Origin: Planctomycetota bacterium
GTDB taxonomy: Bacteria; Planctomycetota; JAJSAM01; JAJVHW01
DNA: 64,000 nucleotides
NCBI GenBank assembly: GCA_965248445.1
Contig: CBDFJG010000004.1
Coordinates: 544,001-608,000, forward strand
Direction: 5' to 3'
Each line of letters begins with the position of its first letter. The stretch's first letter is position 1. Both the position numbers and the translations under genes were made by a program. This document shows positions 1 to 64,000 of the stretch, piece by piece. Under the pieces are notes generated by a model. The model was not told the DNA's origin. It saw only the letters and a program-made list of their open reading frames with translations, and searched no databases.

Positions 1-764
1 TGCGCAGGGAACTCCTCCGCACCGCCCTCGCCCTGCAGTTGCACCGACGCTTCGGATACGTCCGTGACGAGCGTCTTCGTGCGCACTTCGACTCCTAGCC
101 GCGCGAGAGACCCTTGCGCGGCATCGGAGAGATCGGGGGCCAAGTTCCCGAGCACGCGCTCGCCCGCCTCGACGAGAACGACGCGGGCTGCACCCGGGTC
201 GATCCGCCGGAACTCGTGGCGCAGGGTGTAGCGAGCCACCTCGGCGAGTGTGCCCGCGAGTTCCACGCCGGTCGGACCCCCGCCGACGACGACGAACGTG
301 AGCCACGCACGGACAGCCTCCGGGGCGGTCTCGCGTTCAGCACGCTCGAATGCCCCCAACACGCGGCCGCGAATCGACGCGGCGTCCTCGAGGGTCTTGA
401 GTCCTGGCGCGTGTTCGGCCCACTCCGGGTGGTCGAAGTAGTGGTTACACATCCCAGTGGCGACGGCGAGTGCGTCGTAGCCGACGCTCCCATCGCGCAG
501 GAGTACGCGACGGTTCTCCAAGTCGAAGTCCACGACGTCGGCCATCAGGACGCTGGCGTTCGCTTGCCTTCTCAGAATGCTGCGCAGCGGCGCCGCGATG
601 TTCGGCGAGGAGAGCCCTCCGGTCGCGACCTGATAGAGCAGCGGCTGGAAGAGGTGGTAGTTCGTTCGGTCGAGGAGCGTGACACGCACCGGAGCGCGCC
701 GCAAGGCGCGGGTCAGAGACAGACCGGCGAAGCCGCCTCCCACCACCACGACATGGTACGGCTC
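1..764 (-). CDS. ndh: Type II NADH dehydrogenase / NAD(P)-FAD oxidoreductase (runs off the window; start unresolved)
   Basis: Manual translation, not in ORF track: EPYHVVVVGGGFAGL...LDRTNYHLFQPLLYQVATGGLS...WLTFVVVGGGPTGVELAG, i.e. both Rossmann motifs of NDH-2. Confidence 0.9.
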
Positions 765-1168
765 GCCGCTGGACGGGGCGCCGCCGGCGCTCTGGTCATG
801 CTCGTCGGGTGGCGGCCGGACATGTGGGATGGAGCCCTCCTCGCAACAAAGAGGCGTGCTTCGCCAACCGATCGTCCCAGCGCCTGCCCGTGCAACAAGT
901 GTACGCGAGTACCGAGAACGGTGATAACCCTCCGCCCCTCTTCGCCGTTGGTGAACAGCGGCTCCCGGCGCTAGCGTTGGCGCGCGGATGTGGCTCGCCG
1001 CTTCGGCGGCTCGGACACCGTTGAAACCGAGTCGCGAGTCCTCGCTCCTGAGGACTCTCCATGCTCGCTCCAAGCCCGGACTCCCGCGACGATCGCCGAC
1101 GTCCGGCCAACAACTGCGCCGACGAACCGGTGCACTATGATGCGGCGAGGAACGCGCGGAGGAGCCCG

Positions 1169-1381
1169 ATGAGTCAGACATACACCGCAGTCGTCAAGCA
1201 GACCGGTGACTGGTGGATCGGGTGGATCGAGGAGGTGCCGGGCGTCAACTGCCAGGAACGCACGCGCGAGGCACTCGAGAAAACGCTTCGGGTCACGCTG
1301 ACCGAGGCCCTCGAGAACAACCGGCAGGAGGCCCGCGACGCCGCCGGATCCGACTACGAGGAGATGCCGATCGCCGTATGA
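1169..1381 (+). CDS. hicB: HicB-family antitoxin (short form)
   Basis: MSQTYTAVVKQTGDWWIGWIEEVPGVNCQERTREAL; GGAGGAG RBS; ATGA overlap with hicA. Confidence 0.85.
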   Translation: MSQTYTAVVKQTGDWWIGWIEEVPGVNCQERTREALEKTLRVTLTEALENNRQEARDAAGSDYEEMPIAV

Positions 1382-1569
1382 AGCGGCGCGACCTCTTGCG
1401 CCATCTGCGTGCGCACGGCTGCACGCTCGTGCGCGAGGGCGCTCGCCACTCCTGGTGGCAGAACGGCGCGTGCGACCGGCGCAGCGCCATCTCTCGCCAC
1501 CGCGAGATCCAGGAGGTGCTCGCGCGGAAGATCTGCCGCGACCTCGGCGTCGAACAGCCGCGCGTGTAG
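1378..1569 (+). CDS. hicA: HicA-family mRNA interferase toxin
   Basis: MKRRDLLRHLRAHGCTLVREGARHSWWQN...ISRHREIQEVLARKICRDLG; typical HicA pattern with the conserved His. Confidence 0.85.
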   Translation: MKRRDLLRHLRAHGCTLVREGARHSWWQNGACDRRSAISRHREIQEVLARKICRDLGVEQPRV

Positions 1570-1655
1570 TTGTTCCACAGACCACAGAGCTGAACGTAAG
1601 GCACACACCCTGCGGACCGAGCGCGTGCCCGGTCGTCGTAACTACTGCCCGGCAA

Positions 1656-1689
1656 CATCTCCGGCTCCAGATCGCCGCCGAGGCCGTCC

Positions 1690-1710
<21 letters not shown>
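1656..1710 (-). repeat. Diverged duplicate of the 3' end of the AhpD-like gene (att-like scar)
   Basis: Translates NYINRIADGLGGDLEPEM versus NYINRIADGLGVDLEPEM at 4579-4633; the differences are mostly synonymous. Confidence 0.85.
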
Positions 1711-4633
<2,923 letters not shown>

Positions 4634-4870
4634 AAGTAGCTGATGACCTGGGCGGCGTCGTGGATCGCAGTGTCGTTGAATCCGGCGGCGCGGAGGGTGT
4701 CGACGTCGGCCTGTCCGCACGCTGCCGGTGAGCGCGTGAGCTTCTCGGCATAGACGCAGAGGGCCGTGTCCTGCGCGTCGAGGCCGGCGGTGTGCCAGTC
4801 CGTCTTGAGTGCTGTGGTGATGCGCGCGACCTCGTCCTTGTCCTGCTTCGTGACCCTCTCCAACTCGCCG

Positions 4871-4893
4871 ATAGCCTCCGCACGGAAGGCCAT
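4871..4893 (-). promoter_or_regulatory. Putative bacterial SECIS hairpin
   Basis: AUGGCC-U-UCC-GUGC-GGA-GGCUAU: stem with a bulged U and a G-initiated apical loop 25 nt after UGA. Confidence 0.65.
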
Positions 4894-5222
4894 GCCGTGG
4901 GCCTCGTATCAATAGAAGCAGTCGTTCGCGCGGGAGACGACGGTCGCCATCATCTCGCGCTGCCGGCGGCTGAGGGGCGAGGGTCCGAACATCGCCGCCT
5001 TGTAGAGGCTCATCGATCCTTCCATCACGGGAGCGTTGAGCGACATCAGGCGGACGATGCCCCACACCTTGCCGGCGCGCTCCAGCGCCTCGTCGAACAT
5101 GCGCTTGAGCAGCCCGGTCGCTTCGTCGTTCTGGATCTGTCGGATATAGGCCATGCGGGCAGGCTAGTTGAAGCGACGAGGCGCCCCGGTCGAGGAATCA
5201 GGTTGGACCTCTCGCGCAACGC

Positions 5223-5822
5223 TTGATCCGGCAACTCACCGCTCTCGCCCTCGTCTCCACGCTCACCGCGTGCGCTTCGGCCGGAGGTTTGGGCTTTCTC
5301 GGCGGCGGGTACTCGGTACGGAGGGGAACCGAGCGAGCGCGCTACGACATACAGGGCAACACCTTCGACGAGATCCGTAGAGAGCTCTCTTCGAAGGGAC
5401 GCCACGGGTTCCACGGCTGGATGGAGTGGCAGGTGCGGTGGGACTACCGCACCTCGGGGATCGCCGGACGCGGTTGCAGCGTGACCGGCTTCCGCACGGA
5501 CCTGAGAGTGCGGATCACGACACCCCGGCTCGTCGGCGCGCACTCGAAGCAGCCCGCACTGCGGGAGGAGTGGCTGCGCTACGAACGCGCGCTCAGCCAT
5601 CACGAAGACGGTCACGCCGCCATCGCGGCCGAGGCCGCAGAGGAGATGGAGCAGCGCGTGCAGTCGCTCAGGGCGACGACGGGGAGCTGCGCTGGGCTCG
5701 GGACGCGCATCGACCAGATCTGTCACGAGGTGCTCGCCGAGTACCGCAGGCGGGACCAGCAGTACGAGCGCGAGACCGGGCACGGGCGCACGCAGGGCGC
5801 GCTGTTCGGTCTCAGCCGGTAG
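5223..5822 (+). CDS. DUF922-like predicted Zn-protease lipoprotein
   Basis: Lipobox LTAC, YDIQG N-terminal motif, HEDGH zincin-like motif. Confidence 0.7.
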   Translation: MIRQLTALALVSTLTACASAGGLGFLGGGYSVRRGTERARYDIQGNTFDEIRRELSSKGRHGFHGWMEWQVRWDYRTSGIAGRGCSVTGFRTDLRVRITTPRLVGAHSKQPALREEWLRYERALSHHEDGHAAIAAEAAEEMEQRVQSLRATTGSCAGLGTRIDQICHEVLAEYRRRDQQYERETGHGRTQGALFGLSR

Positions 5823-6873
5823 CCGCCACGAACGCAGCGAGCAGCGCGTCCGCCTCGGCGTCCTCGGAGTGATGCCCGCGCACGTACTCGCACGCGGCTC
5901 GCCCCATCTGCTCTCGTGTCTCCGGGTGACGGGCTAGGACCGACAGGTAGCCGACGAGCGCCTGCACGTCGTGCACGCGGGCACCCGACTCCGATGTCGC
6001 TACCGGGTAGAGAGCACCGCGCGATCCGTCCCGTGAGAGGAATGCCGCGTTGCCCGGCACGTCCGACGCGACGACCGCGCAGCGGTGCGCCATCGCCTCG
6101 AGCACAGCGTTGCTGCCGCCCTCCGCGTCGCTCGTGTTGAGGACGATGTCGGCGGACGCGTAGATCTCGCCCATCTCTTTGTGCGGCACCGCTCCGTGCA
6201 GGATCGCGGCCCACGCGTCTTCGCCTCCCGCCAGCTCTGCGAGACGCGTGTTCTCGGCGGCGTCACGCACCTCCCCGACGACCACGAGTCGCGCGGGGCG
6301 CCCCTCGGCCCGGACCCCCGCCGCGGCGTGCATGGCGACGTCGAGTCGCTTCACCGGGCGCACGTTCGCCACCACCAGGAGGATCGTCTCGTGCGGTTCG
6401 CTGTCCACCGCGAGATCGTGTTGCACCTCGGGGATCGACACCGACTTGGGCACGACCGCCACGAGCCGCGCGCTGGGTGCGAGGGCGCGGGCGACCTCCA
6501 CCTCGTCGTCGTGTCCGCAGAGCACGGCGCTCGCCCGCGCGAGCGCGTTCTCCACGAGCGGGCGCCGCTCGGGGTTCTGCAGGTCGAGCGAGATGTCCGT
6601 TCCAGTCAGCACGACGACCAGCGGCACGCCGAGTTGCTGCGACAGCGCCACGCCGCGCGGGCCGCAGCGGCGCGCGTGGTAGGCGACGACCACATCCGCT
6701 GCCAAGTGGAGCGGCGCGTCCGACGGGACGTCGTCGGGCCGCAGGATCTCCACCGCAACGCCGCGTGCGCGCAGCAGTCGGGCGTGACGCTGGACGCTGA
6801 TCTCGTTGCCGGTACGCGCACCCGCGCGGTTGGGAACGACAAGGAGAACGTGAGCTATCGGGGCTCTGCTCAC
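5812..6873 (-). CDS. GT4 glycosyltransferase, SenB/TIGR04348-like
   Basis: RTGNEISVQRHARLL, AYHARR, PLVVVLTGTD, NVRPVKR, LNTSDAEGGSNAVLEAM; GTG start at 6873. Confidence 0.75.
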   Translation of the reverse strand: MSRAPIAHVLLVVPNRAGARTGNEISVQRHARLLRARGVAVEILRPDDVPSDAPLHLAADVVVAYHARRCGPRGVALSQQLGVPLVVVLTGTDISLDLQNPERRPLVENALARASAVLCGHDDEVEVARALAPSARLVAVVPKSVSIPEVQHDLAVDSEPHETILLVVANVRPVKRLDVAMHAAAGVRAEGRPARLVVVGEVRDAAENTRLAELAGGEDAWAAILHGAVPHKEMGEIYASADIVLNTSDAEGGSNAVLEAMAHRCAVVASDVPGNAAFLSRDGSRGALYPVATSESGARVHDVQALVGYLSVLARHPETREQMGRAACEYVRGHHSEDAEADALLAAFVAATG

Positions 6874-6877
6874 GCGC

Positions 6878-7339
6878 TCAGCAGCATCCGCCGCTGCCGC
6901 ACCCGCCACCACCGCCGTGCTGGTGGCCGTCGTCGGGCGCGCCCGATCCCTCACCACACTGGCCATCGCCACACGCGCCGCTGTTGCAGGACCCGCCCTC
7001 GGGGCGCGGCACGCTGACCTTGAAGCCCTGCACCTCGGCCGTCTCGACGTAGTCGACCGTCGCTCCGTGCACGTAGGGCAGGCTCTGCGGATCGACGATG
7101 ACGGAGAGATCTCCGACCTTGACCGACGTGTCGCCGTCCTCGGCCTTGTCGAACGCGAGTCCGAACGCCGGGCCGCCGCAGCCACCGCCCGCCACAAACA
7201 GGCGCAGGTTGCGCTCGTCGGCGGCGAGTTCCTCCTGCTCCATCACGGCCAGCACCTTGGCGCGGGCGCCGTCGGTGATGGTCAGGTCGTTGATCGTGGC
7301 CGGAGTCGGGGTCGGTGTAGGTGTGGTCTCGGTCGACAT
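6878..7339 (-). CDS. HesB/IscA-family Fe-S assembly accessory protein with a Cys/His/Gly-rich tail
   Basis: ITDGA, LRLFVAGGGCGGPAFGLAFD, VDPQSLPYVHGATVDY, QGFKV. Confidence 0.85.
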   Translation of the reverse strand: MSTETTPTPTPTPATINDLTITDGARAKVLAVMEQEELAADERNLRLFVAGGGCGGPAFGLAFDKAEDGDTSVKVGDLSVIVDPQSLPYVHGATVDYVETAEVQGFKVSVPRPEGGSCNSGACGDGQCGEGSGAPDDGHQHGGGGGCGSGGCC

Positions 7340-7474
7340 GAAGTCTCCTGCTCGGTGACACTCATCTTATCGGGCACACCGCGTCCGCCGTTCAAACACG
7401 CAGACCGCGCCATCTGCGTCAGCAGATGGGCCAGAAGACAGGGGCGGAGGCCTTCCCGCTACGCCGGGCCAGGC

Positions 7475-7783
7475 TCAGTCCGGACGTGCGCCGGCGCACT
7501 TCCAGCAGGCGTCGAACGACGCGGTGTGCTCCAGGTCGCAGGCCTCGCAGGTCCACTTGCCGCCATTGCGTATCCGCTCCTCGATCGCGGCCAGGAGAGT
7601 CACGGCGCGCTCGCCGTCCTCGTCGCGCACCCAGATCTCCGGGCGCATGTCGCGGGGCACCATCGAGCCGTCGGCCCAGAACGGCTGGTCGCCGCGGACC
7701 TCGGCCGGGATGCCCTCGGACTCGAGCACTCCCTTCACGAGGTGTGCCCGAGAGGGTTCGTCGGCGATGTATATGCGGCGCAT
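7475..7783 (-). CDS. DUF2007-like signalling protein with a C-terminal RanBP2-type Zn ribbon
   Basis: AHLVKGVLESEGIPAEVR...PEIWV...WTCEAC...FDACWKC. Confidence 0.75.
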   Translation of the reverse strand: MRRIYIADEPSRAHLVKGVLESEGIPAEVRGDQPFWADGSMVPRDMRPEIWVRDEDGERAVTLLAAIEERIRNGGKWTCEACDLEHTASFDACWKCAGARPD

Positions 7784-7808
7784 GAGCATGATGGTACTCC
7801 ACTGAATT

Positions 7809-7874
7809 TCTGTTCGTCCTCTGACGAAGACGACACGTGGACATCTGTTCGTCCTCTGACGAGGACGAGACGTG
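7809..7874. repeat. 35-bp-period tandem repeat (2 copies) with an internal palindrome, in a divergent intergenic region
   Basis: tctgttcgtcctctgacgaagacgacacgtg and tctgttcgtcctctgacgaggacgagacgtg; TCGTCCTC-tgac-GAGGACGA. Confidence 0.85.
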
Positions 7875-7987
7875 TTCAACCGGCACGGGAGCGCGGGAGT
7901 TCGACCCAGGTCCTCTGAGCCAACTCTCCCGAGCTGACCTCCAGCGCTGGGCACGCCCGTGACGATCCCGTGGGGTAGGCTCCTCCC

Positions 7988-9721
7988 GTGCAGATCACCA
8001 CGCTGCTCCGCACTCTCCGCAGGACGGCATCGCTGCGCGACGCCGCATGGGCGACCGCCTGGGCCGCAGCGCTGCTGGTCGTCGAAGTTGTCGGCCGGCA
8101 ATCACCGAGTGAGTGGATGGACGCGTCGCTGCTCGGTTCGCTGATCGTGCTCGGGATGGTCACTCACGGCCGCAACAGCGCTCGCGAGATCACGTGGTGG
8201 AGCGCACTCGCCCGTGGCGTCAAGCGAGCGAGCAAGGCCGTCGAACGGGCGATGTCGCTGAGCGCCGACCTGCGGCCCGATCGTCTGCCGAACGCACTGC
8301 CGATCGGAATGCTCGCGTGGATCGGGACGCTGCTCGTGGCGGTGTACGCGGCGGCATTGTTCGGCGGACCCGCCGCGCTCCGTTCGCTGGCGGGGATCGC
8401 GTACGTCCCGGCGCTCGCGGCGCTCGCGACGATGTGGGCTGCGACGCTCATGTCGTGGGTGATCGTGGGCGGGCTGACGGGCTGGTTCGTGATCGACCTG
8501 ATCGCCGTTCGCCGCGAGAACGGCACGCCGCCGGGGCCGAGGCCGGTGTATCGCGGCACCTGGATACTGGCGGGACCGACTGTCGGCGCCCTGACCTCCG
8601 CCGCCGTCCCGTCGCCGGTCTACGCCGCACTGACGCTGCTCGCCGCACTCGGCCTTCTGCTGGTGCTGCCGTTCCTCACCAACTACGACCAAGTGTCCGC
8701 AGTCACGACCCGCCGCGGCGAGCAGCGCCGGGTGAGTCTGCCGTTCGCGTTCGCGTGCAGCGTCCTGCCGTGGCCTCTGCTGATGGTCACAGCGGCGTTC
8801 GCGATGTCGGGCGTCCAGCGCGCCGACGCCACGGCGGCGGGGCTCGGGTTCTCCGCCCGCGCCGCCACCGCCGGCGCCGCATGTTGGACGACGTTCCTGC
8901 TGCTCGCCGCGTATCACGTGCTGCGCGACGGACTGACTGCCCGGTGGCAGGACGAGACGCGCGAGCCCTCGCGGCGCGTCGCCCTCGACGGTGACCCGGA
9001 GGCCGTCGCCGAGGCGCGCTCGCAGCTCGTCGCCGCCGGGTTCAAGGTCCGTCGCACCGACCGGCCCGAGCGGGGCGAAGTTCGGGTCGTCGTGCACCCG
9101 CCTCTCGATGGAGTGGACGTGGTCTCGATCGTCGAGCGCCGTCACCGCATCCAGCAGCGCCGTCTGATCCGACGCGGTTTGCGCCGCGCGCTCAAGGCCG
9201 CCAGCCGCTTCCGCTACGACAAGGGCCACGGCTACCTGTTGATGCCGCACGTCGCGGTCATGCCGCGCCTGCTCCGCAACGAGAGGGAGGAGGACAGTGC
9301 GTCGCGCGGGATCGGCTGCAGCGAGGACGTTCTCGCGCCCGACTGGGTGAGGCTCATCCCCCCCACCGGGCTGCACCACCTGCGCGAGGTCCTGCTGGCC
9401 ACTGATGTCGACGCGATCTTCCTCGAGGACGGCATCTCCCACCGCAACCTCATGCGCGTGCTCGGGATACTGTACGAGGTCTACGACATGCATGACGGCG
9501 AGCGCCGTGTCATCGACCGCGACTTCGTCGGTCTGGTGCACGTGCGCGTGATCCTGCACGACGTCGGCGGGCAGTCACCGTTCCGGCACAGCGGCTACAG
9601 AGAGCCCGACTACGAGAACGTGGCGCGCGCGCGCATGCTGCACGTCTTCAAGGAACGCGGCGGCGAAGAGGACCGCGTGGAGGCGCCGGCGCCCGGCGAC
9701 CTCGTACCGGTTCTGGCCTAG
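7988..9721 (+). CDS. Multi-pass membrane protein with a soluble C-terminal domain, function unknown
   Basis: 577-aa ORF; many hydrophobic segments in the N-terminal ~310 aa; ordered-looking C-terminal domain (FLEDGI...EPDYENVARARMLHVFKERGG). Confidence 0.7.
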   Translation: MQITTLLRTLRRTASLRDAAWATAWAAALLVVEVVGRQSPSEWMDASLLGSLIVLGMVTHGRNSAREITWWSALARGVKRASKAVERAMSLSADLRPDRLPNALPIGMLAWIGTLLVAVYAAALFGGPAALRSLAGIAYVPALAALATMWAATLMSWVIVGGLTGWFVIDLIAVRRENGTPPGPRPVYRGTWILAGPTVGALTSAAVPSPVYAALTLLAALGLLLVLPFLTNYDQVSAVTTRRGEQRRVSLPFAFACSVLPWPLLMVTAAFAMSGVQRADATAAGLGFSARAATAGAACWTTFLLLAAYHVLRDGLTARWQDETREPSRRVALDGDPEAVAEARSQLVAAGFKVRRTDRPERGEVRVVVHPPLDGVDVVSIVERRHRIQQRRLIRRGLRRALKAASRFRYDKGHGYLLMPHVAVMPRLLRNEREEDSASRGIGCSEDVLAPDWVRLIPPTGLHHLREVLLATDVDAIFLEDGISHRNLMRVLGILYEVYDMHDGERRVIDRDFVGLVHVRVILHDVGGQSPFRHSGYREPDYENVARARMLHVFKERGGEEDRVEAPAPGDLVPVLA

Positions 9722-9743
9722 CTTGCCCTGCTAGCATTGCGCT

Positions 9744-9920
9744 GTGCCCGAGGCTCCGGTACCCCGCCCGAAACGCGTGAAGAACGACGGCCAGGCGCTC
9801 TTCGACGACAAAAAGGGCATCGTGCCGATGGCGCTGCGGAGCCTCCCGTGGTCCCTGATACTCGGAATCGTGGTGGTGCTGATCACTGCGGCGACGGCGT
9901 TGCTGTTCAAGTCGCTGTAG
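9744..9920 (+). CDS. Small single-TM protein (58 aa)
   Basis: Manual translation VPEAPVPRPKRVKNDGQALFDDKKGIVPMALRSLPWSLILGIVVVLITAATALLFKSL*; GC3-rich codons. Confidence 0.5.
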   Translation: MPEAPVPRPKRVKNDGQALFDDKKGIVPMALRSLPWSLILGIVVVLITAATALLFKSL

Positions 9921-10077
9921 GGGCGGCCCGCCGCGCCCGCCCGCGAGCAGACTGGTTCGTTCCGGCCTCGCAAGAGCCGACGCCCAGCAGCTCGCCGAAG
10001 GCGCACGGTCTCGTCCTCTCGCTTCAGCCGGTGCGCTCCGCGCACGATGCACGGGCGGGCCAGCGGCCCGCCCCTAC
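9917..10077. repeat. Inverted pair of GTAG-type REP palindromes (REPIN-like)
   Basis: GTAGGGGCGGCCCGCCGCGCCCGCCC at 9917 (+) and GTAGGGGCGGGCCGCTGGCCCGCCC at 10077 (-), between convergent genes. Confidence 0.7.
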
Positions 10078-10100
10078 AGGTCATCGCAGTTGGGGTCGCG

Positions 10101-10868
10101 TCACCGCCTGGGCGGGAGCTGGAAGCCGGGCGGGAGCGGCGGCCACGTGCCGGTGCTCGCCGAGGCCGTGGGTGGTGCAGCCTGTGCGGGGGGCGGACTG
10201 GGAGGCGCGGACGGCAACGAGGCGCCGCCGGGCAGCGGCGGTGCCGGCGGCTTGGGCGCACTCGGCGGCAACTTGAAGCCGCCCGGGAGCTTCGGCGCAG
10301 GTGGTCCGCCGGCCCTCTTCGCGGGAGCGGCCGATGGCGCCGCGGCGGGAGCACCGAGGCCCTTGACCTTCACCGCGGTGACCGCGCGATGCGTCGCGCG
10401 CCGTGCATCCCGCCCCGCCGCTCGGCTCTTCGCCGCGGGGGCGAGCCGCTTGGCGTGGTCGCGCTTCGCGAGCAGCAGGGACTCGAACGTGGCGGCGAGC
10501 TCGACGTCGTCGTCAGGGAGCCGTGCCACCAGCGCCTCGACGCGGGCGACCTCGCCCTCCGCCTCCTCCGCGGCACGGATGACGAGCCACTCGAGCGAGA
10601 GGTAGTTCAGGTCTTCCTTCCACAGCCGGAACGCGCGCAGCGTCGGGCCGGCGCGGTATCGCCCGAGCTGCACCAGCAATGCGCGGGTCAGCGCGTTCTC
10701 TTCGTCGCGGATGTCCTCGAGCAGCTGAAGGTCGCCCTCCCACTCGGACTTCACGTACGGGTTCGACCCAAGTGCGTGACCGACGAACGAGTGGTACTCC
10801 GCGGAGATGGCGGCGTTCAGCAGGTCGATGATCCCGCGGCGCGTCATCTTCTCGCTCGTGGCGCTCAT
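10101..10868 (-). CDS. Ferritin-like four-helix protein with a Pro-rich C-terminal tail, last gene of the nuo operon
   Basis: MSATSEK...LLNAAISAEY...DIRDEE...DLNYLSLEWL...KRDHAKRL; ATGA overlap with the nuoN stop. Confidence 0.7.
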   Translation of the reverse strand: MSATSEKMTRRGIIDLLNAAISAEYHSFVGHALGSNPYVKSEWEGDLQLLEDIRDEENALTRALLVQLGRYRAGPTLRAFRLWKEDLNYLSLEWLVIRAAEEAEGEVARVEALVARLPDDDVELAATFESLLLAKRDHAKRLAPAAKSRAAGRDARRATHRAVTAVKVKGLGAPAAAPSAAPAKRAGGPPAPKLPGGFKLPPSAPKPPAPPLPGGASLPSAPPSPPPAQAAPPTASASTGTWPPLPPGFQLPPRR

Positions 10869-12430
10869 CGCAGCACCGCCACGGCGTCGCGCGCCAGATC
10901 GGTGACGGAGTCCCAGCCCCAGAGTCCGAGGATGAGCAGCGGAACCGTCAGCGCGACGACGATCGCGAGATCGACGCCGCCCGTCGCCGTGCCGCCGATC
11001 GGCGGGCTCTCGACGCCGTTCTCCGGGGCCGGGGGATCGCGCAGGAACATCTCGCGCATGGGCTTCGCGTAGTAATAGAGCGACACCGCGCCGTTCAGGA
11101 GACCGAACGCCGCCAGGACATACATGCCCTCCTGCACCACTGGTGCGAAGAGCTGCAGCTTGCCAACAAAGCCCGCGGTCGGCGGCAGACCGGTCAGCGA
11201 GATGAGCATGATCGCGAAGCACGCTGCCAACAGTGTCTGCTTGTGGCCGAGGCCGCGCAGCGCGTGCACGTCGTCGGTGCCGAGATCGCGCTTCATCAGC
11301 ATGACGAAGAAGAACGCGCCGAGGTTCATGCAGAGGTAGATCAGGAAGTAGAAGCCGATCGCGGTCAGCGCGTCCGTCGAGGCGTCCGCGTGCAGGACGA
11401 CGACGGCGGTCATCAGCAGGTAGCCCGCGTGCGCGATCGAGGAGTACGCGAGCATGCGCTGCAACTTGTCCTGCCGGAGCGCTGCGAGGTTGCCCCACGT
11501 CATCGTGCCGACGGCGGCCACGGCGAGCATCTTCTCGACGAAGGCTGTGTCCTTGGCGAACAGTTCGCTGAGCGACGGCTCGACCGTCAGTCCAGCGCCC
11601 TGCGCGCCGTACGCCAGCACGCGGAGTCCCACGGCGAAGACAGCGGCCTTGGAGGCGACGGCCAGGAAGCCTGCGATCGGCGTCGGCGCGCCTTCGTAGA
11701 CGTCCGGGCACCAGAACTGGAACGGGAACGCGGCCGCTTTGAACGCGAAGCCGCCGAACGTCATCACCGCGCCCACCATCAAGGCCGGCTCCGCCTGGGC
11801 GGCGAGCAGACGCTCGGCGATCACGTCGAACTGCGTCGAGCCGGTGAACCCCATGATCAGAGTGATGCCGAACAGCATCACGGCGGACGAGACCGATCCG
11901 AAGATGACGTACTTGCCCGACGCCTCGGCGCCCTTGGCGCTCTCGAGGCGGTACCCGGCCATCAGGTAGCCGGTGTACGACACGAGCTCGAACGCGACGT
12001 AGAAGCCGATCAGTTCGGTCGCGCTCGCGAGGTAGCACATGCCGGCGAGCGCGCCGAACATCAGGACCTGGAACTCGCCTTCCTGCCCGTACTTCTTCCC
12101 GGACCGCATGACGGACACGACGGTCAACGCAGCGGTCGCCAGGAAGATCAGTTTGAACAGCCGGCCCAGCCCGTCGACGTGCATGGCGTCCATCGCCCCG
12201 TAGCCGACGCCGACGTTCTCGCCGCCCATGACCACGAGCACGGCGCCGATGACGATTCCCGCCAGCGTGATGAGGGGGTACACGGGGCTCGGGCCCTTGT
12301 GCCGGACGACGTCGATCAGCAGAACGACGACGACCATGGCGCACAGGAAGAACTCGGGCAGCAACGCCCCGAAGTTCTGGAGGGCGTCCGCCTTGAGCGG
12401 TCCCGCGTCCTGTGCGAGGAGGAAGCTCAC
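10865..12430 (-). CDS. nuoN: NADH-quinone oxidoreductase subunit N
   Basis: EASGKY, FKAAAFPFQFWCPDVYEGAPTP, RMLAYSSIAHAGY, GLPPTAGFVGK. Confidence 0.95.
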   Translation of the reverse strand: MSFLLAQDAGPLKADALQNFGALLPEFFLCAMVVVVLLIDVVRHKGPSPVYPLITLAGIVIGAVLVVMGGENVGVGYGAMDAMHVDGLGRLFKLIFLATAALTVVSVMRSGKKYGQEGEFQVLMFGALAGMCYLASATELIGFYVAFELVSYTGYLMAGYRLESAKGAEASGKYVIFGSVSSAVMLFGITLIMGFTGSTQFDVIAERLLAAQAEPALMVGAVMTFGGFAFKAAAFPFQFWCPDVYEGAPTPIAGFLAVASKAAVFAVGLRVLAYGAQGAGLTVEPSLSELFAKDTAFVEKMLAVAAVGTMTWGNLAALRQDKLQRMLAYSSIAHAGYLLMTAVVVLHADASTDALTAIGFYFLIYLCMNLGAFFFVMLMKRDLGTDDVHALRGLGHKQTLLAACFAIMLISLTGLPPTAGFVGKLQLFAPVVQEGMYVLAAFGLLNGAVSLYYYAKPMREMFLRDPPAPENGVESPPIGGTATGGVDLAIVVALTVPLLILGLWGWDSVTDLARDAVAVLR

Positions 12431-14088
12431 TTCTGCTCTTCCTCCCGCAGCAGCACGACACGCAGGCGCTCATCCGCAACGAGCGGAAGCGCGCCGGTGT
12501 CGAGTTCGTCGGCGCCGCCGTCGAGCACGCCCGTGTCGAGCTTCTTGATCTCTACCACGAACGGCTTGCGCCACTCGGCGATCGCGGGATCGATGCCGTC
12601 GATGAATGGCTTCGGGTAGAGGCCCATGAAGAGCGACAGCGCCGCGAGGGGCACCAGCGTGATCGCCTCGCGCATCGACAGGTCGCGGAAGCCGTGCATC
12701 GGCGTCTCCTTCGCCTTGCCGAAGAACACCTTCTGGATCATGACCAGGATGTAGACGGCGCCGAGAACGATGCCGACCGTGCCGATGATGGTGAACACCT
12801 TCGCGTTCGGCAGCTCGCTCTTGAACGAGCCGAAGAACACGAACATCTCCGCCACGAACCCGGAGAGCCCCGGTAGGCCGAGCGATCCGAAGAACGCGAT
12901 CATCGCGACGAACGTGTACTTGGGCAGCGTGCCGAGCAGGCCGCCGAAGCGGTTGAGATCGCGGTGGTGCGCCTGGTCGTAGATGACGCCCACGCAGAGG
13001 AACATCATTCCGCTGAGTAACCCGTGGCTGAACATCTGGAGCACGGCTCCGTTGATACCCTCGGGCGTCATCGCGGCGATGCCGAGCAACACGTAGCCCA
13101 TGTGGCTGACGGACGAGTACGCGACCAGCTTCTTCCAGTCCGTCTGCGCCAGCGCCACCAGCGCGCCGTAGATGATCGAGAACACCGCCAGTGACGCGAG
13201 GTACGGCCACGCTGCGATCGCCGCATCGGGGAACCAGGGGAACGCGATCCGGATCAGTCCGTAGCCGCCGAGCTTCAGCAGGACGCCGGCCAGGATCACG
13301 GAGATCGGAGTCGGCGCCTCCACGTGCGCGAGCGGCAGCCACGTGTGGAACGGGAACACCGGGATCTTGATGGCGAATCCGATGAACAGCGCGACGAACA
13401 GCGTCATGCGCAGCGCGGCGTTGCCCGGGAAGATCGCACTCTGGTGCGCGATGATGTCCGGGATGGAGAATGCGTTCAGCGCCATCCCCACGTACTCGGG
13501 CTTCGCGAACTCCTCACTGAGCTGGAAGTACACGGCCAAGAACGCACCGAGCATCAGCACCGAGCCGACCAGCGTGTAGAGGAAGAACTTGATCGCGGCG
13601 AACTCGCGCTTGGGACCTCCCCAAATGCCAATGAGGAAGTACATCGGCAGGAGCATGACCTCCCAGAACACGTAGAACAGGAACAGGTCCATCGCCACGA
13701 ACGTGCCGAGCATGCCCGTGAGCAGCAGCAAGTACATCGAGTAGAAGCCGCGCACCTTCTTGGTGATCCCCATGCCGGAGATCGCTGCCAGGAAACCGAG
13801 GATGCCGGTCAACAGGATGAGCAGCATCGAGACGCCGTCGACGTCCATCGCGTAGTTGATCTGGAACGAGTCTCCGACGGTGATCCAGGGCTTGCTGAAG
13901 CCCCACTGGCTGGTCTGTCCCAGCAGTTCGGTGTGCGATGCATCGAATTGCAGGTACAGGAAAATCGACAGCACCATCACCACGGCGGTGACAGCGATCG
14001 CGGTCAGTCGCTGCACCCGCGCGCTGTTCGTCAGGAACAGCAGCGGGATGCCGATGACCGGCAGGAAAGTCAGAAGTGTCAGTTCCAT
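12427..14088 (-). CDS. nuoM: NADH-quinone oxidoreductase subunit M
   Basis: FYVFWEVMLLPMYFLIGIWG, KIPVFPFHTWLPLAHVEAP, LVAYSSVSHMG. Confidence 0.95.
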   Translation of the reverse strand: MELTLLTFLPVIGIPLLFLTNSARVQRLTAIAVTAVVMVLSIFLYLQFDASHTELLGQTSQWGFSKPWITVGDSFQINYAMDVDGVSMLLILLTGILGFLAAISGMGITKKVRGFYSMYLLLLTGMLGTFVAMDLFLFYVFWEVMLLPMYFLIGIWGGPKREFAAIKFFLYTLVGSVLMLGAFLAVYFQLSEEFAKPEYVGMALNAFSIPDIIAHQSAIFPGNAALRMTLFVALFIGFAIKIPVFPFHTWLPLAHVEAPTPISVILAGVLLKLGGYGLIRIAFPWFPDAAIAAWPYLASLAVFSIIYGALVALAQTDWKKLVAYSSVSHMGYVLLGIAAMTPEGINGAVLQMFSHGLLSGMMFLCVGVIYDQAHHRDLNRFGGLLGTLPKYTFVAMIAFFGSLGLPGLSGFVAEMFVFFGSFKSELPNAKVFTIIGTVGIVLGAVYILVMIQKVFFGKAKETPMHGFRDLSMREAITLVPLAALSLFMGLYPKPFIDGIDPAIAEWRKPFVVEIKKLDTGVLDGGADELDTGALPLVADERLRVVLLREEEQK

Positions 14089-14092
14089 GCGT

Positions 14093-16096
14093 TCACCTGC
14101 TGGCCGCGTAGAGCATGATCACGGCGAAGACCGCGACCGACGTCACGGCGCCGAAGAGGTAGTTCCGAACCCGGCCGCTCTGGAAGCGGCTGAGGATGCC
14201 CCCGCCGCCCCACATGGCGCCGGCGGTTGCCTGCACCGCCCCGTCCACGACACCGTCGTCCACAACGCCGCTGGCGTCGGACGTCTTCATCGTGACCGAA
14301 CCGGCACCGTCCACGAACCCGTCGAGGACGTCGTTGTCGAACCAGGACGAGAGAGCCGCGAAGAGGTTCGTCGTCTTGATCAGGCAGAAATCGACGATCT
14401 CGTCGATGTAGTACTTGCCGGCCGCGGCCGCGTAGATCGGCGCCACGGCGGCGCGCATACGCTGCCGCAGCGCGGTACCAAACGCGGGCACGTACCAGAG
14501 CGTCGCGAGGGCGATCCCGCCGAACGCCACGCAGAGCGACACGACGAGCGCCACCGAGTGCGCGTGATGCGCCACGTCGCCGTCCAGATTGAACGATCGC
14601 GCGAACGCGGAGAGCGGCATGCTCTCGATCGGCAGCAACGCGTTGTGCCAGCCGTAACCGCCCGCAATCGCGAGCGTGGCCAGGACGACGAGCCCCGTCG
14701 TCATGGTCCACGGCGACTCGTGCGCGTGGTCGTGCACGTGCTGGTCGCGTGGCTTGCCCTCAAACGTGAGGTAGTAGCTGCGGAACATGTACGCGGCCGT
14801 CATCAGCGCGGCCAGCGCGAGCAGCACGAAGATGACCTTGTAGGTGAAGTCGAAGTAGCCGTTCCCGGCCCACAGCGACTGCAGGATCATGTCCTTGCTG
14901 AAGAATCCCGCTGTGAACGGGAACCCGGCGATGGCCAGGCACGCGACCAGGTACGTGATCGCCGTGATGGGCATCTTCTTCCGCAGCCCGCCCATCTGCG
15001 TCATGTCCTGCAGGTGGTGGCAACCGTGGATCACGGAGCCTGACCCGAGGAACAGGCAGGCCTTGAACATCGCGTGCGTCGCGAGGTGGAACAGGCCGGC
15101 CTTCCAGGCGATGTTGGATCCGACGCCGAGCGCCGTGAACATGAAGCCGAGTTGACTGACCGTCGAATAGGCCAGCACCTGCTTGATGTCGGTTCGAGTG
15201 AACGCAATCGTCGCGGCGAACAACGCGGTGAAGCAGCCGATGACCGAGATGATCACCAGCGCGCCGGGCGACGCGACGATCAGGGTGTACATGCGCCCGA
15301 CGAGGTAGACGCCCGCCGCAACCATCGTGGCCGCGTGGATCAGGGCCGACACGGGCGTCGGGCCTTCCATCGCGTCCGGCAGCCAGATGTGCAGAGGGAA
15401 CTGCGCCGACTTGCCGGCCGCGCCCATGAACAGCCCGAGCGCGATCCAGATCTTCGCGCCACCCGGGATCATGTGCAGGTTGGCGAAGATCTCCGCGAAC
15501 TGGAGTTTGTCCGTGTAGAGGTAGATCGCCAGCAGCGCGAGGAACATGCCGACGTCGCCGACGCGCGTCGTCATGAACGCCTTCTTGGCCGCCTGGTAGG
15601 CCGACGTCTTGAAGTAGAAGTGGCCGATCAGCTTGTAGGACGCGAGCCCCATCACCTCCCACGAGATGTAGAGCGTGAGGAGGTTGTCGCTGATGACGAG
15701 TCCGAGCATCGAGCACGTGAAGAGCCCGAGCCACCGGTAGAAGTCCGTGTACCGGTCGTCGCCCTGCATGTAGCCCTTCGAGAAGAGGTGCACGAGGAAC
15801 GAAACAATCGTCACGACGAGCAACATCGCGAGCGTCAGCCCGTCCAGCGCGATGCCGATCGTCCAGTCGATCCCGCCGACCGACAGCCAGACGAACTCCC
15901 AGGTCTGCCCGGCGTACTCCGCGTGACCGAGACCGAGAGCCGCGGCGCACGCCAGCGCCACGCCCATGCAGCCGATGCCGATGGCGTCCGCGCCGCGGAC
16001 CGACTGCTTGCCGATCATCTGCAGCGCACCGATCACGCAGGCCGCGAGGAGCGGCATCACGAGGATGACGACGGCCAGCAGGATCCCGGTGGGCAT
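14093..16096 (-). CDS. nuoL: NADH-quinone oxidoreductase subunit L
   Basis: GKSAQFPLHIWLPDAMEGPTPVSALIHAATMV, LAYSTVSQLG, THAMFKACLFL. Confidence 0.95.
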   Translation of the reverse strand: MPTGILLAVVILVMPLLAACVIGALQMIGKQSVRGADAIGIGCMGVALACAAALGLGHAEYAGQTWEFVWLSVGGIDWTIGIALDGLTLAMLLVVTIVSFLVHLFSKGYMQGDDRYTDFYRWLGLFTCSMLGLVISDNLLTLYISWEVMGLASYKLIGHFYFKTSAYQAAKKAFMTTRVGDVGMFLALLAIYLYTDKLQFAEIFANLHMIPGGAKIWIALGLFMGAAGKSAQFPLHIWLPDAMEGPTPVSALIHAATMVAAGVYLVGRMYTLIVASPGALVIISVIGCFTALFAATIAFTRTDIKQVLAYSTVSQLGFMFTALGVGSNIAWKAGLFHLATHAMFKACLFLGSGSVIHGCHHLQDMTQMGGLRKKMPITAITYLVACLAIAGFPFTAGFFSKDMILQSLWAGNGYFDFTYKVIFVLLALAALMTAAYMFRSYYLTFEGKPRDQHVHDHAHESPWTMTTGLVVLATLAIAGGYGWHNALLPIESMPLSAFARSFNLDGDVAHHAHSVALVVSLCVAFGGIALATLWYVPAFGTALRQRMRAAVAPIYAAAAGKYYIDEIVDFCLIKTTNLFAALSSWFDNDVLDGFVDGAGSVTMKTSDASGVVDDGVVDGAVQATAGAMWGGGGILSRFQSGRVRNYLFGAVTSVAVFAVIMLYAASR

Positions 16097-16422
16097 CAGC
16101 CCTTCATCTCCGTGTAGTCATCGACGCTGATGCTGGCCGCGTGGTGGAAGACGTGCAGCACGATGGCGAGCGCGACGGCGGCCTCGGCGGCCGCGAGCAT
16201 CACGACGAAGATCGCGTAGACGGCGCCGTCGATGTACGGACCGCCACCCGGTGCGTGCGCGTAGCGGCTGAACGCAACGAGGTTGATGTTGCACGCGTTC
16301 AGCATGAGCTCGATGCCGATCAGCACCGCGATGGCATTGCGCCGGAGCGTCACCGCCATCACGCCGACCGAGAAGAGCATCGCGCCGAGTACGAGGAAGT
16401 GAGTCAGCTCGAGGCCGCCCAT
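16096..16422 (-). CDS. nuoK: NADH-quinone oxidoreductase subunit K
   Basis: RRNAIAVLIGIELMLNA...AAAEAAVALAI; ATG at 16422. Confidence 0.95.
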   Translation of the reverse strand: MGGLELTHFLVLGAMLFSVGVMAVTLRRNAIAVLIGIELMLNACNINLVAFSRYAHAPGGGPYIDGAVYAIFVVMLAAAEAAVALAIVLHVFHHAASISVDDYTEMKG

Positions 16423-16943
16423 CAGCGGGTCCCTCCACGAGCGACCCGCGCCGCGCCGACCAGCACGACGAGCAGCAGGATAGAAGCGAACTCGAACGGC
16501 AGCAGGTAGTCCGTCAGGAGCGAGCGGCCGATCCGCGCCGTCGTCTCGAAGGCGTCCACAGGTCCGCCGGAGAAGTGCGGGAGCCGCGCCCACGAAGTGC
16601 CGGTGATCGCCCATGACAGGCCACCGAACGTGAGGCCGCCGGCGAGAGCCGCCGGCAGGTAGTTGCGCTTGCGCACGACGCGGTACTCGTCCGGCACGCG
16701 GTCGGTGAGGAGGATGCCGAAGCAGAGCAGGATCAGGATGCCGCCCACGTAGACGACGACCTGCGTGACGGCCATGAAGTCGCTGCCGAGCACGGCGTAG
16801 ATGCCGGCGACGCAGAAGAACGTCGCCAACAGGGCGAACGCGCAATGGACGATCTTGTGCGCCGTAGCCGCAACGATGCCCGACGCGATCGCGAGGGACG
16901 CGAACGCGTAGAAGGCCAGCTGGACGCCGATCCCTTCGCTCAT
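16422..16943 (-). CDS. nuoJ: NADH-quinone oxidoreductase subunit J
   Basis: QVVVYVGGILIL, YLLPFEFASILLL. Confidence 0.95.
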   Translation of the reverse strand: MSEGIGVQLAFYAFASLAIASGIVAATAHKIVHCAFALLATFFCVAGIYAVLGSDFMAVTQVVVYVGGILILLCFGILLTDRVPDEYRVVRKRNYLPAALAGGLTFGGLSWAITGTSWARLPHFSGGPVDAFETTARIGRSLLTDYLLPFEFASILLLVVLVGAARVARGGTR

Positions 16944-17500
16944 GTGTTCCTGGCCGGGTCCTGGTCCACGAGCGTCTCGATGCCGTGCTCGGCGCGTTCC
17001 TTGCGCTTCTTCTCGAAGAGACCTTCCTGCTGGAACTCCTTCACCATCTCGAGCGCGTGCGAGCTGCGCACCTGGACCGGGTAGCCGCCCTCGTGGAACT
17101 TCACGACCATCTCGTCGCGGTTGTGGCCGGGCAGCGAGTAACGCTCACCGAGGACGATGCACTCGGCCGGGCACGGCGGGACGCACAGTGCACAGAACAG
17201 GCACTTGCTGTAGTCGATGTCGAACCGCGTCATGATCGCGGCCTTGCCCTTGCCGACCGACTCGATGTAGATGCAGTCCACCGGGCACGCTTTCGCGCAG
17301 AGCTCGCAGCTGATGCAGCGATCGACGTCGAACTCGTGCAGTCCGCGGTGCGTGACCTTGTCGATCGGCAGCTTCTCGAACGGGTAGTTCAGGACGAAGC
17401 GGTTCTTCACCGGGATGTTCTTCACGAAGTAGCTCGCGGTGATCTTCAGACCCTGAGCGGTCGTGCGGATGCTCTCGTAGATGTTCCCGAAGTAGCTCAA
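16940..17500 (-). CDS. nuoI: NADH-quinone oxidoreductase subunit I (2x[4Fe-4S])
   Basis: CISCELCAKACP and CLFCALCVPPCP; TTG start overlapping the nuoH stop. Confidence 0.92.
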   Translation of the reverse strand: MSYFGNIYESIRTTAQGLKITASYFVKNIPVKNRFVLNYPFEKLPIDKVTHRGLHEFDVDRCISCELCAKACPVDCIYIESVGKGKAAIMTRFDIDYSKCLFCALCVPPCPAECIVLGERYSLPGHNRDEMVVKFHEGGYPVQVRSSHALEMVKEFQQEGLFEKKRKERAEHGIETLVDQDPARNT

Positions 17501-18687
17501 GCGGCACCTCCGGACATGAGCGCCGCGAGCCCGTTCGCAAGCATGCAGACCAGCGCGAACGGAACGAAGTACTTGTAGCACATGCTCATCACCTGATCGA
17601 TGCGCAGGCGCGGTAGCGTCCAGCGGATCTGCATCATCAAGATGAAGAGTCCGATGGTCTTCCACGAGAACTCGACGACGCCCGCAACGACCGACGGCAC
17701 GTCGAAGTTCGTGAGCAATCCGTAGAACGGACCGCTGCCCCATCCACCGAGGAACAGCGTCACCGTGATCCCGGACAACGCAAACATCGCCGCGTACTCG
17801 CCGAGGAAGAACAGGCCCCAGCGCATGCCCGAGTACTCGGTCAGGAATCCGGACACGAGTTCGGACTCGGACTCCGGCAAGTCGAACGGCGCACGCTTCA
17901 GGTTGGCGAGCACGCACACGTAGAAGATGACGAGCACGATGATGTTGAACGGGAACGCAGCGAACACGAACCAACCCGCGCCCCACTGTGCGACCGAGTC
18001 CGGAATGCCGAAGCCCCAGATCGACGCACCGGCCTGCTGACCCGCAACGATGTCGCCCATCGACAGGGAGCCGACGAGCAGCACGGGGCAGATCGCGGCG
18101 AGACTCATGGGGATCTCGTACGACACAACCTGCGCGACCTCGCGCATCGCGCCGAGCAGCGACCATTTGTTGTTCGAGGACCACCCGGCCATGAGCACCG
18201 CAATGACCTCGATGGCCCCGACCGCCAGCAGATAGAAGATGCCGACGTTCACGTCGGCCGCGATCAACCCGTCACTGAGCGGGAGTGCTGCGAAGAGCGC
18301 GAGTGCACCGGCGAATCCGATGACGGGCGCTGCGATGAAGAGGAGCGGCTCGCCCTTGGGCGGAACGAAGTCCTCCTTGCCGAGCAGCTTGATGCCGTCG
18401 GCGAGGGACTGACCGAGGCCCCACAGGCGCGCCCACTTGTGCTTCTTGTGCAGGAACGGGATGCCGACGAAGTTCGGACCCGACCGGTCCTGCATGAGTG
18501 CGGACACGCGGCGCTCCGCCCACACGCCGAGCAGTCCGACCGGCGTGACCACCGCGAGCACGACGAGGATGGCGGGCACGAGGCCGAGCACCGTGTTCTG
18601 GGCGAACGGCGGCACCTTGTCCCAATACGGGACGTAGTCCGCGGCAAGCTTCGCGAGCTCCGGTGCTTCGAGCGCGAGGAGGTTCAC
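17497..18687 (-). CDS. nuoH: NADH-quinone oxidoreductase subunit H
   Basis: ERRVSALMQDRSGPN, ADGIKLLGKE, SYEIP, RAPFDLPESESELVSGFLTEYSG. Confidence 0.95.
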   Translation of the reverse strand: MNLLALEAPELAKLAADYVPYWDKVPPFAQNTVLGLVPAILVVLAVVTPVGLLGVWAERRVSALMQDRSGPNFVGIPFLHKKHKWARLWGLGQSLADGIKLLGKEDFVPPKGEPLLFIAAPVIGFAGALALFAALPLSDGLIAADVNVGIFYLLAVGAIEVIAVLMAGWSSNNKWSLLGAMREVAQVVSYEIPMSLAAICPVLLVGSLSMGDIVAGQQAGASIWGFGIPDSVAQWGAGWFVFAAFPFNIIVLVIFYVCVLANLKRAPFDLPESESELVSGFLTEYSGMRWGLFFLGEYAAMFALSGITVTLFLGGWGSGPFYGLLTNFDVPSVVAGVVEFSWKTIGLFILMMQIRWTLPRLRIDQVMSMCYKYFVPFALVCMLANGLAALMSGGAA

Positions 18688-19913
18688 CGATCTACCTCAC
18701 CGAGCACGATGTCGATGGAGCCGATGATCGCGACGAGGTCGGCGATCAGGTAGCCGCGTGAGATCTCCGGCAGCACCGCGATGTTGCTGAACGCCGGGCC
18801 GCGGATCTTGCAGCGGTACGGGGCGTTCTTCGCATCGGACACGAGGTAGAACGCGAGCTCGCCGCGCGGGTTTTCACCGCGCACGTACACCTCGGCATCG
18901 CGCGGGCCGCGCAGCACACGCGGCACGTCCGGGTTGATGTACGGCTGGTACATCGACTTCGGCGTGATCTTCGGATCGCGGCCGGGCAGCCTGTCGATGG
19001 CCTGTCGCACGATCTTGATGGACTCGGCCAGCTCCTGGGCACGTATCCAGTGACGGTTCCAGCAGTCACCGACTGTGCCGTACTTGCCGTCTGCAACTGG
19101 AATGCGCCACTCGACCTGGTCGTACAGGCCGTAGGGATCGTCGCGCCGCGTGTCCCAATCCACCGCCGACGCGCGCAACGCGGGTCCCGTGATCCCGTGC
19201 GCGAGCGCCTTTTTGCGCGACAGTATCCCAACACCCATGGTGCGCTGCTTGAACACCTTGTTCCAGGTGGTCAGCGTGTTGTACTGCTCCATCTTCTCCT
19301 CGACGATGTCGAGGAACTCGAGCGCTTCCTGGATCCACTCGTCGGTGAGATCGCGCGCCACGCCGCCCACGCGGAAGAAGTGGTAGAGCATGCGACCGCC
19401 GGAGATCGCCTCGAACAGCGAGTTGCTGCGTTCGCGCTCGCGGTAGCAGTAGAGGAACGGCGTGAACGCGCCGATGTCGAGGCCGTACACACCGATCGAG
19501 AAGATGTGCGACGCGATGCGTCCCAGCTCCGCGATGATCAGGCGGATCCACTGGATGCGCTCGGGGATCGCGATGCCGCAGAGCTTCTCGACGGCGCGCG
19601 CGTAGCACTCCTCGTTGTTCATCGCCGCGAGGTAGTCGAGGCGATCCGTGTACGGCATGAACTGCCAGTACTGGACGTGCTCCGCGATCTTCTCCTTGCA
19701 GCGGTGCAGGTTGCCGATCATCGGCTCGCAGTCGAGCACGACCTCGCCGTCGGTCTTGACCGCAACGCGCAATACGCCGTGTGTCGCCGGGTGCTGCGGC
19801 CCCATGTTGACGACCATCTCCTCGGACGGCGCGTCGCGGGCGGGCACCCAATACTCCGGAAGCGGGTCGTCGAGAGTGCGCTCCGCGACGCCTGGCAACT
19901 CTGTGGCGCTCAT
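18684..19913 (-). CDS. nuoD: NADH-quinone oxidoreductase subunit D
   Basis: NMGPQHPATHGVLR, DRLDY, ENPRGEL, C-terminal DIVLGEVDR; no NiFe CxxC motifs. Confidence 0.95.
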   Translation of the reverse strand: MSATELPGVAERTLDDPLPEYWVPARDAPSEEMVVNMGPQHPATHGVLRVAVKTDGEVVLDCEPMIGNLHRCKEKIAEHVQYWQFMPYTDRLDYLAAMNNEECYARAVEKLCGIAIPERIQWIRLIIAELGRIASHIFSIGVYGLDIGAFTPFLYCYRERERSNSLFEAISGGRMLYHFFRVGGVARDLTDEWIQEALEFLDIVEEKMEQYNTLTTWNKVFKQRTMGVGILSRKKALAHGITGPALRASAVDWDTRRDDPYGLYDQVEWRIPVADGKYGTVGDCWNRHWIRAQELAESIKIVRQAIDRLPGRDPKITPKSMYQPYINPDVPRVLRGPRDAEVYVRGENPRGELAFYLVSDAKNAPYRCKIRGPAFSNIAVLPEISRGYLIADLVAIIGSIDIVLGEVDR

Positions 19914-20711
19914 CTAGGCGCCCCTCTTGGGCGGCAACTGGAAGCCAGACGGCAACGGCGGCCAGTTGCCGCCGGAAGGCGCGGGCGGTGCGGCGGACGC
20001 CGGCGGCGACGGTGGTGCCTTCGGCGGGAGCTTCATGCCGCCGGGGAGCGCCGGGGCCCCGCCTGAATTCGCACTGGGCATCGTCATGCCGGGCGGCAGC
20101 GGCGGCGCACCGGAGGACGCAGGCTTCGCAGCAGCCGGCTTCGCCGCGGCGGCTGTGGGCGCATCTCCGTGCTTCGCGGCGCGACGGGCGGACTCCTCGG
20201 CTCGCGAGTCCTCCTCGAGCTTGCGGATCATCCCGATGCTCGGAACGCCGTGGTACTCGAGCGGGTTGCCCTCGTCCTTCCTGAGCGGCCAGCCCTCCCA
20301 GTCGGACGGCAGCAGGATGCGGCGCAGGTTCGGGTGACCCTGGAAGACGACTCCGAACATGTCGTACGTCTCGCGCTCGTGCCAGTCGGCGGCGGGCCAG
20401 ACGGCCGTCACCGACGGGCACGTCGCGTCGTCCCGTGACGGCGTGTCGACCTTGACACAGATGCCGTGCTTCCTGTCCACGGAGTAGAGATGGACGACGA
20501 CCTCGAAGTGCGCGAGGCGGTCCACCGCGGTGACGTCGTGGCACACCTCCATTTGCGTCCGGTCGTCGTCGCGCAGGAAACGGCAGGCGCCCACGTACGT
20601 GTCGCGGCCGACCTTGACCCACTCCTTGAGATCGTCGGTCGAGACCTCGAGGACCGCGTCCCCGAACTGCTCCTTGAGCAGGTCACCGAATTCCGCGACG
20701 GACAGGCCCAC
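19914..20711 (-). CDS. nuoC: NADH-quinone oxidoreductase subunit C with a Pro-rich C-terminal extension
   Basis: [26 protein letters not shown]...GWPLRKD. Confidence 0.95.
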
Positions 20712-20720
20712 GGGTCTCGT

Positions 20721-21701
20721 CTACCTCAGGTGCAGGGGGGTGTAAGGCTGCGGCGGACCCGACGGCGCGTCGCGGTTTGCTGCGAGCACCGCCGGCGGCA
20801 GTGGACCGCTCGCGAGGAGGGCTGTCGGGGGGAAGTCGCCACCGCCCGCCGGCGCGGCCGCAGCGGCGGGAGTGGACGGGGCCGCAGGCGCAGACGGGGC
20901 CGCGGGCTTCGCCGGGAGCTTCATCCCGCCGGGGAGCGGCGGCGCCCCGCCTGAACTCGCCCCACCTGAACTGGCACTGGGTAGCTTCATCCCACCCGGC
21001 AACGGCGGTGCCTTCAGCGACGGCGCCTTCGCGGGCGCCGACGGAGCGGACAGCTTCGGCGCCGCGCGCGTCGGCGCGGCCGCGGCGGCTGAAGGGATGC
21101 CGGGCATGCGCCCATCCATCACGTCGGACTGGCCCTTGCGGACGGCGTCGGCGATGGCCGCCTGCTGATCGATCGAGCCGCGTGTGAAGATCAACTCCTG
21201 CAGCTTCTGCAGACCGTCGATCAGCGCCTCGGGTCGCGGGGGGCAGCCCGGCACGTGCACATCCACGGGGATCACGAGATCGACTCCCTGGACCACGTGG
21301 TAGCCCCACTTCGAGTACGGGCCGCCGCCTACGGTGCACGCCCCCATCGCGATGACCCACTTGGGCTCGGCCATCTGCTCCCACAAACGGCGAACGCGGT
21401 GCGCCATCTTGTACGTGACGGTGCCCGCCGTGATCATGAGGTCCGCCTGGCGCGGCGTGGCGCGGAACGCACCGCAGCCCAGCCGGTCGACGTCGTAGCG
21501 CGTGGCGGCGAAGCCCATCATCTCGATGGCGCAGCACGCGAGACCGAAGGTCATCGGCCAGACCGCGTTGCCGCGGCCCCACGCGATCACGTCGCGTAGA
21601 CCGACGACCGTCGTCAAGAACGCTGCGTCGTCGTCGAGCGCGCCGCCGGGGCCGGGGCGCAACAGGTTCCAGTCGCTCGGACGGTATACCTCGGCAGTCA
21701 T
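20721..21701 (-). CDS. nuoB: NADH-quinone oxidoreductase subunit B with a Pro/Ala-rich C-terminal extension
   Basis: [26 protein letters not shown]. Confidence 0.95.
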
Positions 21702-21705
21702 GGAC

Positions 21706-22194
21706 TCAGGCTCCCGCCTCGACAGTTAGACCAGGCTGCGCCGACGGCGTCCCTGCCGGCGCCTGGACCGGCCCGCCCAGGCCGGGGTCGCCGGACGGAG
21801 CGCGCGCGCCAGGGCTCTTCTTGCCGTGCAGCGGAATCCAGTCGATGTCGCCCTTGCGCCACACGTAGGCCAGGCCGACCGCCAGCACGGCCACGAAGAC
21901 AACGGCCTCGACGAACGCAAGCGGCCCCAGTTCCTTCAGCGTGACTGCCCACGGGAACAGGAAGAGCACCTCGACGTCGAAGATCACGAAGACCAGGCAG
22001 ATGACGTAGAAGCGGATGTCGAAGCGGATGAAGGCTCCGCCGAACGTCGGTTCGCCGCACTCGTACGACGTCGCCTTCTGCTCGGTGTAGTCGGTCTTGG
22101 AGCGCAGCAAGCGTCCAATAGCGACCATGTTCAGGAGCACGAAAGCTGCCCCGAACAAGAGGAACATCAGGATCGTCAGGAAGTCCTGCTGCAT
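21706..22194 (-). CDS. nuoA: NADH-quinone oxidoreductase subunit A
   Basis: [37 protein letters not shown] at 22194. Confidence 0.95.
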
Positions 22195-22574
22195 GGCCTC
22201 GGCCGGTGCCCTCCGGCAGCCCCCGACGGGCACTTCGCCCGCCCTCCGTCTTCGATCGCGCGACCTTACCCTCGGCCCCTGGCCGGGAGGAGTGATTGCC
22301 GACGGATTTGGAGGTGTCCCGCCGCACGCGTAGTGAGAACGCGCGACGGCCGGTTGCCACGTCCCACCGAGCGCGATTCACCCCTCCCCGAAGCGTCGGC
22401 GATGGGCCGGGGCAGCCAGCGTGTGGAGCCGTGCCGACGAACGGCCGCAACCCATTTCTGCACAAGAGCTTGCAGCCCTCTTCGGCTAGTGGCTACTCAA
22501 CGCACGACGCTGCCGCCTAGACTGGCGTCGTGAGCGCGCCTGACGAGCCGAGACGACCGCGTCGCCACGCGAAG

Positions 22575-22688
22575 ATGACTGATGTGGAGTGGGCCGTGCT
22601 CGGGTTGACGCTCCTACTCACCCTCATGTTCTGGGGCGTCCGCTCCTGCAACTCAGGACCGTTTCTCAACGAGTGGATGGGCAGGTGA
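22575..22688 (+). CDS. Possible 37-aa single-TM microprotein
   Basis: MTDVEWAVLGLTLLLTLMFWGVRSCNSGPFLNEWMGR*; one hydrophobic helix, weak RBS. Confidence 0.3.
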   Translation: MTDVEWAVLGLTLLLTLMFWGVRSCNSGPFLNEWMGR

Positions 22689-22851
22689 CCCTGCCGGAGG
22701 CTCACTCGGCCTCGGGAGGCACTGCTAGAGTCCGCCGCGCGGACGGCCCCCGCCACCGGAAGGAGACCGCCATGCCCACCGCCGGCCTTCGGCCCGCGCT
22801 CTCCACGGTCCGCCTCGTCCCCGACGACACCACCCGGTGGGCGCGTCGCGC

Positions 22852-24063
22852 ATGAGACTCACTACACCCGACGGCGCCCGGCTGGAGCTCGCGTATTGCA
22901 CGAACGTCCGGCCGGCGGAATCGCCGGCCGCTCTGCAGCAGGACATCGCGGGATTCTGGAGCGACGTCCGCGCGCTCGTCGGTGCGCGGCGACTCGGGCT
23001 CGGACTCTGGTTCCCGCGTGACGTGGCGGCGGCGCTCGCGCGTGACGCGGACGGCCTGGCGCGCCTCGCGGACGCACTCGAATCAGCGCAGCTCACGGCC
23101 GCAACCGTGAACGCGTTTCCCGCGGACGCGTTCCACGCCGACGTCGTGAAGGAGGCGGTCTACCGCCCGAACTGGCTGACTCCGGCACGGGCGCAATACA
23201 CGCTCGACGCAGCCCGCGTGCTCGGTGCTCTCTCGCCGGAGGGTGCCGTGCGCACGCTCTCTTCGCTGCCGCTCGGCTTTCCGAAGTGGTCCCCCACCGA
23301 ACTACAGCGCGCAGCGGGCCGGCTGGTCGGGCTGGCTCTCGACCTCGACCGATTGCGCATCGACACGGGACGCACACTCCGCATCGCCCTCGAACCCGAA
23401 CCGTGCTGCGCGCTCGAGCGGAGCGACGAGGCGGTCGCGTTCTTCCGCGATCACCTGATCCCGGCCGCCGAGGTGGCCGGGCGAGCCGCCGAAGTCGGCG
23501 CGGACGCAGGCCGCGAGGCGGTCCTCCGTCACGTCGGCGTTTGCCTCGACCTCTGTCACGCCGCCGTGGAGCACGAGGACCCCGTCACGGCGCTGGCGAG
23601 CTACGACGCAGCGGGCGTCCCGGTGTTCAAGGTGCAGGTCTCCGCAGCGCTCGACGTGACGGACCCGGCGGAGCAGGCAACGGCCTTGCGAGCGTTCGCC
23701 GAGCCGCGCTGGCTGCACCAGGTGGGCCTGCCGGACGGCCGCGTCCTGCTCGACCTGCCCGACGCACTACGCGACGAGGACCTGCTACGGCAGGCGCCTT
23801 GGCGCGTGCACTTCCACGTACCCCTACACCGCGAGACGGTCGGCGGCCTGCCAACGACCCGCGGCGAGGTCGAGCGCTTCCTCCGGTACGCGGCCACGCT
23901 CGAGGCGCCGCCGCTGCTCGAGCTCGAGACGTACACGTGGTCCGTCGTCCCGGGCGCGAGGGAAGATGGCGCCGACGAGGACCTGGCGGCGAACGTCGCG
24001 GCCGAGATCGGCTTCTGCCGCGACGTGCTGACCGGCGCAGGCTGCGTGGAGGATGGGACATGA
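22852..24063 (+). CDS. eboE: EboE-family xylose-isomerase-like TIM-barrel protein
   Basis: LAYCTNV, VKEAVYRPNW, LEPEPCC, GVCLDLCHAAVE, EPRWLHQ, WRVHFHVP, ELETYTW. Confidence 0.9.
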   Translation: MRLTTPDGARLELAYCTNVRPAESPAALQQDIAGFWSDVRALVGARRLGLGLWFPRDVAAALARDADGLARLADALESAQLTAATVNAFPADAFHADVVKEAVYRPNWLTPARAQYTLDAARVLGALSPEGAVRTLSSLPLGFPKWSPTELQRAAGRLVGLALDLDRLRIDTGRTLRIALEPEPCCALERSDEAVAFFRDHLIPAAEVAGRAAEVGADAGREAVLRHVGVCLDLCHAAVEHEDPVTALASYDAAGVPVFKVQVSAALDVTDPAEQATALRAFAEPRWLHQVGLPDGRVLLDLPDALRDEDLLRQAPWRVHFHVPLHRETVGGLPTTRGEVERFLRYAATLEAPPLLELETYTWSVVPGAREDGADEDLAANVAAEIGFCRDVLTGAGCVEDGT

Positions 24064-24458
24064 AGGAACTCCTCCTGGTCTGCGCGGGCGGCGCGTTCGG
24101 GTCGGGCGCCCGGCACCTGGTCTCCACGGCGGTCTCGAGCCACGCCCGGCGCGCGTTCTCCTCGGACTTCCCGTGGGGCACCCTCGCGGTCAACGCGATC
24201 GGTTCGTTCCTGCTCGGAGTGCTTCTCGCATGGGGCGAACCTGGCGGCCCGGACGAACCGTCCCGCACCACCCGGGTTCTGCTCGGTACGGGAGCGTTGG
24301 GTGGATTCACCACGTACTCCACGTTCAACTGGGAGACGTTGTGGCAGATCCAACAGGGACGAACGGGGACGGCGATGGTGTACGTCGCAGCGACGCTGGT
24401 GGTCTGCCTTACGTTCGGGCTCCTGGGGGCTACGACGGCACGCGCGCTGTCGCACTGA
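24060..24458 (+). CDS. crcB: Fluoride channel CrcB/Fluc
   Basis: GGAFGSGARH, FPWGTLAVN, GALGGFTTYSTF; ATGA overlap with eboE. Confidence 0.92.
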   Translation: MKELLLVCAGGAFGSGARHLVSTAVSSHARRAFSSDFPWGTLAVNAIGSFLLGVLLAWGEPGGPDEPSRTTRVLLGTGALGGFTTYSTFNWETLWQIQQGRTGTAMVYVAATLVVCLTFGLLGATTARALSH

Positions 24459-25732
24459 CGTCGCAGACTGCGCCGGCACGGCGCATCCGGTTCCTGGACG
24501 TCCTGCGCGGAGTCGCGATCCTCGGCATCCTGCCGGTCAACGCGGGGATCTTTGCGTACCCCAACATGCTGATGGGCAACGGTCAGTTTCCCGGCGCGCC
24601 CGGGGACCCCATCGTCACGTTCATCGTGGACGCGTTCTTCCAGTACAAGTTCATCACGATCTTCTCATTCCTGTTCGGCGTCGGGATGGGACTCGTTGCC
24701 GAACGCGCGGTGCACAAGCACGCTTCGTACGGCGTACCGATGGCGCGGCGTTTCGCGTCGCTGCTGCTGTTCGGCATGGCGCACGGCGTCTTGCTCTGGA
24801 TGGGCGACATCGTCACGCACTACGCCGTGCTCGGTGCCGCGTCGTTCTGGATCGCGCGTCTCGTGTCTCCGCGCGTACTCGCTGTGCTGGGCGTCGCGGC
24901 GCTAGCGTTCGGCATGCTGGTCTTCGTGCCCCTCAGCGCCGGTCAGGCCGCGCACCTGGCAGAGCCGGCGGAAGCCGGGCAGACCCTTCTTCCGGACGGC
25001 GATCTCGGTGCGGATCCGACGGGTCCGATGGGGCAGTTCCTGTCCGCGGCGGTGTCGTTCGACGCCGACTTCGAGCTGGCTCTCTACGGTGATGGGTCGT
25101 GGGGCCGCATCACCGCCGCGCGCGGCGTGACCTACTCCGCCATGCAGCTATTCGCACTGTTCCTCTGGGGCGCGCGCACCGTCGGGCTGTTCCTGCTCGG
25201 TATGGCGTTCGTGCGGATGGACTGGTTCCGCGATCCGTCCGCGCAGGCGGGTCGCCGCGGCTTCCTGTGGATGCTCGCCGCCGGCCTTCTCGTCGGCGTG
25301 CCGCTCAGCATTGCGGGCGCGATCCTGCGGGTCGGCGAGTTGAACATGGCGAGCGCGCTGCAGTCGAACTCCGCGCACTACCTGGGCAGCCTGCTGTTCT
25401 CGGGCGGCATCATCGCGGCGATCGCACTGCTCGTGTCGCTCCGTCAGAACGCGCGCTGGACGCGGCCGCTCGCGGCGGTCGGGCGCACGGCGTTCAGCTG
25501 CTACATCGCGCAGTCGGCGATCATGACGACGCTCTTCTACGGATACGGAGGCGGGTTGTACGGCGACCTGGACCGCACGTCGGTCATGGGTATCGTGCTC
25601 GGCGTGTGGATGCTGGAACTGATCGCCGCCCCCATCTGGCTGCGCTTCTTCCACGCCGGTCCATTGGAGTGGCTGTGGCGCAGCGTCACCTATTGGAAGC
25701 TCCAGCCGTTTGTTCGGCGGAGCGCGGCGTGA
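24455..25732 (+). CDS. DUF418 (YeiB-like) membrane protein; start uncertain
   Basis: RIRFLDVLRGVAILGI, KFITIFSFLFG, VGRTAFSCYIAQS, GPLEWLWRSVTY. Confidence 0.85.
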   Translation: MTSQTAPARRIRFLDVLRGVAILGILPVNAGIFAYPNMLMGNGQFPGAPGDPIVTFIVDAFFQYKFITIFSFLFGVGMGLVAERAVHKHASYGVPMARRFASLLLFGMAHGVLLWMGDIVTHYAVLGAASFWIARLVSPRVLAVLGVAALAFGMLVFVPLSAGQAAHLAEPAEAGQTLLPDGDLGADPTGPMGQFLSAAVSFDADFELALYGDGSWGRITAARGVTYSAMQLFALFLWGARTVGLFLLGMAFVRMDWFRDPSAQAGRRGFLWMLAAGLLVGVPLSIAGAILRVGELNMASALQSNSAHYLGSLLFSGGIIAAIALLVSLRQNARWTRPLAAVGRTAFSCYIAQSAIMTTLFYGYGGGLYGDLDRTSVMGIVLGVWMLELIAAPIWLRFFHAGPLEWLWRSVTYWKLQPFVRRSAA

Positions 25733-26796
25733 AAGACGTCGAACGCCTGCTCGGGTTCGCCGTAGAGCCGGTGAAGACACTCGACTACGGCCCCGGGAGC
25801 ACGCACGAGGTCGTGCTGGTCGCACACCGTGACGAACCCTCGCCGCGATACGTCGTCAAGCGTGCGCGCGGCGATCCCGGTCCGCTGATCCGGGAGCGAC
25901 TCGCACTCGAGTCGTACGCCGAGCATCCAGACGCGCGCGCCCTCGTGCCGGGCGTCGTCGCCGCCTCAGAGAGCGGCGAGCTGCTCGTCGTCGAGGCGCT
26001 TCCCATTGCCGACTCCGACCGGCTCGGCGCGATCCTGGAGGGGGATGATCCCGAGCGTGCGCGCAACGCGCTGCTCGCACACGTGCGGGCTCTGGCCGTG
26101 CTGAACAGCGCACCCGTCGCCGACCCGTTCGCGCGGCGAGTGACGGCGCACGGGCCGCTGACTTCGTCGCGTCACGCTGTGAACTACTGGAGCGAGCACG
26201 TCGCCGCGCTGTCCGAGAGGCTGAGCGCGTTGTGTGGGCGGGCGGGCGGCATCGCGGAGGAAGCTGCACAGGCGACAGATCGCATGCTGGCCGGGCCCGC
26301 TGCGCTCTCGCACGGCGACGGAACCGCCGCGAACACGTTCGTCACGGAAGCGGGTCGCGCGTACGTGATCGACTTCGAGACGGCCGCCGTGCGCCACCCG
26401 GCGATGGACGGCGCGTTCGGCCGCATCCGGGATCTGAACAGCGTGTGGGCGCTGGAGCTGCCGGCGCCGCTGCGCGAGGAGGCGACGCGCGCCTACCGCG
26501 ACACCCTCGCGCCGGGCCCGGACTGGGAGAGCGACGAGACGGCCGCCGCGGCGGTCTGGCTGGCGATCCTCCTGCGCCGGCCGGAGCGCTACATGGATCA
26601 CGACCAGCGCTGGGGCGAGTCGGGCCTGCGCTGGCGCGTGTTCACGGGGCTCGAGCGGTTCGCCGAGATCGCGCGGACGAACGGTGAGATGCCGTCGACC
26701 GCCGACGCATGCGAACGCGGCGTCGCCGCACTGCGCAACCGCTGGTCCGACGAAGATCGCACGGCGCGGACGTACCGCGCGTTCGCGCGTCAATAG
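25729..26796 (+). CDS. APH/choline-kinase-like phosphotransferase
   Basis: YVVKR, SHGDGTAAN, IDFE; GTGA overlap with the previous gene. Confidence 0.7.
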   Translation: MKDVERLLGFAVEPVKTLDYGPGSTHEVVLVAHRDEPSPRYVVKRARGDPGPLIRERLALESYAEHPDARALVPGVVAASESGELLVVEALPIADSDRLGAILEGDDPERARNALLAHVRALAVLNSAPVADPFARRVTAHGPLTSSRHAVNYWSEHVAALSERLSALCGRAGGIAEEAAQATDRMLAGPAALSHGDGTAANTFVTEAGRAYVIDFETAAVRHPAMDGAFGRIRDLNSVWALELPAPLREEATRAYRDTLAPGPDWESDETAAAAVWLAILLRRPERYMDHDQRWGESGLRWRVFTGLERFAEIARTNGEMPSTADACERGVAALRNRWSDEDRTARTYRAFARQ

Positions 26797-29027
26797 CCGA
26801 GTGCGCTGCCGATCTGGAACACCGCGAAGGCGGCGATCCACGCGAGTGCCGTGTATCCGACGAACAGGCCGATCGGCCAGCGCCAGGAGTTCGTCTCGCG
26901 TTTCAGCACGCCGAGCGTCGAGGCGCACTGGAGCGCGATCACGTAGAAGACCATCAACGCGAGGCCGACCAGCGGGGTGAAGACGGGCCGGCCATCCGGC
27001 CGGCGGTCGTTGCGGATCGAGGCGAGCAGGCCCTCGTGCTCCTCGTCGGCGTCGCCACCCACCGAGTAGATGACACCGAGGGTCGGCACGAACACCTCGC
27101 GCGCTGCGAACGAGCCGATGATCGCCACACCGATCTTCCAGTCGAAGCCGAGCGGCTCGATCAGCGGCTCCATCAGCTTCGCGCTGCGCCCTAGATAGGA
27201 GCCCGCGAGCTGCTCCGACGACTGTCGGTGCTCGAGTTCCGAGATCTGTTCATCGAGGCGCCCAGCCGCGGGTGAGTCAGCCGCGAGCTCATCCCGCTCC
27301 TCGGTCAGAACGGTCATCTCGGCGTCGTAGTCCCGCGAGAACTGGACGTCCCGCGGGAACGTCGCACCGGCCCACAACACCATCATGAGCACGAGGATGA
27401 CCGGGCCCGCACCCCACACGAACGACCAGGTTCGGCGCCACGTGTTGCGTAGCACCGCACCGATCGACGGGACGCGATACGGCGGTAGCTCGAGCAGCAA
27501 CGGGCTGCGCGGCCCGCTGAGGATGGTGCGGCGCATGACCTTCGCGCACAGGGCGCCGATCACCACGCCGAGCACGTACATCGTCAGCACGACCAGTGCA
27601 GGTACCCAGCCTCCGAACGCGGCGAAGAGCGCGCCGACGAGCACCGCGTACACAGGCAACCGCGCCTGGCAGGACATGAGTGGCACGATCGCCATCGTCA
27701 CGAAGCGGTCGCGCCTGTTCTCGATCGTGCGCGTGGCGATGATCGCGGGGATGGCGCAGGCGAATCCGGAGAGCAGCGGGAGGAACGAGCGGCCGGGCAT
27801 CCCGAAGAACCCCATCACGCGATCCAGCAGGAACGCGGCGCGCGCGAGGTACCCGGTGTCCTCGAGCGCCTCGATGCACAGGAACAGCATCGCGATCTGC
27901 GGAACGAACACGAGGAACGCGCCCAACCCGCCGATGACGCCGTCCTGCACGAAGGACGCGAACAGCCCGTCGCCCAGCAGGCCGCGGACCCACCCTCCCA
28001 GGGCGGAGATCCAGGTGTCGACAGCGTCGATCGCCGGACCGGACCAGGCGAACACCACCATGAACAGGAACAGGAACACCCCGAGCATGAGGAGCGTGCC
28101 GGCGAACGGATGCGTCACGACGCGATCCACACGGCGCGTGAAAGAGCGGGCGTCGCCACCGCCTTTCAGCACGCGGGCCACCAGCCGGTCGACCGCTTCG
28201 TAGCGGACCGTGGCGGCGGTCGTGGCAACGTCGAATCCGGCGGCGCTCAGGTCATCGCGGACGCCCCGCGACTCCTCGGCCAGGGCCGCCAGCACGGGAT
28301 CGTCCGATCCCGAAAGTCGGCCGAGCACCGTGCTCGAACGGGCATCCGAGGTCAGCATCTGCGCGACCCGCACGATAGAATCCCCGGCACCGCGGATGTG
28401 ATCGCGCAACCTGGGTGCGAAGCTCTCCGCCGCTGTGAGGACCTCCGGCGGCCAGTTGATGGTCAGAGGCGTGCCCCGCGCTCCGCCGGACGCGATCGCC
28501 GCAACCAATGCGTCGCGACCATCGCCGCTACGACCGCACGTCGGGATCACGGGGACACCGAGTGCGGCCGAGAGCGCCGCGGGATCGACCTTGAGGCCGC
28601 GCGCTACTGCAATGTCGATCTGGTTGAGCGCGATGACCACGCGCCGACCCGCGTCGATGATCTGCGTCGCGAGGAAGAGGCTGCGAGGCAGATTGGTCGC
28701 GTCGGCGACGACGACGATCACGTCGGGCGCATCGTCGCCGTGACCCACGATTGCCTCGCGCGCGATCCGTTCGTCCGGCGACCGCGCCGCGAGTCCGTAT
28801 GTCCCGGGAAGATCGACCACCGTGACGTCGCCGGCCGGCGTCGTCATCGATCCCTCGACCCTCTCCACCGTGATGCCCGGGTAGTTGCCGACGCGCTGCC
28901 GCAATCCGGTGAGCGCGTTGAAGATCGACGACTTGCCGACGTTCGGATTCCCGGCGAGCGCGGCGCGTCGCGCCCGCCGCCCGAGGCCGATCATGACGCC
29001 ACCCACGGGGGGAGCCGTCGACGTCAC
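26790..29027 (-). CDS. feoB: Ferrous iron transporter FeoB
   Basis: GNPNVGKS, VGNYPGITVE, DLPGTY, EDTGYLARAAF, FACAIP, MSCQARLP, ELPPY. Confidence 0.95.
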   Translation of the reverse strand: MTSTAPPVGGVMIGLGRRARRAALAGNPNVGKSSIFNALTGLRQRVGNYPGITVERVEGSMTTPAGDVTVVDLPGTYGLAARSPDERIAREAIVGHGDDAPDVIVVVADATNLPRSLFLATQIIDAGRRVVIALNQIDIAVARGLKVDPAALSAALGVPVIPTCGRSGDGRDALVAAIASGGARGTPLTINWPPEVLTAAESFAPRLRDHIRGAGDSIVRVAQMLTSDARSSTVLGRLSGSDDPVLAALAEESRGVRDDLSAAGFDVATTAATVRYEAVDRLVARVLKGGGDARSFTRRVDRVVTHPFAGTLLMLGVFLFLFMVVFAWSGPAIDAVDTWISALGGWVRGLLGDGLFASFVQDGVIGGLGAFLVFVPQIAMLFLCIEALEDTGYLARAAFLLDRVMGFFGMPGRSFLPLLSGFACAIPAIIATRTIENRRDRFVTMAIVPLMSCQARLPVYAVLVGALFAAFGGWVPALVVLTMYVLGVVIGALCAKVMRRTILSGPRSPLLLELPPYRVPSIGAVLRNTWRRTWSFVWGAGPVILVLMMVLWAGATFPRDVQFSRDYDAEMTVLTEERDELAADSPAAGRLDEQISELEHRQSSEQLAGSYLGRSAKLMEPLIEPLGFDWKIGVAIIGSFAAREVFVPTLGVIYSVGGDADEEHEGLLASIRNDRRPDGRPVFTPLVGLALMVFYVIALQCASTLGVLKRETNSWRWPIGLFVGYTALAWIAAFAVFQIGSALGY

Positions 29028-29278
29028 GGCGATCGCCTCGGCGGCTGTTCCACGGGCTCGACGAGCACCGCGGATGCCTCCGCCGCGCGCAGGGCAAACG
29101 AACCCCCTCGCACCATCACGTGCACCGGATCACCGAGTGGCGCACGGCGCAGAACGCTGACCACTGCGCCGGGCGTGAACCCGAGTTCGGCCAGTCGCTC
29201 CCGCAGGTGCGGCTCGCCCTCGAGCGCGCAGACGCGCACGGTCGCGCGTGTCGGGTAGTCGGAGAGGCTCTGCATCAT
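29024..29278 (-). CDS. feoA: FeoA
   Basis: RLAELGFTPG...APLGDP...ALRAAEA. Confidence 0.92.
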   Translation of the reverse strand: MMQSLSDYPTRATVRVCALEGEPHLRERLAELGFTPGAVVSVLRRAPLGDPVHVMVRGGSFALRAAEASAVLVEPVEQPPRRSP

Positions 29279-29312
29279 GGTTGTGATGGTGGATCACGCT
29301 CCCTGCCGGCGT

Positions 29313-29333
29313 TATTGAGATTGGGTCTCAATA
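29313..29333. promoter_or_regulatory. Palindromic operator upstream of feoAB (Fur-like box candidate)
   Basis: TATTGAGA-ttggg-TCTCAATA: perfect 8-5-8 AT-rich inverted repeat ~35 bp upstream of feoA. Confidence 0.65.
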
Positions 29334-29398
29334 CCAGGAGCGTACCCCAGGCTGCGGGAAAAAGCCCGAGGACGGCCCGATCCGGTATCACGCCCGTG

Positions 29399-30400
29399 AT
29401 GCGGCTCACAGGCCTCACGCTGACCGGGCGCGACCCGTCCCGCGCAATGACGTTCCACGTCAACGCTCTGCTGGCGCCGATGGACGGCGTGACGGACCGC
29501 ACCTTCCGCAACCTCGTGCTCGATCTCGGGGACGCGGGAGGCGCGTGCACCGAGTTCGTGCGCATATCGGTAGCGGCGTGGAAGCGGGGCGCTCTCGCAA
29601 AGGAACTGGGACCGCCCCACCCCGCAGCGCCGGTCGGTCTGCAGCTCATGGCCCCGTCGACCGACCACCTGGCGCGCACGGCCGGGAACGCGGAGTCGGC
29701 GGGTGCACCGTGGATCGACCTCAACTTCGGATGCCCGGTCAAGCGTGTGTTCAACAAGTGCGCGGGTTCGGCGCTGCTCGCGTACCCGGACCGTGTCGGC
29801 GCGATCGTGGCAGAGGCCGTGCAGGCTGTCGGCGTTCCCGTCACCGCGAAGATCCGAGCCGGCGTCGAGGACGACGGGACGCTGCTCGACGTCCTCGACG
29901 CGTGCGCCGACGCAGGCGCGGCGGCCGTCATCCTGCACGCGCGACTGCGGACGCAGTCCTACGCGACGCCCGCGCGCTGGGAGTGGATCCGCGCCGCGGT
30001 GGAGCACCTCGGCGGCCGCACACCGCTGATCGGCAACGGCGGCATCGGACGCGCGGAGCACGTGCATCGCATGCTCGCCGAGACCGGCTGCGCGGGGGTC
30101 ATGGTCGGACGCGGGGCGATCGCGAACCCTTGGATCTTCCGGCAGGCACGCGGCGGCCCCGCAGCCACGCGGGACGAAGCCGTGGCGTTCGCGCTGCGCT
30201 ACCTGGCCACGCTCTGCCCCCCGGGAGGCAGCAAGGGCGGACTCGCCCGCATGAAGCAGCTCATCCGGGCCTACGCTGCCAGCGGCCTCTTCGAGGGGCG
30301 GGAGCACGATCGGGTGGCTCTCCTGCGGTCTCATGAACCGGAGGCGGTGCGGAGCTGGTTCACCCGGTGTGCGACGACGTCCCTGCCCGTGCGCCCGTAG
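29399..30400 (+). CDS. dus: tRNA-dihydrouridine synthase family protein
   Basis: LAPMDGVTD, IDLNFGCP, GSALL, TAKIRAG, ILHAR, IGNGGI, MVGRGAIANPW. Confidence 0.9.
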   Translation: MRLTGLTLTGRDPSRAMTFHVNALLAPMDGVTDRTFRNLVLDLGDAGGACTEFVRISVAAWKRGALAKELGPPHPAAPVGLQLMAPSTDHLARTAGNAESAGAPWIDLNFGCPVKRVFNKCAGSALLAYPDRVGAIVAEAVQAVGVPVTAKIRAGVEDDGTLLDVLDACADAGAAAVILHARLRTQSYATPARWEWIRAAVEHLGGRTPLIGNGGIGRAEHVHRMLAETGCAGVMVGRGAIANPWIFRQARGGPAATRDEAVAFALRYLATLCPPGGSKGGLARMKQLIRAYAASGLFEGREHDRVALLRSHEPEAVRSWFTRCATTSLPVRP

Positions 30401-30434
30401 CGCGCTCCAGCACTACCATGCAGCCTCAGCCACG

Positions 30435-32429
30435 ATGATCCAACAGACCCGCCTCCGCCTCGTTCGCGTCCTGGCCCCGGCGCTGTGGATCGTGTGCTCG
30501 GCCGCCTCTGCCTTCGCGCGGGGCGGCGGCGGCGGCAACTTCGGGGGCGGCGGCGGTTTCGGCGGCGGCGGCGGGTTCGGCGGTGGCGGCGGCTTCGGGG
30601 GCGGCGGCGGGTTCGGAGGCGGCGGGTTCGGGGGCGGGGGCAGCTTCGGCGGCGGAGACCTGTCCGCCAGGATGATCTTCTTCATCCTCCTGCTCGTGGT
30701 CCTGTTCGTGCTGTTCAAGGCCGTCGCGGACAAGCACCGGGGTAAAGGCGGCGGCACATCCCGCGTCACCCGCGGCCGTGTCGCACGCGTGTACCGGGAC
30801 GCAGCCGAGGCCGAGCAGCGGCTGCGGGCGATCGAGCCGGGGTTCGACCGCGCGGGGTTCTTCGCGCGTGCCGTTGTGGCGTTCCGCAAGGTCCAGCGGT
30901 CATGGTGCGCGCACGACCTGGCCGAGATTCGCCCGTTCGTGTCCGACGGAATCCACGAGCGATTCACGCTGCAACTCGAGGAACAGAAGATCCTCGGGTA
31001 CCGCGACGTCATGGAGCGCATCGAGGTCCGCGACGTGAACTTCGCGCACTTCGAGGAGCAGGGCCGGCTGCAGATCGTCACGGTCCGCATCCGCGCGAGC
31101 TCCATCGACTACCGCGTGTCGGCCGACAGCGGCAAGCACGTGGCTCGCACGAAAGTGCCCGAGGAGTTCGTCGAGTACTGGTCGTTCCTCCGCAAGAAAG
31201 GCGCGAAGCAGAGGAAGGGCCAGGGCCTGATCGAGGGCTTCTGCCCGAACTGCGGCGCGGCCGTCGAGATGAACCAGTGGTCACGGTGCAAGCACTGCGA
31301 GACACACCTACGCAGCGGCGAACACGACTGGGTGCTCGTCGAGATCACGCAGGAATCCGTCTGGCGCCGGCGGGAGTCCGGCGAGATCCCCGGTGTGACG
31401 GCGTACCTCTCCTTCGATCCGGGGTTCAGCGTCCAGCACCTGGAAGACCGGGTCTCGGTGATGTTCTGGCGCAGCGCGATGGCGGAGTGGATGGACGACC
31501 CGGCGCCTCTCCGCAAGATCGCCACCGACGAACTGACCGCTAGGCGCACCGACCATGTGCGGACGAAGTCCTACGACGGGCGTCGGCGCTACATCGGCGA
31601 GCGAGGTGTGGGCGCGGTCGAGATCCTCGGCACCGACCGCGGGGAGGGCCGCGATCGCGTGATCGCAACGGTCACGTGGTCGGGCACGTACTTCTCGGTG
31701 GACGACGACCGCAAGCTGCACCGCGAGAAGAAGAGCTCCATCGTGGACACGCTGCTCGTGCTGACGCGTCGCACCGGCGTGAACACCGACGACGGCCACG
31801 CGGTCTCCTCCGCGCACTGTCCGAACTGCGGCGCCCCCGAAGCCGGCGGCGAGACGCACGCGTGCGAGTTCTGCGGCGAGGTGCTCAACGACGGTTCGCG
31901 CGACTGGGTGCTCGCAGAGCTGCTCCCGCGCTACTCCGAAGAGGCGCGCGACATCGTGCAGGACGTGGTCACAGCCGCGCACTCGGACGTGTCGAAGCTG
32001 GTCGTGATGGAGCGGCTCGCGCCCCTGCCTCCGCCCATCGCACACGAGGTCGTTGCTTGGATGATCGTGACTGCGATGGCCGACGGGCTCTTCGACGACA
32101 CCGAGAAGGAGCGCATTCACGCCATCGCGGAGCGCGCACGCCTGCGCCGGGACGAACTGGAGACCCTGTTCGACCGGGGCAAGGTCGGGATGCTCGAGAC
32201 CCCGACGCCGCCTGATCTCGAGGAGGGCCGCCGCTGGCTGGCCGAAGCCGCGCGGGTCGCCGTCTCGGACGGGCAGATGCAGCACGGCGAGCGACGGATA
32301 CTGAACGTGCTCGCGAGGTCCATCGGCCTGCACTCCGCCGACGTGTCGGTCATCGTCGGCAAGGCGAAGCGGGACCTCTATCGCGAGACGCGCGAGAGCC
32401 TGCGGTGGAAGCGAGGAAACGGGCGCTAG
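30435..32429 (+). CDS. Membrane-anchored protein with tandem Tim44-like/Zn-ribbon modules and a C-terminal TerB-like domain
   Basis: Signal-like N-terminus, ARGGGG plus GGGGF repeats, TM helix, EEFVEYWSF, two CPNCGA..CxxC..DWVL modules, AMADG...E..RI. Confidence 0.75.
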   Translation: MIQQTRLRLVRVLAPALWIVCSAASAFARGGGGGNFGGGGGFGGGGGFGGGGGFGGGGGFGGGGFGGGGSFGGGDLSARMIFFILLLVVLFVLFKAVADKHRGKGGGTSRVTRGRVARVYRDAAEAEQRLRAIEPGFDRAGFFARAVVAFRKVQRSWCAHDLAEIRPFVSDGIHERFTLQLEEQKILGYRDVMERIEVRDVNFAHFEEQGRLQIVTVRIRASSIDYRVSADSGKHVARTKVPEEFVEYWSFLRKKGAKQRKGQGLIEGFCPNCGAAVEMNQWSRCKHCETHLRSGEHDWVLVEITQESVWRRRESGEIPGVTAYLSFDPGFSVQHLEDRVSVMFWRSAMAEWMDDPAPLRKIATDELTARRTDHVRTKSYDGRRRYIGERGVGAVEILGTDRGEGRDRVIATVTWSGTYFSVDDDRKLHREKKSSIVDTLLVLTRRTGVNTDDGHAVSSAHCPNCGAPEAGGETHACEFCGEVLNDGSRDWVLAELLPRYSEEARDIVQDVVTAAHSDVSKLVVMERLAPLPPPIAHEVVAWMIVTAMADGLFDDTEKERIHAIAERARLRRDELETLFDRGKVGMLETPTPPDLEEGRRWLAEAARVAVSDGQMQHGERRILNVLARSIGLHSADVSVIVGKAKRDLYRETRESLRWKRGNGR

Positions 32430-33208
32430 CGCACGAACCACAACGCCAGCACGCCCACCACGATGCAGTAGGGCCCGAACACGGCCAGCCGTCCCTTCGC
32501 AAGCACGCGCAGCAGGAACCACAGTGCACCGAGACCGGACACGAACGCCGCGGCGCACGCCACCGCGAGCTGCGGAGTGTGCCCGGTCGCTGCGAGATCA
32601 CCGCTCGCGACGGTCAGAACCACTGCGCCGAGAATTGCGGGGATCGAGAGCAGGAAACTGAACTGCGCGGCGTGCGTCGGCTCGTCGCCGAGGAACATGC
32701 CGGTGCCGATTGTGGCGCCGGACCTCGACAGCCCCGGCAGGATGGCGATGGCCTGCGCGACGCCGACGATCGTCGCGTACCGGAATCCCGGCTCTTGGTC
32801 CCCACGCCGCGCAGCCTTCGTCAAGAGCAGGAACACACCGGTCACGATCAGGCCGATGCCCGCCACGACGGGACTGTCGAGCGCCGCCTCGATCTGGTCC
32901 TTCAGAGTGAGCCCCACGATGACGGCGGGAATGGTCCCGACGACGACCATCCATCCGAGGCGCGCATGCGGCCCGCCCGTGAACACGTCGCGGACGATCC
33001 GGACGATGACCGTGCGGTAGTAGAGAACGACGGCGACGAGCGTGCCGAAGTGGACGGCGATCTCGAGTGCCGGCCCGGGTTGCGGCACCGAGCCGCCCCA
33101 CTTGGCGAGCACTTCCTGCGCGAGCACCAGGTGCCCCGACGAGCTGACGGGCAGAAACTCGGTGAGTCCCTGCAGCACGCCCAGGAACAGAGCCTCCACG
33201 TAGGTCAC
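32426..33208 (-). CDS. uppP: Undecaprenyl-diphosphate phosphatase
   Basis: QGLTEFLPVSSSGHL, AILPGLSRSGATI, FSFLLSIP. Confidence 0.95.
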   Translation of the reverse strand: MTYVEALFLGVLQGLTEFLPVSSSGHLVLAQEVLAKWGGSVPQPGPALEIAVHFGTLVAVVLYYRTVIVRIVRDVFTGGPHARLGWMVVVGTIPAVIVGLTLKDQIEAALDSPVVAGIGLIVTGVFLLLTKAARRGDQEPGFRYATIVGVAQAIAILPGLSRSGATIGTGMFLGDEPTHAAQFSFLLSIPAILGAVVLTVASGDLAATGHTPQLAVACAAAFVSGLGALWFLLRVLAKGRLAVFGPYCIVVGVLALWFVR

Positions 33209-33352
33209 GGGCGGATGCTACGACGCGGGGAGCCCGCGGACAGGGGAACCTCGCGCCCGCTCCCGGGGTTCTCTCCGCGACACCCCGGCGGGGGTATCGT
33301 GCCGGGCTCGCACTCGCCAGGTGGCGGGCGGGACACAATCAGGAGTCATGCC

Positions 33353-35302
33353 ATGATTCGCATCGAGCTTCCGGACGAAATCGTCCTCGAGAAGCCCGCG
33401 GGAATCACGGGTGCCGAAGCCCTCAGTGAAGTGAAGGGGGCGCGGAAGGCCGTGGCTGCGCGGGTGAACGGTGAGGTCGTCGACCTCACGCGCGCAGTCA
33501 CCACCGACGCCACGGTCGAACCGGTCCTGCCGGGCTCGCCGGACGCCCTCGAGGTGCTTCGGCACACGACCGCCCACGTGATGGCGCAGGCCGTGGCGCG
33601 GCACTTCGGCATCGAGAACGTCGAGTTCGCCATCGGTCCCGTGATCGAGAGCGGCTTCTACTACGACTTCGAATTGCCCCGCTCGCTCACCGAGGAGGAC
33701 CTCCCCGCGATCGAGAAGATCATGGAGGGGATCAAGCGCGAGAACCTCGCGATAGCCCGCACCGATGCGCGCGACCGGGACGACGCGCTGGCGACGATTC
33801 GCGCCGACCGAGCAAAGAGCCGGTTCAAGCAGGAGCTGATCGAGGGCTTCCCCGCGGACGAGTCCGTCTCGTTCTACACGCAGGGCGAGTTCACGGATCT
33901 GTGCCGCGGACCGCACCTGCCGTCCACGGGGCGGCTCGGCTTCTTCAAGCTGTTGTCGGTCGCGGGCGCTTACTGGCGCGGTGATGAGAAGCGCGAGCAG
34001 CTCCAGCGTCTATACGCCACGGCGTACTTCGACAAGAAGGAGCTGAAGGCGCACATCCGCCGCCTGGAGGAGGCCGCCAAGCGCGACCATCGCAAGGTCG
34101 GTGCGCGCCTGGACCTGTTCCGCACGCTGCCCGAGGCGCCGGGGTTCCCGTTCTGGCTGCCCAAGGGGACGATCGTCTTCAACGAGCTCATCGACTATCT
34201 ACGCAGCAAGCTGCGCAAGCGCAACTACCAGGAGGTGCGCACGCCGCACATCCTGCTGGACGAGCTGTGGAAGCGGTCCGGCCACTACGACCACTACAAG
34301 GACAACATGTACTTCACGGAGATCGAGGACCGCTCGTTCGCCGTGAAGCCGATGAACTGCCCCGGCGCTGCCCTGACCTTCAACCAGGGCTTGCGCAGCT
34401 ATCGCGAGCTGCCGCTGCGCCTCGCGGAGTTCGGCCTGTGCCACCGCTACGAGCGGAGCGGTACACTGCACGGTCTTACGCGTGTGCGGTCGTTCGTGCA
34501 GGACGACGCGCACATCTTCACGTCGCTCGACGGGCTCCAGGCGGAGATCATCGACCTGATCGAACTGGCCGGCGAGATCTACACCGAGATCGGTTTCGAG
34601 CGGCCCAAGATGGTCCTGTCCACGCGGCCGGACGAACGCACCGGCACCGATGAGATGTGGGATAGCGCCGAGGGCGCGCTCGAACGCGCACTGGTCGCGG
34701 CCGAGTCCGACTACACGGTCGTTCCCGGCGACGGCGCGTTCTACGGACCGAAGATCGACTTCCTGGTCACCGATGCGATCGGCCGCGAGCACCAGACGGC
34801 GACCATCCAGGCCGACTTCTCGCTGGCCGAAAAGTTCGGCTGCGAGTACGTCGCCGAGGACGGTGCGCGGCACGCGCCCGTGGTCGTGCACCGTGCCATC
34901 CTCGGATCGCTCGAGCGCTTCGTCGGGCTCCTCATCGAGCACTTCGATGGCGCCTTCCCTCTCTGGCTCTCGCCGGAGCACGCACGGGTGTTGCCGGTCT
35001 CGGAGGAGCGCCACATGGAGCACGCGCGCGCTGTCGAGACGGCGCTCCGTGCTGCGGACCTGCGGGCCAAGGTGGACTGGTCCAACAACAAGCTCGGCAA
35101 GATGATCCGCGAGGCCACGCTGCAGAAGGTCCCGTACCTGCTCGTCGTGGGCGACCGCGAGGTCGAGGCGGGCACAGTGGCGGTGCGGCGGCGGGACGGC
35201 ACGGACTGCGGGTCGCTCGCAGTCGCGGATCTCGTCGGGAGACTCGTCGAGGAGCGTGCGTCGCGCAGTGCGGCTCCGCTCCTCGGCGACACGACCGCGT
35301 AG
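33353..35302 (+). CDS. thrS: Threonine--tRNA ligase
   Basis: TGS domain, RHTTAH, DLCRGPH, RDHRK, KPMNCP, HGLTRVRSFVQDDAH, GAFYGPKID, HRAILGSLERF. Confidence 0.97.
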   Translation: MIRIELPDEIVLEKPAGITGAEALSEVKGARKAVAARVNGEVVDLTRAVTTDATVEPVLPGSPDALEVLRHTTAHVMAQAVARHFGIENVEFAIGPVIESGFYYDFELPRSLTEEDLPAIEKIMEGIKRENLAIARTDARDRDDALATIRADRAKSRFKQELIEGFPADESVSFYTQGEFTDLCRGPHLPSTGRLGFFKLLSVAGAYWRGDEKREQLQRLYATAYFDKKELKAHIRRLEEAAKRDHRKVGARLDLFRTLPEAPGFPFWLPKGTIVFNELIDYLRSKLRKRNYQEVRTPHILLDELWKRSGHYDHYKDNMYFTEIEDRSFAVKPMNCPGAALTFNQGLRSYRELPLRLAEFGLCHRYERSGTLHGLTRVRSFVQDDAHIFTSLDGLQAEIIDLIELAGEIYTEIGFERPKMVLSTRPDERTGTDEMWDSAEGALERALVAAESDYTVVPGDGAFYGPKIDFLVTDAIGREHQTATIQADFSLAEKFGCEYVAEDGARHAPVVVHRAILGSLERFVGLLIEHFDGAFPLWLSPEHARVLPVSEERHMEHARAVETALRAADLRAKVDWSNNKLGKMIREATLQKVPYLLVVGDREVEAGTVAVRRRDGTDCGSLAVADLVGRLVEERASRSAAPLLGDTTA

Positions 35303-35329
35303 TCGGCAGAGACCCAAGGAGCAGCCTGG

Positions 35330-36268
35330 ATGCGAATTCTGATCACTGGTGCGGGCGGCCAGGTCGGCCTCGAGCTGATCAAGGCACTCGTCGAGAGCGG
35401 CAACGACGTCATCGCAACCGACGTTCGCAGGCCGCCCGAGAACGCCGCCGACGGCGCCCGCTGGGATCAGCTCGACATCACCCGCAAGGACGACGTCCTC
35501 GACATGATCGAGGACAACGAGCCCGACGTCGTCTACCACCTCGCCGCGATCCTCTCCGCGACCGGTGAGAGGATCCCGCAGAAGACGTACAACGTCAATC
35601 AGAACGGCACGTATCACGTGCTCGAGGCGTGCCGGATCCACAACGTTCCGCGCGTCATGTACGCGAGCACGATCGCCGCGTTCGGTCCGGGTCTTCCCGA
35701 TCCCGTCCCGAACGAGATCTCCATGCGACCGACCACGATGTACGGAATCACGAAGGTCGCCGGCGAACTGCTCGGCGAGTACTACACCCAGCGCGGCTGG
35801 ACCGATTTCCGTGCCGTGCGGTTTCCTGGACTGATCAACGCGGGCGATCCCGGCGGCGGCACGAGCGACTACGCGTTGCACATGTACGTCACCGGCATCG
35901 CCGAGGGCGCGTACGAGTCGTTCTGCACGGCAGAGACGCGCATCCCCCTCATGTACATGCCGGACGCCATCCGCGCGCTGATCGAACTGCCGCTGGCCAA
36001 GCGCTCTGATCTGGGCGCGCGCTGCGTCTACAACATCGCCGCGATGAGCCCCACCGCGGGTCAGATCGCGGCGAGCGTCGCGAGGGCGGTGCCGGGAGTC
36101 GAACTGACGTTCCGGAGCGACCCCGCTCGCCAGGCGATCCTCGACAGCTGGCCGAGGGCCCTCGACGACTCCGCCGCCCGCGCGGACTGGGGCTGGAAGC
36201 ACGAGTTCGACCTCGAGACGATGTCCGCCGACCTCGTCCCGAAGATTCGCGCGATGCTGAGCCGGTAA
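35330..36268 (+). CDS. SDR-type L-threonine 3-dehydrogenase-like NAD-dependent enzyme
   Basis: TGAGGQVG, HLAAILSATGE, PTTMYGITK, RFPGLI..PGGGTSDYA, RQAILDSWP. Confidence 0.8.
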   Translation: MRILITGAGGQVGLELIKALVESGNDVIATDVRRPPENAADGARWDQLDITRKDDVLDMIEDNEPDVVYHLAAILSATGERIPQKTYNVNQNGTYHVLEACRIHNVPRVMYASTIAAFGPGLPDPVPNEISMRPTTMYGITKVAGELLGEYYTQRGWTDFRAVRFPGLINAGDPGGGTSDYALHMYVTGIAEGAYESFCTAETRIPLMYMPDAIRALIELPLAKRSDLGARCVYNIAAMSPTAGQIAASVARAVPGVELTFRSDPARQAILDSWPRALDDSAARADWGWKHEFDLETMSADLVPKIRAMLSR

Positions 36269-36370
36269 GCGCCGGGGCTCGCTGCAGGCTCGATCCGGCC
36301 GCCGCGGCGGTCCGGTCTCAACCCCACCTCCCGGGATTACCGATGCGGACGAAGAGTCGCCCCTCTCGGG

Positions 36371-37990
36371 GTGGCCGAAGGTTCGTTCTTCCCGGGAGAG
36401 ACCCGCATGCGCAAGTGCCTGCACTGCGGCGGCAAGCTCAGCACCCGGGAATCCCTCTGCCCGGAGTGCGACCTCGTGCCCGGAATCGAGCACGAGCTCG
36501 TCGATCTCGAGACGACCGACGACTACGAGGCGGAGGATCTCGTCGGTCACGTTGACGAGGTCACCGAGGCGATCTCCGAGCGTTGGAACGAGTTCCTCGT
36601 CGGCGACGCCCGTGGCGAGAGCTCGTCGCAGGAGTGCGCGGTCGACGACCTGCCCGTCCTCATGCCGATCGCCAGGAGCAACGCGCGCGGCGAGGGACTG
36701 TCAGTGAAGCTGACGCCCCACTTCGACGTGCACTCCGCTCCGGCAGACTCGTTGCCGGTGGTCCACCTCCTGTTCGACGTCGAGCCCAGCGGACCCGCGC
36801 TGGTCGCACCGGCGGACGGCGCCGTGGCCCACGTGATCCTCGCGCTCGATCTCTCCGGCAGCATGAACCACGCGGACAAGTACCCGGTCCTGCGGCGCGC
36901 TCTCGAGCGCATGCTCGACGATCTGCAGGCATCCCTGGACGGCGACGTGCTCCTCAGCATCGTCGTGTTCGCATACGGCTCGGAGACGCTGCTGCGCGAC
37001 CGCCCCGCCTCGACACTCGACGTGCGAGAGGTGCTGAAGCTGATCGACGAGTCAAGCCTCCTGTTCTCGCGCTACACCGACCTGTCCGGCGCACTCAGCC
37101 GCGCCGGGCGGATCGCCTTCGACTCCCACAAGGCGAACCCCCGTCTCCCGATCCGCATCTACGCGCTCACCGACGGCCGCCCCCAGGACATGCAACGCGC
37201 AAAGGAGGCCATCCAGCGCATCGAGCGTCTGCCGGTTGACGTGCACGGCCTCGCATTCGGCGCCGACGCCGACGTGCAAGCGCTGCAGGAGGTCATCGGC
37301 GGAGTCGGAGGCGGGACCGTCCAGTCGGTGCGCTCCGAGATGCTCGCCGACGCGTTCGGCCACATCGCTGCGCTGGCGCGCCGCGTTGTGGCCAAGCGTG
37401 CACTCCTCGATGTCCAACTGGCACCCGGAGTCGTGGGCGGGCGCGCTTACCGCTACCGTCCGGGCCGCTTCGCGTTTGGCCGGACGGCGTTCGAGAACGG
37501 GCGCCTGTTCGCGCGCGATCTCGGCACGCTGGAAGCCGGACGCAAGTACTCGCTGTTCTTCGAGTTGCGCCTCCCCTCCACGGCGGAGGACGCGACCGAG
37601 CTCGGGCGCATCACGCTACGCGTACCCGGAGAGGGCGGTGCGCGCACCTTCGAGAGCCTGCTCTCGATCCCCCGCCACAAGGGCGTCTACACGCCGACTC
37701 CCCATCCGACCGTCATGGAGGCCCGCGCCGTCCTCGACGCGATGGACTCCGACGACTCACAGACGCTGCTGCGTTCGCTCACCGCGCGCCGCCGCATCTA
37801 TGTCGAAGAACGCCGCGATCCGTATCTGGTCGCGCTGCTCGATCGCGCAATTCACGAACTGGAGGCCACGGGCTCACTCGACGCACTGTCGAAGTCCGAG
37901 CGTGCGGCCCTTCTGTCCCACACCCAGTCGGTCGCCACGGAAGAGACCGACAAGTCCCCACAGGTCGCGGACACGGCGTCCGCAAGGTAG
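36371..37990 (+). CDS. VWA-domain protein with an N-terminal Zn ribbon (start 36371 or 36407)
   Basis: CLHCGG...CPEC; MIDAS DLSGSM...TDG. Confidence 0.8.
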   Translation: MAEGSFFPGETRMRKCLHCGGKLSTRESLCPECDLVPGIEHELVDLETTDDYEAEDLVGHVDEVTEAISERWNEFLVGDARGESSSQECAVDDLPVLMPIARSNARGEGLSVKLTPHFDVHSAPADSLPVVHLLFDVEPSGPALVAPADGAVAHVILALDLSGSMNHADKYPVLRRALERMLDDLQASLDGDVLLSIVVFAYGSETLLRDRPASTLDVREVLKLIDESSLLFSRYTDLSGALSRAGRIAFDSHKANPRLPIRIYALTDGRPQDMQRAKEAIQRIERLPVDVHGLAFGADADVQALQEVIGGVGGGTVQSVRSEMLADAFGHIAALARRVVAKRALLDVQLAPGVVGGRAYRYRPGRFAFGRTAFENGRLFARDLGTLEAGRKYSLFFELRLPSTAEDATELGRITLRVPGEGGARTFESLLSIPRHKGVYTPTPHPTVMEARAVLDAMDSDDSQTLLRSLTARRRIYVEERRDPYLVALLDRAIHELEATGSLDALSKSERAALLSHTQSVATEETDKSPQVADTASAR

Positions 37991-37996
37991 AGCACC

Positions 37997-39037
37997 ATGA
38001 GCACCACAACTCGCAAGTCAGACAACGACCTGTCGGCGCGTGAACGCCGCGTCGATCGCCGGCTCGAGGCGCGCAACGAAGAGGGCCTCGTCGAAGCCCT
38101 CGCCCAGCTGCGTGGCACCGTCGTCGGCGGCCGCTACGAGCTCGGACGCGTGTATGCAATCGGCGGCCAGGGCATCGTCTTCGACGCGTCCGATCTGCGC
38201 GACCCCGCGCGGACGATCGTCGCGAAGATGGCGCTCCTCCCGCTGCATCGGTCGTTCGACCTGTCGCCGGACGAGGTGCGCAGGTTGCGATACGCGCTGC
38301 GCGTCGAGGGACAGTACCTGATGTCGAGCGACAGCCCGTTCATGGCCGAGGGCATGGGCGTCCACGAGTTCCAGAACACGCTGCTCGACGCGGCACGCGG
38401 CGATGCGTTCTCGGAGCCGGAGCCGGCACTCGTCATGGAGAAGCTGCCGGGGCAAGACCTCGACAAGTGGATGGCCCGCGTTCACGCGCGCAACGTCCCC
38501 TCCGAGATCCTCCGCAAGACGGTCGACCGCATCACGGTGAACCTCGCTCAGGCGCTCACCGACCTGCGCCGTCGGGGCATGCTGTTCGCCGACCTGCGAC
38601 CGGGGAACCTCCGGATCATGGGACGCCCCCGCCGCCGCATCCGCCTCATGGACGCCGGGAGCCTCGTCTCGGCGCACGACCAGAGCGGGCGCTTCCCGCA
38701 CGTCCCCGCCTACCTCCCGCCGGCCGTCTTCGCGGCCCGCGAGAGCGGCGCGCGCATCGTGCCCTCGGACCGCATCGAGGCGGTCATGGCCGGCCGCACG
38801 CTGTTCGAGGTCGCCACCGGCCGCGTCCCCCTCCCCGGTCAGGACTGCGACCTGGACCTGCTCTACAAGGCGCCGGCGTCACCGCCGGTGGCCGAGGCCA
38901 TCGCCTCGCTCTGCAAGGGTCTCCACTCGGACACGAGCTCGGCCCTGCGCTTCCTCCAGCGCAACGCAAACAAGCGCGTCAGACGCGAGAAGCCGAAGCG
39001 GACGCATCAGCGGTTCGGCAGAGAACCCCTCGCCTAG
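37997..39037 (+). CDS. Divergent Ser/Thr-kinase-like protein
   Basis: GRYELGRVYAIGGQGIVF, VAK, LVMEKLPG, FADLRPGNL, MDAGS. Confidence 0.75.
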   Translation: MSTTTRKSDNDLSARERRVDRRLEARNEEGLVEALAQLRGTVVGGRYELGRVYAIGGQGIVFDASDLRDPARTIVAKMALLPLHRSFDLSPDEVRRLRYALRVEGQYLMSSDSPFMAEGMGVHEFQNTLLDAARGDAFSEPEPALVMEKLPGQDLDKWMARVHARNVPSEILRKTVDRITVNLAQALTDLRRRGMLFADLRPGNLRIMGRPRRRIRLMDAGSLVSAHDQSGRFPHVPAYLPPAVFAARESGARIVPSDRIEAVMAGRTLFEVATGRVPLPGQDCDLDLLYKAPASPPVAEAIASLCKGLHSDTSSALRFLQRNANKRVRREKPKRTHQRFGREPLA

Positions 39038-39233
39038 GCGAGGGGCGCGGTCTGCCGAACCGGATGTCGCGGCGTGCAGATTGCGTGGCAATCCACACTC
39101 CGCGACCCGCGCGCCTTTGGCGCGATCTTGTCTCCCTCCTACGCGTCCTCCGGACGCTACGGACGACCTCGTTCACGCCGCGTGCTACGCACGCACCGCG
39201 CCCTCGCGGTTCGCACTCGCCGAGCGTCCTGCT

Positions 39234-39258
39234 GTAGGGGCGGGGCGCTGCCCCGCCC
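39234..39258 (+). repeat. GTAG-type REP palindrome (third copy)
   Basis: GTAGGGGCGGGGCGCTGCCCCGCCC, similar to the copies at 9917 and 10077. Confidence 0.65.
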
Positions 39259-39329
39259 GCGACCGGATGACGGCACTCGCTCGTCTCGGCCGGGGTCGTT
39301 AGGTTGCCGGGTTCTCCCCGGAGCCCCGC

Positions 39330-42300
39330 ATGCGCAAGTTCGTTCCTCTGGCCGCCGTCGCCCTCTTCGTCGCCACCACGTTCGCGAGCGCCGGGGAAGT
39401 CGACCTGCCTCGCTTCCCGTCGGTCAGCCCGGACGGATCGCGGGTGGCGTTCTCCTGGCGGGGCGACATCTGGAGCGTGCCCACCAACGGTGGCGGGGCG
39501 ACGCGGCTGACCGCGAACCCGGGGAACGATCTGCGCACGTCGTGGAGCCCCGACGGCCGCTTCCTGGCGTTCGACTCCGACCGCAGCGGCTACCTGAACC
39601 TGCATGTGATGAACGCCGCCGGAGGCGACGTTGGGCAGGTGACGTTCGAGGATGCGAGTTGCCTGCTCTCCGGGTTCGCGCCGGACGGTGGCTCGCTCCT
39701 GTTCGAGGCCCGTCGCGAGGGCGACGTGTTCCGCGAGATGCGCCCGTACAGCGTGCCCGTCGCAGGCGGTGCGATCAGCCGCGTGCACGACGCGTTCGGA
39801 AGGACACCCCGGCGCTCGCCGAACGGCGCGCAAACGGTCTTCACGCGCGGTGGCTCGAGCTGGACCCGCCGGGGGTATCGCGGGCCGGACGCGCGGGACG
39901 TGTGGATCCGCAACGAGGCCGACGGGTCGTTCCGCCGTCTCACCACCTGGCCAGGCAACGACGGCATGGCCAGATGGAGCGGGAACAGCCGGCTCGTCTA
40001 CCTGTCCGATCGCCACCACGGCGCAGTGAACGTCTGGGCCCTCGACGTCGCGTCCGGCGACGGGTCGGCACGCGCTCTCACGACCGGCCGGAACGAAGAC
40101 GTCACGTGGCTCGACGTCTCGGCCGACGGGAGCACGGCGGTGTTCTCGTCTTGGGACAGGCTGTACGCGCTCGATCTGCGCACTCCCGGCGCGAAGCCGG
40201 CGAGGATCGCAATCCATGCCGCGGAGGAGAGCCGAGACGCCACGTTCACGCGGGACGTCGGTTCGGACGCGCAGGAGGCCGAGCTCAATCCCGACGGCAA
40301 GACGCTCGCGTGCATCGCCTATGGCGAGCTCTTCGTGCGCGGCATCGAGAAGGAGTCGCCGACCGTCCGCGTGACGCGCGATCACGCACGCGACAAGCAC
40401 GTCGTCTGGTCGCCCGACGGCATGACGCTCTACTTCGTGTCCGACAAGACCGGCGCGGACGGGATCTACACCGCCACGGTGAAGGAGACCCGCACGGACA
40501 TCCGCAAGGCGCTGGAGCCGAAGAAGCCGGAGGAGGACGCCGAGCCTGAGCCGCCCGAGGCCGCGGACGATGACGCGGAGTCCGACGACGAGAACGCAGA
40601 GGACGGCGCCGCCGACGCCGAGCCGGAGAGCAGCGGCGACGAAGACGGTGAGAACGAAGACCCGGAAGAGGAAGAGCCGGAAGAGGAAGACAACGACGAG
40701 AAGAAGACGAAGAAGGAGAAGCCCCCCGGCACCGAGCGCTGGCACGATGCGGTGTCGTTCGAGATACAGCCGCTCCTGGTCGACGATCACGCCGACCGCG
40801 GGCCGTCCCCCTCACCCGACGGCAAGTCGCTGCTGTTCCGGCGCGGACTGGGAAACCTCTGCGTGCTCGACCTCGCCACGAAGACCGTGCGCGTCCTCTC
40901 ACCCGGCTGGGACCGCAGCCTCCGCTATCGCTGGAGCCCGGACAGCCGGCACGTCGCCTTGAGCCGGAACGATCGCGACTTCAACGAGGACATCTGGATC
41001 GTTCGAGCGGACGGCACCACGCCTCCTGTGAACATCTCCAGGCACCCCGACGACGACCGGGCTCCTCGGTGGTCGGCCGACGGCAAGATCCTCGCGTTCT
41101 CGTCATCGCGCTACGACGAGCAGTCCGACGTGTACGTCGTGTTCCTCGACAAGACGCTCGAGGCGATGACGAAGCTCGAGCGCAAGAGGTACTTCGAGGA
41201 CGCCGGCAAGGCGACGAAGGCTCGCAAACCGCTCCCCCCGCCCGACGATGCAGCGGACGACGAAAAGCCCGACGAGAAGAACAACGAGAAGGACGCTGAC
41301 GACGAAGAGGAGGTAGAGCCGTTCGAGCTCGATCTCGACGACGCCTACCGCCGCGTGCGACGTGTCACGACGTCGCAGGACAACGAGTTCGTCGCACTCT
41401 TCACCGCCAGTGGCGAGACGCTGGTCTACAGCGATGGCAAGACGCTGCGATCCGTCAAGTGGGACGGCACCGACTCGCAGCAGCTGCGCGGCTCCCGTAC
41501 ATCGGTCACCGGTCTCTCGCTGAAGGGAGACAAGATCGTCTACATCGCCGGCAGCAAGCCCGGCCTGATGAACGCGGGCGGGGGCGGTGACGAGAGCCTG
41601 CCCGTCGCAGCGCGCGTCGAGTTCGAGCACGCCGCGTTCGCGGAACAGCGTTTCCGTGAGGCGGCCGGCGTCGTGGGCGAGGTCTTCTACCACCCCACGA
41701 TGAAGGGCCGCGACTGGCCGGCACTCACCGAGCGATACCTCCAGCTCGCGCGTCGCGCCCGCACCAGCAACGAGTTCGACGAGATCGCGGGCCGGCTGCT
41801 CGGCGAGCTGAACGCCTCGCACCTGGGCATCCGGTCACCGGCCACCCCGAACACCGCGCGCGTCCCGAACGGCCGCCTCGGCGTGGATGCCGAATCGGCG
41901 CCGGACGGCTGGCTCATCACACGGGTCCTGGAGGACGGCCCCGCGGATCAAGACACCATGCGCCTTCTTGTCGGCGATGTCGTGACGTCCATCGACCAGA
42001 CCGGCGTGCGCCCCGGTCTCGAGTTCGCCGCTCACCTGCGGGGCATGACCGGCCGCGAGGTGGTCGTCGAGGTGCTTCGAGCCGGTGAAGACGGTCAGCG
42101 AGCAACGATCCGGCTGCTGCTCACGCCCGTGTCGGGGCGTGCGGAGAACGAACTGCGGTACCAGAATTGGACGCGCGAGAACCTCGCGCGGGTCGAAGAG
42201 CTGTCGGACGGTCGGGTCGGATACGCGCACATCCGGTCGATGAACCGCTCGTCCCTCCGCGACTTCGAGCGCGATCTCTACGCCGCTATGTCGGGGAAGG

Positions 42301-42788
42301 CGGGTCTCATCGTGGACGTGCGCAACAACGGCGGCGGCTCCACCGCGGATCTCGTGCTGGCGTCGCTGATGGTGCGCAAGCACGCGTACACCGTTCCCCG
42401 GGGTGCGGACCCGAGCGACACGACCGGCTATCCCGAGGACCGCCTGTACATCCAGGGGTTCACGGGTCCCGTCAACATGCTCTGCAACCAGAAGAGCTTC
42501 TCGAACGCGGAGATCGTGTCGCACGCATTCAAGACTCTGGGACGCGGCACGCTCGTCGGTGAGCAGACGTACGGAGGCGTGATCAGCACAGGCGGCTATT
42601 CGCTGGTCGACGGCACGTTCGTCCGCACGCCGTTCCGCGGGTGGTACCTGCCGGACGGCACGGACATGGAGAACAACGGCGCGATCCCGCACCTGCGTGT
42701 GCCGCAGACTCCGGAGCAGGAGAGCGCGGATCAGGACGCGCAACTCGACGCGGCGGTGCGCGACCTGATCCCGCGACTCGACCGATGA
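39330..42788 (+). CDS. Tricorn-like S41 protease (PD40 propellers, PDZ)
   Basis: Signal peptide, WSPDG repeats, GELNASH, DVRNNGGG, SFSNAE, GEQTYGGVI, MENNGAIP. Confidence 0.92.
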   Translation: MRKFVPLAAVALFVATTFASAGEVDLPRFPSVSPDGSRVAFSWRGDIWSVPTNGGGATRLTANPGNDLRTSWSPDGRFLAFDSDRSGYLNLHVMNAAGGDVGQVTFEDASCLLSGFAPDGGSLLFEARREGDVFREMRPYSVPVAGGAISRVHDAFGRTPRRSPNGAQTVFTRGGSSWTRRGYRGPDARDVWIRNEADGSFRRLTTWPGNDGMARWSGNSRLVYLSDRHHGAVNVWALDVASGDGSARALTTGRNEDVTWLDVSADGSTAVFSSWDRLYALDLRTPGAKPARIAIHAAEESRDATFTRDVGSDAQEAELNPDGKTLACIAYGELFVRGIEKESPTVRVTRDHARDKHVVWSPDGMTLYFVSDKTGADGIYTATVKETRTDIRKALEPKKPEEDAEPEPPEAADDDAESDDENAEDGAADAEPESSGDEDGENEDPEEEEPEEEDNDEKKTKKEKPPGTERWHDAVSFEIQPLLVDDHADRGPSPSPDGKSLLFRRGLGNLCVLDLATKTVRVLSPGWDRSLRYRWSPDSRHVALSRNDRDFNEDIWIVRADGTTPPVNISRHPDDDRAPRWSADGKILAFSSSRYDEQSDVYVVFLDKTLEAMTKLERKRYFEDAGKATKARKPLPPPDDAADDEKPDEKNNEKDADDEEEVEPFELDLDDAYRRVRRVTTSQDNEFVALFTASGETLVYSDGKTLRSVKWDGTDSQQLRGSRTSVTGLSLKGDKIVYIAGSKPGLMNAGGGGDESLPVAARVEFEHAAFAEQRFREAAGVVGEVFYHPTMKGRDWPALTERYLQLARRARTSNEFDEIAGRLLGELNASHLGIRSPATPNTARVPNGRLGVDAESAPDGWLITRVLEDGPADQDTMRLLVGDVVTSIDQTGVRPGLEFAAHLRGMTGREVVVEVLRAGEDGQRATIRLLLTPVSGRAENELRYQNWTRENLARVEELSDGRVGYAHIRSMNRSSLRDFERDLYAAMSGKAGLIVDVRNNGGGSTADLVLASLMVRKHAYTVPRGADPSDTTGYPEDRLYIQGFTGPVNMLCNQKSFSNAEIVSHAFKTLGRGTLVGEQTYGGVISTGGYSLVDGTFVRTPFRGWYLPDGTDMENNGAIPHLRVPQTPEQESADQDAQLDAAVRDLIPRLDR

Positions 42789-43210
42789 GCCACCGTCCCG
42801 TCCGTGTGCTGTTCCTCTGTGACGACAGCTCGTCCCGCAGCCAGATCGCCGAGGCGTGGCTGCGTCACCTGGGCGGTGATCGGTTCATCTCCCGCAGCGC
42901 CGGGATCGAGCCGCGGCATCTGCACCCGCTCGCCACGCGCGCCATGCAGGAAGTCGGCGTCAACATCGCGCGGCAGCGCGGGAAGGCGGTCGAGGCGGTC
43001 GTTCGCGAGCGCTTCGACGTGGTCATCACGCTGTCGGACGGTGTACGGGGCGCCGTGGATCGCGTCGCCGGCCCGTTCTCCCACGAGCACGAGGACTTCA
43101 CCGACCCGTCTTGGCTCGAGGAGGAGGACGGCGGCGACCTCGAGCAGTTCCACTCCGTCCGCGACGCGCTGCGCGCGTTCGTCGAGGCGCTGATCGCGCG
43201 CTACGCCTGA
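42785..43210 (+). CDS. arsC: ArsC/LMW-PTP-family protein
   Basis: VLFLCDDSSSRSQIAEAW, SAGIEP, FDVVITL, FTDP; ATGA overlap with tricorn. Confidence 0.7.
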   Translation: MSHRPVRVLFLCDDSSSRSQIAEAWLRHLGGDRFISRSAGIEPRHLHPLATRAMQEVGVNIARQRGKAVEAVVRERFDVVITLSDGVRGAVDRVAGPFSHEHEDFTDPSWLEEEDGGDLEQFHSVRDALRAFVEALIARYA

Positions 43211-45402
43211 CGCAGGCGCAGGGAGTTGCCGACCACCGTCAGCGACGACAACGCCATGGCGCCCGCAGCCCACGTGGGCGAGATCGAGAGGCCGAACGAC
43301 TCGAACAGGCCGGCCGCAACGGGTATCGCCAGCACGTTGTAGAAGAACGCCCAGAGCAGGTTCCACCGGATGGTCGTGAGCGTCTTCCGCGCTACGCGCA
43401 GCGCGTCCACGAGCGCCGTCAGGCTGCCGCGGAGCAGAGCCACGTGCGCGGTCTCGAGGGCCACATCCGTGCCGGTGCCCATGGCGACGCCGACGTCGGC
43501 CGTGGCGAGCGCCGGCGCATCGTTGATCCCGTCGCCGACCATGGCAACTCGTGCGCCACCCGCTCGCAGTTGCTCGATCGCACTCACCTTGTCCTCGGGC
43601 AGGAGTCCACTGCGCACATCGGTGACTCCCGCGGCGGCAGCCACTGCGCGCGCCGGCGCATCGCGATCTCCCGTGAGCATGACGGGCCGCAGTCCGAGTC
43701 GGCCGAGAGACGCCACCGTCGCTGCCGTCCCTTCGCGAATGCCGTCCTCGACGGCGAACAGTGCGATCGCCGCGTTGTTCCGCGCGACGGCCAGCACGCC
43801 CGCGCCGCGCTCGTCTGCACGCGAGCGGGCCGAGGCGAGCGGCGTGACGTCCACGCCCTCTTCCTCGAGCATGCGCACGCTGCCGACGAGCACCGCATCG
43901 CCCTCGACAGTGGCGCGCACACCGCGGCCCGGGACCGCGGCAAAGCCGGTCGCCACCGACAGGTCGAGGCCCCGTTCCGTGGCCGCGGCGCGCACGGCGG
44001 ACGCCAGCGGATGCTCGCTGCCCGCTTCGACAGCCGCGGCAACCGCGAGCGCCTCGTCTTCCGTGGCTCCGCCCATCGTCGAGACCTCGCGAACGGCCGG
44101 CCGCCCCTCGGTCAGCGTCCCCGTCTTGTCGAACGCGACGGTGTCCGCCCGCGCGGCGGCCTCGAGGGCGCGCGCGTCACGGAACACGGCGCCGAGGCGG
44201 GCCGCGCGCCCCACGCCCACGATGACGGCCGTCGGCGTCGCGAGGCCCAGCGCGCACGGGCACGAGATCACCAGGACACTGACCGCGCGCCGCACCGCCG
44301 AGGAGACCTCCGCGCCGAGCAGCAGCCAGGCGATGAGCGTGATCAGCGCGAGGACCAGCACGACCGGCACGAACACCGCCGCCACACGGTCCACCATCGA
44401 CTCCACCGGAGCGCGGCTCGACTGCGCCCGGCGAACGGCTGCGACGATGCGGGCGAGCGCCGTGTGCTTGCCCACCCGCGTCGCGCGCATGCGCACGGCG
44501 CCCGTCTCGTTCATGGTGCCGCCGGAGAGCACATCCCCCGGACCCTTCGAGACCGCCAGGCTCTCACCGGTCAGCATCGACTCGTCGACACTGGTCGCGC
44601 CTTCGAGGACCACACCGTCCACCGGCACGCGGTCGCCGGGGCGCACGTGGCAGACGTCACCACGGCGCACGTCGGAGAGAGGGAGGTCGGCGACCTCGCC
44701 GCCCCGCTCCACACGTGCCGTCTCTGGCGCCAGCGACAACAGACTGCGCACCGCATCCCCCGCGCGGTTCTTCGCCCGGTCTTCCAAAGCGCGACCGACG
44801 AGCACGAACGCTACGATCATCGCGGCGGACTCGAACCACGCGTGCCCCGACACGAGGCCCAGTCCAACCGCGACGGACCAGAGGAACGCCGTCCACGTCC
44901 CCACCGCGATCAGCGTATCCATGTCGGCACGGCCGTGCCGTAGCGCTCGCCACGCGCTGGCCGTGAAACGGCGCGCGCACCAGAATTGGACGGGAATCGC
45001 GCAACCGAGCATCGCCCAGCCGCCGAAGCCGCCCCTCAACGACGGGATCCAGCCCATCGCGAACGTCATGATCAGCAGCGCGAGCACGACGGTGAGGACC
45101 GCATCTCGCACCAGACCGGGCTCGCCGTGCGCCGGCGGCGGCGGCGCGAACACATCCGCGTCGTCGTCCTGCAGCGTCAGTCCGTAGCCGCCCTCCGCGT
45201 CCGCCGCGGCACCCGCCGCCGCCGGATCGAATCGTGCTGGATCTGCGGCGACGACCGCCTCCGACGCCGCGAGACTGACTTCGACCTCGGAGACGCCGTC
45301 GACCTGTCGCAGGGCCTTCGTGAGACCGGCGACGCAGCCCGCGCACCGCATACCGGTGACGGAGAACACGTAGCGGTCCTCGAGTGCCGTGTCGTCGCTC
45401 AC
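43201..45402 (-). CDS. copA: Cu(I)-translocating P1B-type ATPase
   Basis: HMA GMRCAGC, TGES, CPCALGLATP, DKTGTLT, SEHP, GDGINDAP, YN and MALSS motifs. Confidence 0.92.
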   Translation of the reverse strand: MSDDTALEDRYVFSVTGMRCAGCVAGLTKALRQVDGVSEVEVSLAASEAVVAADPARFDPAAAGAAADAEGGYGLTLQDDDADVFAPPPPAHGEPGLVRDAVLTVVLALLIMTFAMGWIPSLRGGFGGWAMLGCAIPVQFWCARRFTASAWRALRHGRADMDTLIAVGTWTAFLWSVAVGLGLVSGHAWFESAAMIVAFVLVGRALEDRAKNRAGDAVRSLLSLAPETARVERGGEVADLPLSDVRRGDVCHVRPGDRVPVDGVVLEGATSVDESMLTGESLAVSKGPGDVLSGGTMNETGAVRMRATRVGKHTALARIVAAVRRAQSSRAPVESMVDRVAAVFVPVVLVLALITLIAWLLLGAEVSSAVRRAVSVLVISCPCALGLATPTAVIVGVGRAARLGAVFRDARALEAAARADTVAFDKTGTLTEGRPAVREVSTMGGATEDEALAVAAAVEAGSEHPLASAVRAAATERGLDLSVATGFAAVPGRGVRATVEGDAVLVGSVRMLEEEGVDVTPLASARSRADERGAGVLAVARNNAAIALFAVEDGIREGTAATVASLGRLGLRPVMLTGDRDAPARAVAAAAGVTDVRSGLLPEDKVSAIEQLRAGGARVAMVGDGINDAPALATADVGVAMGTGTDVALETAHVALLRGSLTALVDALRVARKTLTTIRWNLLWAFFYNVLAIPVAAGLFESFGLSISPTWAAGAMALSSLTVVGNSLRLRQA

Positions 45403-45409
45403 GCGCCCA

Positions 45410-46381
45410 CTATGCGCGCCCCTGCAGGAACAGCCATGTGATGTAACCGGCGTAGAGGCAGAGCAGGACCGTGCCCTGCGTGCGTCCCAGGCGGTGCTTC
45501 TTCCAGAAGAACGGGAACGCGAGCACGGCGAAACCGGTCATGATCGCCAGGTCTGTGGTCATACGCGCCGAGATGGGCACGTTGGCCACCGCACTGGTCG
45601 TTCCCAGCACGAACAGCAGGTTGAAGACGTTCGATCCCGCGACGTTCCCGACCGCCAGTTCCGGGTGTCCCTGCCGTGCAGCGGCGACGGTCGTCACGAG
45701 TTCGGGCAGCGACGTCCCAAGGGCGACGAGCGACAAGCCGATCACTTCGTTGGGCACGTTCAGGATGGCGGCAGTGCCAGTCGCGCCGTCCACGAACACC
45801 TCGGCACCGAGTGCGACGAACACCAATCCGACCAGCAGCCATCTGGCAGCGGCACCCACGGGCGCTCGCACGCCGTCCTCACGTGGTGTCGCGCGTCTCC
45901 CCGCACGCGCGGCGCGCAGCGACGTCAGCAGGTACGCAACGAACGCTGCGAGCAGCACGGCCCACGCCCAGCCGCCCAAGCCACCGCCGTCGGGCCGGAA
46001 CCAGAGGAACAAGCCGAGCGCTACGACAAGTCCGAGCGGCAGGTCGACGACACGAAGCTTGCGCTCAACGAGGACGGGCGCGAGCACCGCAGCGACACCG
46101 AGGATCAGGCCGACGTTCGCGATGTTCGAGCCGACGACGTTGCCGATCGCGATTCCCGGGTCGCCGCGGAGCGCGGCGCTCAGGCAGACCAGCAACTCCG
46201 GCAGCGACGTACCGAACCCGAGGACCACCGCGCCGATGATGTGCTCCGGGACGCGCAGCGCACGGGAGACGCCTGCGGCGCTGGCGACCAGCTTGTCTCC
46301 CCCCCACCACAGCGCCACGCCGCCGAGCAGCAGGAGCACGGGCGCCGGGATAGCGCCACCGAACGTCCAGTCAAAGTCCAC
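45410..46381 (-). CDS. Ca2+/Na+ antiporter (YrbG-like)
   Basis: Two GTSLPE...GN..GSN alpha repeats. Confidence 0.9.
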   Translation of the reverse strand: MDFDWTFGGAIPAPVLLLLGGVALWWGGDKLVASAAGVSRALRVPEHIIGAVVLGFGTSLPELLVCLSAALRGDPGIAIGNVVGSNIANVGLILGVAAVLAPVLVERKLRVVDLPLGLVVALGLFLWFRPDGGGLGGWAWAVLLAAFVAYLLTSLRAARAGRRATPREDGVRAPVGAAARWLLVGLVFVALGAEVFVDGATGTAAILNVPNEVIGLSLVALGTSLPELVTTVAAARQGHPELAVGNVAGSNVFNLLFVLGTTSAVANVPISARMTTDLAIMTGFAVLAFPFFWKKHRLGRTQGTVLLCLYAGYITWLFLQGRA

Positions 46382-46480
46382 GTCCGGAGTATCGGTCCGC
46401 GCTGCGGCGGGGGCCCGAAAGCAAGCGGGGCCGGCGCTCGCGCCGGCCCCGCTGGGTTCTCCTGTCGATGGGGACGCGGC

Positions 46481-47161
46481 TCAGTCGCCGGCGCCGCCCT
46501 TCTGGCACCCCTCCGGGTGCGGGCGGACGTGCTCCGGTGGCGCAGCGACCGGCGGCGGGGCCACCGGTGGAGAGACCCGAACCGGAGGCCGGGCGGCAGG
46601 CGGAGGCAACGGCGGGCCGGGATAACGCGTGAACGCAGGACCCTGCTGGCCGCCACCGTGGTGGCAGCTGCTGTTGTGCCGATGAGGCGCCGCGCAGTTG
46701 CCGCCACGCTTGACGGGCGGGGCCCGGAAGACCTGGCGCTGGACCGGTGGCGGCGGGGCGACGATCACGGGGCCAACCGGAGCGTTCCGGCACAGCTCCT
46801 CGGGGCGAGTCAGCGTCGGGCAGTCGAACGCTCCGCACTCGCCCGAACACGCGGCCTCACGGCCGCGCAGGCACGCCTGGTCGCGGGCCGACCATGCGCG
46901 GGGCAACGACTCTGGAGCCGGGCATGCCGTGGCATGCCGGTTCACACGCGCCGACTGGGCGCCGGCAGCGCGCACGCCGATGGTGGCCACGGCAGCAGCG
47001 CGCCGGTAGTTCGGAAGATAGACGCGCTCCGCGTCGGGGAACTCCACCACGCCTGGTCCGTAGACGAGGCCCGGGTCGGATCCCAGGTACCCGCCACTGG
47101 AGTGGCAGGCTGACAGGAGCGCGGCCGAGACGGCCAGCGAGAGAACGAGCAGCGATCGCAT
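46481..47161 (-). CDS. Hypothetical Cys/Pro-rich lipoprotein
   Basis: Lipobox LSAC; Cys-rich middle and Pro-rich tail. Confidence 0.5.
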   Translation of the reverse strand: MRSLLVLSLAVSAALLSACHSSGGYLGSDPGLVYGPGVVEFPDAERVYLPNYRRAAAVATIGVRAAGAQSARVNRHATACPAPESLPRAWSARDQACLRGREAACSGECGAFDCPTLTRPEELCRNAPVGPVIVAPPPPVQRQVFRAPPVKRGGNCAAPHRHNSSCHHGGGQQGPAFTRYPGPPLPPPAARPPVRVSPPVAPPPVAAPPEHVRPHPEGCQKGGAGD

Positions 47162-47291
47162 GGAGTGGGTCCTCTGAATCCGGGTGCCTTCGCTGCTCTA
47201 TGCGCCTCCTCGCTGCAAACTTGGGAGGGGTTTTTCTCAATATGAGGGCCAGGCTCGGCCCAGGCTCGAGTCACGAACCGCCGGACGAGCG

Positions 47292-48461
47292 TCAGAGCAG
47301 CGCGATCGCGGCGGAGAAGCCGTGGACGAAGTTCCCCGGTCCGACGGGCCCGATCTCTCCATTGCAGAAGAATCCGGACAGCGGAATCGCCCCCGCGTGG
47401 CGGGTGATCGCGGAGACGTCGTGGTCCGGAGCGCCGAAGAGGCGGCTCCCGCGCCCCGCGCAGGTGAAGAGCAGCGCGGCCGCGGCGGGTCCCCCGCGGT
47501 CGATCTCGCTCGCCATCGCCAGTTCGAGATCCTCGTCGGCCGTCGTGCCGTCGCGGAGTTGAAGTTGAACGGTCTGACCGACGCGGATGCGGTCTCCGAC
47601 CATCACCGCGGACTCCTCGGGCAGAACGCCGGTGAAGTTGCGGATCAAAAAGTCGCCGCGTCGGAACTCAGGGCGCGCCTCGTGGGTCACACGGCCGAAC
47701 AGCAGGTTCGTCCGCGCGAGGTCCCGGTCGGCGGCGGGGAGCCCCTGCACGACCTCCTGGATCGCATCGAGCGCGGGCTGTCCCGACAAGGCAAGGAGCT
47801 TGTTCTCCTCGGCGCGGGTGATCACGAAGCGGCGGCCGACGGGGCGACAGCCCTGCGACACGACGTACCGCGCAGTCAGCCCGTGGGCCGCGACCACGAC
47901 CCCTCCGAATCGCGGCGCACTGCGGTCGCGATAGAGGACGTGACCACCCGGCCGGCCGCCGCCACTGGCGAGCCCGCCGACTGCGCCGGCGCCCGGAAAC
48001 GCTTCGTCCAGGCGTGTCAGCAGCAGGTCGGCGTCCATCGTGAACGGATCGGCGAAGGTCATCAGGAACGGATCGGCGCCGCGCTGCCCGCCGAGCGCGG
48101 TGCGAAGCGTCTCGGGGTGGATCTGCGTGAGCAGCTCGTCGTGCCGCACCTCGGTCACGTGCAGCGTGGCGCCTGGGAGGCCGCCGGCCAGCACGGAGAC
48201 GGCCGGCCCGCTCTCCACCTCGCCGCCGGTCGCGAGCACCCCGGCGCCCGAACACCCGACGAGCGTGCCGCACCGCAGACGATCCACGAGCCGGGCTCCG
48301 GCCTCGGCGACGCCGTCACCGTAGGCGGGCGACACGAAGAGAACGACCAGGTCGGGCGCCGCGCCGTCGAGACCTGCATGGATCTCGTCGGCGACGTGCG
48401 TGAGCGCGTCGTCCAGTGTTCCGCCGGAGTGGAGGGCGCTCACGAAGCGCGGACGTTGCAT
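47292..48461 (-). CDS. FIST N/C-domain sensory protein
   Basis: LVGCSGAGV, GGLASG, VSQGCRPVG, FTCAGRG, GFFCNGEIGP. Confidence 0.9.
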   Translation of the reverse strand: MQRPRFVSALHSGGTLDDALTHVADEIHAGLDGAAPDLVVLFVSPAYGDGVAEAGARLVDRLRCGTLVGCSGAGVLATGGEVESGPAVSVLAGGLPGATLHVTEVRHDELLTQIHPETLRTALGGQRGADPFLMTFADPFTMDADLLLTRLDEAFPGAGAVGGLASGGGRPGGHVLYRDRSAPRFGGVVVAAHGLTARYVVSQGCRPVGRRFVITRAEENKLLALSGQPALDAIQEVVQGLPAADRDLARTNLLFGRVTHEARPEFRRGDFLIRNFTGVLPEESAVMVGDRIRVGQTVQLQLRDGTTADEDLELAMASEIDRGGPAAAALLFTCAGRGSRLFGAPDHDVSAITRHAGAIPLSGFFCNGEIGPVGPGNFVHGFSAAIALL

Positions 48462-48488
48462 CGCCCGCACTCTACACAGCGCTGCTAG

Positions 48489-50157
48489 CCCGAATCGTTC
48501 ACCAGCCGGGAATCTGAGCGGGCCGTCGTCTGTCTAAGTGCTCGTACGCGCCAGTACTTGCACCGACAGGAGCGCCGGCCCGATGACGACAGACTGTAGC
48601 CCGCAGGGGACCCTCTTCGCGGGCATCTGTGGACGCACCGCGGTGACGCGCTTCGACGCGGGTACCGTGACGAGCGACGGGGGCGTGCTGCTGCTCGAGC
48701 GGACCGATCGTCGCATCGATCTGCTCTCGCGGTTTGCGCGCTGCTTCGGGGACCACCGGGACCCGCGTCGGGTCGAGCACACGGTCGGCCAGATGCTGCG
48801 TCAGCGGGTCTTCGGGCTGTGCGCGGGCTACGAGGATCTGGTGGACCACGACCATGTCGGCAAGGACCCGCTGTTTGCCGCGGCGTGCGGCAAGCGCGAG
48901 GGTGCTCTGGCCACGCACCCGACGCTCTCGCGGCTCGAGACCACGCAGCTCGGCGCCACGGCACAGACGCGCTACGCCAAGATCGAGATGGACCAGGAGC
49001 GCGTGGACAGCGTGCTCAGCGACGTCTTCTGCGAGGCCATGGGGCCGGAGGATCCGGGCCTGCTCGTGCTGGACCTGGACCACTCCGACGTGCGGCTGCA
49101 CGGCCGGCAGGAGGGCCGCTTCTTCCACGGCTACTACGGGCACTACTGCTACCTGCCGCTGTACGTCTTCTGCGGCGAGCACCTCTTGCTCGCTCGGCTC
49201 CAGACCGCTGACAGAGATCCCGCGCGCGGAGTCGTGGACGAGCTCCGTGCGCTGGTCTTACGTCTGCGGCGCCGCTGGCCCCGGGCCAAGGTGCTCGTGC
49301 GCGCAGACTCGGGCTTTTGCCGCGAGGAGCTGATGGCCTGGTGCGAGGCCGCCGGCCACTTCTACCTGCTGGGCATGGCGCGCAATGAGCGCCTTGAGCG
49401 ACACGTCGAAGACGCGCTCGATGAGGCCGCAGCCCGTGCCGTGCAGACCGGCCGAGCAGCCCGGGTCTTTCGCGACTTTGCCTGGACCACGCTGGGGAGC
49501 TGGAGCCAGAGGCGTCGCGTGGTCGCCAAGGCCGAGCACCTGCCGGGCGGCAAGCGCAATCCCCGCTTCGTGGTGACCAATCTGCCGCCTCGTAGCTGGA
49601 GCAGCAAGCGTCTCTACGAGCAGCTCTACTGCGCCCGGGGCGAGGCGGAGAATCGCATCAAGGAGCAGCAGCTCGAGCTCTTCGGCACCCGTCTGTCGGT
49701 GCACACGATGCAGGGCAACGCCGTGCGGATGGCCATGTCGGCCATGGCCTACGTCCTGACCTGTGCGCTGCGACGCATCGGTCTCGCCGGCACCGAGATG
49801 GCGCGTGCGCAAGCCGGCACGATCCGCCTGCGGCTGCTCAAGATCGGCGCGCTCGTGCGGATCACGACGCGCCGGATCTGGGTCTCGATGTCCTCGTCGT
49901 GGCCCTGGCAGCACGTCTTCGAGCGCTGCGCGCAACGACTGCTGGCATCCCCGAAGCCGACCTGACGTCCCGCCGCGCCGTCCGCCACACCACCGCCCGG
50001 CCTACGGTCTGCCCACACCGCAGAATCCGCGCCGTTTCGGCCGCTCACTCGCGTTGCCCTTGTGGCAACGACGACAGCATCCGCCCTCGCCTGGCCAAGA
50101 TCTGACCCTGTGGACTCCGAAAGCACCGTCATCGCGACGTCTCGTGAACAGATGCGG
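48489..50157 (+). mobile_element. IS1380-family insertion sequence (1669 bp)
   Basis: Imperfect IRs CCCGAATCGTTCAC / GTGAACAGATGCGG; CTAG duplicated at 48485-48488 and 50158-50161; single transposase. Confidence 0.9.
48583..49965 (+). CDS. tnp: IS1380-family DDE transposase
   Basis: TSDGGVLLL, GYED, LDLD, HGRQEG.FFHGYY, RADSGF, Y..RGEAENRIKE. Confidence 0.93.
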   Translation: MTTDCSPQGTLFAGICGRTAVTRFDAGTVTSDGGVLLLERTDRRIDLLSRFARCFGDHRDPRRVEHTVGQMLRQRVFGLCAGYEDLVDHDHVGKDPLFAAACGKREGALATHPTLSRLETTQLGATAQTRYAKIEMDQERVDSVLSDVFCEAMGPEDPGLLVLDLDHSDVRLHGRQEGRFFHGYYGHYCYLPLYVFCGEHLLLARLQTADRDPARGVVDELRALVLRLRRRWPRAKVLVRADSGFCREELMAWCEAAGHFYLLGMARNERLERHVEDALDEAAARAVQTGRAARVFRDFAWTTLGSWSQRRRVVAKAEHLPGGKRNPRFVVTNLPPRSWSSKRLYEQLYCARGEAENRIKEQQLELFGTRLSVHTMQGNAVRMAMSAMAYVLTCALRRIGLAGTEMARAQAGTIRLRLLKIGALVRITTRRIWVSMSSSWPWQHVFERCAQRLLASPKPT

Positions 50158-50613
50158 CTAGCGCGGCGGCTCGCCCGCCGACGGACGCCGGAGAGGGACG
50201 GGGACACGCACGACGACGTCCCGATCGTCGCCTTCGCCGCCCTCGTGTGCGTCCGCACCCAGGGAGACCAGGACGGCGTCGCCGTCTCCGGTGCGGGCGT
50301 ACAAGATGGGGCGCCCCCACGCGTCGTGGAGCCGGTCGGCGTCGTCGAGCCACCCGTCCAGCAGATCGTCCAGTGCCGTCGGGAGGGAACCCCGCTCCTC
50401 GGAGTACCGGGAGAGCGCGTCCGAGACCTCGTACAGCGAACTCGTCGTCACGGAGCCGGCGGGGGGCGGGTCCGGCAGCCGCATGACGGCCAGCGAGAAC
50501 GCCGCCACGGCCGTCAGCAGCGACACCACGTAGATCGCCCGCGGGGTCTGGCGCTCGGCCAGGTCGACGATGGCGTCTCGCGACGTGACGGGCGGACGGG
50601 GAGGTGGAGGCAC
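50158..50613 (-). CDS. Membrane protein with a GspG/T2SSG-like C-terminal domain
   Basis: TM helix, then LPTALDDL...DAWGRPILY...SLGADAHEGGEGDDRD. Confidence 0.65.
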   Translation of the reverse strand: MPPPPRPPVTSRDAIVDLAERQTPRAIYVVSLLTAVAAFSLAVMRLPDPPPAGSVTTSSLYEVSDALSRYSEERGSLPTALDDLLDGWLDDADRLHDAWGRPILYARTGDGDAVLVSLGADAHEGGEGDDRDVVVRVPVPLRRPSAGEPPR

Positions 50614-50680
50614 GTGCGCTTGGACGTCCCGCAGGCCGCACTCTTGCGCCCCCCCCTTGCCGCCCGCTGCGGTTCAGATT

Positions 50681-50714
50681 GCCGGTGCTGTTCAGAGGCC
50701 GGTGCTGTTCAGAG
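50681..50714. repeat. 17-bp tandem duplication overlapping a stop codon
   Basis: gccggtgctgttcagag x2. Confidence 0.8.
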
Positions 50715-51827
50715 GTCGCGTTCATACACGCGGTAGGTGCGGTAGCGCTCCCCGCCCAGCCGCTCGATGGCGCTGATCATCAGGTCGTTGTCCTCGAGGA
50801 CCCACGAGCACTCGGCGCCGCGGTAGCCCAGCCGTTCGCTGGCGTGTCCCGTTGCCACGACCAGGGCCATCTCGACGCCGCTGCGGCGGGCCTCCGGGAG
50901 CACGCCGAGCGTCAGCACGCGGCCCTGGTCGATCTTGCGCATTCCGAGCAGGAGGCGCGCCAGCGACCACGGCCACAGGCGGCCGCGGATGCGTCCGATC
51001 GCCTGGTTCACGTCCGGCAGCGAGAGCGAGAACGCGATCGGCTCGCCGCCCCGCTCGGCGAACTGCACCAGTTCCGGGACCAGGATCGGTCTCATCTCCT
51101 TCGCCTGATGCCGAATCTCGTCCTCGGTCATCGGCACGAAGCCCCAGTTGGCCGCCCACGCCCCGTTGTAGATCCGCAGGAGGATCTCGATGTCTGCGGC
51201 GAACCCCTCGTCATCCGTGCGGATGGGTCGAAGCGTGAAGCCACCGCGCTCCGTGGCGCGTTCGACGATGCGGCGGATCCGCGGCGTCGGTGCGTCCGTC
51301 GCCACCCAGAACGCCAGCAGGTCGCGCGCCGGTTCGAGACCCCACGCCTCCAGGTGTGCCACGTAGCGCGCCGGGTTGTACGCCATGTCGAACACCGGCG
51401 GGCCCGGCCGGCGGTCTTCGACGAGGAGGCCGCTGATTCCGTTGGTCGTGTAGGAGAGCGGGCCGCGGACCCGCGTGACGCCACGGGTTTGCAGCCATTG
51501 CGCGGCCTCGTCGAGGAGCGCGTGTGCCGTCGCCTCGCCGTCGCACTCGAGCCAGCCGAAGAACCCCGTCCCGGGACCGTGCACCTCGTCGTGTATGCGG
51601 TCCACGCACGCGGCGATTCGTCCAACGTCCTCGCCATCGCGGGTGGCGACGAAGTGCTGCGCCTCGGCGTGGCTGAAGAACGGGTGCTGCGGGCGCCAGC
51701 GGTCGTGGCAGTCGGCCAGCAGCGGGGTTACGAAGTGGGGGTCGCCGCGGTAGGGGGCCAGTCCGGCCTTGAAGAAGCGGACGCGGCCCCGGCGGTCACG
51801 AGCGACGGGCTCGACGCGGAGTCCCAC
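50709..51827 (-). CDS. GNAT-fold acyltransferase, bacterial ceramide synthase (bCerS)-like
   Basis: HPFF, VGRIAA, GFFGWLE, RGPLS, YNPARY, YNGAWAANWGFVPMT, LPDVN, SWVLEDN, YRVYE. Confidence 0.75.
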   Translation of the reverse strand: MGLRVEPVARDRRGRVRFFKAGLAPYRGDPHFVTPLLADCHDRWRPQHPFFSHAEAQHFVATRDGEDVGRIAACVDRIHDEVHGPGTGFFGWLECDGEATAHALLDEAAQWLQTRGVTRVRGPLSYTTNGISGLLVEDRRPGPPVFDMAYNPARYVAHLEAWGLEPARDLLAFWVATDAPTPRIRRIVERATERGGFTLRPIRTDDEGFAADIEILLRIYNGAWAANWGFVPMTEDEIRHQAKEMRPILVPELVQFAERGGEPIAFSLSLPDVNQAIGRIRGRLWPWSLARLLLGMRKIDQGRVLTLGVLPEARRSGVEMALVVATGHASERLGYRGAECSWVLEDNDLMISAIERLGGERYRTYRVYERDL

Positions 51828-51842
51828 GTCGCGCTCGAGCGG

Positions 51843-53033
51843 CTAGGCCACGCGGACGACACCCTCGGCGCGACCGATGCGCGCGAAGGTCTCGATCACG
51901 CGGTCGAGCTCCTCGTCGGTGTGCGTGGCCATGTACGACGTGCGCAGGAGGCCCTCGCCGGACGGCACCGCCGGAGACACGACCGGGTTCGTGAAGACCC
52001 CGGCCTCGTGGAGGAGCTTCCAGAAGCGGAATGTCTCTTCATCGCCACCGACCGGGATCGGGATGATCGGGGAGCGGCTCGCGGACACGTCGTAGCCGAG
52101 GTCACGGAACGCGGCGTTCATGCGGCGGACGTTCTGCCAGAGCCTCTCGCGGCGGTCGGGCTCGCTCTCGATGATGTCGAGTGCCGCGAGCGTCGCCGCC
52201 GTGGACGCCGGTGCCGGCGATGCCGAGAACATCAGCGCGCGGGCGTTGTGCTTCACGAAATCGATGACACCCGCCTCGCCGGCCGCGAAGCCGCCGAGCG
52301 ACGCGAATGACTTGGAGAACGTGCCGACGATCATGTCGACCTCGTCTTCGAGCCCGAAGTGCTCGGCCGTGCCGCGGCCGTTCTCGCCGAGTACGCCGAT
52401 GCCGTGTGCGTCGTCGAGGATGATCCGCGCCCCGTACCTCCTGGCGAGCTCCACGATGCTCGGGAGATCGCAGAGGTCGCCTTTCATCGAGAACACACCG
52501 TCCGTGATGATCAGACGTCCGCTGTGGTCTGGGATGTTCTGGAGCTGGCGTTCCAGGTCCGCCATGTCGCTGTGCCGGTACTTGCGCAGCGTTGCGAACG
52601 ACTGCCGGCAACCGTCGAAGATCGAGGCGTGGTTCTCGCGGTCGCAGAGGATGACGTCGTTCTTCCCGGCCAAGGTCGAGATGACCCCCAGGTTGACCTG
52701 GAAGCCGGTCGAGAACGTGATCGCCGCCTCTTTCCGCACGAACCGCGCGAGCCGCTCTTCGAGCTCCTCGTGGATCTCGAGCGTGCCGTTCAGGAAGCGC
52801 GACCCGGTGCAGCCGGCACCGTACTTCTGGGCAGCCTCGACGGCGGCGCGCACCACGCGGGGGTGGTGGGTCAGCCCGAGGTAGTTGTTCGAGCCGATCA
52901 TGATCAGGGACCGGCCGTTGATCACGCACTCGGTGCCGTGATTCTCGGTGATGGCGAGGAAGTAGGGATAGCTCCCGCTCCGCCTCAGGGCGTCAGCGCG
53001 GCTGTAGCGACGGCATTTCTCGAAGAGATCCAC
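51843..53033 (-). CDS. spt: PLP alpha-oxoamine synthase, serine palmitoyltransferase-like
   Basis: YPYF, GSNNYLGLT, GCTGSRFLNGT, NHASIFDG, DGVFSM, DDAHG, GTFSKS; GTG start with RBS. Confidence 0.75.
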   Translation of the reverse strand: MDLFEKCRRYSRADALRRSGSYPYFLAITENHGTECVINGRSLIMIGSNNYLGLTHHPRVVRAAVEAAQKYGAGCTGSRFLNGTLEIHEELEERLARFVRKEAAITFSTGFQVNLGVISTLAGKNDVILCDRENHASIFDGCRQSFATLRKYRHSDMADLERQLQNIPDHSGRLIITDGVFSMKGDLCDLPSIVELARRYGARIILDDAHGIGVLGENGRGTAEHFGLEDEVDMIVGTFSKSFASLGGFAAGEAGVIDFVKHNARALMFSASPAPASTAATLAALDIIESEPDRRERLWQNVRRMNAAFRDLGYDVSASRSPIIPIPVGGDEETFRFWKLLHEAGVFTNPVVSPAVPSGEGLLRTSYMATHTDEELDRVIETFARIGRAEGVVRVA

Positions 53034-53245
53034 GGACGTTCCTCGCGCGGTGGCGCGACCGGAACCCACCCATAGCGCACCCGCCGAGACCGCCACGCGG
53101 CACCGAGGGGGCTCGTTCCCGCCTGCCTGCGAGGGGAGGGTAGGGATGCCCGAGAGCGGGAGTCAATCTCTAACGCGGCCCCCTGCGGAGCCGGGAGCGG
53201 GCAGCGAACGGGGCGCCGTCCGGTGCTTGGATGAGGCTCGACGGC

Positions 53246-53286
53246 GCCGTTGAATGGCGCCGTTGAATGGAGGGGCCGTTGAATGG
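53246..53286. repeat. Triple 12-bp direct repeat in the divergent spt/SDR promoter region
   Basis: GCCGTTGAATGG at 53246, 53259 and 53275. Confidence 0.85.
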
Positions 53287-53370
53287 ACCGCCCGGCGACC
53301 GATCGAGGTGTTCGCCCGGTCGGGCGCAGGATGGACCAGAGATGGTCGCGAGGGGGCCGGAGGTCGCTGC

Positions 53371-54345
53371 ATGCGCGTGTTCGTGACGGGAGCGACCGGA
53401 TTCGTCGGTCGGCACGCTGCCATGGCCCTCGCCGCCGGGGGGCACGAACTGGTGTGCCTTGCGCGCTCCCGGGAACGCGCGCGGCATCTGGAAGAAGCGG
53501 GGCACGAGATCGTGGAGGGCCATCTCCTCGACGATGCGGCGTTGTCGCGCGGCGCCGCGGGAGCCGACGCCGTCGTTCACGTTGCCGGACTGATCGCCGC
53601 CCGTTCCGGCACGGAGATGCGCCGCGTGAACGTCGAGGGAACCGCGCGCCTCGCGCGCGCCTGCCACGACTCTCCTCCACGGCGCTTCGTGCTCGTGTCG
53701 TCCCTGGCTGCCGGGGGGCCGTCGCTGCCCGGGGCGCCGGTGAGCGAGAACCGGCCCGCCGCGCCGGTCAGCGTGTACGGCCTCTCGAAGCTCGGCGGAG
53801 AGCGGGCGGCGCGGCGGGGACTTCCGAGCGAGACCGAACTCACGATCGTGCGGCCGCCGGCGGTCTACGGCCCCTACGACCGGGGATTGCTCGACCTGTT
53901 CACCGCCGCCGCGCGTGGCATCCGCCTGTCGCTCGGCGGCGGAGATGTCTCGATCGTGCACGGCGCGGACCTGGCGCAGGGGATCCGGGCGGCGCTCGAG
54001 TCGTCGGCGGCCGCCGGGCGCACCTACTACGTCGCGAACGACGAGTCGCATTCGATGGACGATCTGCTGGCTCGGATCTCCCGAGCGCTCGGTGTACCCG
54101 CACGCGTCGTGCGATTGCCGCGTTGCCTGCTGCGCCTCGCAGGAGTGCTGGCGGAGGAGGTCGCGCGGCTGCGCGGAGAGACGCCGCCGTTCTCGCGAGA
54201 CAAGGTGCGCGAGTTCCTTGCGCCCGGCTGGGTGTGCGACTCGTCCCGCGCGGCGCAAGACCTGGGATGGCGCGCCACACACGCCCTCGACGAGGGCCTC
54301 GCGGAAACTGCCGCGTGGTATCGCGAGCAGAGTTGGATCCGCTGA
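53371..54345 (+). CDS. Extended SDR / NAD-dependent epimerase-dehydratase (candidate ceramide reductase)
   Basis: TGATGFVG, HVAG, VSSLAA, YGLSK, RPPAVYGP. Confidence 0.85.
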   Translation: MRVFVTGATGFVGRHAAMALAAGGHELVCLARSRERARHLEEAGHEIVEGHLLDDAALSRGAAGADAVVHVAGLIAARSGTEMRRVNVEGTARLARACHDSPPRRFVLVSSLAAGGPSLPGAPVSENRPAAPVSVYGLSKLGGERAARRGLPSETELTIVRPPAVYGPYDRGLLDLFTAAARGIRLSLGGGDVSIVHGADLAQGIRAALESSAAAGRTYYVANDESHSMDDLLARISRALGVPARVVRLPRCLLRLAGVLAEEVARLRGETPPFSRDKVREFLAPGWVCDSSRAAQDLGWRATHALDEGLAETAAWYREQSWIR

Positions 54346-54388
54346 TCCCGCGGAGGGCGTCCCGCCCGTTCTCGCGTATCCTCCTGGG

Positions 54389-55597
54389 ATGAGGCTCCGC
54401 GCCGCCGCCGCCTTGCTCGTGCTCCTCGCCGCGCCGACGGTCGCTCAGGACCCGGAGCGCCAGCGGATCGAGATCGCGGAGCCGTCGAAGTCCTGGGCCG
54501 AGTGGTCGCGTGCGTTCGCGGCGAACTTGATCGCTTCCGGCCGGCTCCTCGAAGCCGCGGAAGAGATGTTCGCGACGGCGCTGTACGACGCGAACGAGGT
54601 CGGCAGCCTCCTCGACGCCGCCGTGTTCATCGTCGACGAGGGCGCGAAGATGCCCCGCGGCATCGGTCGCGGCACACCGTACGGGCTCTTCGCCGCGCAC
54701 TGTCTCGTGCTGGCCGAGTCGCGGGGGGCGGGCGAGGACTGGTGGGTGGTGGTGCGCGGGGTTCCTCCGGCGCATCTGCCGGGAGACCCGCGACTGCACT
54801 ACGTGCATGGGCGACTCGCCTGGGCCGTCTCCGATTACACGCAGGCCCATCGCCACTTCAAACTCGCGTTCGAGGGCGGGTTCGAGCGCGAGAAGTCACT
54901 CGCGTGGTACTTCCGCGGCGCTGTGAACGCAGCGCCGACGATGTTCGAAGAAGGCCGGCTGGACGCCGGGATCAGCGCGCTGGAGAAGGTCCTGGAACTC
55001 GCGCCGAACCATGAGAACGCGATGGGGGCGGGGGTGAGCCTCGCGGACGGCTACCGCCGTCGCAAGGACATGGTGAGTGCGGAGAGGGTGTTGCAGGGTC
55101 TGAGGGCGAAGTACCCCACCGCCGGTGAACCGCTCTTCACCTTCGGCCTCCTGCTGCACAACCAGGGCCAGCTGGAGCGGGCTGCCGACGTGTTCCAGCA
55201 GTGCGTGGACTGCCTGGCTCGGGCGGGCCAGCCGTATCACCCGGCGCTGCTCGAGCGCGTCGAGGTTCTTCAGAAGCTCGGGCGGCTCGACGAGGCGGAG
55301 GTGGGGGCCCTGCGCTACCTGGACATGCGCAAGGACGACGCGGAAGGCACGTACCGCCTCTCGCGCATTCGGCGCGATCAGGATGACCTGGACGCTGCGG
55401 TGCTCCTCGCGCGCCGCGCGCTGCGCTACCAGCCGGACGACCTGCGGTTCGTTCGCAACCTGATGAACATCCTGCATCGGCGGCTCGAGCCCGACGAGGA
55501 GGCCGAGCGCCGGGAGATCGCGGCGCTGTACGAGGAGCGCCTCGCACCCCTGAAACCGGACTCTCCGCCGGACGACGACGGCCGCGAAGAGCAGTAG
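54389..55597 (+). CDS. Exported TPR-repeat protein
   Basis: Signal peptide MRLRAAAALLVLLAAPTVA; TPR-like helices (LEKVLELAP, GLLLHNQGQLERA). Confidence 0.75.
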   Translation: MRLRAAAALLVLLAAPTVAQDPERQRIEIAEPSKSWAEWSRAFAANLIASGRLLEAAEEMFATALYDANEVGSLLDAAVFIVDEGAKMPRGIGRGTPYGLFAAHCLVLAESRGAGEDWWVVVRGVPPAHLPGDPRLHYVHGRLAWAVSDYTQAHRHFKLAFEGGFEREKSLAWYFRGAVNAAPTMFEEGRLDAGISALEKVLELAPNHENAMGAGVSLADGYRRRKDMVSAERVLQGLRAKYPTAGEPLFTFGLLLHNQGQLERAADVFQQCVDCLARAGQPYHPALLERVEVLQKLGRLDEAEVGALRYLDMRKDDAEGTYRLSRIRRDQDDLDAAVLLARRALRYQPDDLRFVRNLMNILHRRLEPDEEAERREIAALYEERLAPLKPDSPPDDDGREEQ

Positions 55598-55737
55598 ACG
55601 GCGGTCGAGCCTGGACAGGCTCGATGCTGCGGCGGCGCCGTGCGGTCTCCCCGCCGCTGGGCACAGTGGGTCAGCGGGCCCCCCTCAAGTCTCCACCCAC
55701 GGTGTTCCGATGCCGCGGAGGAGGAGACCAACCAGCC

Positions 55738-56430
55738 ATGCCCAAGCCTCGTCGTCGTCAAGTCATCGTGGACGCCCCGATGCAGTTCGGAATCGGACTG
55801 CATCTCGTGGGGTGGCTCTACCTCTACGTCGTCACGTTTGCGATCCTCTGCAACGGACCGGCGATGCTGGATCTGATCAACGCCGATGCGGGCTCCCCGG
55901 AGTACGCCCAGGCCGTCCTGCGGATCCGCTCGTTCGGCGGGTTCGTGATCGTGCCCCTGGTGCTCACGTTCGTCGCGATGGCGGCGCACGGCGTGTACCT
56001 GACGCACCGGGTCGCCGGCCCTGTCTTCCGCCTGAAGATGTCATGCGCCGAGGTTCTGCGCGGACACATCCCCGAGACCGTGCGTCTTCGCGACAAGGAC
56101 TACCTGAAGGACCTTGCGCACTCGATGGAGCAGGCCTTCACGACGATCCGCGCAGACAACGACCACACCCGTGATCTGGTCGCCCAGGCCAAGTCCGAGG
56201 CGCGTCAGATCTCCGACGCGATCCGCTCGGGTGTGGACGGGCACGTCGGAGTGGTCGTCGATCGCCTGCTCGACGTCTGCCGGTCGCTCGAGGCCCACAT
56301 GGACGACGGGGTCGAAGATCCCGCGTTCCCGACGGCCGACGAGATCGCCGACGGCGGCAGCGAAGAAGCGCCCGCCGAGGGCGTCGCAAGCGACGAGGCG
56401 GTCGAAGAGGACGCTCCGGCCTCGCTCTGA
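55738..56430 (+). CDS. Two-TM protein with a HAMP-like domain
   Basis: RRRQVIVD..Q, two TM helices, THRVAGPVFRL...RLRDKD.L; acidic tail. Confidence 0.75.
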   Translation: MPKPRRRQVIVDAPMQFGIGLHLVGWLYLYVVTFAILCNGPAMLDLINADAGSPEYAQAVLRIRSFGGFVIVPLVLTFVAMAAHGVYLTHRVAGPVFRLKMSCAEVLRGHIPETVRLRDKDYLKDLAHSMEQAFTTIRADNDHTRDLVAQAKSEARQISDAIRSGVDGHVGVVVDRLLDVCRSLEAHMDDGVEDPAFPTADEIADGGSEEAPAEGVASDEAVEEDAPASL

Positions 56431-56589
56431 GCCTCGAGACTCCCGCACGGCGCCTTTCCACCGAGCGCGCCGGAGCCCCCGCGGTCTCCAGCGCGCTCGC
56501 TCTGCTTCACGGCTGCTGCCCAGGCCGCGCTCCGGAGCCTGGCGGCGGGGAGCCCTCTCTCGCATGAGGATCTGCGCTATCCTCGTTGG

Positions 56590-58113
56590 ATGCGGATCGC
56601 ATGGCTGGGCGCACTGACGCTCGGCGTGGCTTGTCTGGGCTGCGCTGCAGCGACCCTGATCCCGGCCACTGCGACCGTGGCGGCGCCCTCCAAGAAGAAG
56701 AAGAAGAAGAAGCGCTTCGTCCGGGTGAAGAAGATCCGCCCGCGCACCGGGCGCACGTTCGTGAAGCTCGACGTGGCGATCTCCGTGCGATTCTCGCGCC
56801 CCGTGGACCCTGCTTCGGTCTCACCGTCAACGGTCACCGTCAAGCGGCTGCTCGGCGATCCCGTCCTGTACACCGCGGAGTACACGAAGCGCGGACGCCG
56901 GCTCGAGATCACACCGGTCGGGGCCCTCGATCCGGGGACCGATTACGAGATCATCGTCCGCGACGGGATTCGCTCGACGGATGGCCGCGAACTGAAGAAC
57001 GAGAAGCGAGCGGTCTTCTTCACCGACCCCACGGTCGAGCCGTTCCGGCATCTGCACCCGGAGCAGTTCGAGCAGCTCGACTCACGGATGTTCGAAGGGC
57101 GGGCCGCGCACACCGAGACGCTCCTGAGTGACGGACGCGTGCTGCTCGCCGGCGGCAACCGCGATTTCGCGAACGTGACGGGGTCTGCCGACGCGTTCCA
57201 TACGGGGACGCTGGAGTTCTCCCCCGTCCTCTCGACGTTGGCCGTACCGCGCGCCTACCACGTCGCCGCTCCTCTGGCCGGCGGCGCGATGATCATCGGT
57301 GGCTGGAGCGGGACCGACGCGATCGCGAAGTCCGAGCTGTTCGACATCACCCGCGACGTGTTCCTCGATGCGGGGGATATGGACGAGAAGCGGGACTTCT
57401 TGGCGGCTGTCGCGCTCGACGACGGCACGATCCTCGTGGTGGGGGGCATCAGCTACTCGCCGAACGGAGCCGCGTACAGCAAGACCGCGGAGGTCTTCGC
57501 CGCCGCGGGCGGCTGGCGGTTCGCCAGGGGGCAGATGACACGGCGCAGAGCCGGACACACGCTCACGCTGCTTCCTGACGGCCGCGTCCTGGTCACCGGC
57601 GGGTTGTCCCCCGGCGACACCTTGGGTGCCTCCGCCGAGATCTACGACCCACGCACGGAGACCTTCACGGCAACCGCCTCCCCGCCTCTGGTCCGGCGTC
57701 AGCTTCACTCGGCGACACTGCTTCCGAACAGCGGCTGGGTGCTGATCGCGGACGGAGGCGTCGGCCAGGTCGAGCTCTTCGACCCCTTGAACGAGCGCTT
57801 CTTCGACGCGGGGGGGGCGAGCTTCGCGCGGCGCACCCGCGCGACGGCGTCTCTGCTCGACGGAGACAAGGTGCTCTTCGCCGGAGGGTTCGACTCGCAG
57901 GGGGACAAGCAGCTGATCCTGTCCGGGATGGACCTGTTCCTGCCCAACTCCAACGGTGTGGGCCGCGTGGTCCGCGCCTCCGTCGTGTTCCCCGAGCCGC
58001 GTGCCGGTCACACGTCGACGAAGCTCACGGGCGGACGCGTCCTGTTCGCCGGCGGGTTCGGGCAGGTGAACGACAGCCTGGACTCAGGGATCCTCTACAG
58101 TCCTGCCAACTAG
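56590..58113 (+). CDS. Exported Ig-like (Big_5) plus Kelch-repeat protein
   Basis: Signal peptide, poly-Lys, ISVRFSRPVDP, repeated R..HT.TLL.DGRVL..GG. Confidence 0.85.
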   Translation: MRIAWLGALTLGVACLGCAAATLIPATATVAAPSKKKKKKKRFVRVKKIRPRTGRTFVKLDVAISVRFSRPVDPASVSPSTVTVKRLLGDPVLYTAEYTKRGRRLEITPVGALDPGTDYEIIVRDGIRSTDGRELKNEKRAVFFTDPTVEPFRHLHPEQFEQLDSRMFEGRAAHTETLLSDGRVLLAGGNRDFANVTGSADAFHTGTLEFSPVLSTLAVPRAYHVAAPLAGGAMIIGGWSGTDAIAKSELFDITRDVFLDAGDMDEKRDFLAAVALDDGTILVVGGISYSPNGAAYSKTAEVFAAAGGWRFARGQMTRRRAGHTLTLLPDGRVLVTGGLSPGDTLGASAEIYDPRTETFTATASPPLVRRQLHSATLLPNSGWVLIADGGVGQVELFDPLNERFFDAGGASFARRTRATASLLDGDKVLFAGGFDSQGDKQLILSGMDLFLPNSNGVGRVVRASVVFPEPRAGHTSTKLTGGRVLFAGGFGQVNDSLDSGILYSPAN

Positions 58114-58152
58114 AAGCGCACGGGCCTGCCAACTAGAACCCAGGTGCCAACT
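58102..58152. repeat. Short direct repeats duplicating the Kelch-gene stop
   Basis: cctgccaactagaa at 58102 and 58125; partial tgccaact at 58145. Confidence 0.75.
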
Positions 58153-58169
58153 CGCGCTGCCAGGGTCCG

Positions 58170-59336
58170 CTACCGCACGGCGCCGGCCAGGATCGCGCGG
58201 ATCTCGCGTGCCGTGCGTTCCCAGGTGAAGTCCGCGGCGTGCGCCCGCCCTCGCGCGATGCGTCCAGCGCGTCCCGGCGTGTCGGTCACGACCCGCTCGA
58301 TCGCCGCGCACATCGCCGTCTCATCCAGCGGATCGAACATCTCCGCCGCGTCGCCGGCAACCTCCGGGAGGCTGCCCGCCCGGGCGCACGCGACGGGCGC
58401 TCCAGCGACGTATGCTTCGAGCACCGGGAAACCGAAGCCCTCGTAGAGACTCGGCACGACGACGGCGTCCGCAGTAGCATACAGCGCAGCGAGTTGTTCA
58501 TCGGTGACGTAACCCGGAGTCAGCAGCGGCTCGTCCGGCGCTGCTCTCAGCCGCGCCCGTAGCGCGGCCGCCCGCTCCGGGTGGCCGGCCAGGACCAGCG
58601 CGTGCGACACGCGTCCGTCCGCGCGCAGCCGCCGCCACGCCGCGACCAGGCGATCGAGGTTCTTGCGCGGATCGAAGTTCGAGACCGACAGCAGGAACGG
58701 ACGCGGCACGCGGAGCGCGGCCAGATGAGCCGCGGGATCGTCGGGCGGGATCCGGGCGTCCACGCCGAGCGGCACGACGTGCAGCCGGTCGGCGGGCAGA
58801 GCCGGCTCCAGTTCGCTGCACTCTCCGGCAGTGAACGACGAGCAGGTGACCACGGCGGCTGCGCGCCGCATGGAGGCGGGTACGACGCGGTCCATGTACG
58901 TTCGGAACCGGATCGACTTCGACTCCGGATAGCGACGCCAGCTGGCGTCGTACACGATCACGACCTCGGGCACGTTCGGATTGCTGAACGGGAGCACGAA
59001 CGACGTCCCGAGGTGCACGTCGACCTTCGCGCGGCGCAACGCGCGTGTCATCTCGACGTGCTGGAAGAAGAGTGCTCGCGGCGTGTCCGGACCGTCCACC
59101 GGCGCTTCGATCACCCGGACGTCGCCCGCGCCCTCCGGGATCGGGAGCGCAGCGGAGTTCTGCGGCAGGACGGCGACGACGCGGTCGGCGTGCTCCGATC
59201 GCGCGAGGCCGTGCAGGATCGCGCGGGATGCGACGCCCACACCCGACGGCGTCGACGTGATCGAGAGCCCGTCGAAGCCGATCGTGAGCGGGCGATTTGG
59301 AAGTGGAGAAGACGAGGCGGTCACCGGCTGCATCAT
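58170..59336 (-). CDS. GT4 glycosyltransferase (MtfB-like)
   Basis: DPRKNL, PSLYEGFGFPVLEA, GSLPEVAGDAA, FTWERTA. Confidence 0.9.
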   Translation of the reverse strand: MMQPVTASSSPLPNRPLTIGFDGLSITSTPSGVGVASRAILHGLARSEHADRVVAVLPQNSAALPIPEGAGDVRVIEAPVDGPDTPRALFFQHVEMTRALRRAKVDVHLGTSFVLPFSNPNVPEVVIVYDASWRRYPESKSIRFRTYMDRVVPASMRRAAAVVTCSSFTAGECSELEPALPADRLHVVPLGVDARIPPDDPAAHLAALRVPRPFLLSVSNFDPRKNLDRLVAAWRRLRADGRVSHALVLAGHPERAAALRARLRAAPDEPLLTPGYVTDEQLAALYATADAVVVPSLYEGFGFPVLEAYVAGAPVACARAGSLPEVAGDAAEMFDPLDETAMCAAIERVVTDTPGRAGRIARGRAHAADFTWERTAREIRAILAGAVR

Positions 59337-59350
59337 CGGTCGCGCACCGG

Positions 59351-59977
59351 TCAGTTCAAACGGGGATCTCCGCGATCGATCCTCAGATGGTGCCGGCCCT
59401 CACGGGCATCGACCGCGCGTTCGATGGCGGCGAGGCGTTCGGCGATGTCCGGCAAGGCGTGCAAGCGGTGCACGTCACGTGGCGCCAGTTCCAGCGCGAG
59501 GAGGACGATGTCGAGCGCCGCCCCCTGCGCGGTGAGCGCCAGCGCGGCGATTTGTGCCTGGTCGACTCCGGCCGCGCGGGTTGCAAGCGCCACGACGCGC
59601 GGCACCAGGCCGTCGCCGCCGCCGTGGTCGGGCAATTCCGTCGCGCGGACGATGCGGTACGGCAGATCCGCCGTCAGCTCTTCCTCGACCCGCATTCGTG
59701 CCACCCCGCGCAGCACGATGTTGCACCGGCCTTCTGCGAGGGGCACGTGCTGCACGATGTCACCCAGGCCGATCACCGGATGCACCGGGGGATTCGGCTG
59801 ATCGCCCGCCGAGTGGCCCGGCAGTGGCATCGCCATCGCCATCGCGCGGTCACCCTGCATGGCGTCCGCGACCATCCGCCGGTAGCGCGGCTCGAAGATG
59901 TGGAGGGGGAGCAGGACGCCCGGGAGCAGCGTGACTGCCTCGAGCGGGAAGATCGGGAGGGGGTCGGGATGCGGCAC
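59351..59977 (-). CDS. LON peptidase substrate-binding-domain protein
   Basis: LPIFPL...LLPG.LLPLHIFEPRYRRMV, GRCNIVLRG, LPYR. Confidence 0.85.
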   Translation of the reverse strand: MPHPDPLPIFPLEAVTLLPGVLLPLHIFEPRYRRMVADAMQGDRAMAMAMPLPGHSAGDQPNPPVHPVIGLGDIVQHVPLAEGRCNIVLRGVARMRVEEELTADLPYRIVRATELPDHGGGDGLVPRVVALATRAAGVDQAQIAALALTAQGAALDIVLLALELAPRDVHRLHALPDIAERLAAIERAVDAREGRHHLRIDRGDPRLN

Positions 59978-60100
59978 AGGTGAATTGAAGCCGGAGATGC
60001 CCTCTGGCTCAACCGTCGAGACCGTGGGCTCAACAGAACCCTCCAGGCATACCGATGAACGATCCGGGGCCGGTCTCTGCCCGGCGCCCGCCTGACCTCC

Positions 60101-61150
60101 ATGCGCACACCACTCCTCAGCCTCGCCCTGTCTCTCACTCTCGCGGTCAGCCCAGCCGCGTCGGAGAACCCGGTCATCCCCGATTCCGCCGTCGAGGCGT
60201 TCGCTGCGTTCCGCGGAGTGGATCACGCAGCGGCCGCCCAGCACACGCGGGGCAGCGAGCCGGTGGACGGATGGCAGGAGCGCCTGCGCGCCGAGTGGGA
60301 ACTCGGGGCGCTCGACGGGACCGCCATCCCCGTTCTGGAGAACCTGCTCGCCGACGAGGACCCGTACGTCCGTGCCCTCGGTGCGCGCGCGATCGGACTC
60401 GCGGGCGGCGAGGACGCGACGGAGACGCTGATCAAGTCGCTTGCCGTCGAGAAGCACGCGGTCGCCGCGATCGCGACGATCGAGGCACTCGCCCGCATCG
60501 GCGGAGAGGGCGCGCTCGCAGCGGTCGAGGCAAAACAGAAGCCCGGTGCCGACAAGAACGTGTCGAATGCCGTCGCACTGGCGCGCCGCCAGTTGAAGGG
60601 CGGCCGCTGGGACGTCGAGTCCATTCGCGAGGAACACCGCGAGGCGCGGCGCATCGAGAAAATGGGCGTACTCACGCGCGAGGACGAAGTGCCCGAGATC
60701 GCGCTTTCGTCCATGAACGGTCCTGTCAACCTCAGTACCCACGAGGGCGAGATCGTCGTCCTCGTGTTCAGCCACGGCGATAAGAGCGTCAAGGGACACA
60801 AGGTGCTGAACCGCCTGTCCGGCCAGATCCAGAACCTCACGGACTGGGGCGTCCGCGTCGTCGTCGTGACGCCCCACGAGAAGGAGCGCGCGAAGGCCTG
60901 GGAAGACCGCATGCGCCTGCCGTTCACGGTGTGCGCAGATCCGGCCGGCCGTGCGCAAGCGCTCTACGGAGTCGGCCGTCAACTCCTCGTCGGTGCCGAG
61001 TGGATGCCGAGCCCCGCATGGTTCGTGATCGACAAGCGCGGCCGTCTTGCGTGGGAGTACATCGGCAAGCACGACGCCGGCCAGGCAAACCTCGGCAAGC
61101 TGATGCCGCGGCTCGAGCGCCTGAAGAACGGCGAGATCGTCCGCGACTAA
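60101..61150 (+). CDS. Exported HEAT-repeat plus AhpC/TSA-like redoxin-fold protein
   Basis: Signal peptide; LADEDPYVRALGARAIG; PEIAL...IVVLVF...LPFTVCADP...PAWFVIDKRG. Confidence 0.7.
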   Translation: MRTPLLSLALSLTLAVSPAASENPVIPDSAVEAFAAFRGVDHAAAAQHTRGSEPVDGWQERLRAEWELGALDGTAIPVLENLLADEDPYVRALGARAIGLAGGEDATETLIKSLAVEKHAVAAIATIEALARIGGEGALAAVEAKQKPGADKNVSNAVALARRQLKGGRWDVESIREEHREARRIEKMGVLTREDEVPEIALSSMNGPVNLSTHEGEIVVLVFSHGDKSVKGHKVLNRLSGQIQNLTDWGVRVVVVTPHEKERAKAWEDRMRLPFTVCADPAGRAQALYGVGRQLLVGAEWMPSPAWFVIDKRGRLAWEYIGKHDAGQANLGKLMPRLERLKNGEIVRD

Positions 61151-61303
61151 CGGCCGGCTGCTCGCGCTCGTCCCATCGCACTCGGGATGACGCGCTTGAC
61201 TCGCCACCGTCGGACCCGTTTCAATCCGATCGAGCCCAGCCTCCGGCAACCGGAGGTCGCGGACGGAAGTCCGACGCGAAGCCCTGGGCGCGGGGAGAGT
61301 TCG

Positions 61304-63289
61304 ATGCGGAACGTGTCTCGCGATAGCGGTGTGTCCGTTCGTCAACTCGTGTTCGCGGTCTCGCTGGCTGCGTTGTTCGCCGCGACGTCGTCGGCTGCAC
61401 GCTTCGGTCCGCGGCTCGACGCGTTCGAGGCAGAGATGCAGTCGCGCACCGACGCGCTCGTCGGTGACCTGACGAAGCCGGAGAAGAAGGACAAGAAGCT
61501 GTACGACGGCGCGCTCAAGAAGCTGGCGAAGGACTCGGACTCGCTGAAGGGCGACATCAAGCTCGCCAAGAAGTCGATCGTCAAGGTCGAGAAGAAGAAG
61601 CCCGGCGACGCCACGATCGACGCGCTCAAGGAAGACGCCGTGATGGGGCTCGCGGGCGACGTCTCGGATCACCTTGACGCAGTGCAAGCGGATCTCGACG
61701 GATTCACGAGCAAGGTCAAGGCGGCGTCGGTTCAGAAGGCGATCGACAAGGGGCGCGCCAAGCTGACCGATGCGGCGGGCCAGACCAAGACGGCGAAGCG
61801 GCTCGCGAAGCTGATCCAGGCGGAGGCACAAGCTGCCAAGGCGGACAGGCTCTTCGCCAAGCTCTCGGACGGCGGCGGCGGCGGCGGCGGTGGCGGCGGG
61901 GGCGCGTTCCAGGCCTACCTCAAGGCGTCGAACTCCGAGGCCGACGACGACTTCGGTTTCGTCGCGATCGACGGCGACACGCTCGTCGTGACGGCGCGAG
62001 CCGAGGACAGCAGTGCGAGCGGAGTGAACGGCAATCAGAACGACAACGCAGCCGTGGATTCCGGCGCCGCCTACGTCTTCGTGCGCAGCGGGACGACTTG
62101 GACGCAGCAGGCGTATCTGAAGACGTCGAACCCGGACTCTGTTGACTTCCTCGGGGCGGTCGCTATCTCGGGAAACACAATTGTCGTCGGCTGCGCGGGT
62201 GAGGACAGCAACGCGCAGGGCGTCGACGGCGACCAGAGCAACGACAGCGAGCTGGGCTCAGGCGCGGCGTATGTGTTCGTGCGCAACGGGACGACCTGGA
62301 CGCAGCAGGCGTATCTCAAGGCATCCAACACGGATCCGTCCGACTTCTTCGGCTCCTCGGTCTCGATCTCCGGAGACACCATCGTTGTGGGCTCCTCGAG
62401 CGAGGACGGCAGCGCCTCCGGCGTCAACCAGAGTGAGGGGAACGGCGGCGACAATCGTGGCGCGGCCTACGTCTTCGTGCGGAACGGAACGACGTGGACG
62501 CAGCAGGCGTACCTCAAGGCATCCAACTCCGGCGACCTTGACAACTTCGGCGCCAGAGGCGCGGTCGCGGTCTCGGGCGACACCATTGCGGTGGGTGCCT
62601 TCCAGGAGAACAGTGACGCAAACGGCGTGAACGGCGACCAGAACAACGAAGGCGCGACGAACTCGGGTGCGGTCTACGTATTCTCCCGGAGCGGAGTGAC
62701 GTGGACGCAGCAAGCGTACTTGAAGGCCTCCAACGACACGTTCCAGTTCGGCCTGCGGGTAGCGCTGTCCGGGGACACGCTGGTCGTCGGCACGCCGCAG
62801 GAACAGAGCAACGCCACGGGAGTGAATGGGAACGAGAACAACACGGGCAAGAACCAGGCCGGCGCCGCGTACGTGTTCCACCGTGTGGGCACGACATGGT
62901 CGCAGCAGGCGTATCTGAAGGCCTCGAACACCGACGATTTCGACCGCTTCGGTTCAGCCGTCGGGATCTCTGGAGATCTCATCGCGATCGGTGCGCCGAG
63001 CGAACGCAGCGGCGCCACAGGGCTGAACGGAAACGAATCGGACGACAGCGTCGGGAACGCCGGGGCGGTGTACCTGTTCACACGCACTGGCACGACATGG
63101 GGTCCGGGAGACTACGTGAAGGCGTCGAACACCGATGCGGAGGACAGATTCGGCGACAACTTGGCGGTCTCCGGCACCACCATCTTGATCGCTGCGCGGG
63201 GGGACGACAGTTCCGCCACGGGCGTCGACGGTGACGACGGCGACAACAGTCTCGAAGACTCGGGTGCTGCCTACGTGCTCGTGAAGTAG
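61304..63289 (+). CDS. Exported FG-GAP/integrin-like beta-propeller protein with a Lys-rich helical N-domain
   Basis: About 7 repeats of YLKASN..D.FG..VA.SGDT.VVG...GAAYVF.R.GTTWTQQ; poly-Gly linker. Confidence 0.88.
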   Translation: MRNVSRDSGVSVRQLVFAVSLAALFAATSSAARFGPRLDAFEAEMQSRTDALVGDLTKPEKKDKKLYDGALKKLAKDSDSLKGDIKLAKKSIVKVEKKKPGDATIDALKEDAVMGLAGDVSDHLDAVQADLDGFTSKVKAASVQKAIDKGRAKLTDAAGQTKTAKRLAKLIQAEAQAAKADRLFAKLSDGGGGGGGGGGGAFQAYLKASNSEADDDFGFVAIDGDTLVVTARAEDSSASGVNGNQNDNAAVDSGAAYVFVRSGTTWTQQAYLKTSNPDSVDFLGAVAISGNTIVVGCAGEDSNAQGVDGDQSNDSELGSGAAYVFVRNGTTWTQQAYLKASNTDPSDFFGSSVSISGDTIVVGSSSEDGSASGVNQSEGNGGDNRGAAYVFVRNGTTWTQQAYLKASNSGDLDNFGARGAVAVSGDTIAVGAFQENSDANGVNGDQNNEGATNSGAVYVFSRSGVTWTQQAYLKASNDTFQFGLRVALSGDTLVVGTPQEQSNATGVNGNENNTGKNQAGAAYVFHRVGTTWSQQAYLKASNTDDFDRFGSAVGISGDLIAIGAPSERSGATGLNGNESDDSVGNAGAVYLFTRTGTTWGPGDYVKASNTDAEDRFGDNLAVSGTTILIAARGDDSSATGVDGDDGDNSLEDSGAAYVLVK

Positions 63290-63302
63290 CTCGCAAGGAG
63301 GG

Positions 63303-64000
63303 CTATCCCAGGGCGATGCGCTCGCCCTGGACAGCCACGTCGAATTCGCGCGCGCGCACCGGCGCAGGGTCGTCGAGCAGCGGGTTCGTGTGGTTCAGGT
63401 GGATGAAGCGCACGCGGTCGCCGAGTCCGTCGAGCAGGTCCATCGTCTCGGTCACCGGCGGATGCGGGACCTCGCCAGCCATCCGCGGCAGTTCGTCGCG
63501 CGAGAGGAACGAACCGTCGATGTAGGCGACGTCGACCGCGGCTACCTCCTCGCGGACATCGCGATCCCACGTGTCCCAGCGATCGATGTCGGGCAGGAAC
63601 AGCACGCTCTTGGTCTCGCTCTCGATCACGTACGCGACGGTGTCGCCGTGTTCGTTGCGGTGCGGCACCTGCATCGACCGCACGCGTACGCCGCCGAGAT
63701 CCACGTCGTCGTTGGGGGCGGCGGTGACCCGCGACTGTTCGTACAAGTCGCTGTACGGCGCGTTCGACGAGAGGAATGCATGCATGGCAGGTGTCGCATG
63801 GAGCGGCATCGTCGCGGTCGCCAGCGCCTCGCGCCCGAGGTACGGGAGGCCGTTGATGTGCCCCATGTGCGCGTGAGTCAAGAACACGGCGTCAGGTCGC
63901 CGTGCGCCGAGTGCGTGCAACTGGTCGGGCAGATCCGGCGTCGCGTCGAACAGGTACGCCCGTTCTCCGTTCGTCAGGCCCAGGCACGCGACTCGTTCGC
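63303..64000 (-). CDS. PqqB-like metallo-beta-lactamase-fold hydrolase (5' end outside the window)
   Basis: FDATPDL, FLTHAHMGH, VPHRNE, FLPDIDRW, IDGSF, FIHLNHTNP. Confidence 0.85.
   Translation of the reverse strand, partial: ERVACLGLTNGERAYLFDATPDLPDQLHALGARRPDAVFLTHAHMGHINGLPYLGREALATATMPLHATPAMHAFLSSNAPYSDLYEQSRVTAAPNDDVDLGGVRVRSMQVPHRNEHGDTVAYVIESETKSVLFLPDIDRWDTWDRDVREEVAAVDVAYIDGSFLSRDELPRMAGEVPHPPVTETMDLLDGLGDRVRFIHLNHTNPLLDDPAPVRAREFDVAVQGERIALG

Follow-up and report, generated by a model that had tools for sequence, protein, structure and literature searches.

Which protein feeds electrons to a complex I that has no NADH module, and what role might a short motif repeated on the tails of three of its gene products have in this? 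The question was raised by an operon in a 64,000-nt stretch of planctomycetotal DNA (the window). On its minus strand the operon reads nuoABCDHIJKLMN, with nuoA at 21706..22194 (PF00507), nuoB at 20721..21701 (326 aa; PF01058, TIGR01957 above cut-off), nuoC at 19914..20711 (265 aa; PF00329, TIGR01961 above cut-off) and nuoD, H, I, J, K, L, M and N at 10865..19913; Pfam matches were above cut-off for all 11 genes. As the original prediction had it, nuoEFG are lacking: nuoD directly abuts nuoH, there is no FpoF-type module, and the sole additional gene is a twelfth, minus-strand one for a ferritin-fold protein of 255 aa (10101..10868), which overlaps the nuoN stop and encodes a four-helix core (residues 1–165) and a 90-aa tail (10104–10373). 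NuoF-like genes were located elsewhere in the source genome (5.4 Mb, 92% complete, 4,336 predicted proteins), as part of a second nuo operon and next to a molybdopterin oxidoreductase.

The gene content is that of complex I-like enzymes with 11 subunits (PMC3144371, PMC11238625), for which, in the sections of Moparthi and Hagerhall 2011 (PMC3144371) on this point, no designated partner had been found, the Q-module was considered a possible docking platform and N-terminal extensions of Bacillaceae NuoC were suggested as partner contacts; the donor question has been open since at least 2011. For the Desulfitobacterium enzyme, PFOR and ferredoxin were proposed as donors in a section of PMC11238625. 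The word "ferritin" is absent from the main text of both papers. Unlike in those enzymes, the extensions described here are C-terminal, are carried by two subunits and the product of the twelfth gene, and share one motif, which also marks a putative donor enzyme.

The original prediction of eight motif copies on tails of about 90–130 aa was confirmed: all eight peptides were present on the minus strand, and the tails measured 126 aa in NuoB (basic, Pro/Ala; 20724–21101), 85 aa in NuoC (19917–20171) and 90 aa in the ferritin-fold protein. NuoB carries copies at 20979..21008 and 20913..20942, NuoC at 20076..20105, 20025..20054 and, terminally, 19932..19961, and the ferritin-fold protein at 10266..10295 (PKLPGGFKLP), 10212..10241 (PPLPGGASLP) and 10113..10142 (PPLPPGFQLP), the last being terminal and the best conserved. 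The DNA sharing claimed for nuoB and nuoC was found as a block of 54 nt with 5 mismatches (20019–20072 against 20907–20960), within which the second copies of both genes lie. NuoA has the expected Pro/Gly tail of about 40 aa with zero copies, and the NuoA tails of relatives are comparable (33–39 aa).

The strict pattern, P.LP.G[MFA].[LM]P, was derived from these same copies, so shuffles and relatives were used as controls. In 20,000 shuffles of the three source tails, the mean number of strict matches was 0.001 and the maximum 1, against 8 observed. A six-frame scan of the 5.4 Mb genome gave nine matches, eight of which are the copies on NuoB, NuoC and the ferritin-fold protein. Thirty-nine of the genome's proteins contain a 60-aa window in which Pro makes up 25% or more; among them the strict form was confined to the three from the nuo operon and absent from the 36 others. 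Compositional chance was ruled out by the shuffles for the nuo-operon tails, and likewise for the KorB extensions described below. An assembly artefact was ruled out because contigs of two runs, probably from the source sample, cover the three tails with zero differences. An RNA run (X5) gave short divergent pieces only.

Conservation was assessed in the family relatives. The exact 10-mer is genome-specific, unlike the looser core: only 4 strict copies occurred in 20 tails of relatives, and P-x-[LM]-P-[GPS]-G was retained in all 8 family genomes, with Phe following in terminal copies. The 20 tails from 7 relatives contained LPxG[FM] 12 times, versus 0.04 in shuffles, and P.[LM]P[GPS][GA] 33 times, versus 1.6; one genome (G004) had zero LPxG[FM]. 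The proposal that the motif is conserved while the spacers vary thus held for the core in 7 of 7 relatives, with variable spacers, and failed for the exact 10-mer; the motif was present in the relatives' orthologues and was not equally common in Pro-rich proteins. Among 24 ferritin-like homologues, the terminal copy was missing from 8. Two DNA patterns applied to 17 genomes, blind to the loose KorB form, returned nuo-operon copies and off-frame chance matches only, and a looser DNA pattern was at background level in relatives. A metagenome scan with NuoI yielded mostly distant loci; among the loci listed, which were those of at least 4 kb and any shorter ones with the ferritin-fold gene, that gene was seen in 1, and the motif in none of the NuoB and NuoC tails listed. 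In family f28, a repeat that differs from the motif was found on the ferritin-fold protein only (6/6 genomes searched), so sharing of a motif between proteins is not a general family rule.

Part of the sharing reflects exchange of DNA. Tails from one genome resemble each other more than tails from different genomes do (by permutation, p 2e-4 for protein and 8e-4 for DNA), one genome (G001) contains an identical block of 39 nt between tails, and codon agreement among the 8 copies was 60%, versus 45% predicted from usage. Because within-genome likeness and codon agreement exceed expectation, the tails are partly homogenised between genes, with DNA copying accounting for part of what they share. 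Tolerated low-complexity tails that slippage lengthened and gene conversion spread would give such a pattern, the motif being a repeat flavour of the family and the tail's role merely that of a basic flexible chain. Consistent with this are the 54-nt block, tail lengths and copy numbers that vary widely, the NuoC tail being short and the motif lost from it in 3/8 family genomes, and the Pro/Ala extensions already present on outgroup KorB and ferritin-like proteins. Against it, a terminal P[PK]LPPGFxxP has been kept in 16/24 homologues whose cores are only ~55–90% identical, the motif copies differ from one another at synonymous sites, and the strict form is missing from other Pro-rich proteins of the genome. 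A further obstacle is the motif on KorB, which is encoded on another contig and carries it at the opposite protein end in most of its clade. Neutral tails are an unlikely explanation.

KorB was found with a profile built from the ferritin-like tails of 22 other organisms, which placed the 8 copies and the KorB N-terminus in the top 11 sites among 4,336 proteins; one unrelated Pro-rich protein (contig C4, 1392404-1395019) ranked second. KorB, the beta subunit of a 2-oxoacid:ferredoxin oxidoreductase (source genome contig C1, 203808-204887), has PF02775 (TPP-binding) and PF12367 (PFO_beta_C) domains, found on an identical record, and matches TIGR02177 with E 5e-57, yet below its cut-off. An alpha-like gene lies directly upstream, and 2-oxoglutarate is named as the substrate in the source names of close homologues. 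In a tree built from KorB cores with the extension left out, a clade containing all 8 family genomes had an SH-aLRT of 99. The motif was found in 42/50 rows of this clade versus 1/68 outside; [LMIV]P[PGST]G occurred in 27/49 clade extensions, versus 2.5 in shuffles, and in 0/68 outside, where extensions are equally Pro-rich. None of 14 other OFOR beta paralogues from the family genomes carries the motif. KorB has the loose core only, lacking F/M, in 1–2 copies within ~20 residues.

The twelfth protein had been called ferritin-like, and its fold bears this out. The source protein has no Pfam match, and some family members are above the PF00210 cut-off; the modelled core (pLDDT 96) was nearest 8w1d, which is DPS-like (Z 15.5, rmsd 2.1 Å, 138 residues aligned), and Foldseek gave a best E of 5e-3 with TM 0.6–0.7. 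As in the DPS-like proteins 8w1d and 2vzb, the predicted structure is a four-helix bundle, with the crossover connection of the fold. The 50 listed fold matches were mostly annotated ferritin-superfamily entries, NdhV, NdhO and NdhS not being among them, and the ESM Atlas returned Planctomycetota clusters (0.92) and weak ferritin leads. Unlike in ferritins, both ExxH motifs are broken (no His after E57; K135 ahead of H138), and sequence reading of the source protein did not reveal a full di-iron carboxylate centre, for which two Glu and two ExxH are needed. Family carboxylates are poorly kept, with E24 in 44%, E/D57 in 85% and H138 in 58% of 125 family rows at ligand positions assigned via the helix pattern rather than by structural overlay. 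The gene is linked to nuoN, not to iron-storage genes: linkage was read for 47 Planctomycetota loci out of 85 matches, and in 46 of the 47 it follows nuoN. The appendage on the core differs by lineage, being the motif tail, basic helical-looking repeats (f28) or an RnfB-type Fe-S domain. In one homologue (G152, L257) the tail is replaced by PF04060 (30.8 bits, cut-off 23), the N-terminal FeS domain of RnfB. The appendages might be likened to the repeat tails of RnfC; a literature search on this comparison gave nothing relevant, and RnfD was not found in the source genome. No description of the ferritin-fold gene as a complex I accessory subunit, or of the motif system on complex I tails and KorB, was found in the literature searched.

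2-Oxoacid:ferredoxin oxidoreductases reduce ferredoxin, and the donor of complex I docks at the arm formed by NuoB, C, D and I. The candidate carrier is FdxA, a soluble 7Fe ferredoxin of 106 residues (source genome contig C2, 28561-28881) with an Azotobacter FdI-type Cys pattern and a C-terminal extension; residues 3–83 match FdI chains with E 4e-17, and the match to NF045490 is below cut-off. The source genome encodes an FdxA paralogue as well (contig C4, 189703-190020). FdxA is acidic (19 D+E, 4 K+R), every tail is net positive (6–17 K+R versus 0–7 D+E in tails >50 aa), and the fdxA gene lies 3–19 kb from korB in 4/7 relatives. Extra tryptophans in the family's ferredoxin were considered as a sign of a polyproline groove; this is weakened by one being common to Azotobacter FdI and one to mycobacterial FdxA. 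A SucA domain was found in 0/13 genomes of families f1 and f2 and in 4/4 of f3, and the ferritin-fold gene, KorB orthologue and FdxA form its mirror image across these families, a co-distribution that represents a single evolutionary origin throughout. Within the source order, the genomes that have KorB, the 7Fe ferredoxin and the ferritin-fold gene are precisely those in which the search for SucA found nothing. New here are KorB as a motif carrier, the tie of the ferritin-fold gene to nuoN and the complementarity of the KorB/FdxA/ferritin-fold gene set to SucA.

From these data, we tentatively favour the reading that the motif is a conserved short linear one, borne by tails that are basic and predicted to be disordered, and that it recruits an acidic ferredoxin on its way from KorAB to complex I. 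With its core P-x-[LM]-P-[GPS]-G, after which F/M-x-x-P often comes, the motif would catch the 7Fe ferredoxin, so that KorAB, predicted to reduce ferredoxin, and the complex I without NADH module would both hold their common carrier near. KorAB would run the 2-oxoglutarate step and the complex would oxidise FdxA; from gene content, we infer a ferredoxin:quinone oxidoreductase activity with ion pumping. The ferritin-fold protein would sit at the arm where electrons enter, as an accessory subunit or an adaptor that bears a lineage-specific capture appendage, and the tails would raise the local ferredoxin concentration without being essential. In sister family f2, the same complex is present in 5/5 genomes together with the ferritin-fold gene, KorB and FdxA, and the motif in none; the pathway therefore does not need the motif, which is an add-on. 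Copies would have spread among tails partly by DNA exchange, with selection keeping the amino-acid core.

Binding was modelled by complex prediction of FdxA with tail residues 220–255. The score was 0.32, exactly the pass mark, versus 0.02 for the best control; the mark was reached by 116/157 solved complexes and 2/215 mismatched pairs, but only 18 of the solved complexes and both mismatches scored from the mark to 0.60; passes of this kind err more often than not, and the benchmark counts are only rough here since the FdxA-tail prediction used its own alignments. Runs agreed in at least 90% of contacts with a partner pLDDT of at least 56, and no interface is given. The prediction lends weak support to binding. 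Of the original proposal of a multivalent docking motif with a common partner, the idea of a common partner gains a concrete candidate from the motif on KorB; binding has this one weak prediction behind it, and part of the between-gene likeness is attributable to DNA exchange.

Ferredoxin capture by accessory subunits has a precedent in cyanobacterial NDH-1L, which has no N-module: in sections of PMC7021789 and PMC6992706, ferredoxin supplies its electrons at a pocket of positive charge that is widened by the lineage-specific NdhV, NdhO and NdhS, with basic residues contacting ferredoxin. These are small folded subunits serving a [2Fe-2S] ferredoxin, whereas here the subunit would be a ferritin-fold bundle and the candidate carrier the 7Fe FdxA, and capture is proposed to rely on a repeated linear motif that the reducing enzyme bears as well. 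The ferritin-fold protein may at most work like NdhV or NdhO, kinship with them not being implied. A fuller version of the favoured reading, in which an undescribed twelfth subunit is a swappable electron-entry adaptor and the motif on adaptor, NuoB, NuoC and KorB wires a TCA-cycle enzyme to the respiratory chain via one ferredoxin, as a eukaryote-style short linear motif coding a redox metabolon in bacteria, is possible but doubtful. Because the complex has a sequence tag in common with an unlinked enzyme, the likely donor route can be named, running from KorAB via FdxA into complex I, and the question shrinks to one peptide and a soluble protein of 106 residues; the nuoN-tied gene of many Planctomycetota families is in turn a candidate accessory subunit. 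Should the motif bind ferredoxin, low-potential electrons could be directed with it as a transferable tag, and it would be among the rare examples in bacteria of redox partners coordinated by a short linear motif.

The reader of the motif could also be something other than ferredoxin: KorA, some adaptor protein, or a pocket that the ferritin-fold core or the Q-module provides, with KorAB and the complex forming a metabolon without ferredoxin binding. GYF, WW and SH3 domains bind proline-rich ligands, and like these the motif includes PPG with a hydrophobic residue after it, along with PPLP and PxxP. Conservation and carrier set would be identical under this reading, and the fixed hydrophobic positions L and F go beyond what charge capture needs. 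In the full-length model of the ferritin-fold protein, the terminal copy had the highest local confidence (82), but the tail had no secondary structure and pTM fell from 0.89 to 0.68, which does not suggest docking on its own core. GYF_2 (PF14237), WW (PF00397) and SH3_1 (PF00018) gave no match in the source genome, a result to be read with the control genomes, which were also all below cut-off. We judge another reader improbable, on a par with neutral tails.

In a quite improbable alternative, the motif would be a maturation tag through which newly made complex I and KorB attract the machinery of Fe-S insertion or chaperones, and the ferritin-fold protein would serve in assembly instead of being a subunit. 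In its favour, an A-type Fe-S carrier gene (IscA/ErpA-like; 6878..7339, minus strand; TIGR00049 above cut-off, no motif) is a conserved downstream neighbour, near the ferritin-fold gene in 9/10 loci from two families, NuoB and KorB bind Fe-S clusters, and IscU has a Pro-rich chaperone-binding motif. But NuoI, with two clusters, lacks the motif, as do the source genome's other Fe-S proteins, those of the second complex I, which has EFG, among them; it is present on NuoC and the ferritin-fold protein, which bind no clusters, and the A-type carrier is also present in the motif-less f2. Mutual clustering of the tails as stickers and spacers, concentrating KorAB at complex I in a condensate or membrane patch, fits multivalent Pro/Gly-rich repeats with spaced hydrophobic residues on a ferritin-fold carrier that may be oligomeric, but is very unlikely given net-positive tails with 0–3 aromatic residues, which disfavour self-association, and the small number of copies on KorB. 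A compartment, one option of the original prediction, is disfavoured, as neither encapsulin (PF04454) nor BMC shell (PF00936) genes were found in the 92%-complete source genome with positive controls. Apart from the shared motif, NuoB ends in a second, different motif, GPPxPYxPxHxR (20724..20759), which was found in 5/8 family genomes.

On the minus strand of the window, nuoA-B-C-D-H-I-J-K-L-M-N form one operon. A twelfth gene (10101–10868, same strand), which encodes 255 amino acids, comes next, its start overlapping the nuoN stop. Because nuoD directly adjoins nuoH, the operon contains no NADH module, in agreement with the original statement that the complex lacks NuoEFG, and the eight peptides quoted there from the NuoB, NuoC and ferritin-like tails were all present in the window. 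The strict pattern P.LP.G[MFA].[LM]P matched nine times in six frames of the whole genome, eight of these within the three tails; as the pattern was derived from the copies themselves, shuffled tails were used as the control and gave a mean of 0.001 matches (maximum 1; 20,000 shuffles). Contigs of two sequencing runs, probably of the source sample, spanned the tails with zero differences, and the source labels of the homologues were Planctomycetota. A second nuo operon, containing NuoE and NuoF and lacking such tails, lies on another contig (L063, C3 800000–813000); the genome thus encodes both kinds of complex I.

Long Pro/Ala/Gly/Lys tails were found on NuoB and the twelfth protein in all seven other genomes of the family (f1) and on NuoC in four of the seven, the other three having merely 18–28 amino acids. 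In the 20 relatives' tails scored (the NuoB of G003, split over contigs, was excluded, and its twelfth protein is truncated by a contig end), P.[LM]P[GPS][GA] occurred 33 times versus 1.6 in shuffles and LPxG[FM] 12 times versus 0.04, while the strict 10-mer occurred four times. Sixteen of 24 homologues of the twelfth protein end in P[PK]LPPGFxxP, three in another, Tyr-containing motif and five in neither; the terminal-motif alignment comprises just those 16, chosen because they have P[PK]LPPGFxxP. Judged by these sequences, what is conserved is P-x-[LM]-P-[GPS]-G, and Phe follows the terminal copy. In the recovered pieces of five genomes of the sister family (f2), the same operon has short tails and the motif is absent, and DNA patterns searched in 17 genomes of the order gave in-frame copies nowhere except in f1 nuo operons. 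Retention in orthologues holds for the enriched f1 tails but not for f2. The motif is an add-on, as the f2 genomes manage with an equivalent set of genes that lacks it. A separate C-terminal motif, GPPxPYxPxHxR, closes NuoB in 5/8 f1 genomes (window 20724–20759, minus strand; L047, L049, L055, L117; P0018–P0020), and in G004 and three homologues the ferritin-fold protein has a related terminus with Tyr where PPLPPGF would otherwise stand; this second motif resembles a substitute end-cap.

A motif profile built solely from tails of 22 other organisms was run over 4,336 proteins predicted with a simple codon model, which overlooked one small gene or more. The 11 best-scoring sites comprised the eight copies, a shifted site within the same tail, a Pro-rich stretch of an unrelated 871-amino acid protein, and the N terminus of KorB (C1:203808–204887), the sole 2-oxoacid:ferredoxin oxidoreductase (OFOR) beta subunit found in the genome. 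KorB orthologues have a similar N-terminal extension in 7/7 f1 relatives and no such extension in the five of f2. In a tree of 131 KorB cores (extension removed, two broken rows dropped), the clade with all f1 genomes (SH-aLRT 99) carried the motif in 42 of 50 scored rows versus 1 of 68 in the remainder. Extensions outside the clade are equally Pro-rich (24% versus 27%) and nearly without Leu and Gly; [LMIV]P[PGST]G occurred in 27 of 49 clade extensions versus 2.5 in shuffles, and in 0 of 68 outside. The KorB form is looser than that of the tails and has no F/M, and 14 other OFOR beta paralogues from six f1 genomes lack the motif. Several f1 relatives have an extra cluster, unmatched in the window's genome, of two OFOR pairs, genes reading as rnf and a large PFOR-like fusion (L294, L296, L297, L299). 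L066 (2330–11912, minus strand) encodes a fused NuoE/F-like protein, an aldehyde:ferredoxin oxidoreductase, a MobA-like protein and an FdhA-like molybdopterin oxidoreductase, all without the motif.

The SucA N-terminal domain was found in 0/8 f1, 0/5 f2 and 4/4 f3 genomes (six control genomes positive), and the twelfth gene in 7/7, 5/5 and 0/4; the KorB orthologue and the 7Fe ferredoxin FdxA are distributed like the twelfth gene and opposite to SucA. FdxA lies 3–19 kb from korB in four of seven f1 relatives and on separate contigs in the rest, and no RnfD was found in the window's genome (92% complete). On the simplest reading, KorAB would take the place of 2-oxoglutarate dehydrogenase and the complex I without an NADH module would reoxidize the ferredoxin. 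Tails longer than 50 amino acids contain 6–17 K+R and 0–7 D+E; FdxA contains 19 D+E and 4 K+R. The genome has a further FdxA paralogue (L280, C4:189703–190020), which shares 65% identity with the first and lies behind a LysR-like gene. We tentatively favor, at somewhat less than an even chance, a mechanism in which the basic tails would steer the acidic ferredoxin in and hydrophobic residues of the motif would hold it briefly; with eight copies around the electron-entry arm and another one or two on KorB, the carrier would continue to shuttle between both enzymes.

Complex prediction of FdxA with tail residues 220–255 scored 0.32 versus 0.02 for the best control. The pass mark was reached by 116/157 solved complexes and 2/215 mismatched pairs, with just 18 solved complexes and both mismatched pairs scoring between the mark and 0.60; the prediction, made on purpose-built alignments (contact agreement between runs at least 90%, partner pLDDT at least 56), gave no interface, and raises the likelihood of FdxA binding only slightly. 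Three tryptophans of f1 ferredoxins are absent from f2 and weigh little, as solved FdxA-type proteins have equivalents of two of them. The proposal of a docking motif for a common partner is borne out in part and extended: the core is conserved in f1 tails and recurs on KorB, and the FdxA prediction leans weakly the same way, but the strict 10-mer is rare in the relatives. A compartment as tether target is disfavored, as no encapsulin or BMC shell was found in the genome (controls positive). GYF_2, WW and SH3_1 had no match in the genome, and control genomes were equally silent. Recognition of the motif by some other reader is considered unlikely.

It is likewise improbable that the copies are tolerated repeats spread by gene conversion. 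Exchange of DNA between tails is real, because tails of different genes share more 5-mers within a genome than between genomes (0.161 versus 0.106; 17 versus 114 pairs; permutation p = 2e-4 for protein 5-mers and 8e-4 for DNA 12-mers, kin not being independent), nuoB and nuoC share a 39-nt identical block in G001 and, as originally noted for the window, DNA (a 54-nt block with five mismatches), and codons agree at 119/197 pairs of identical residues of the eight copies (60% versus 45% expected from codon usage). Many synonymous differences and the persistence of the terminal copy across genera point to selection on the peptide.

This system would be a new variant of an established type, in which complex I is fed by ferredoxin and assisted at the entry site by factors particular to a lineage. 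PMC3144371 reports no partner for the complex and suggests that N-terminal extensions of Bacillaceae NuoC may contact partners, PMC11238625 proposes PFOR and a ferredoxin as donors without excluding extra subunits, and PMC7021789 and PMC6992706 describe a positive pocket of NDH-1L that binds ferredoxin, to which NdhV and NdhO add further basic residues that widen it (PMC7021789). The motif and partner gene appear new: a full-text search (mostly open-access; titles, abstract starts) found no description of tails, motif or ferritin-like nuo partner, although supplements may bear on the twelfth gene. Possible parallels are the tails of RnfC, the chaperone motifs of IscU and the ligands of GYF, WW and SH3 domains.

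The core of the twelfth protein is modeled as a four-helix bundle (pLDDT 96) matching the ferritin superfamily (Z 15.5, rmsd 2.1 Å over 138 residues to DPS-like 8w1d). By its sequence, neither of the two ExxH motifs is intact, so a role in iron storage is unlikely. In the full-length model the tail lacks secondary structure. An A-type Fe-S carrier gene lies near the twelfth gene in 9/10 f1/f2 loci; that of the window (6878–7339, minus strand), with a Cys/Gly-rich C-terminal extension, is downstream of the operon and kept in both families. That the motif is an Fe-S maturation tag is nonetheless quite unlikely. Self-clustering of the tails is the least probable explanation. Also nearby are a membrane protein gene (about 535–577 amino acids, no Pfam match) that lies immediately past the operon in the opposite orientation (7988–9721, plus strand), feoB (26790–29027, minus strand) and a TIM-barrel-like gene divergent from nuoA and conserved in four relatives (22837–24063, plus strand).

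The twelfth-protein family comprises 693 clusters (E 0.001) and occurs in 75/301 sampled Planctomycetota genomes. Its gene directly follows nuoN in 30/30 best loci and 16/17 further ones (46/47, of 85 listed matches), and NuoE and NuoF queries had no match in the stretches fetched around these 47 loci. The C-terminal appendage differs between lineages. It may be missing, or consist of a short Pro/Ala/Lys tail, the motif tail, an FeS domain, or, in family f28, a basic repeat some 30 amino acids long and present several times, LPDPxEPGISxKEKAKR... (L053 5293–6714, minus strand; L219, L222, L225, L232, L233; P0027–P0055), found on no other protein in six genomes searched. The FeS domain, of RnfB type (PF04060, 30.8 bits versus a cut-off of 23), is fused to the twelfth protein in G152 (L257 10895–11647, plus strand); it also resembles a portion of a sulfite reductase alpha model. 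The twelfth gene also follows nuoN in a locus ordered L-M-N-gene-I-A-B-C-D and in a record labeled Pseudomonadota (L183, L132), so its link to nuoN may reach beyond Planctomycetota.
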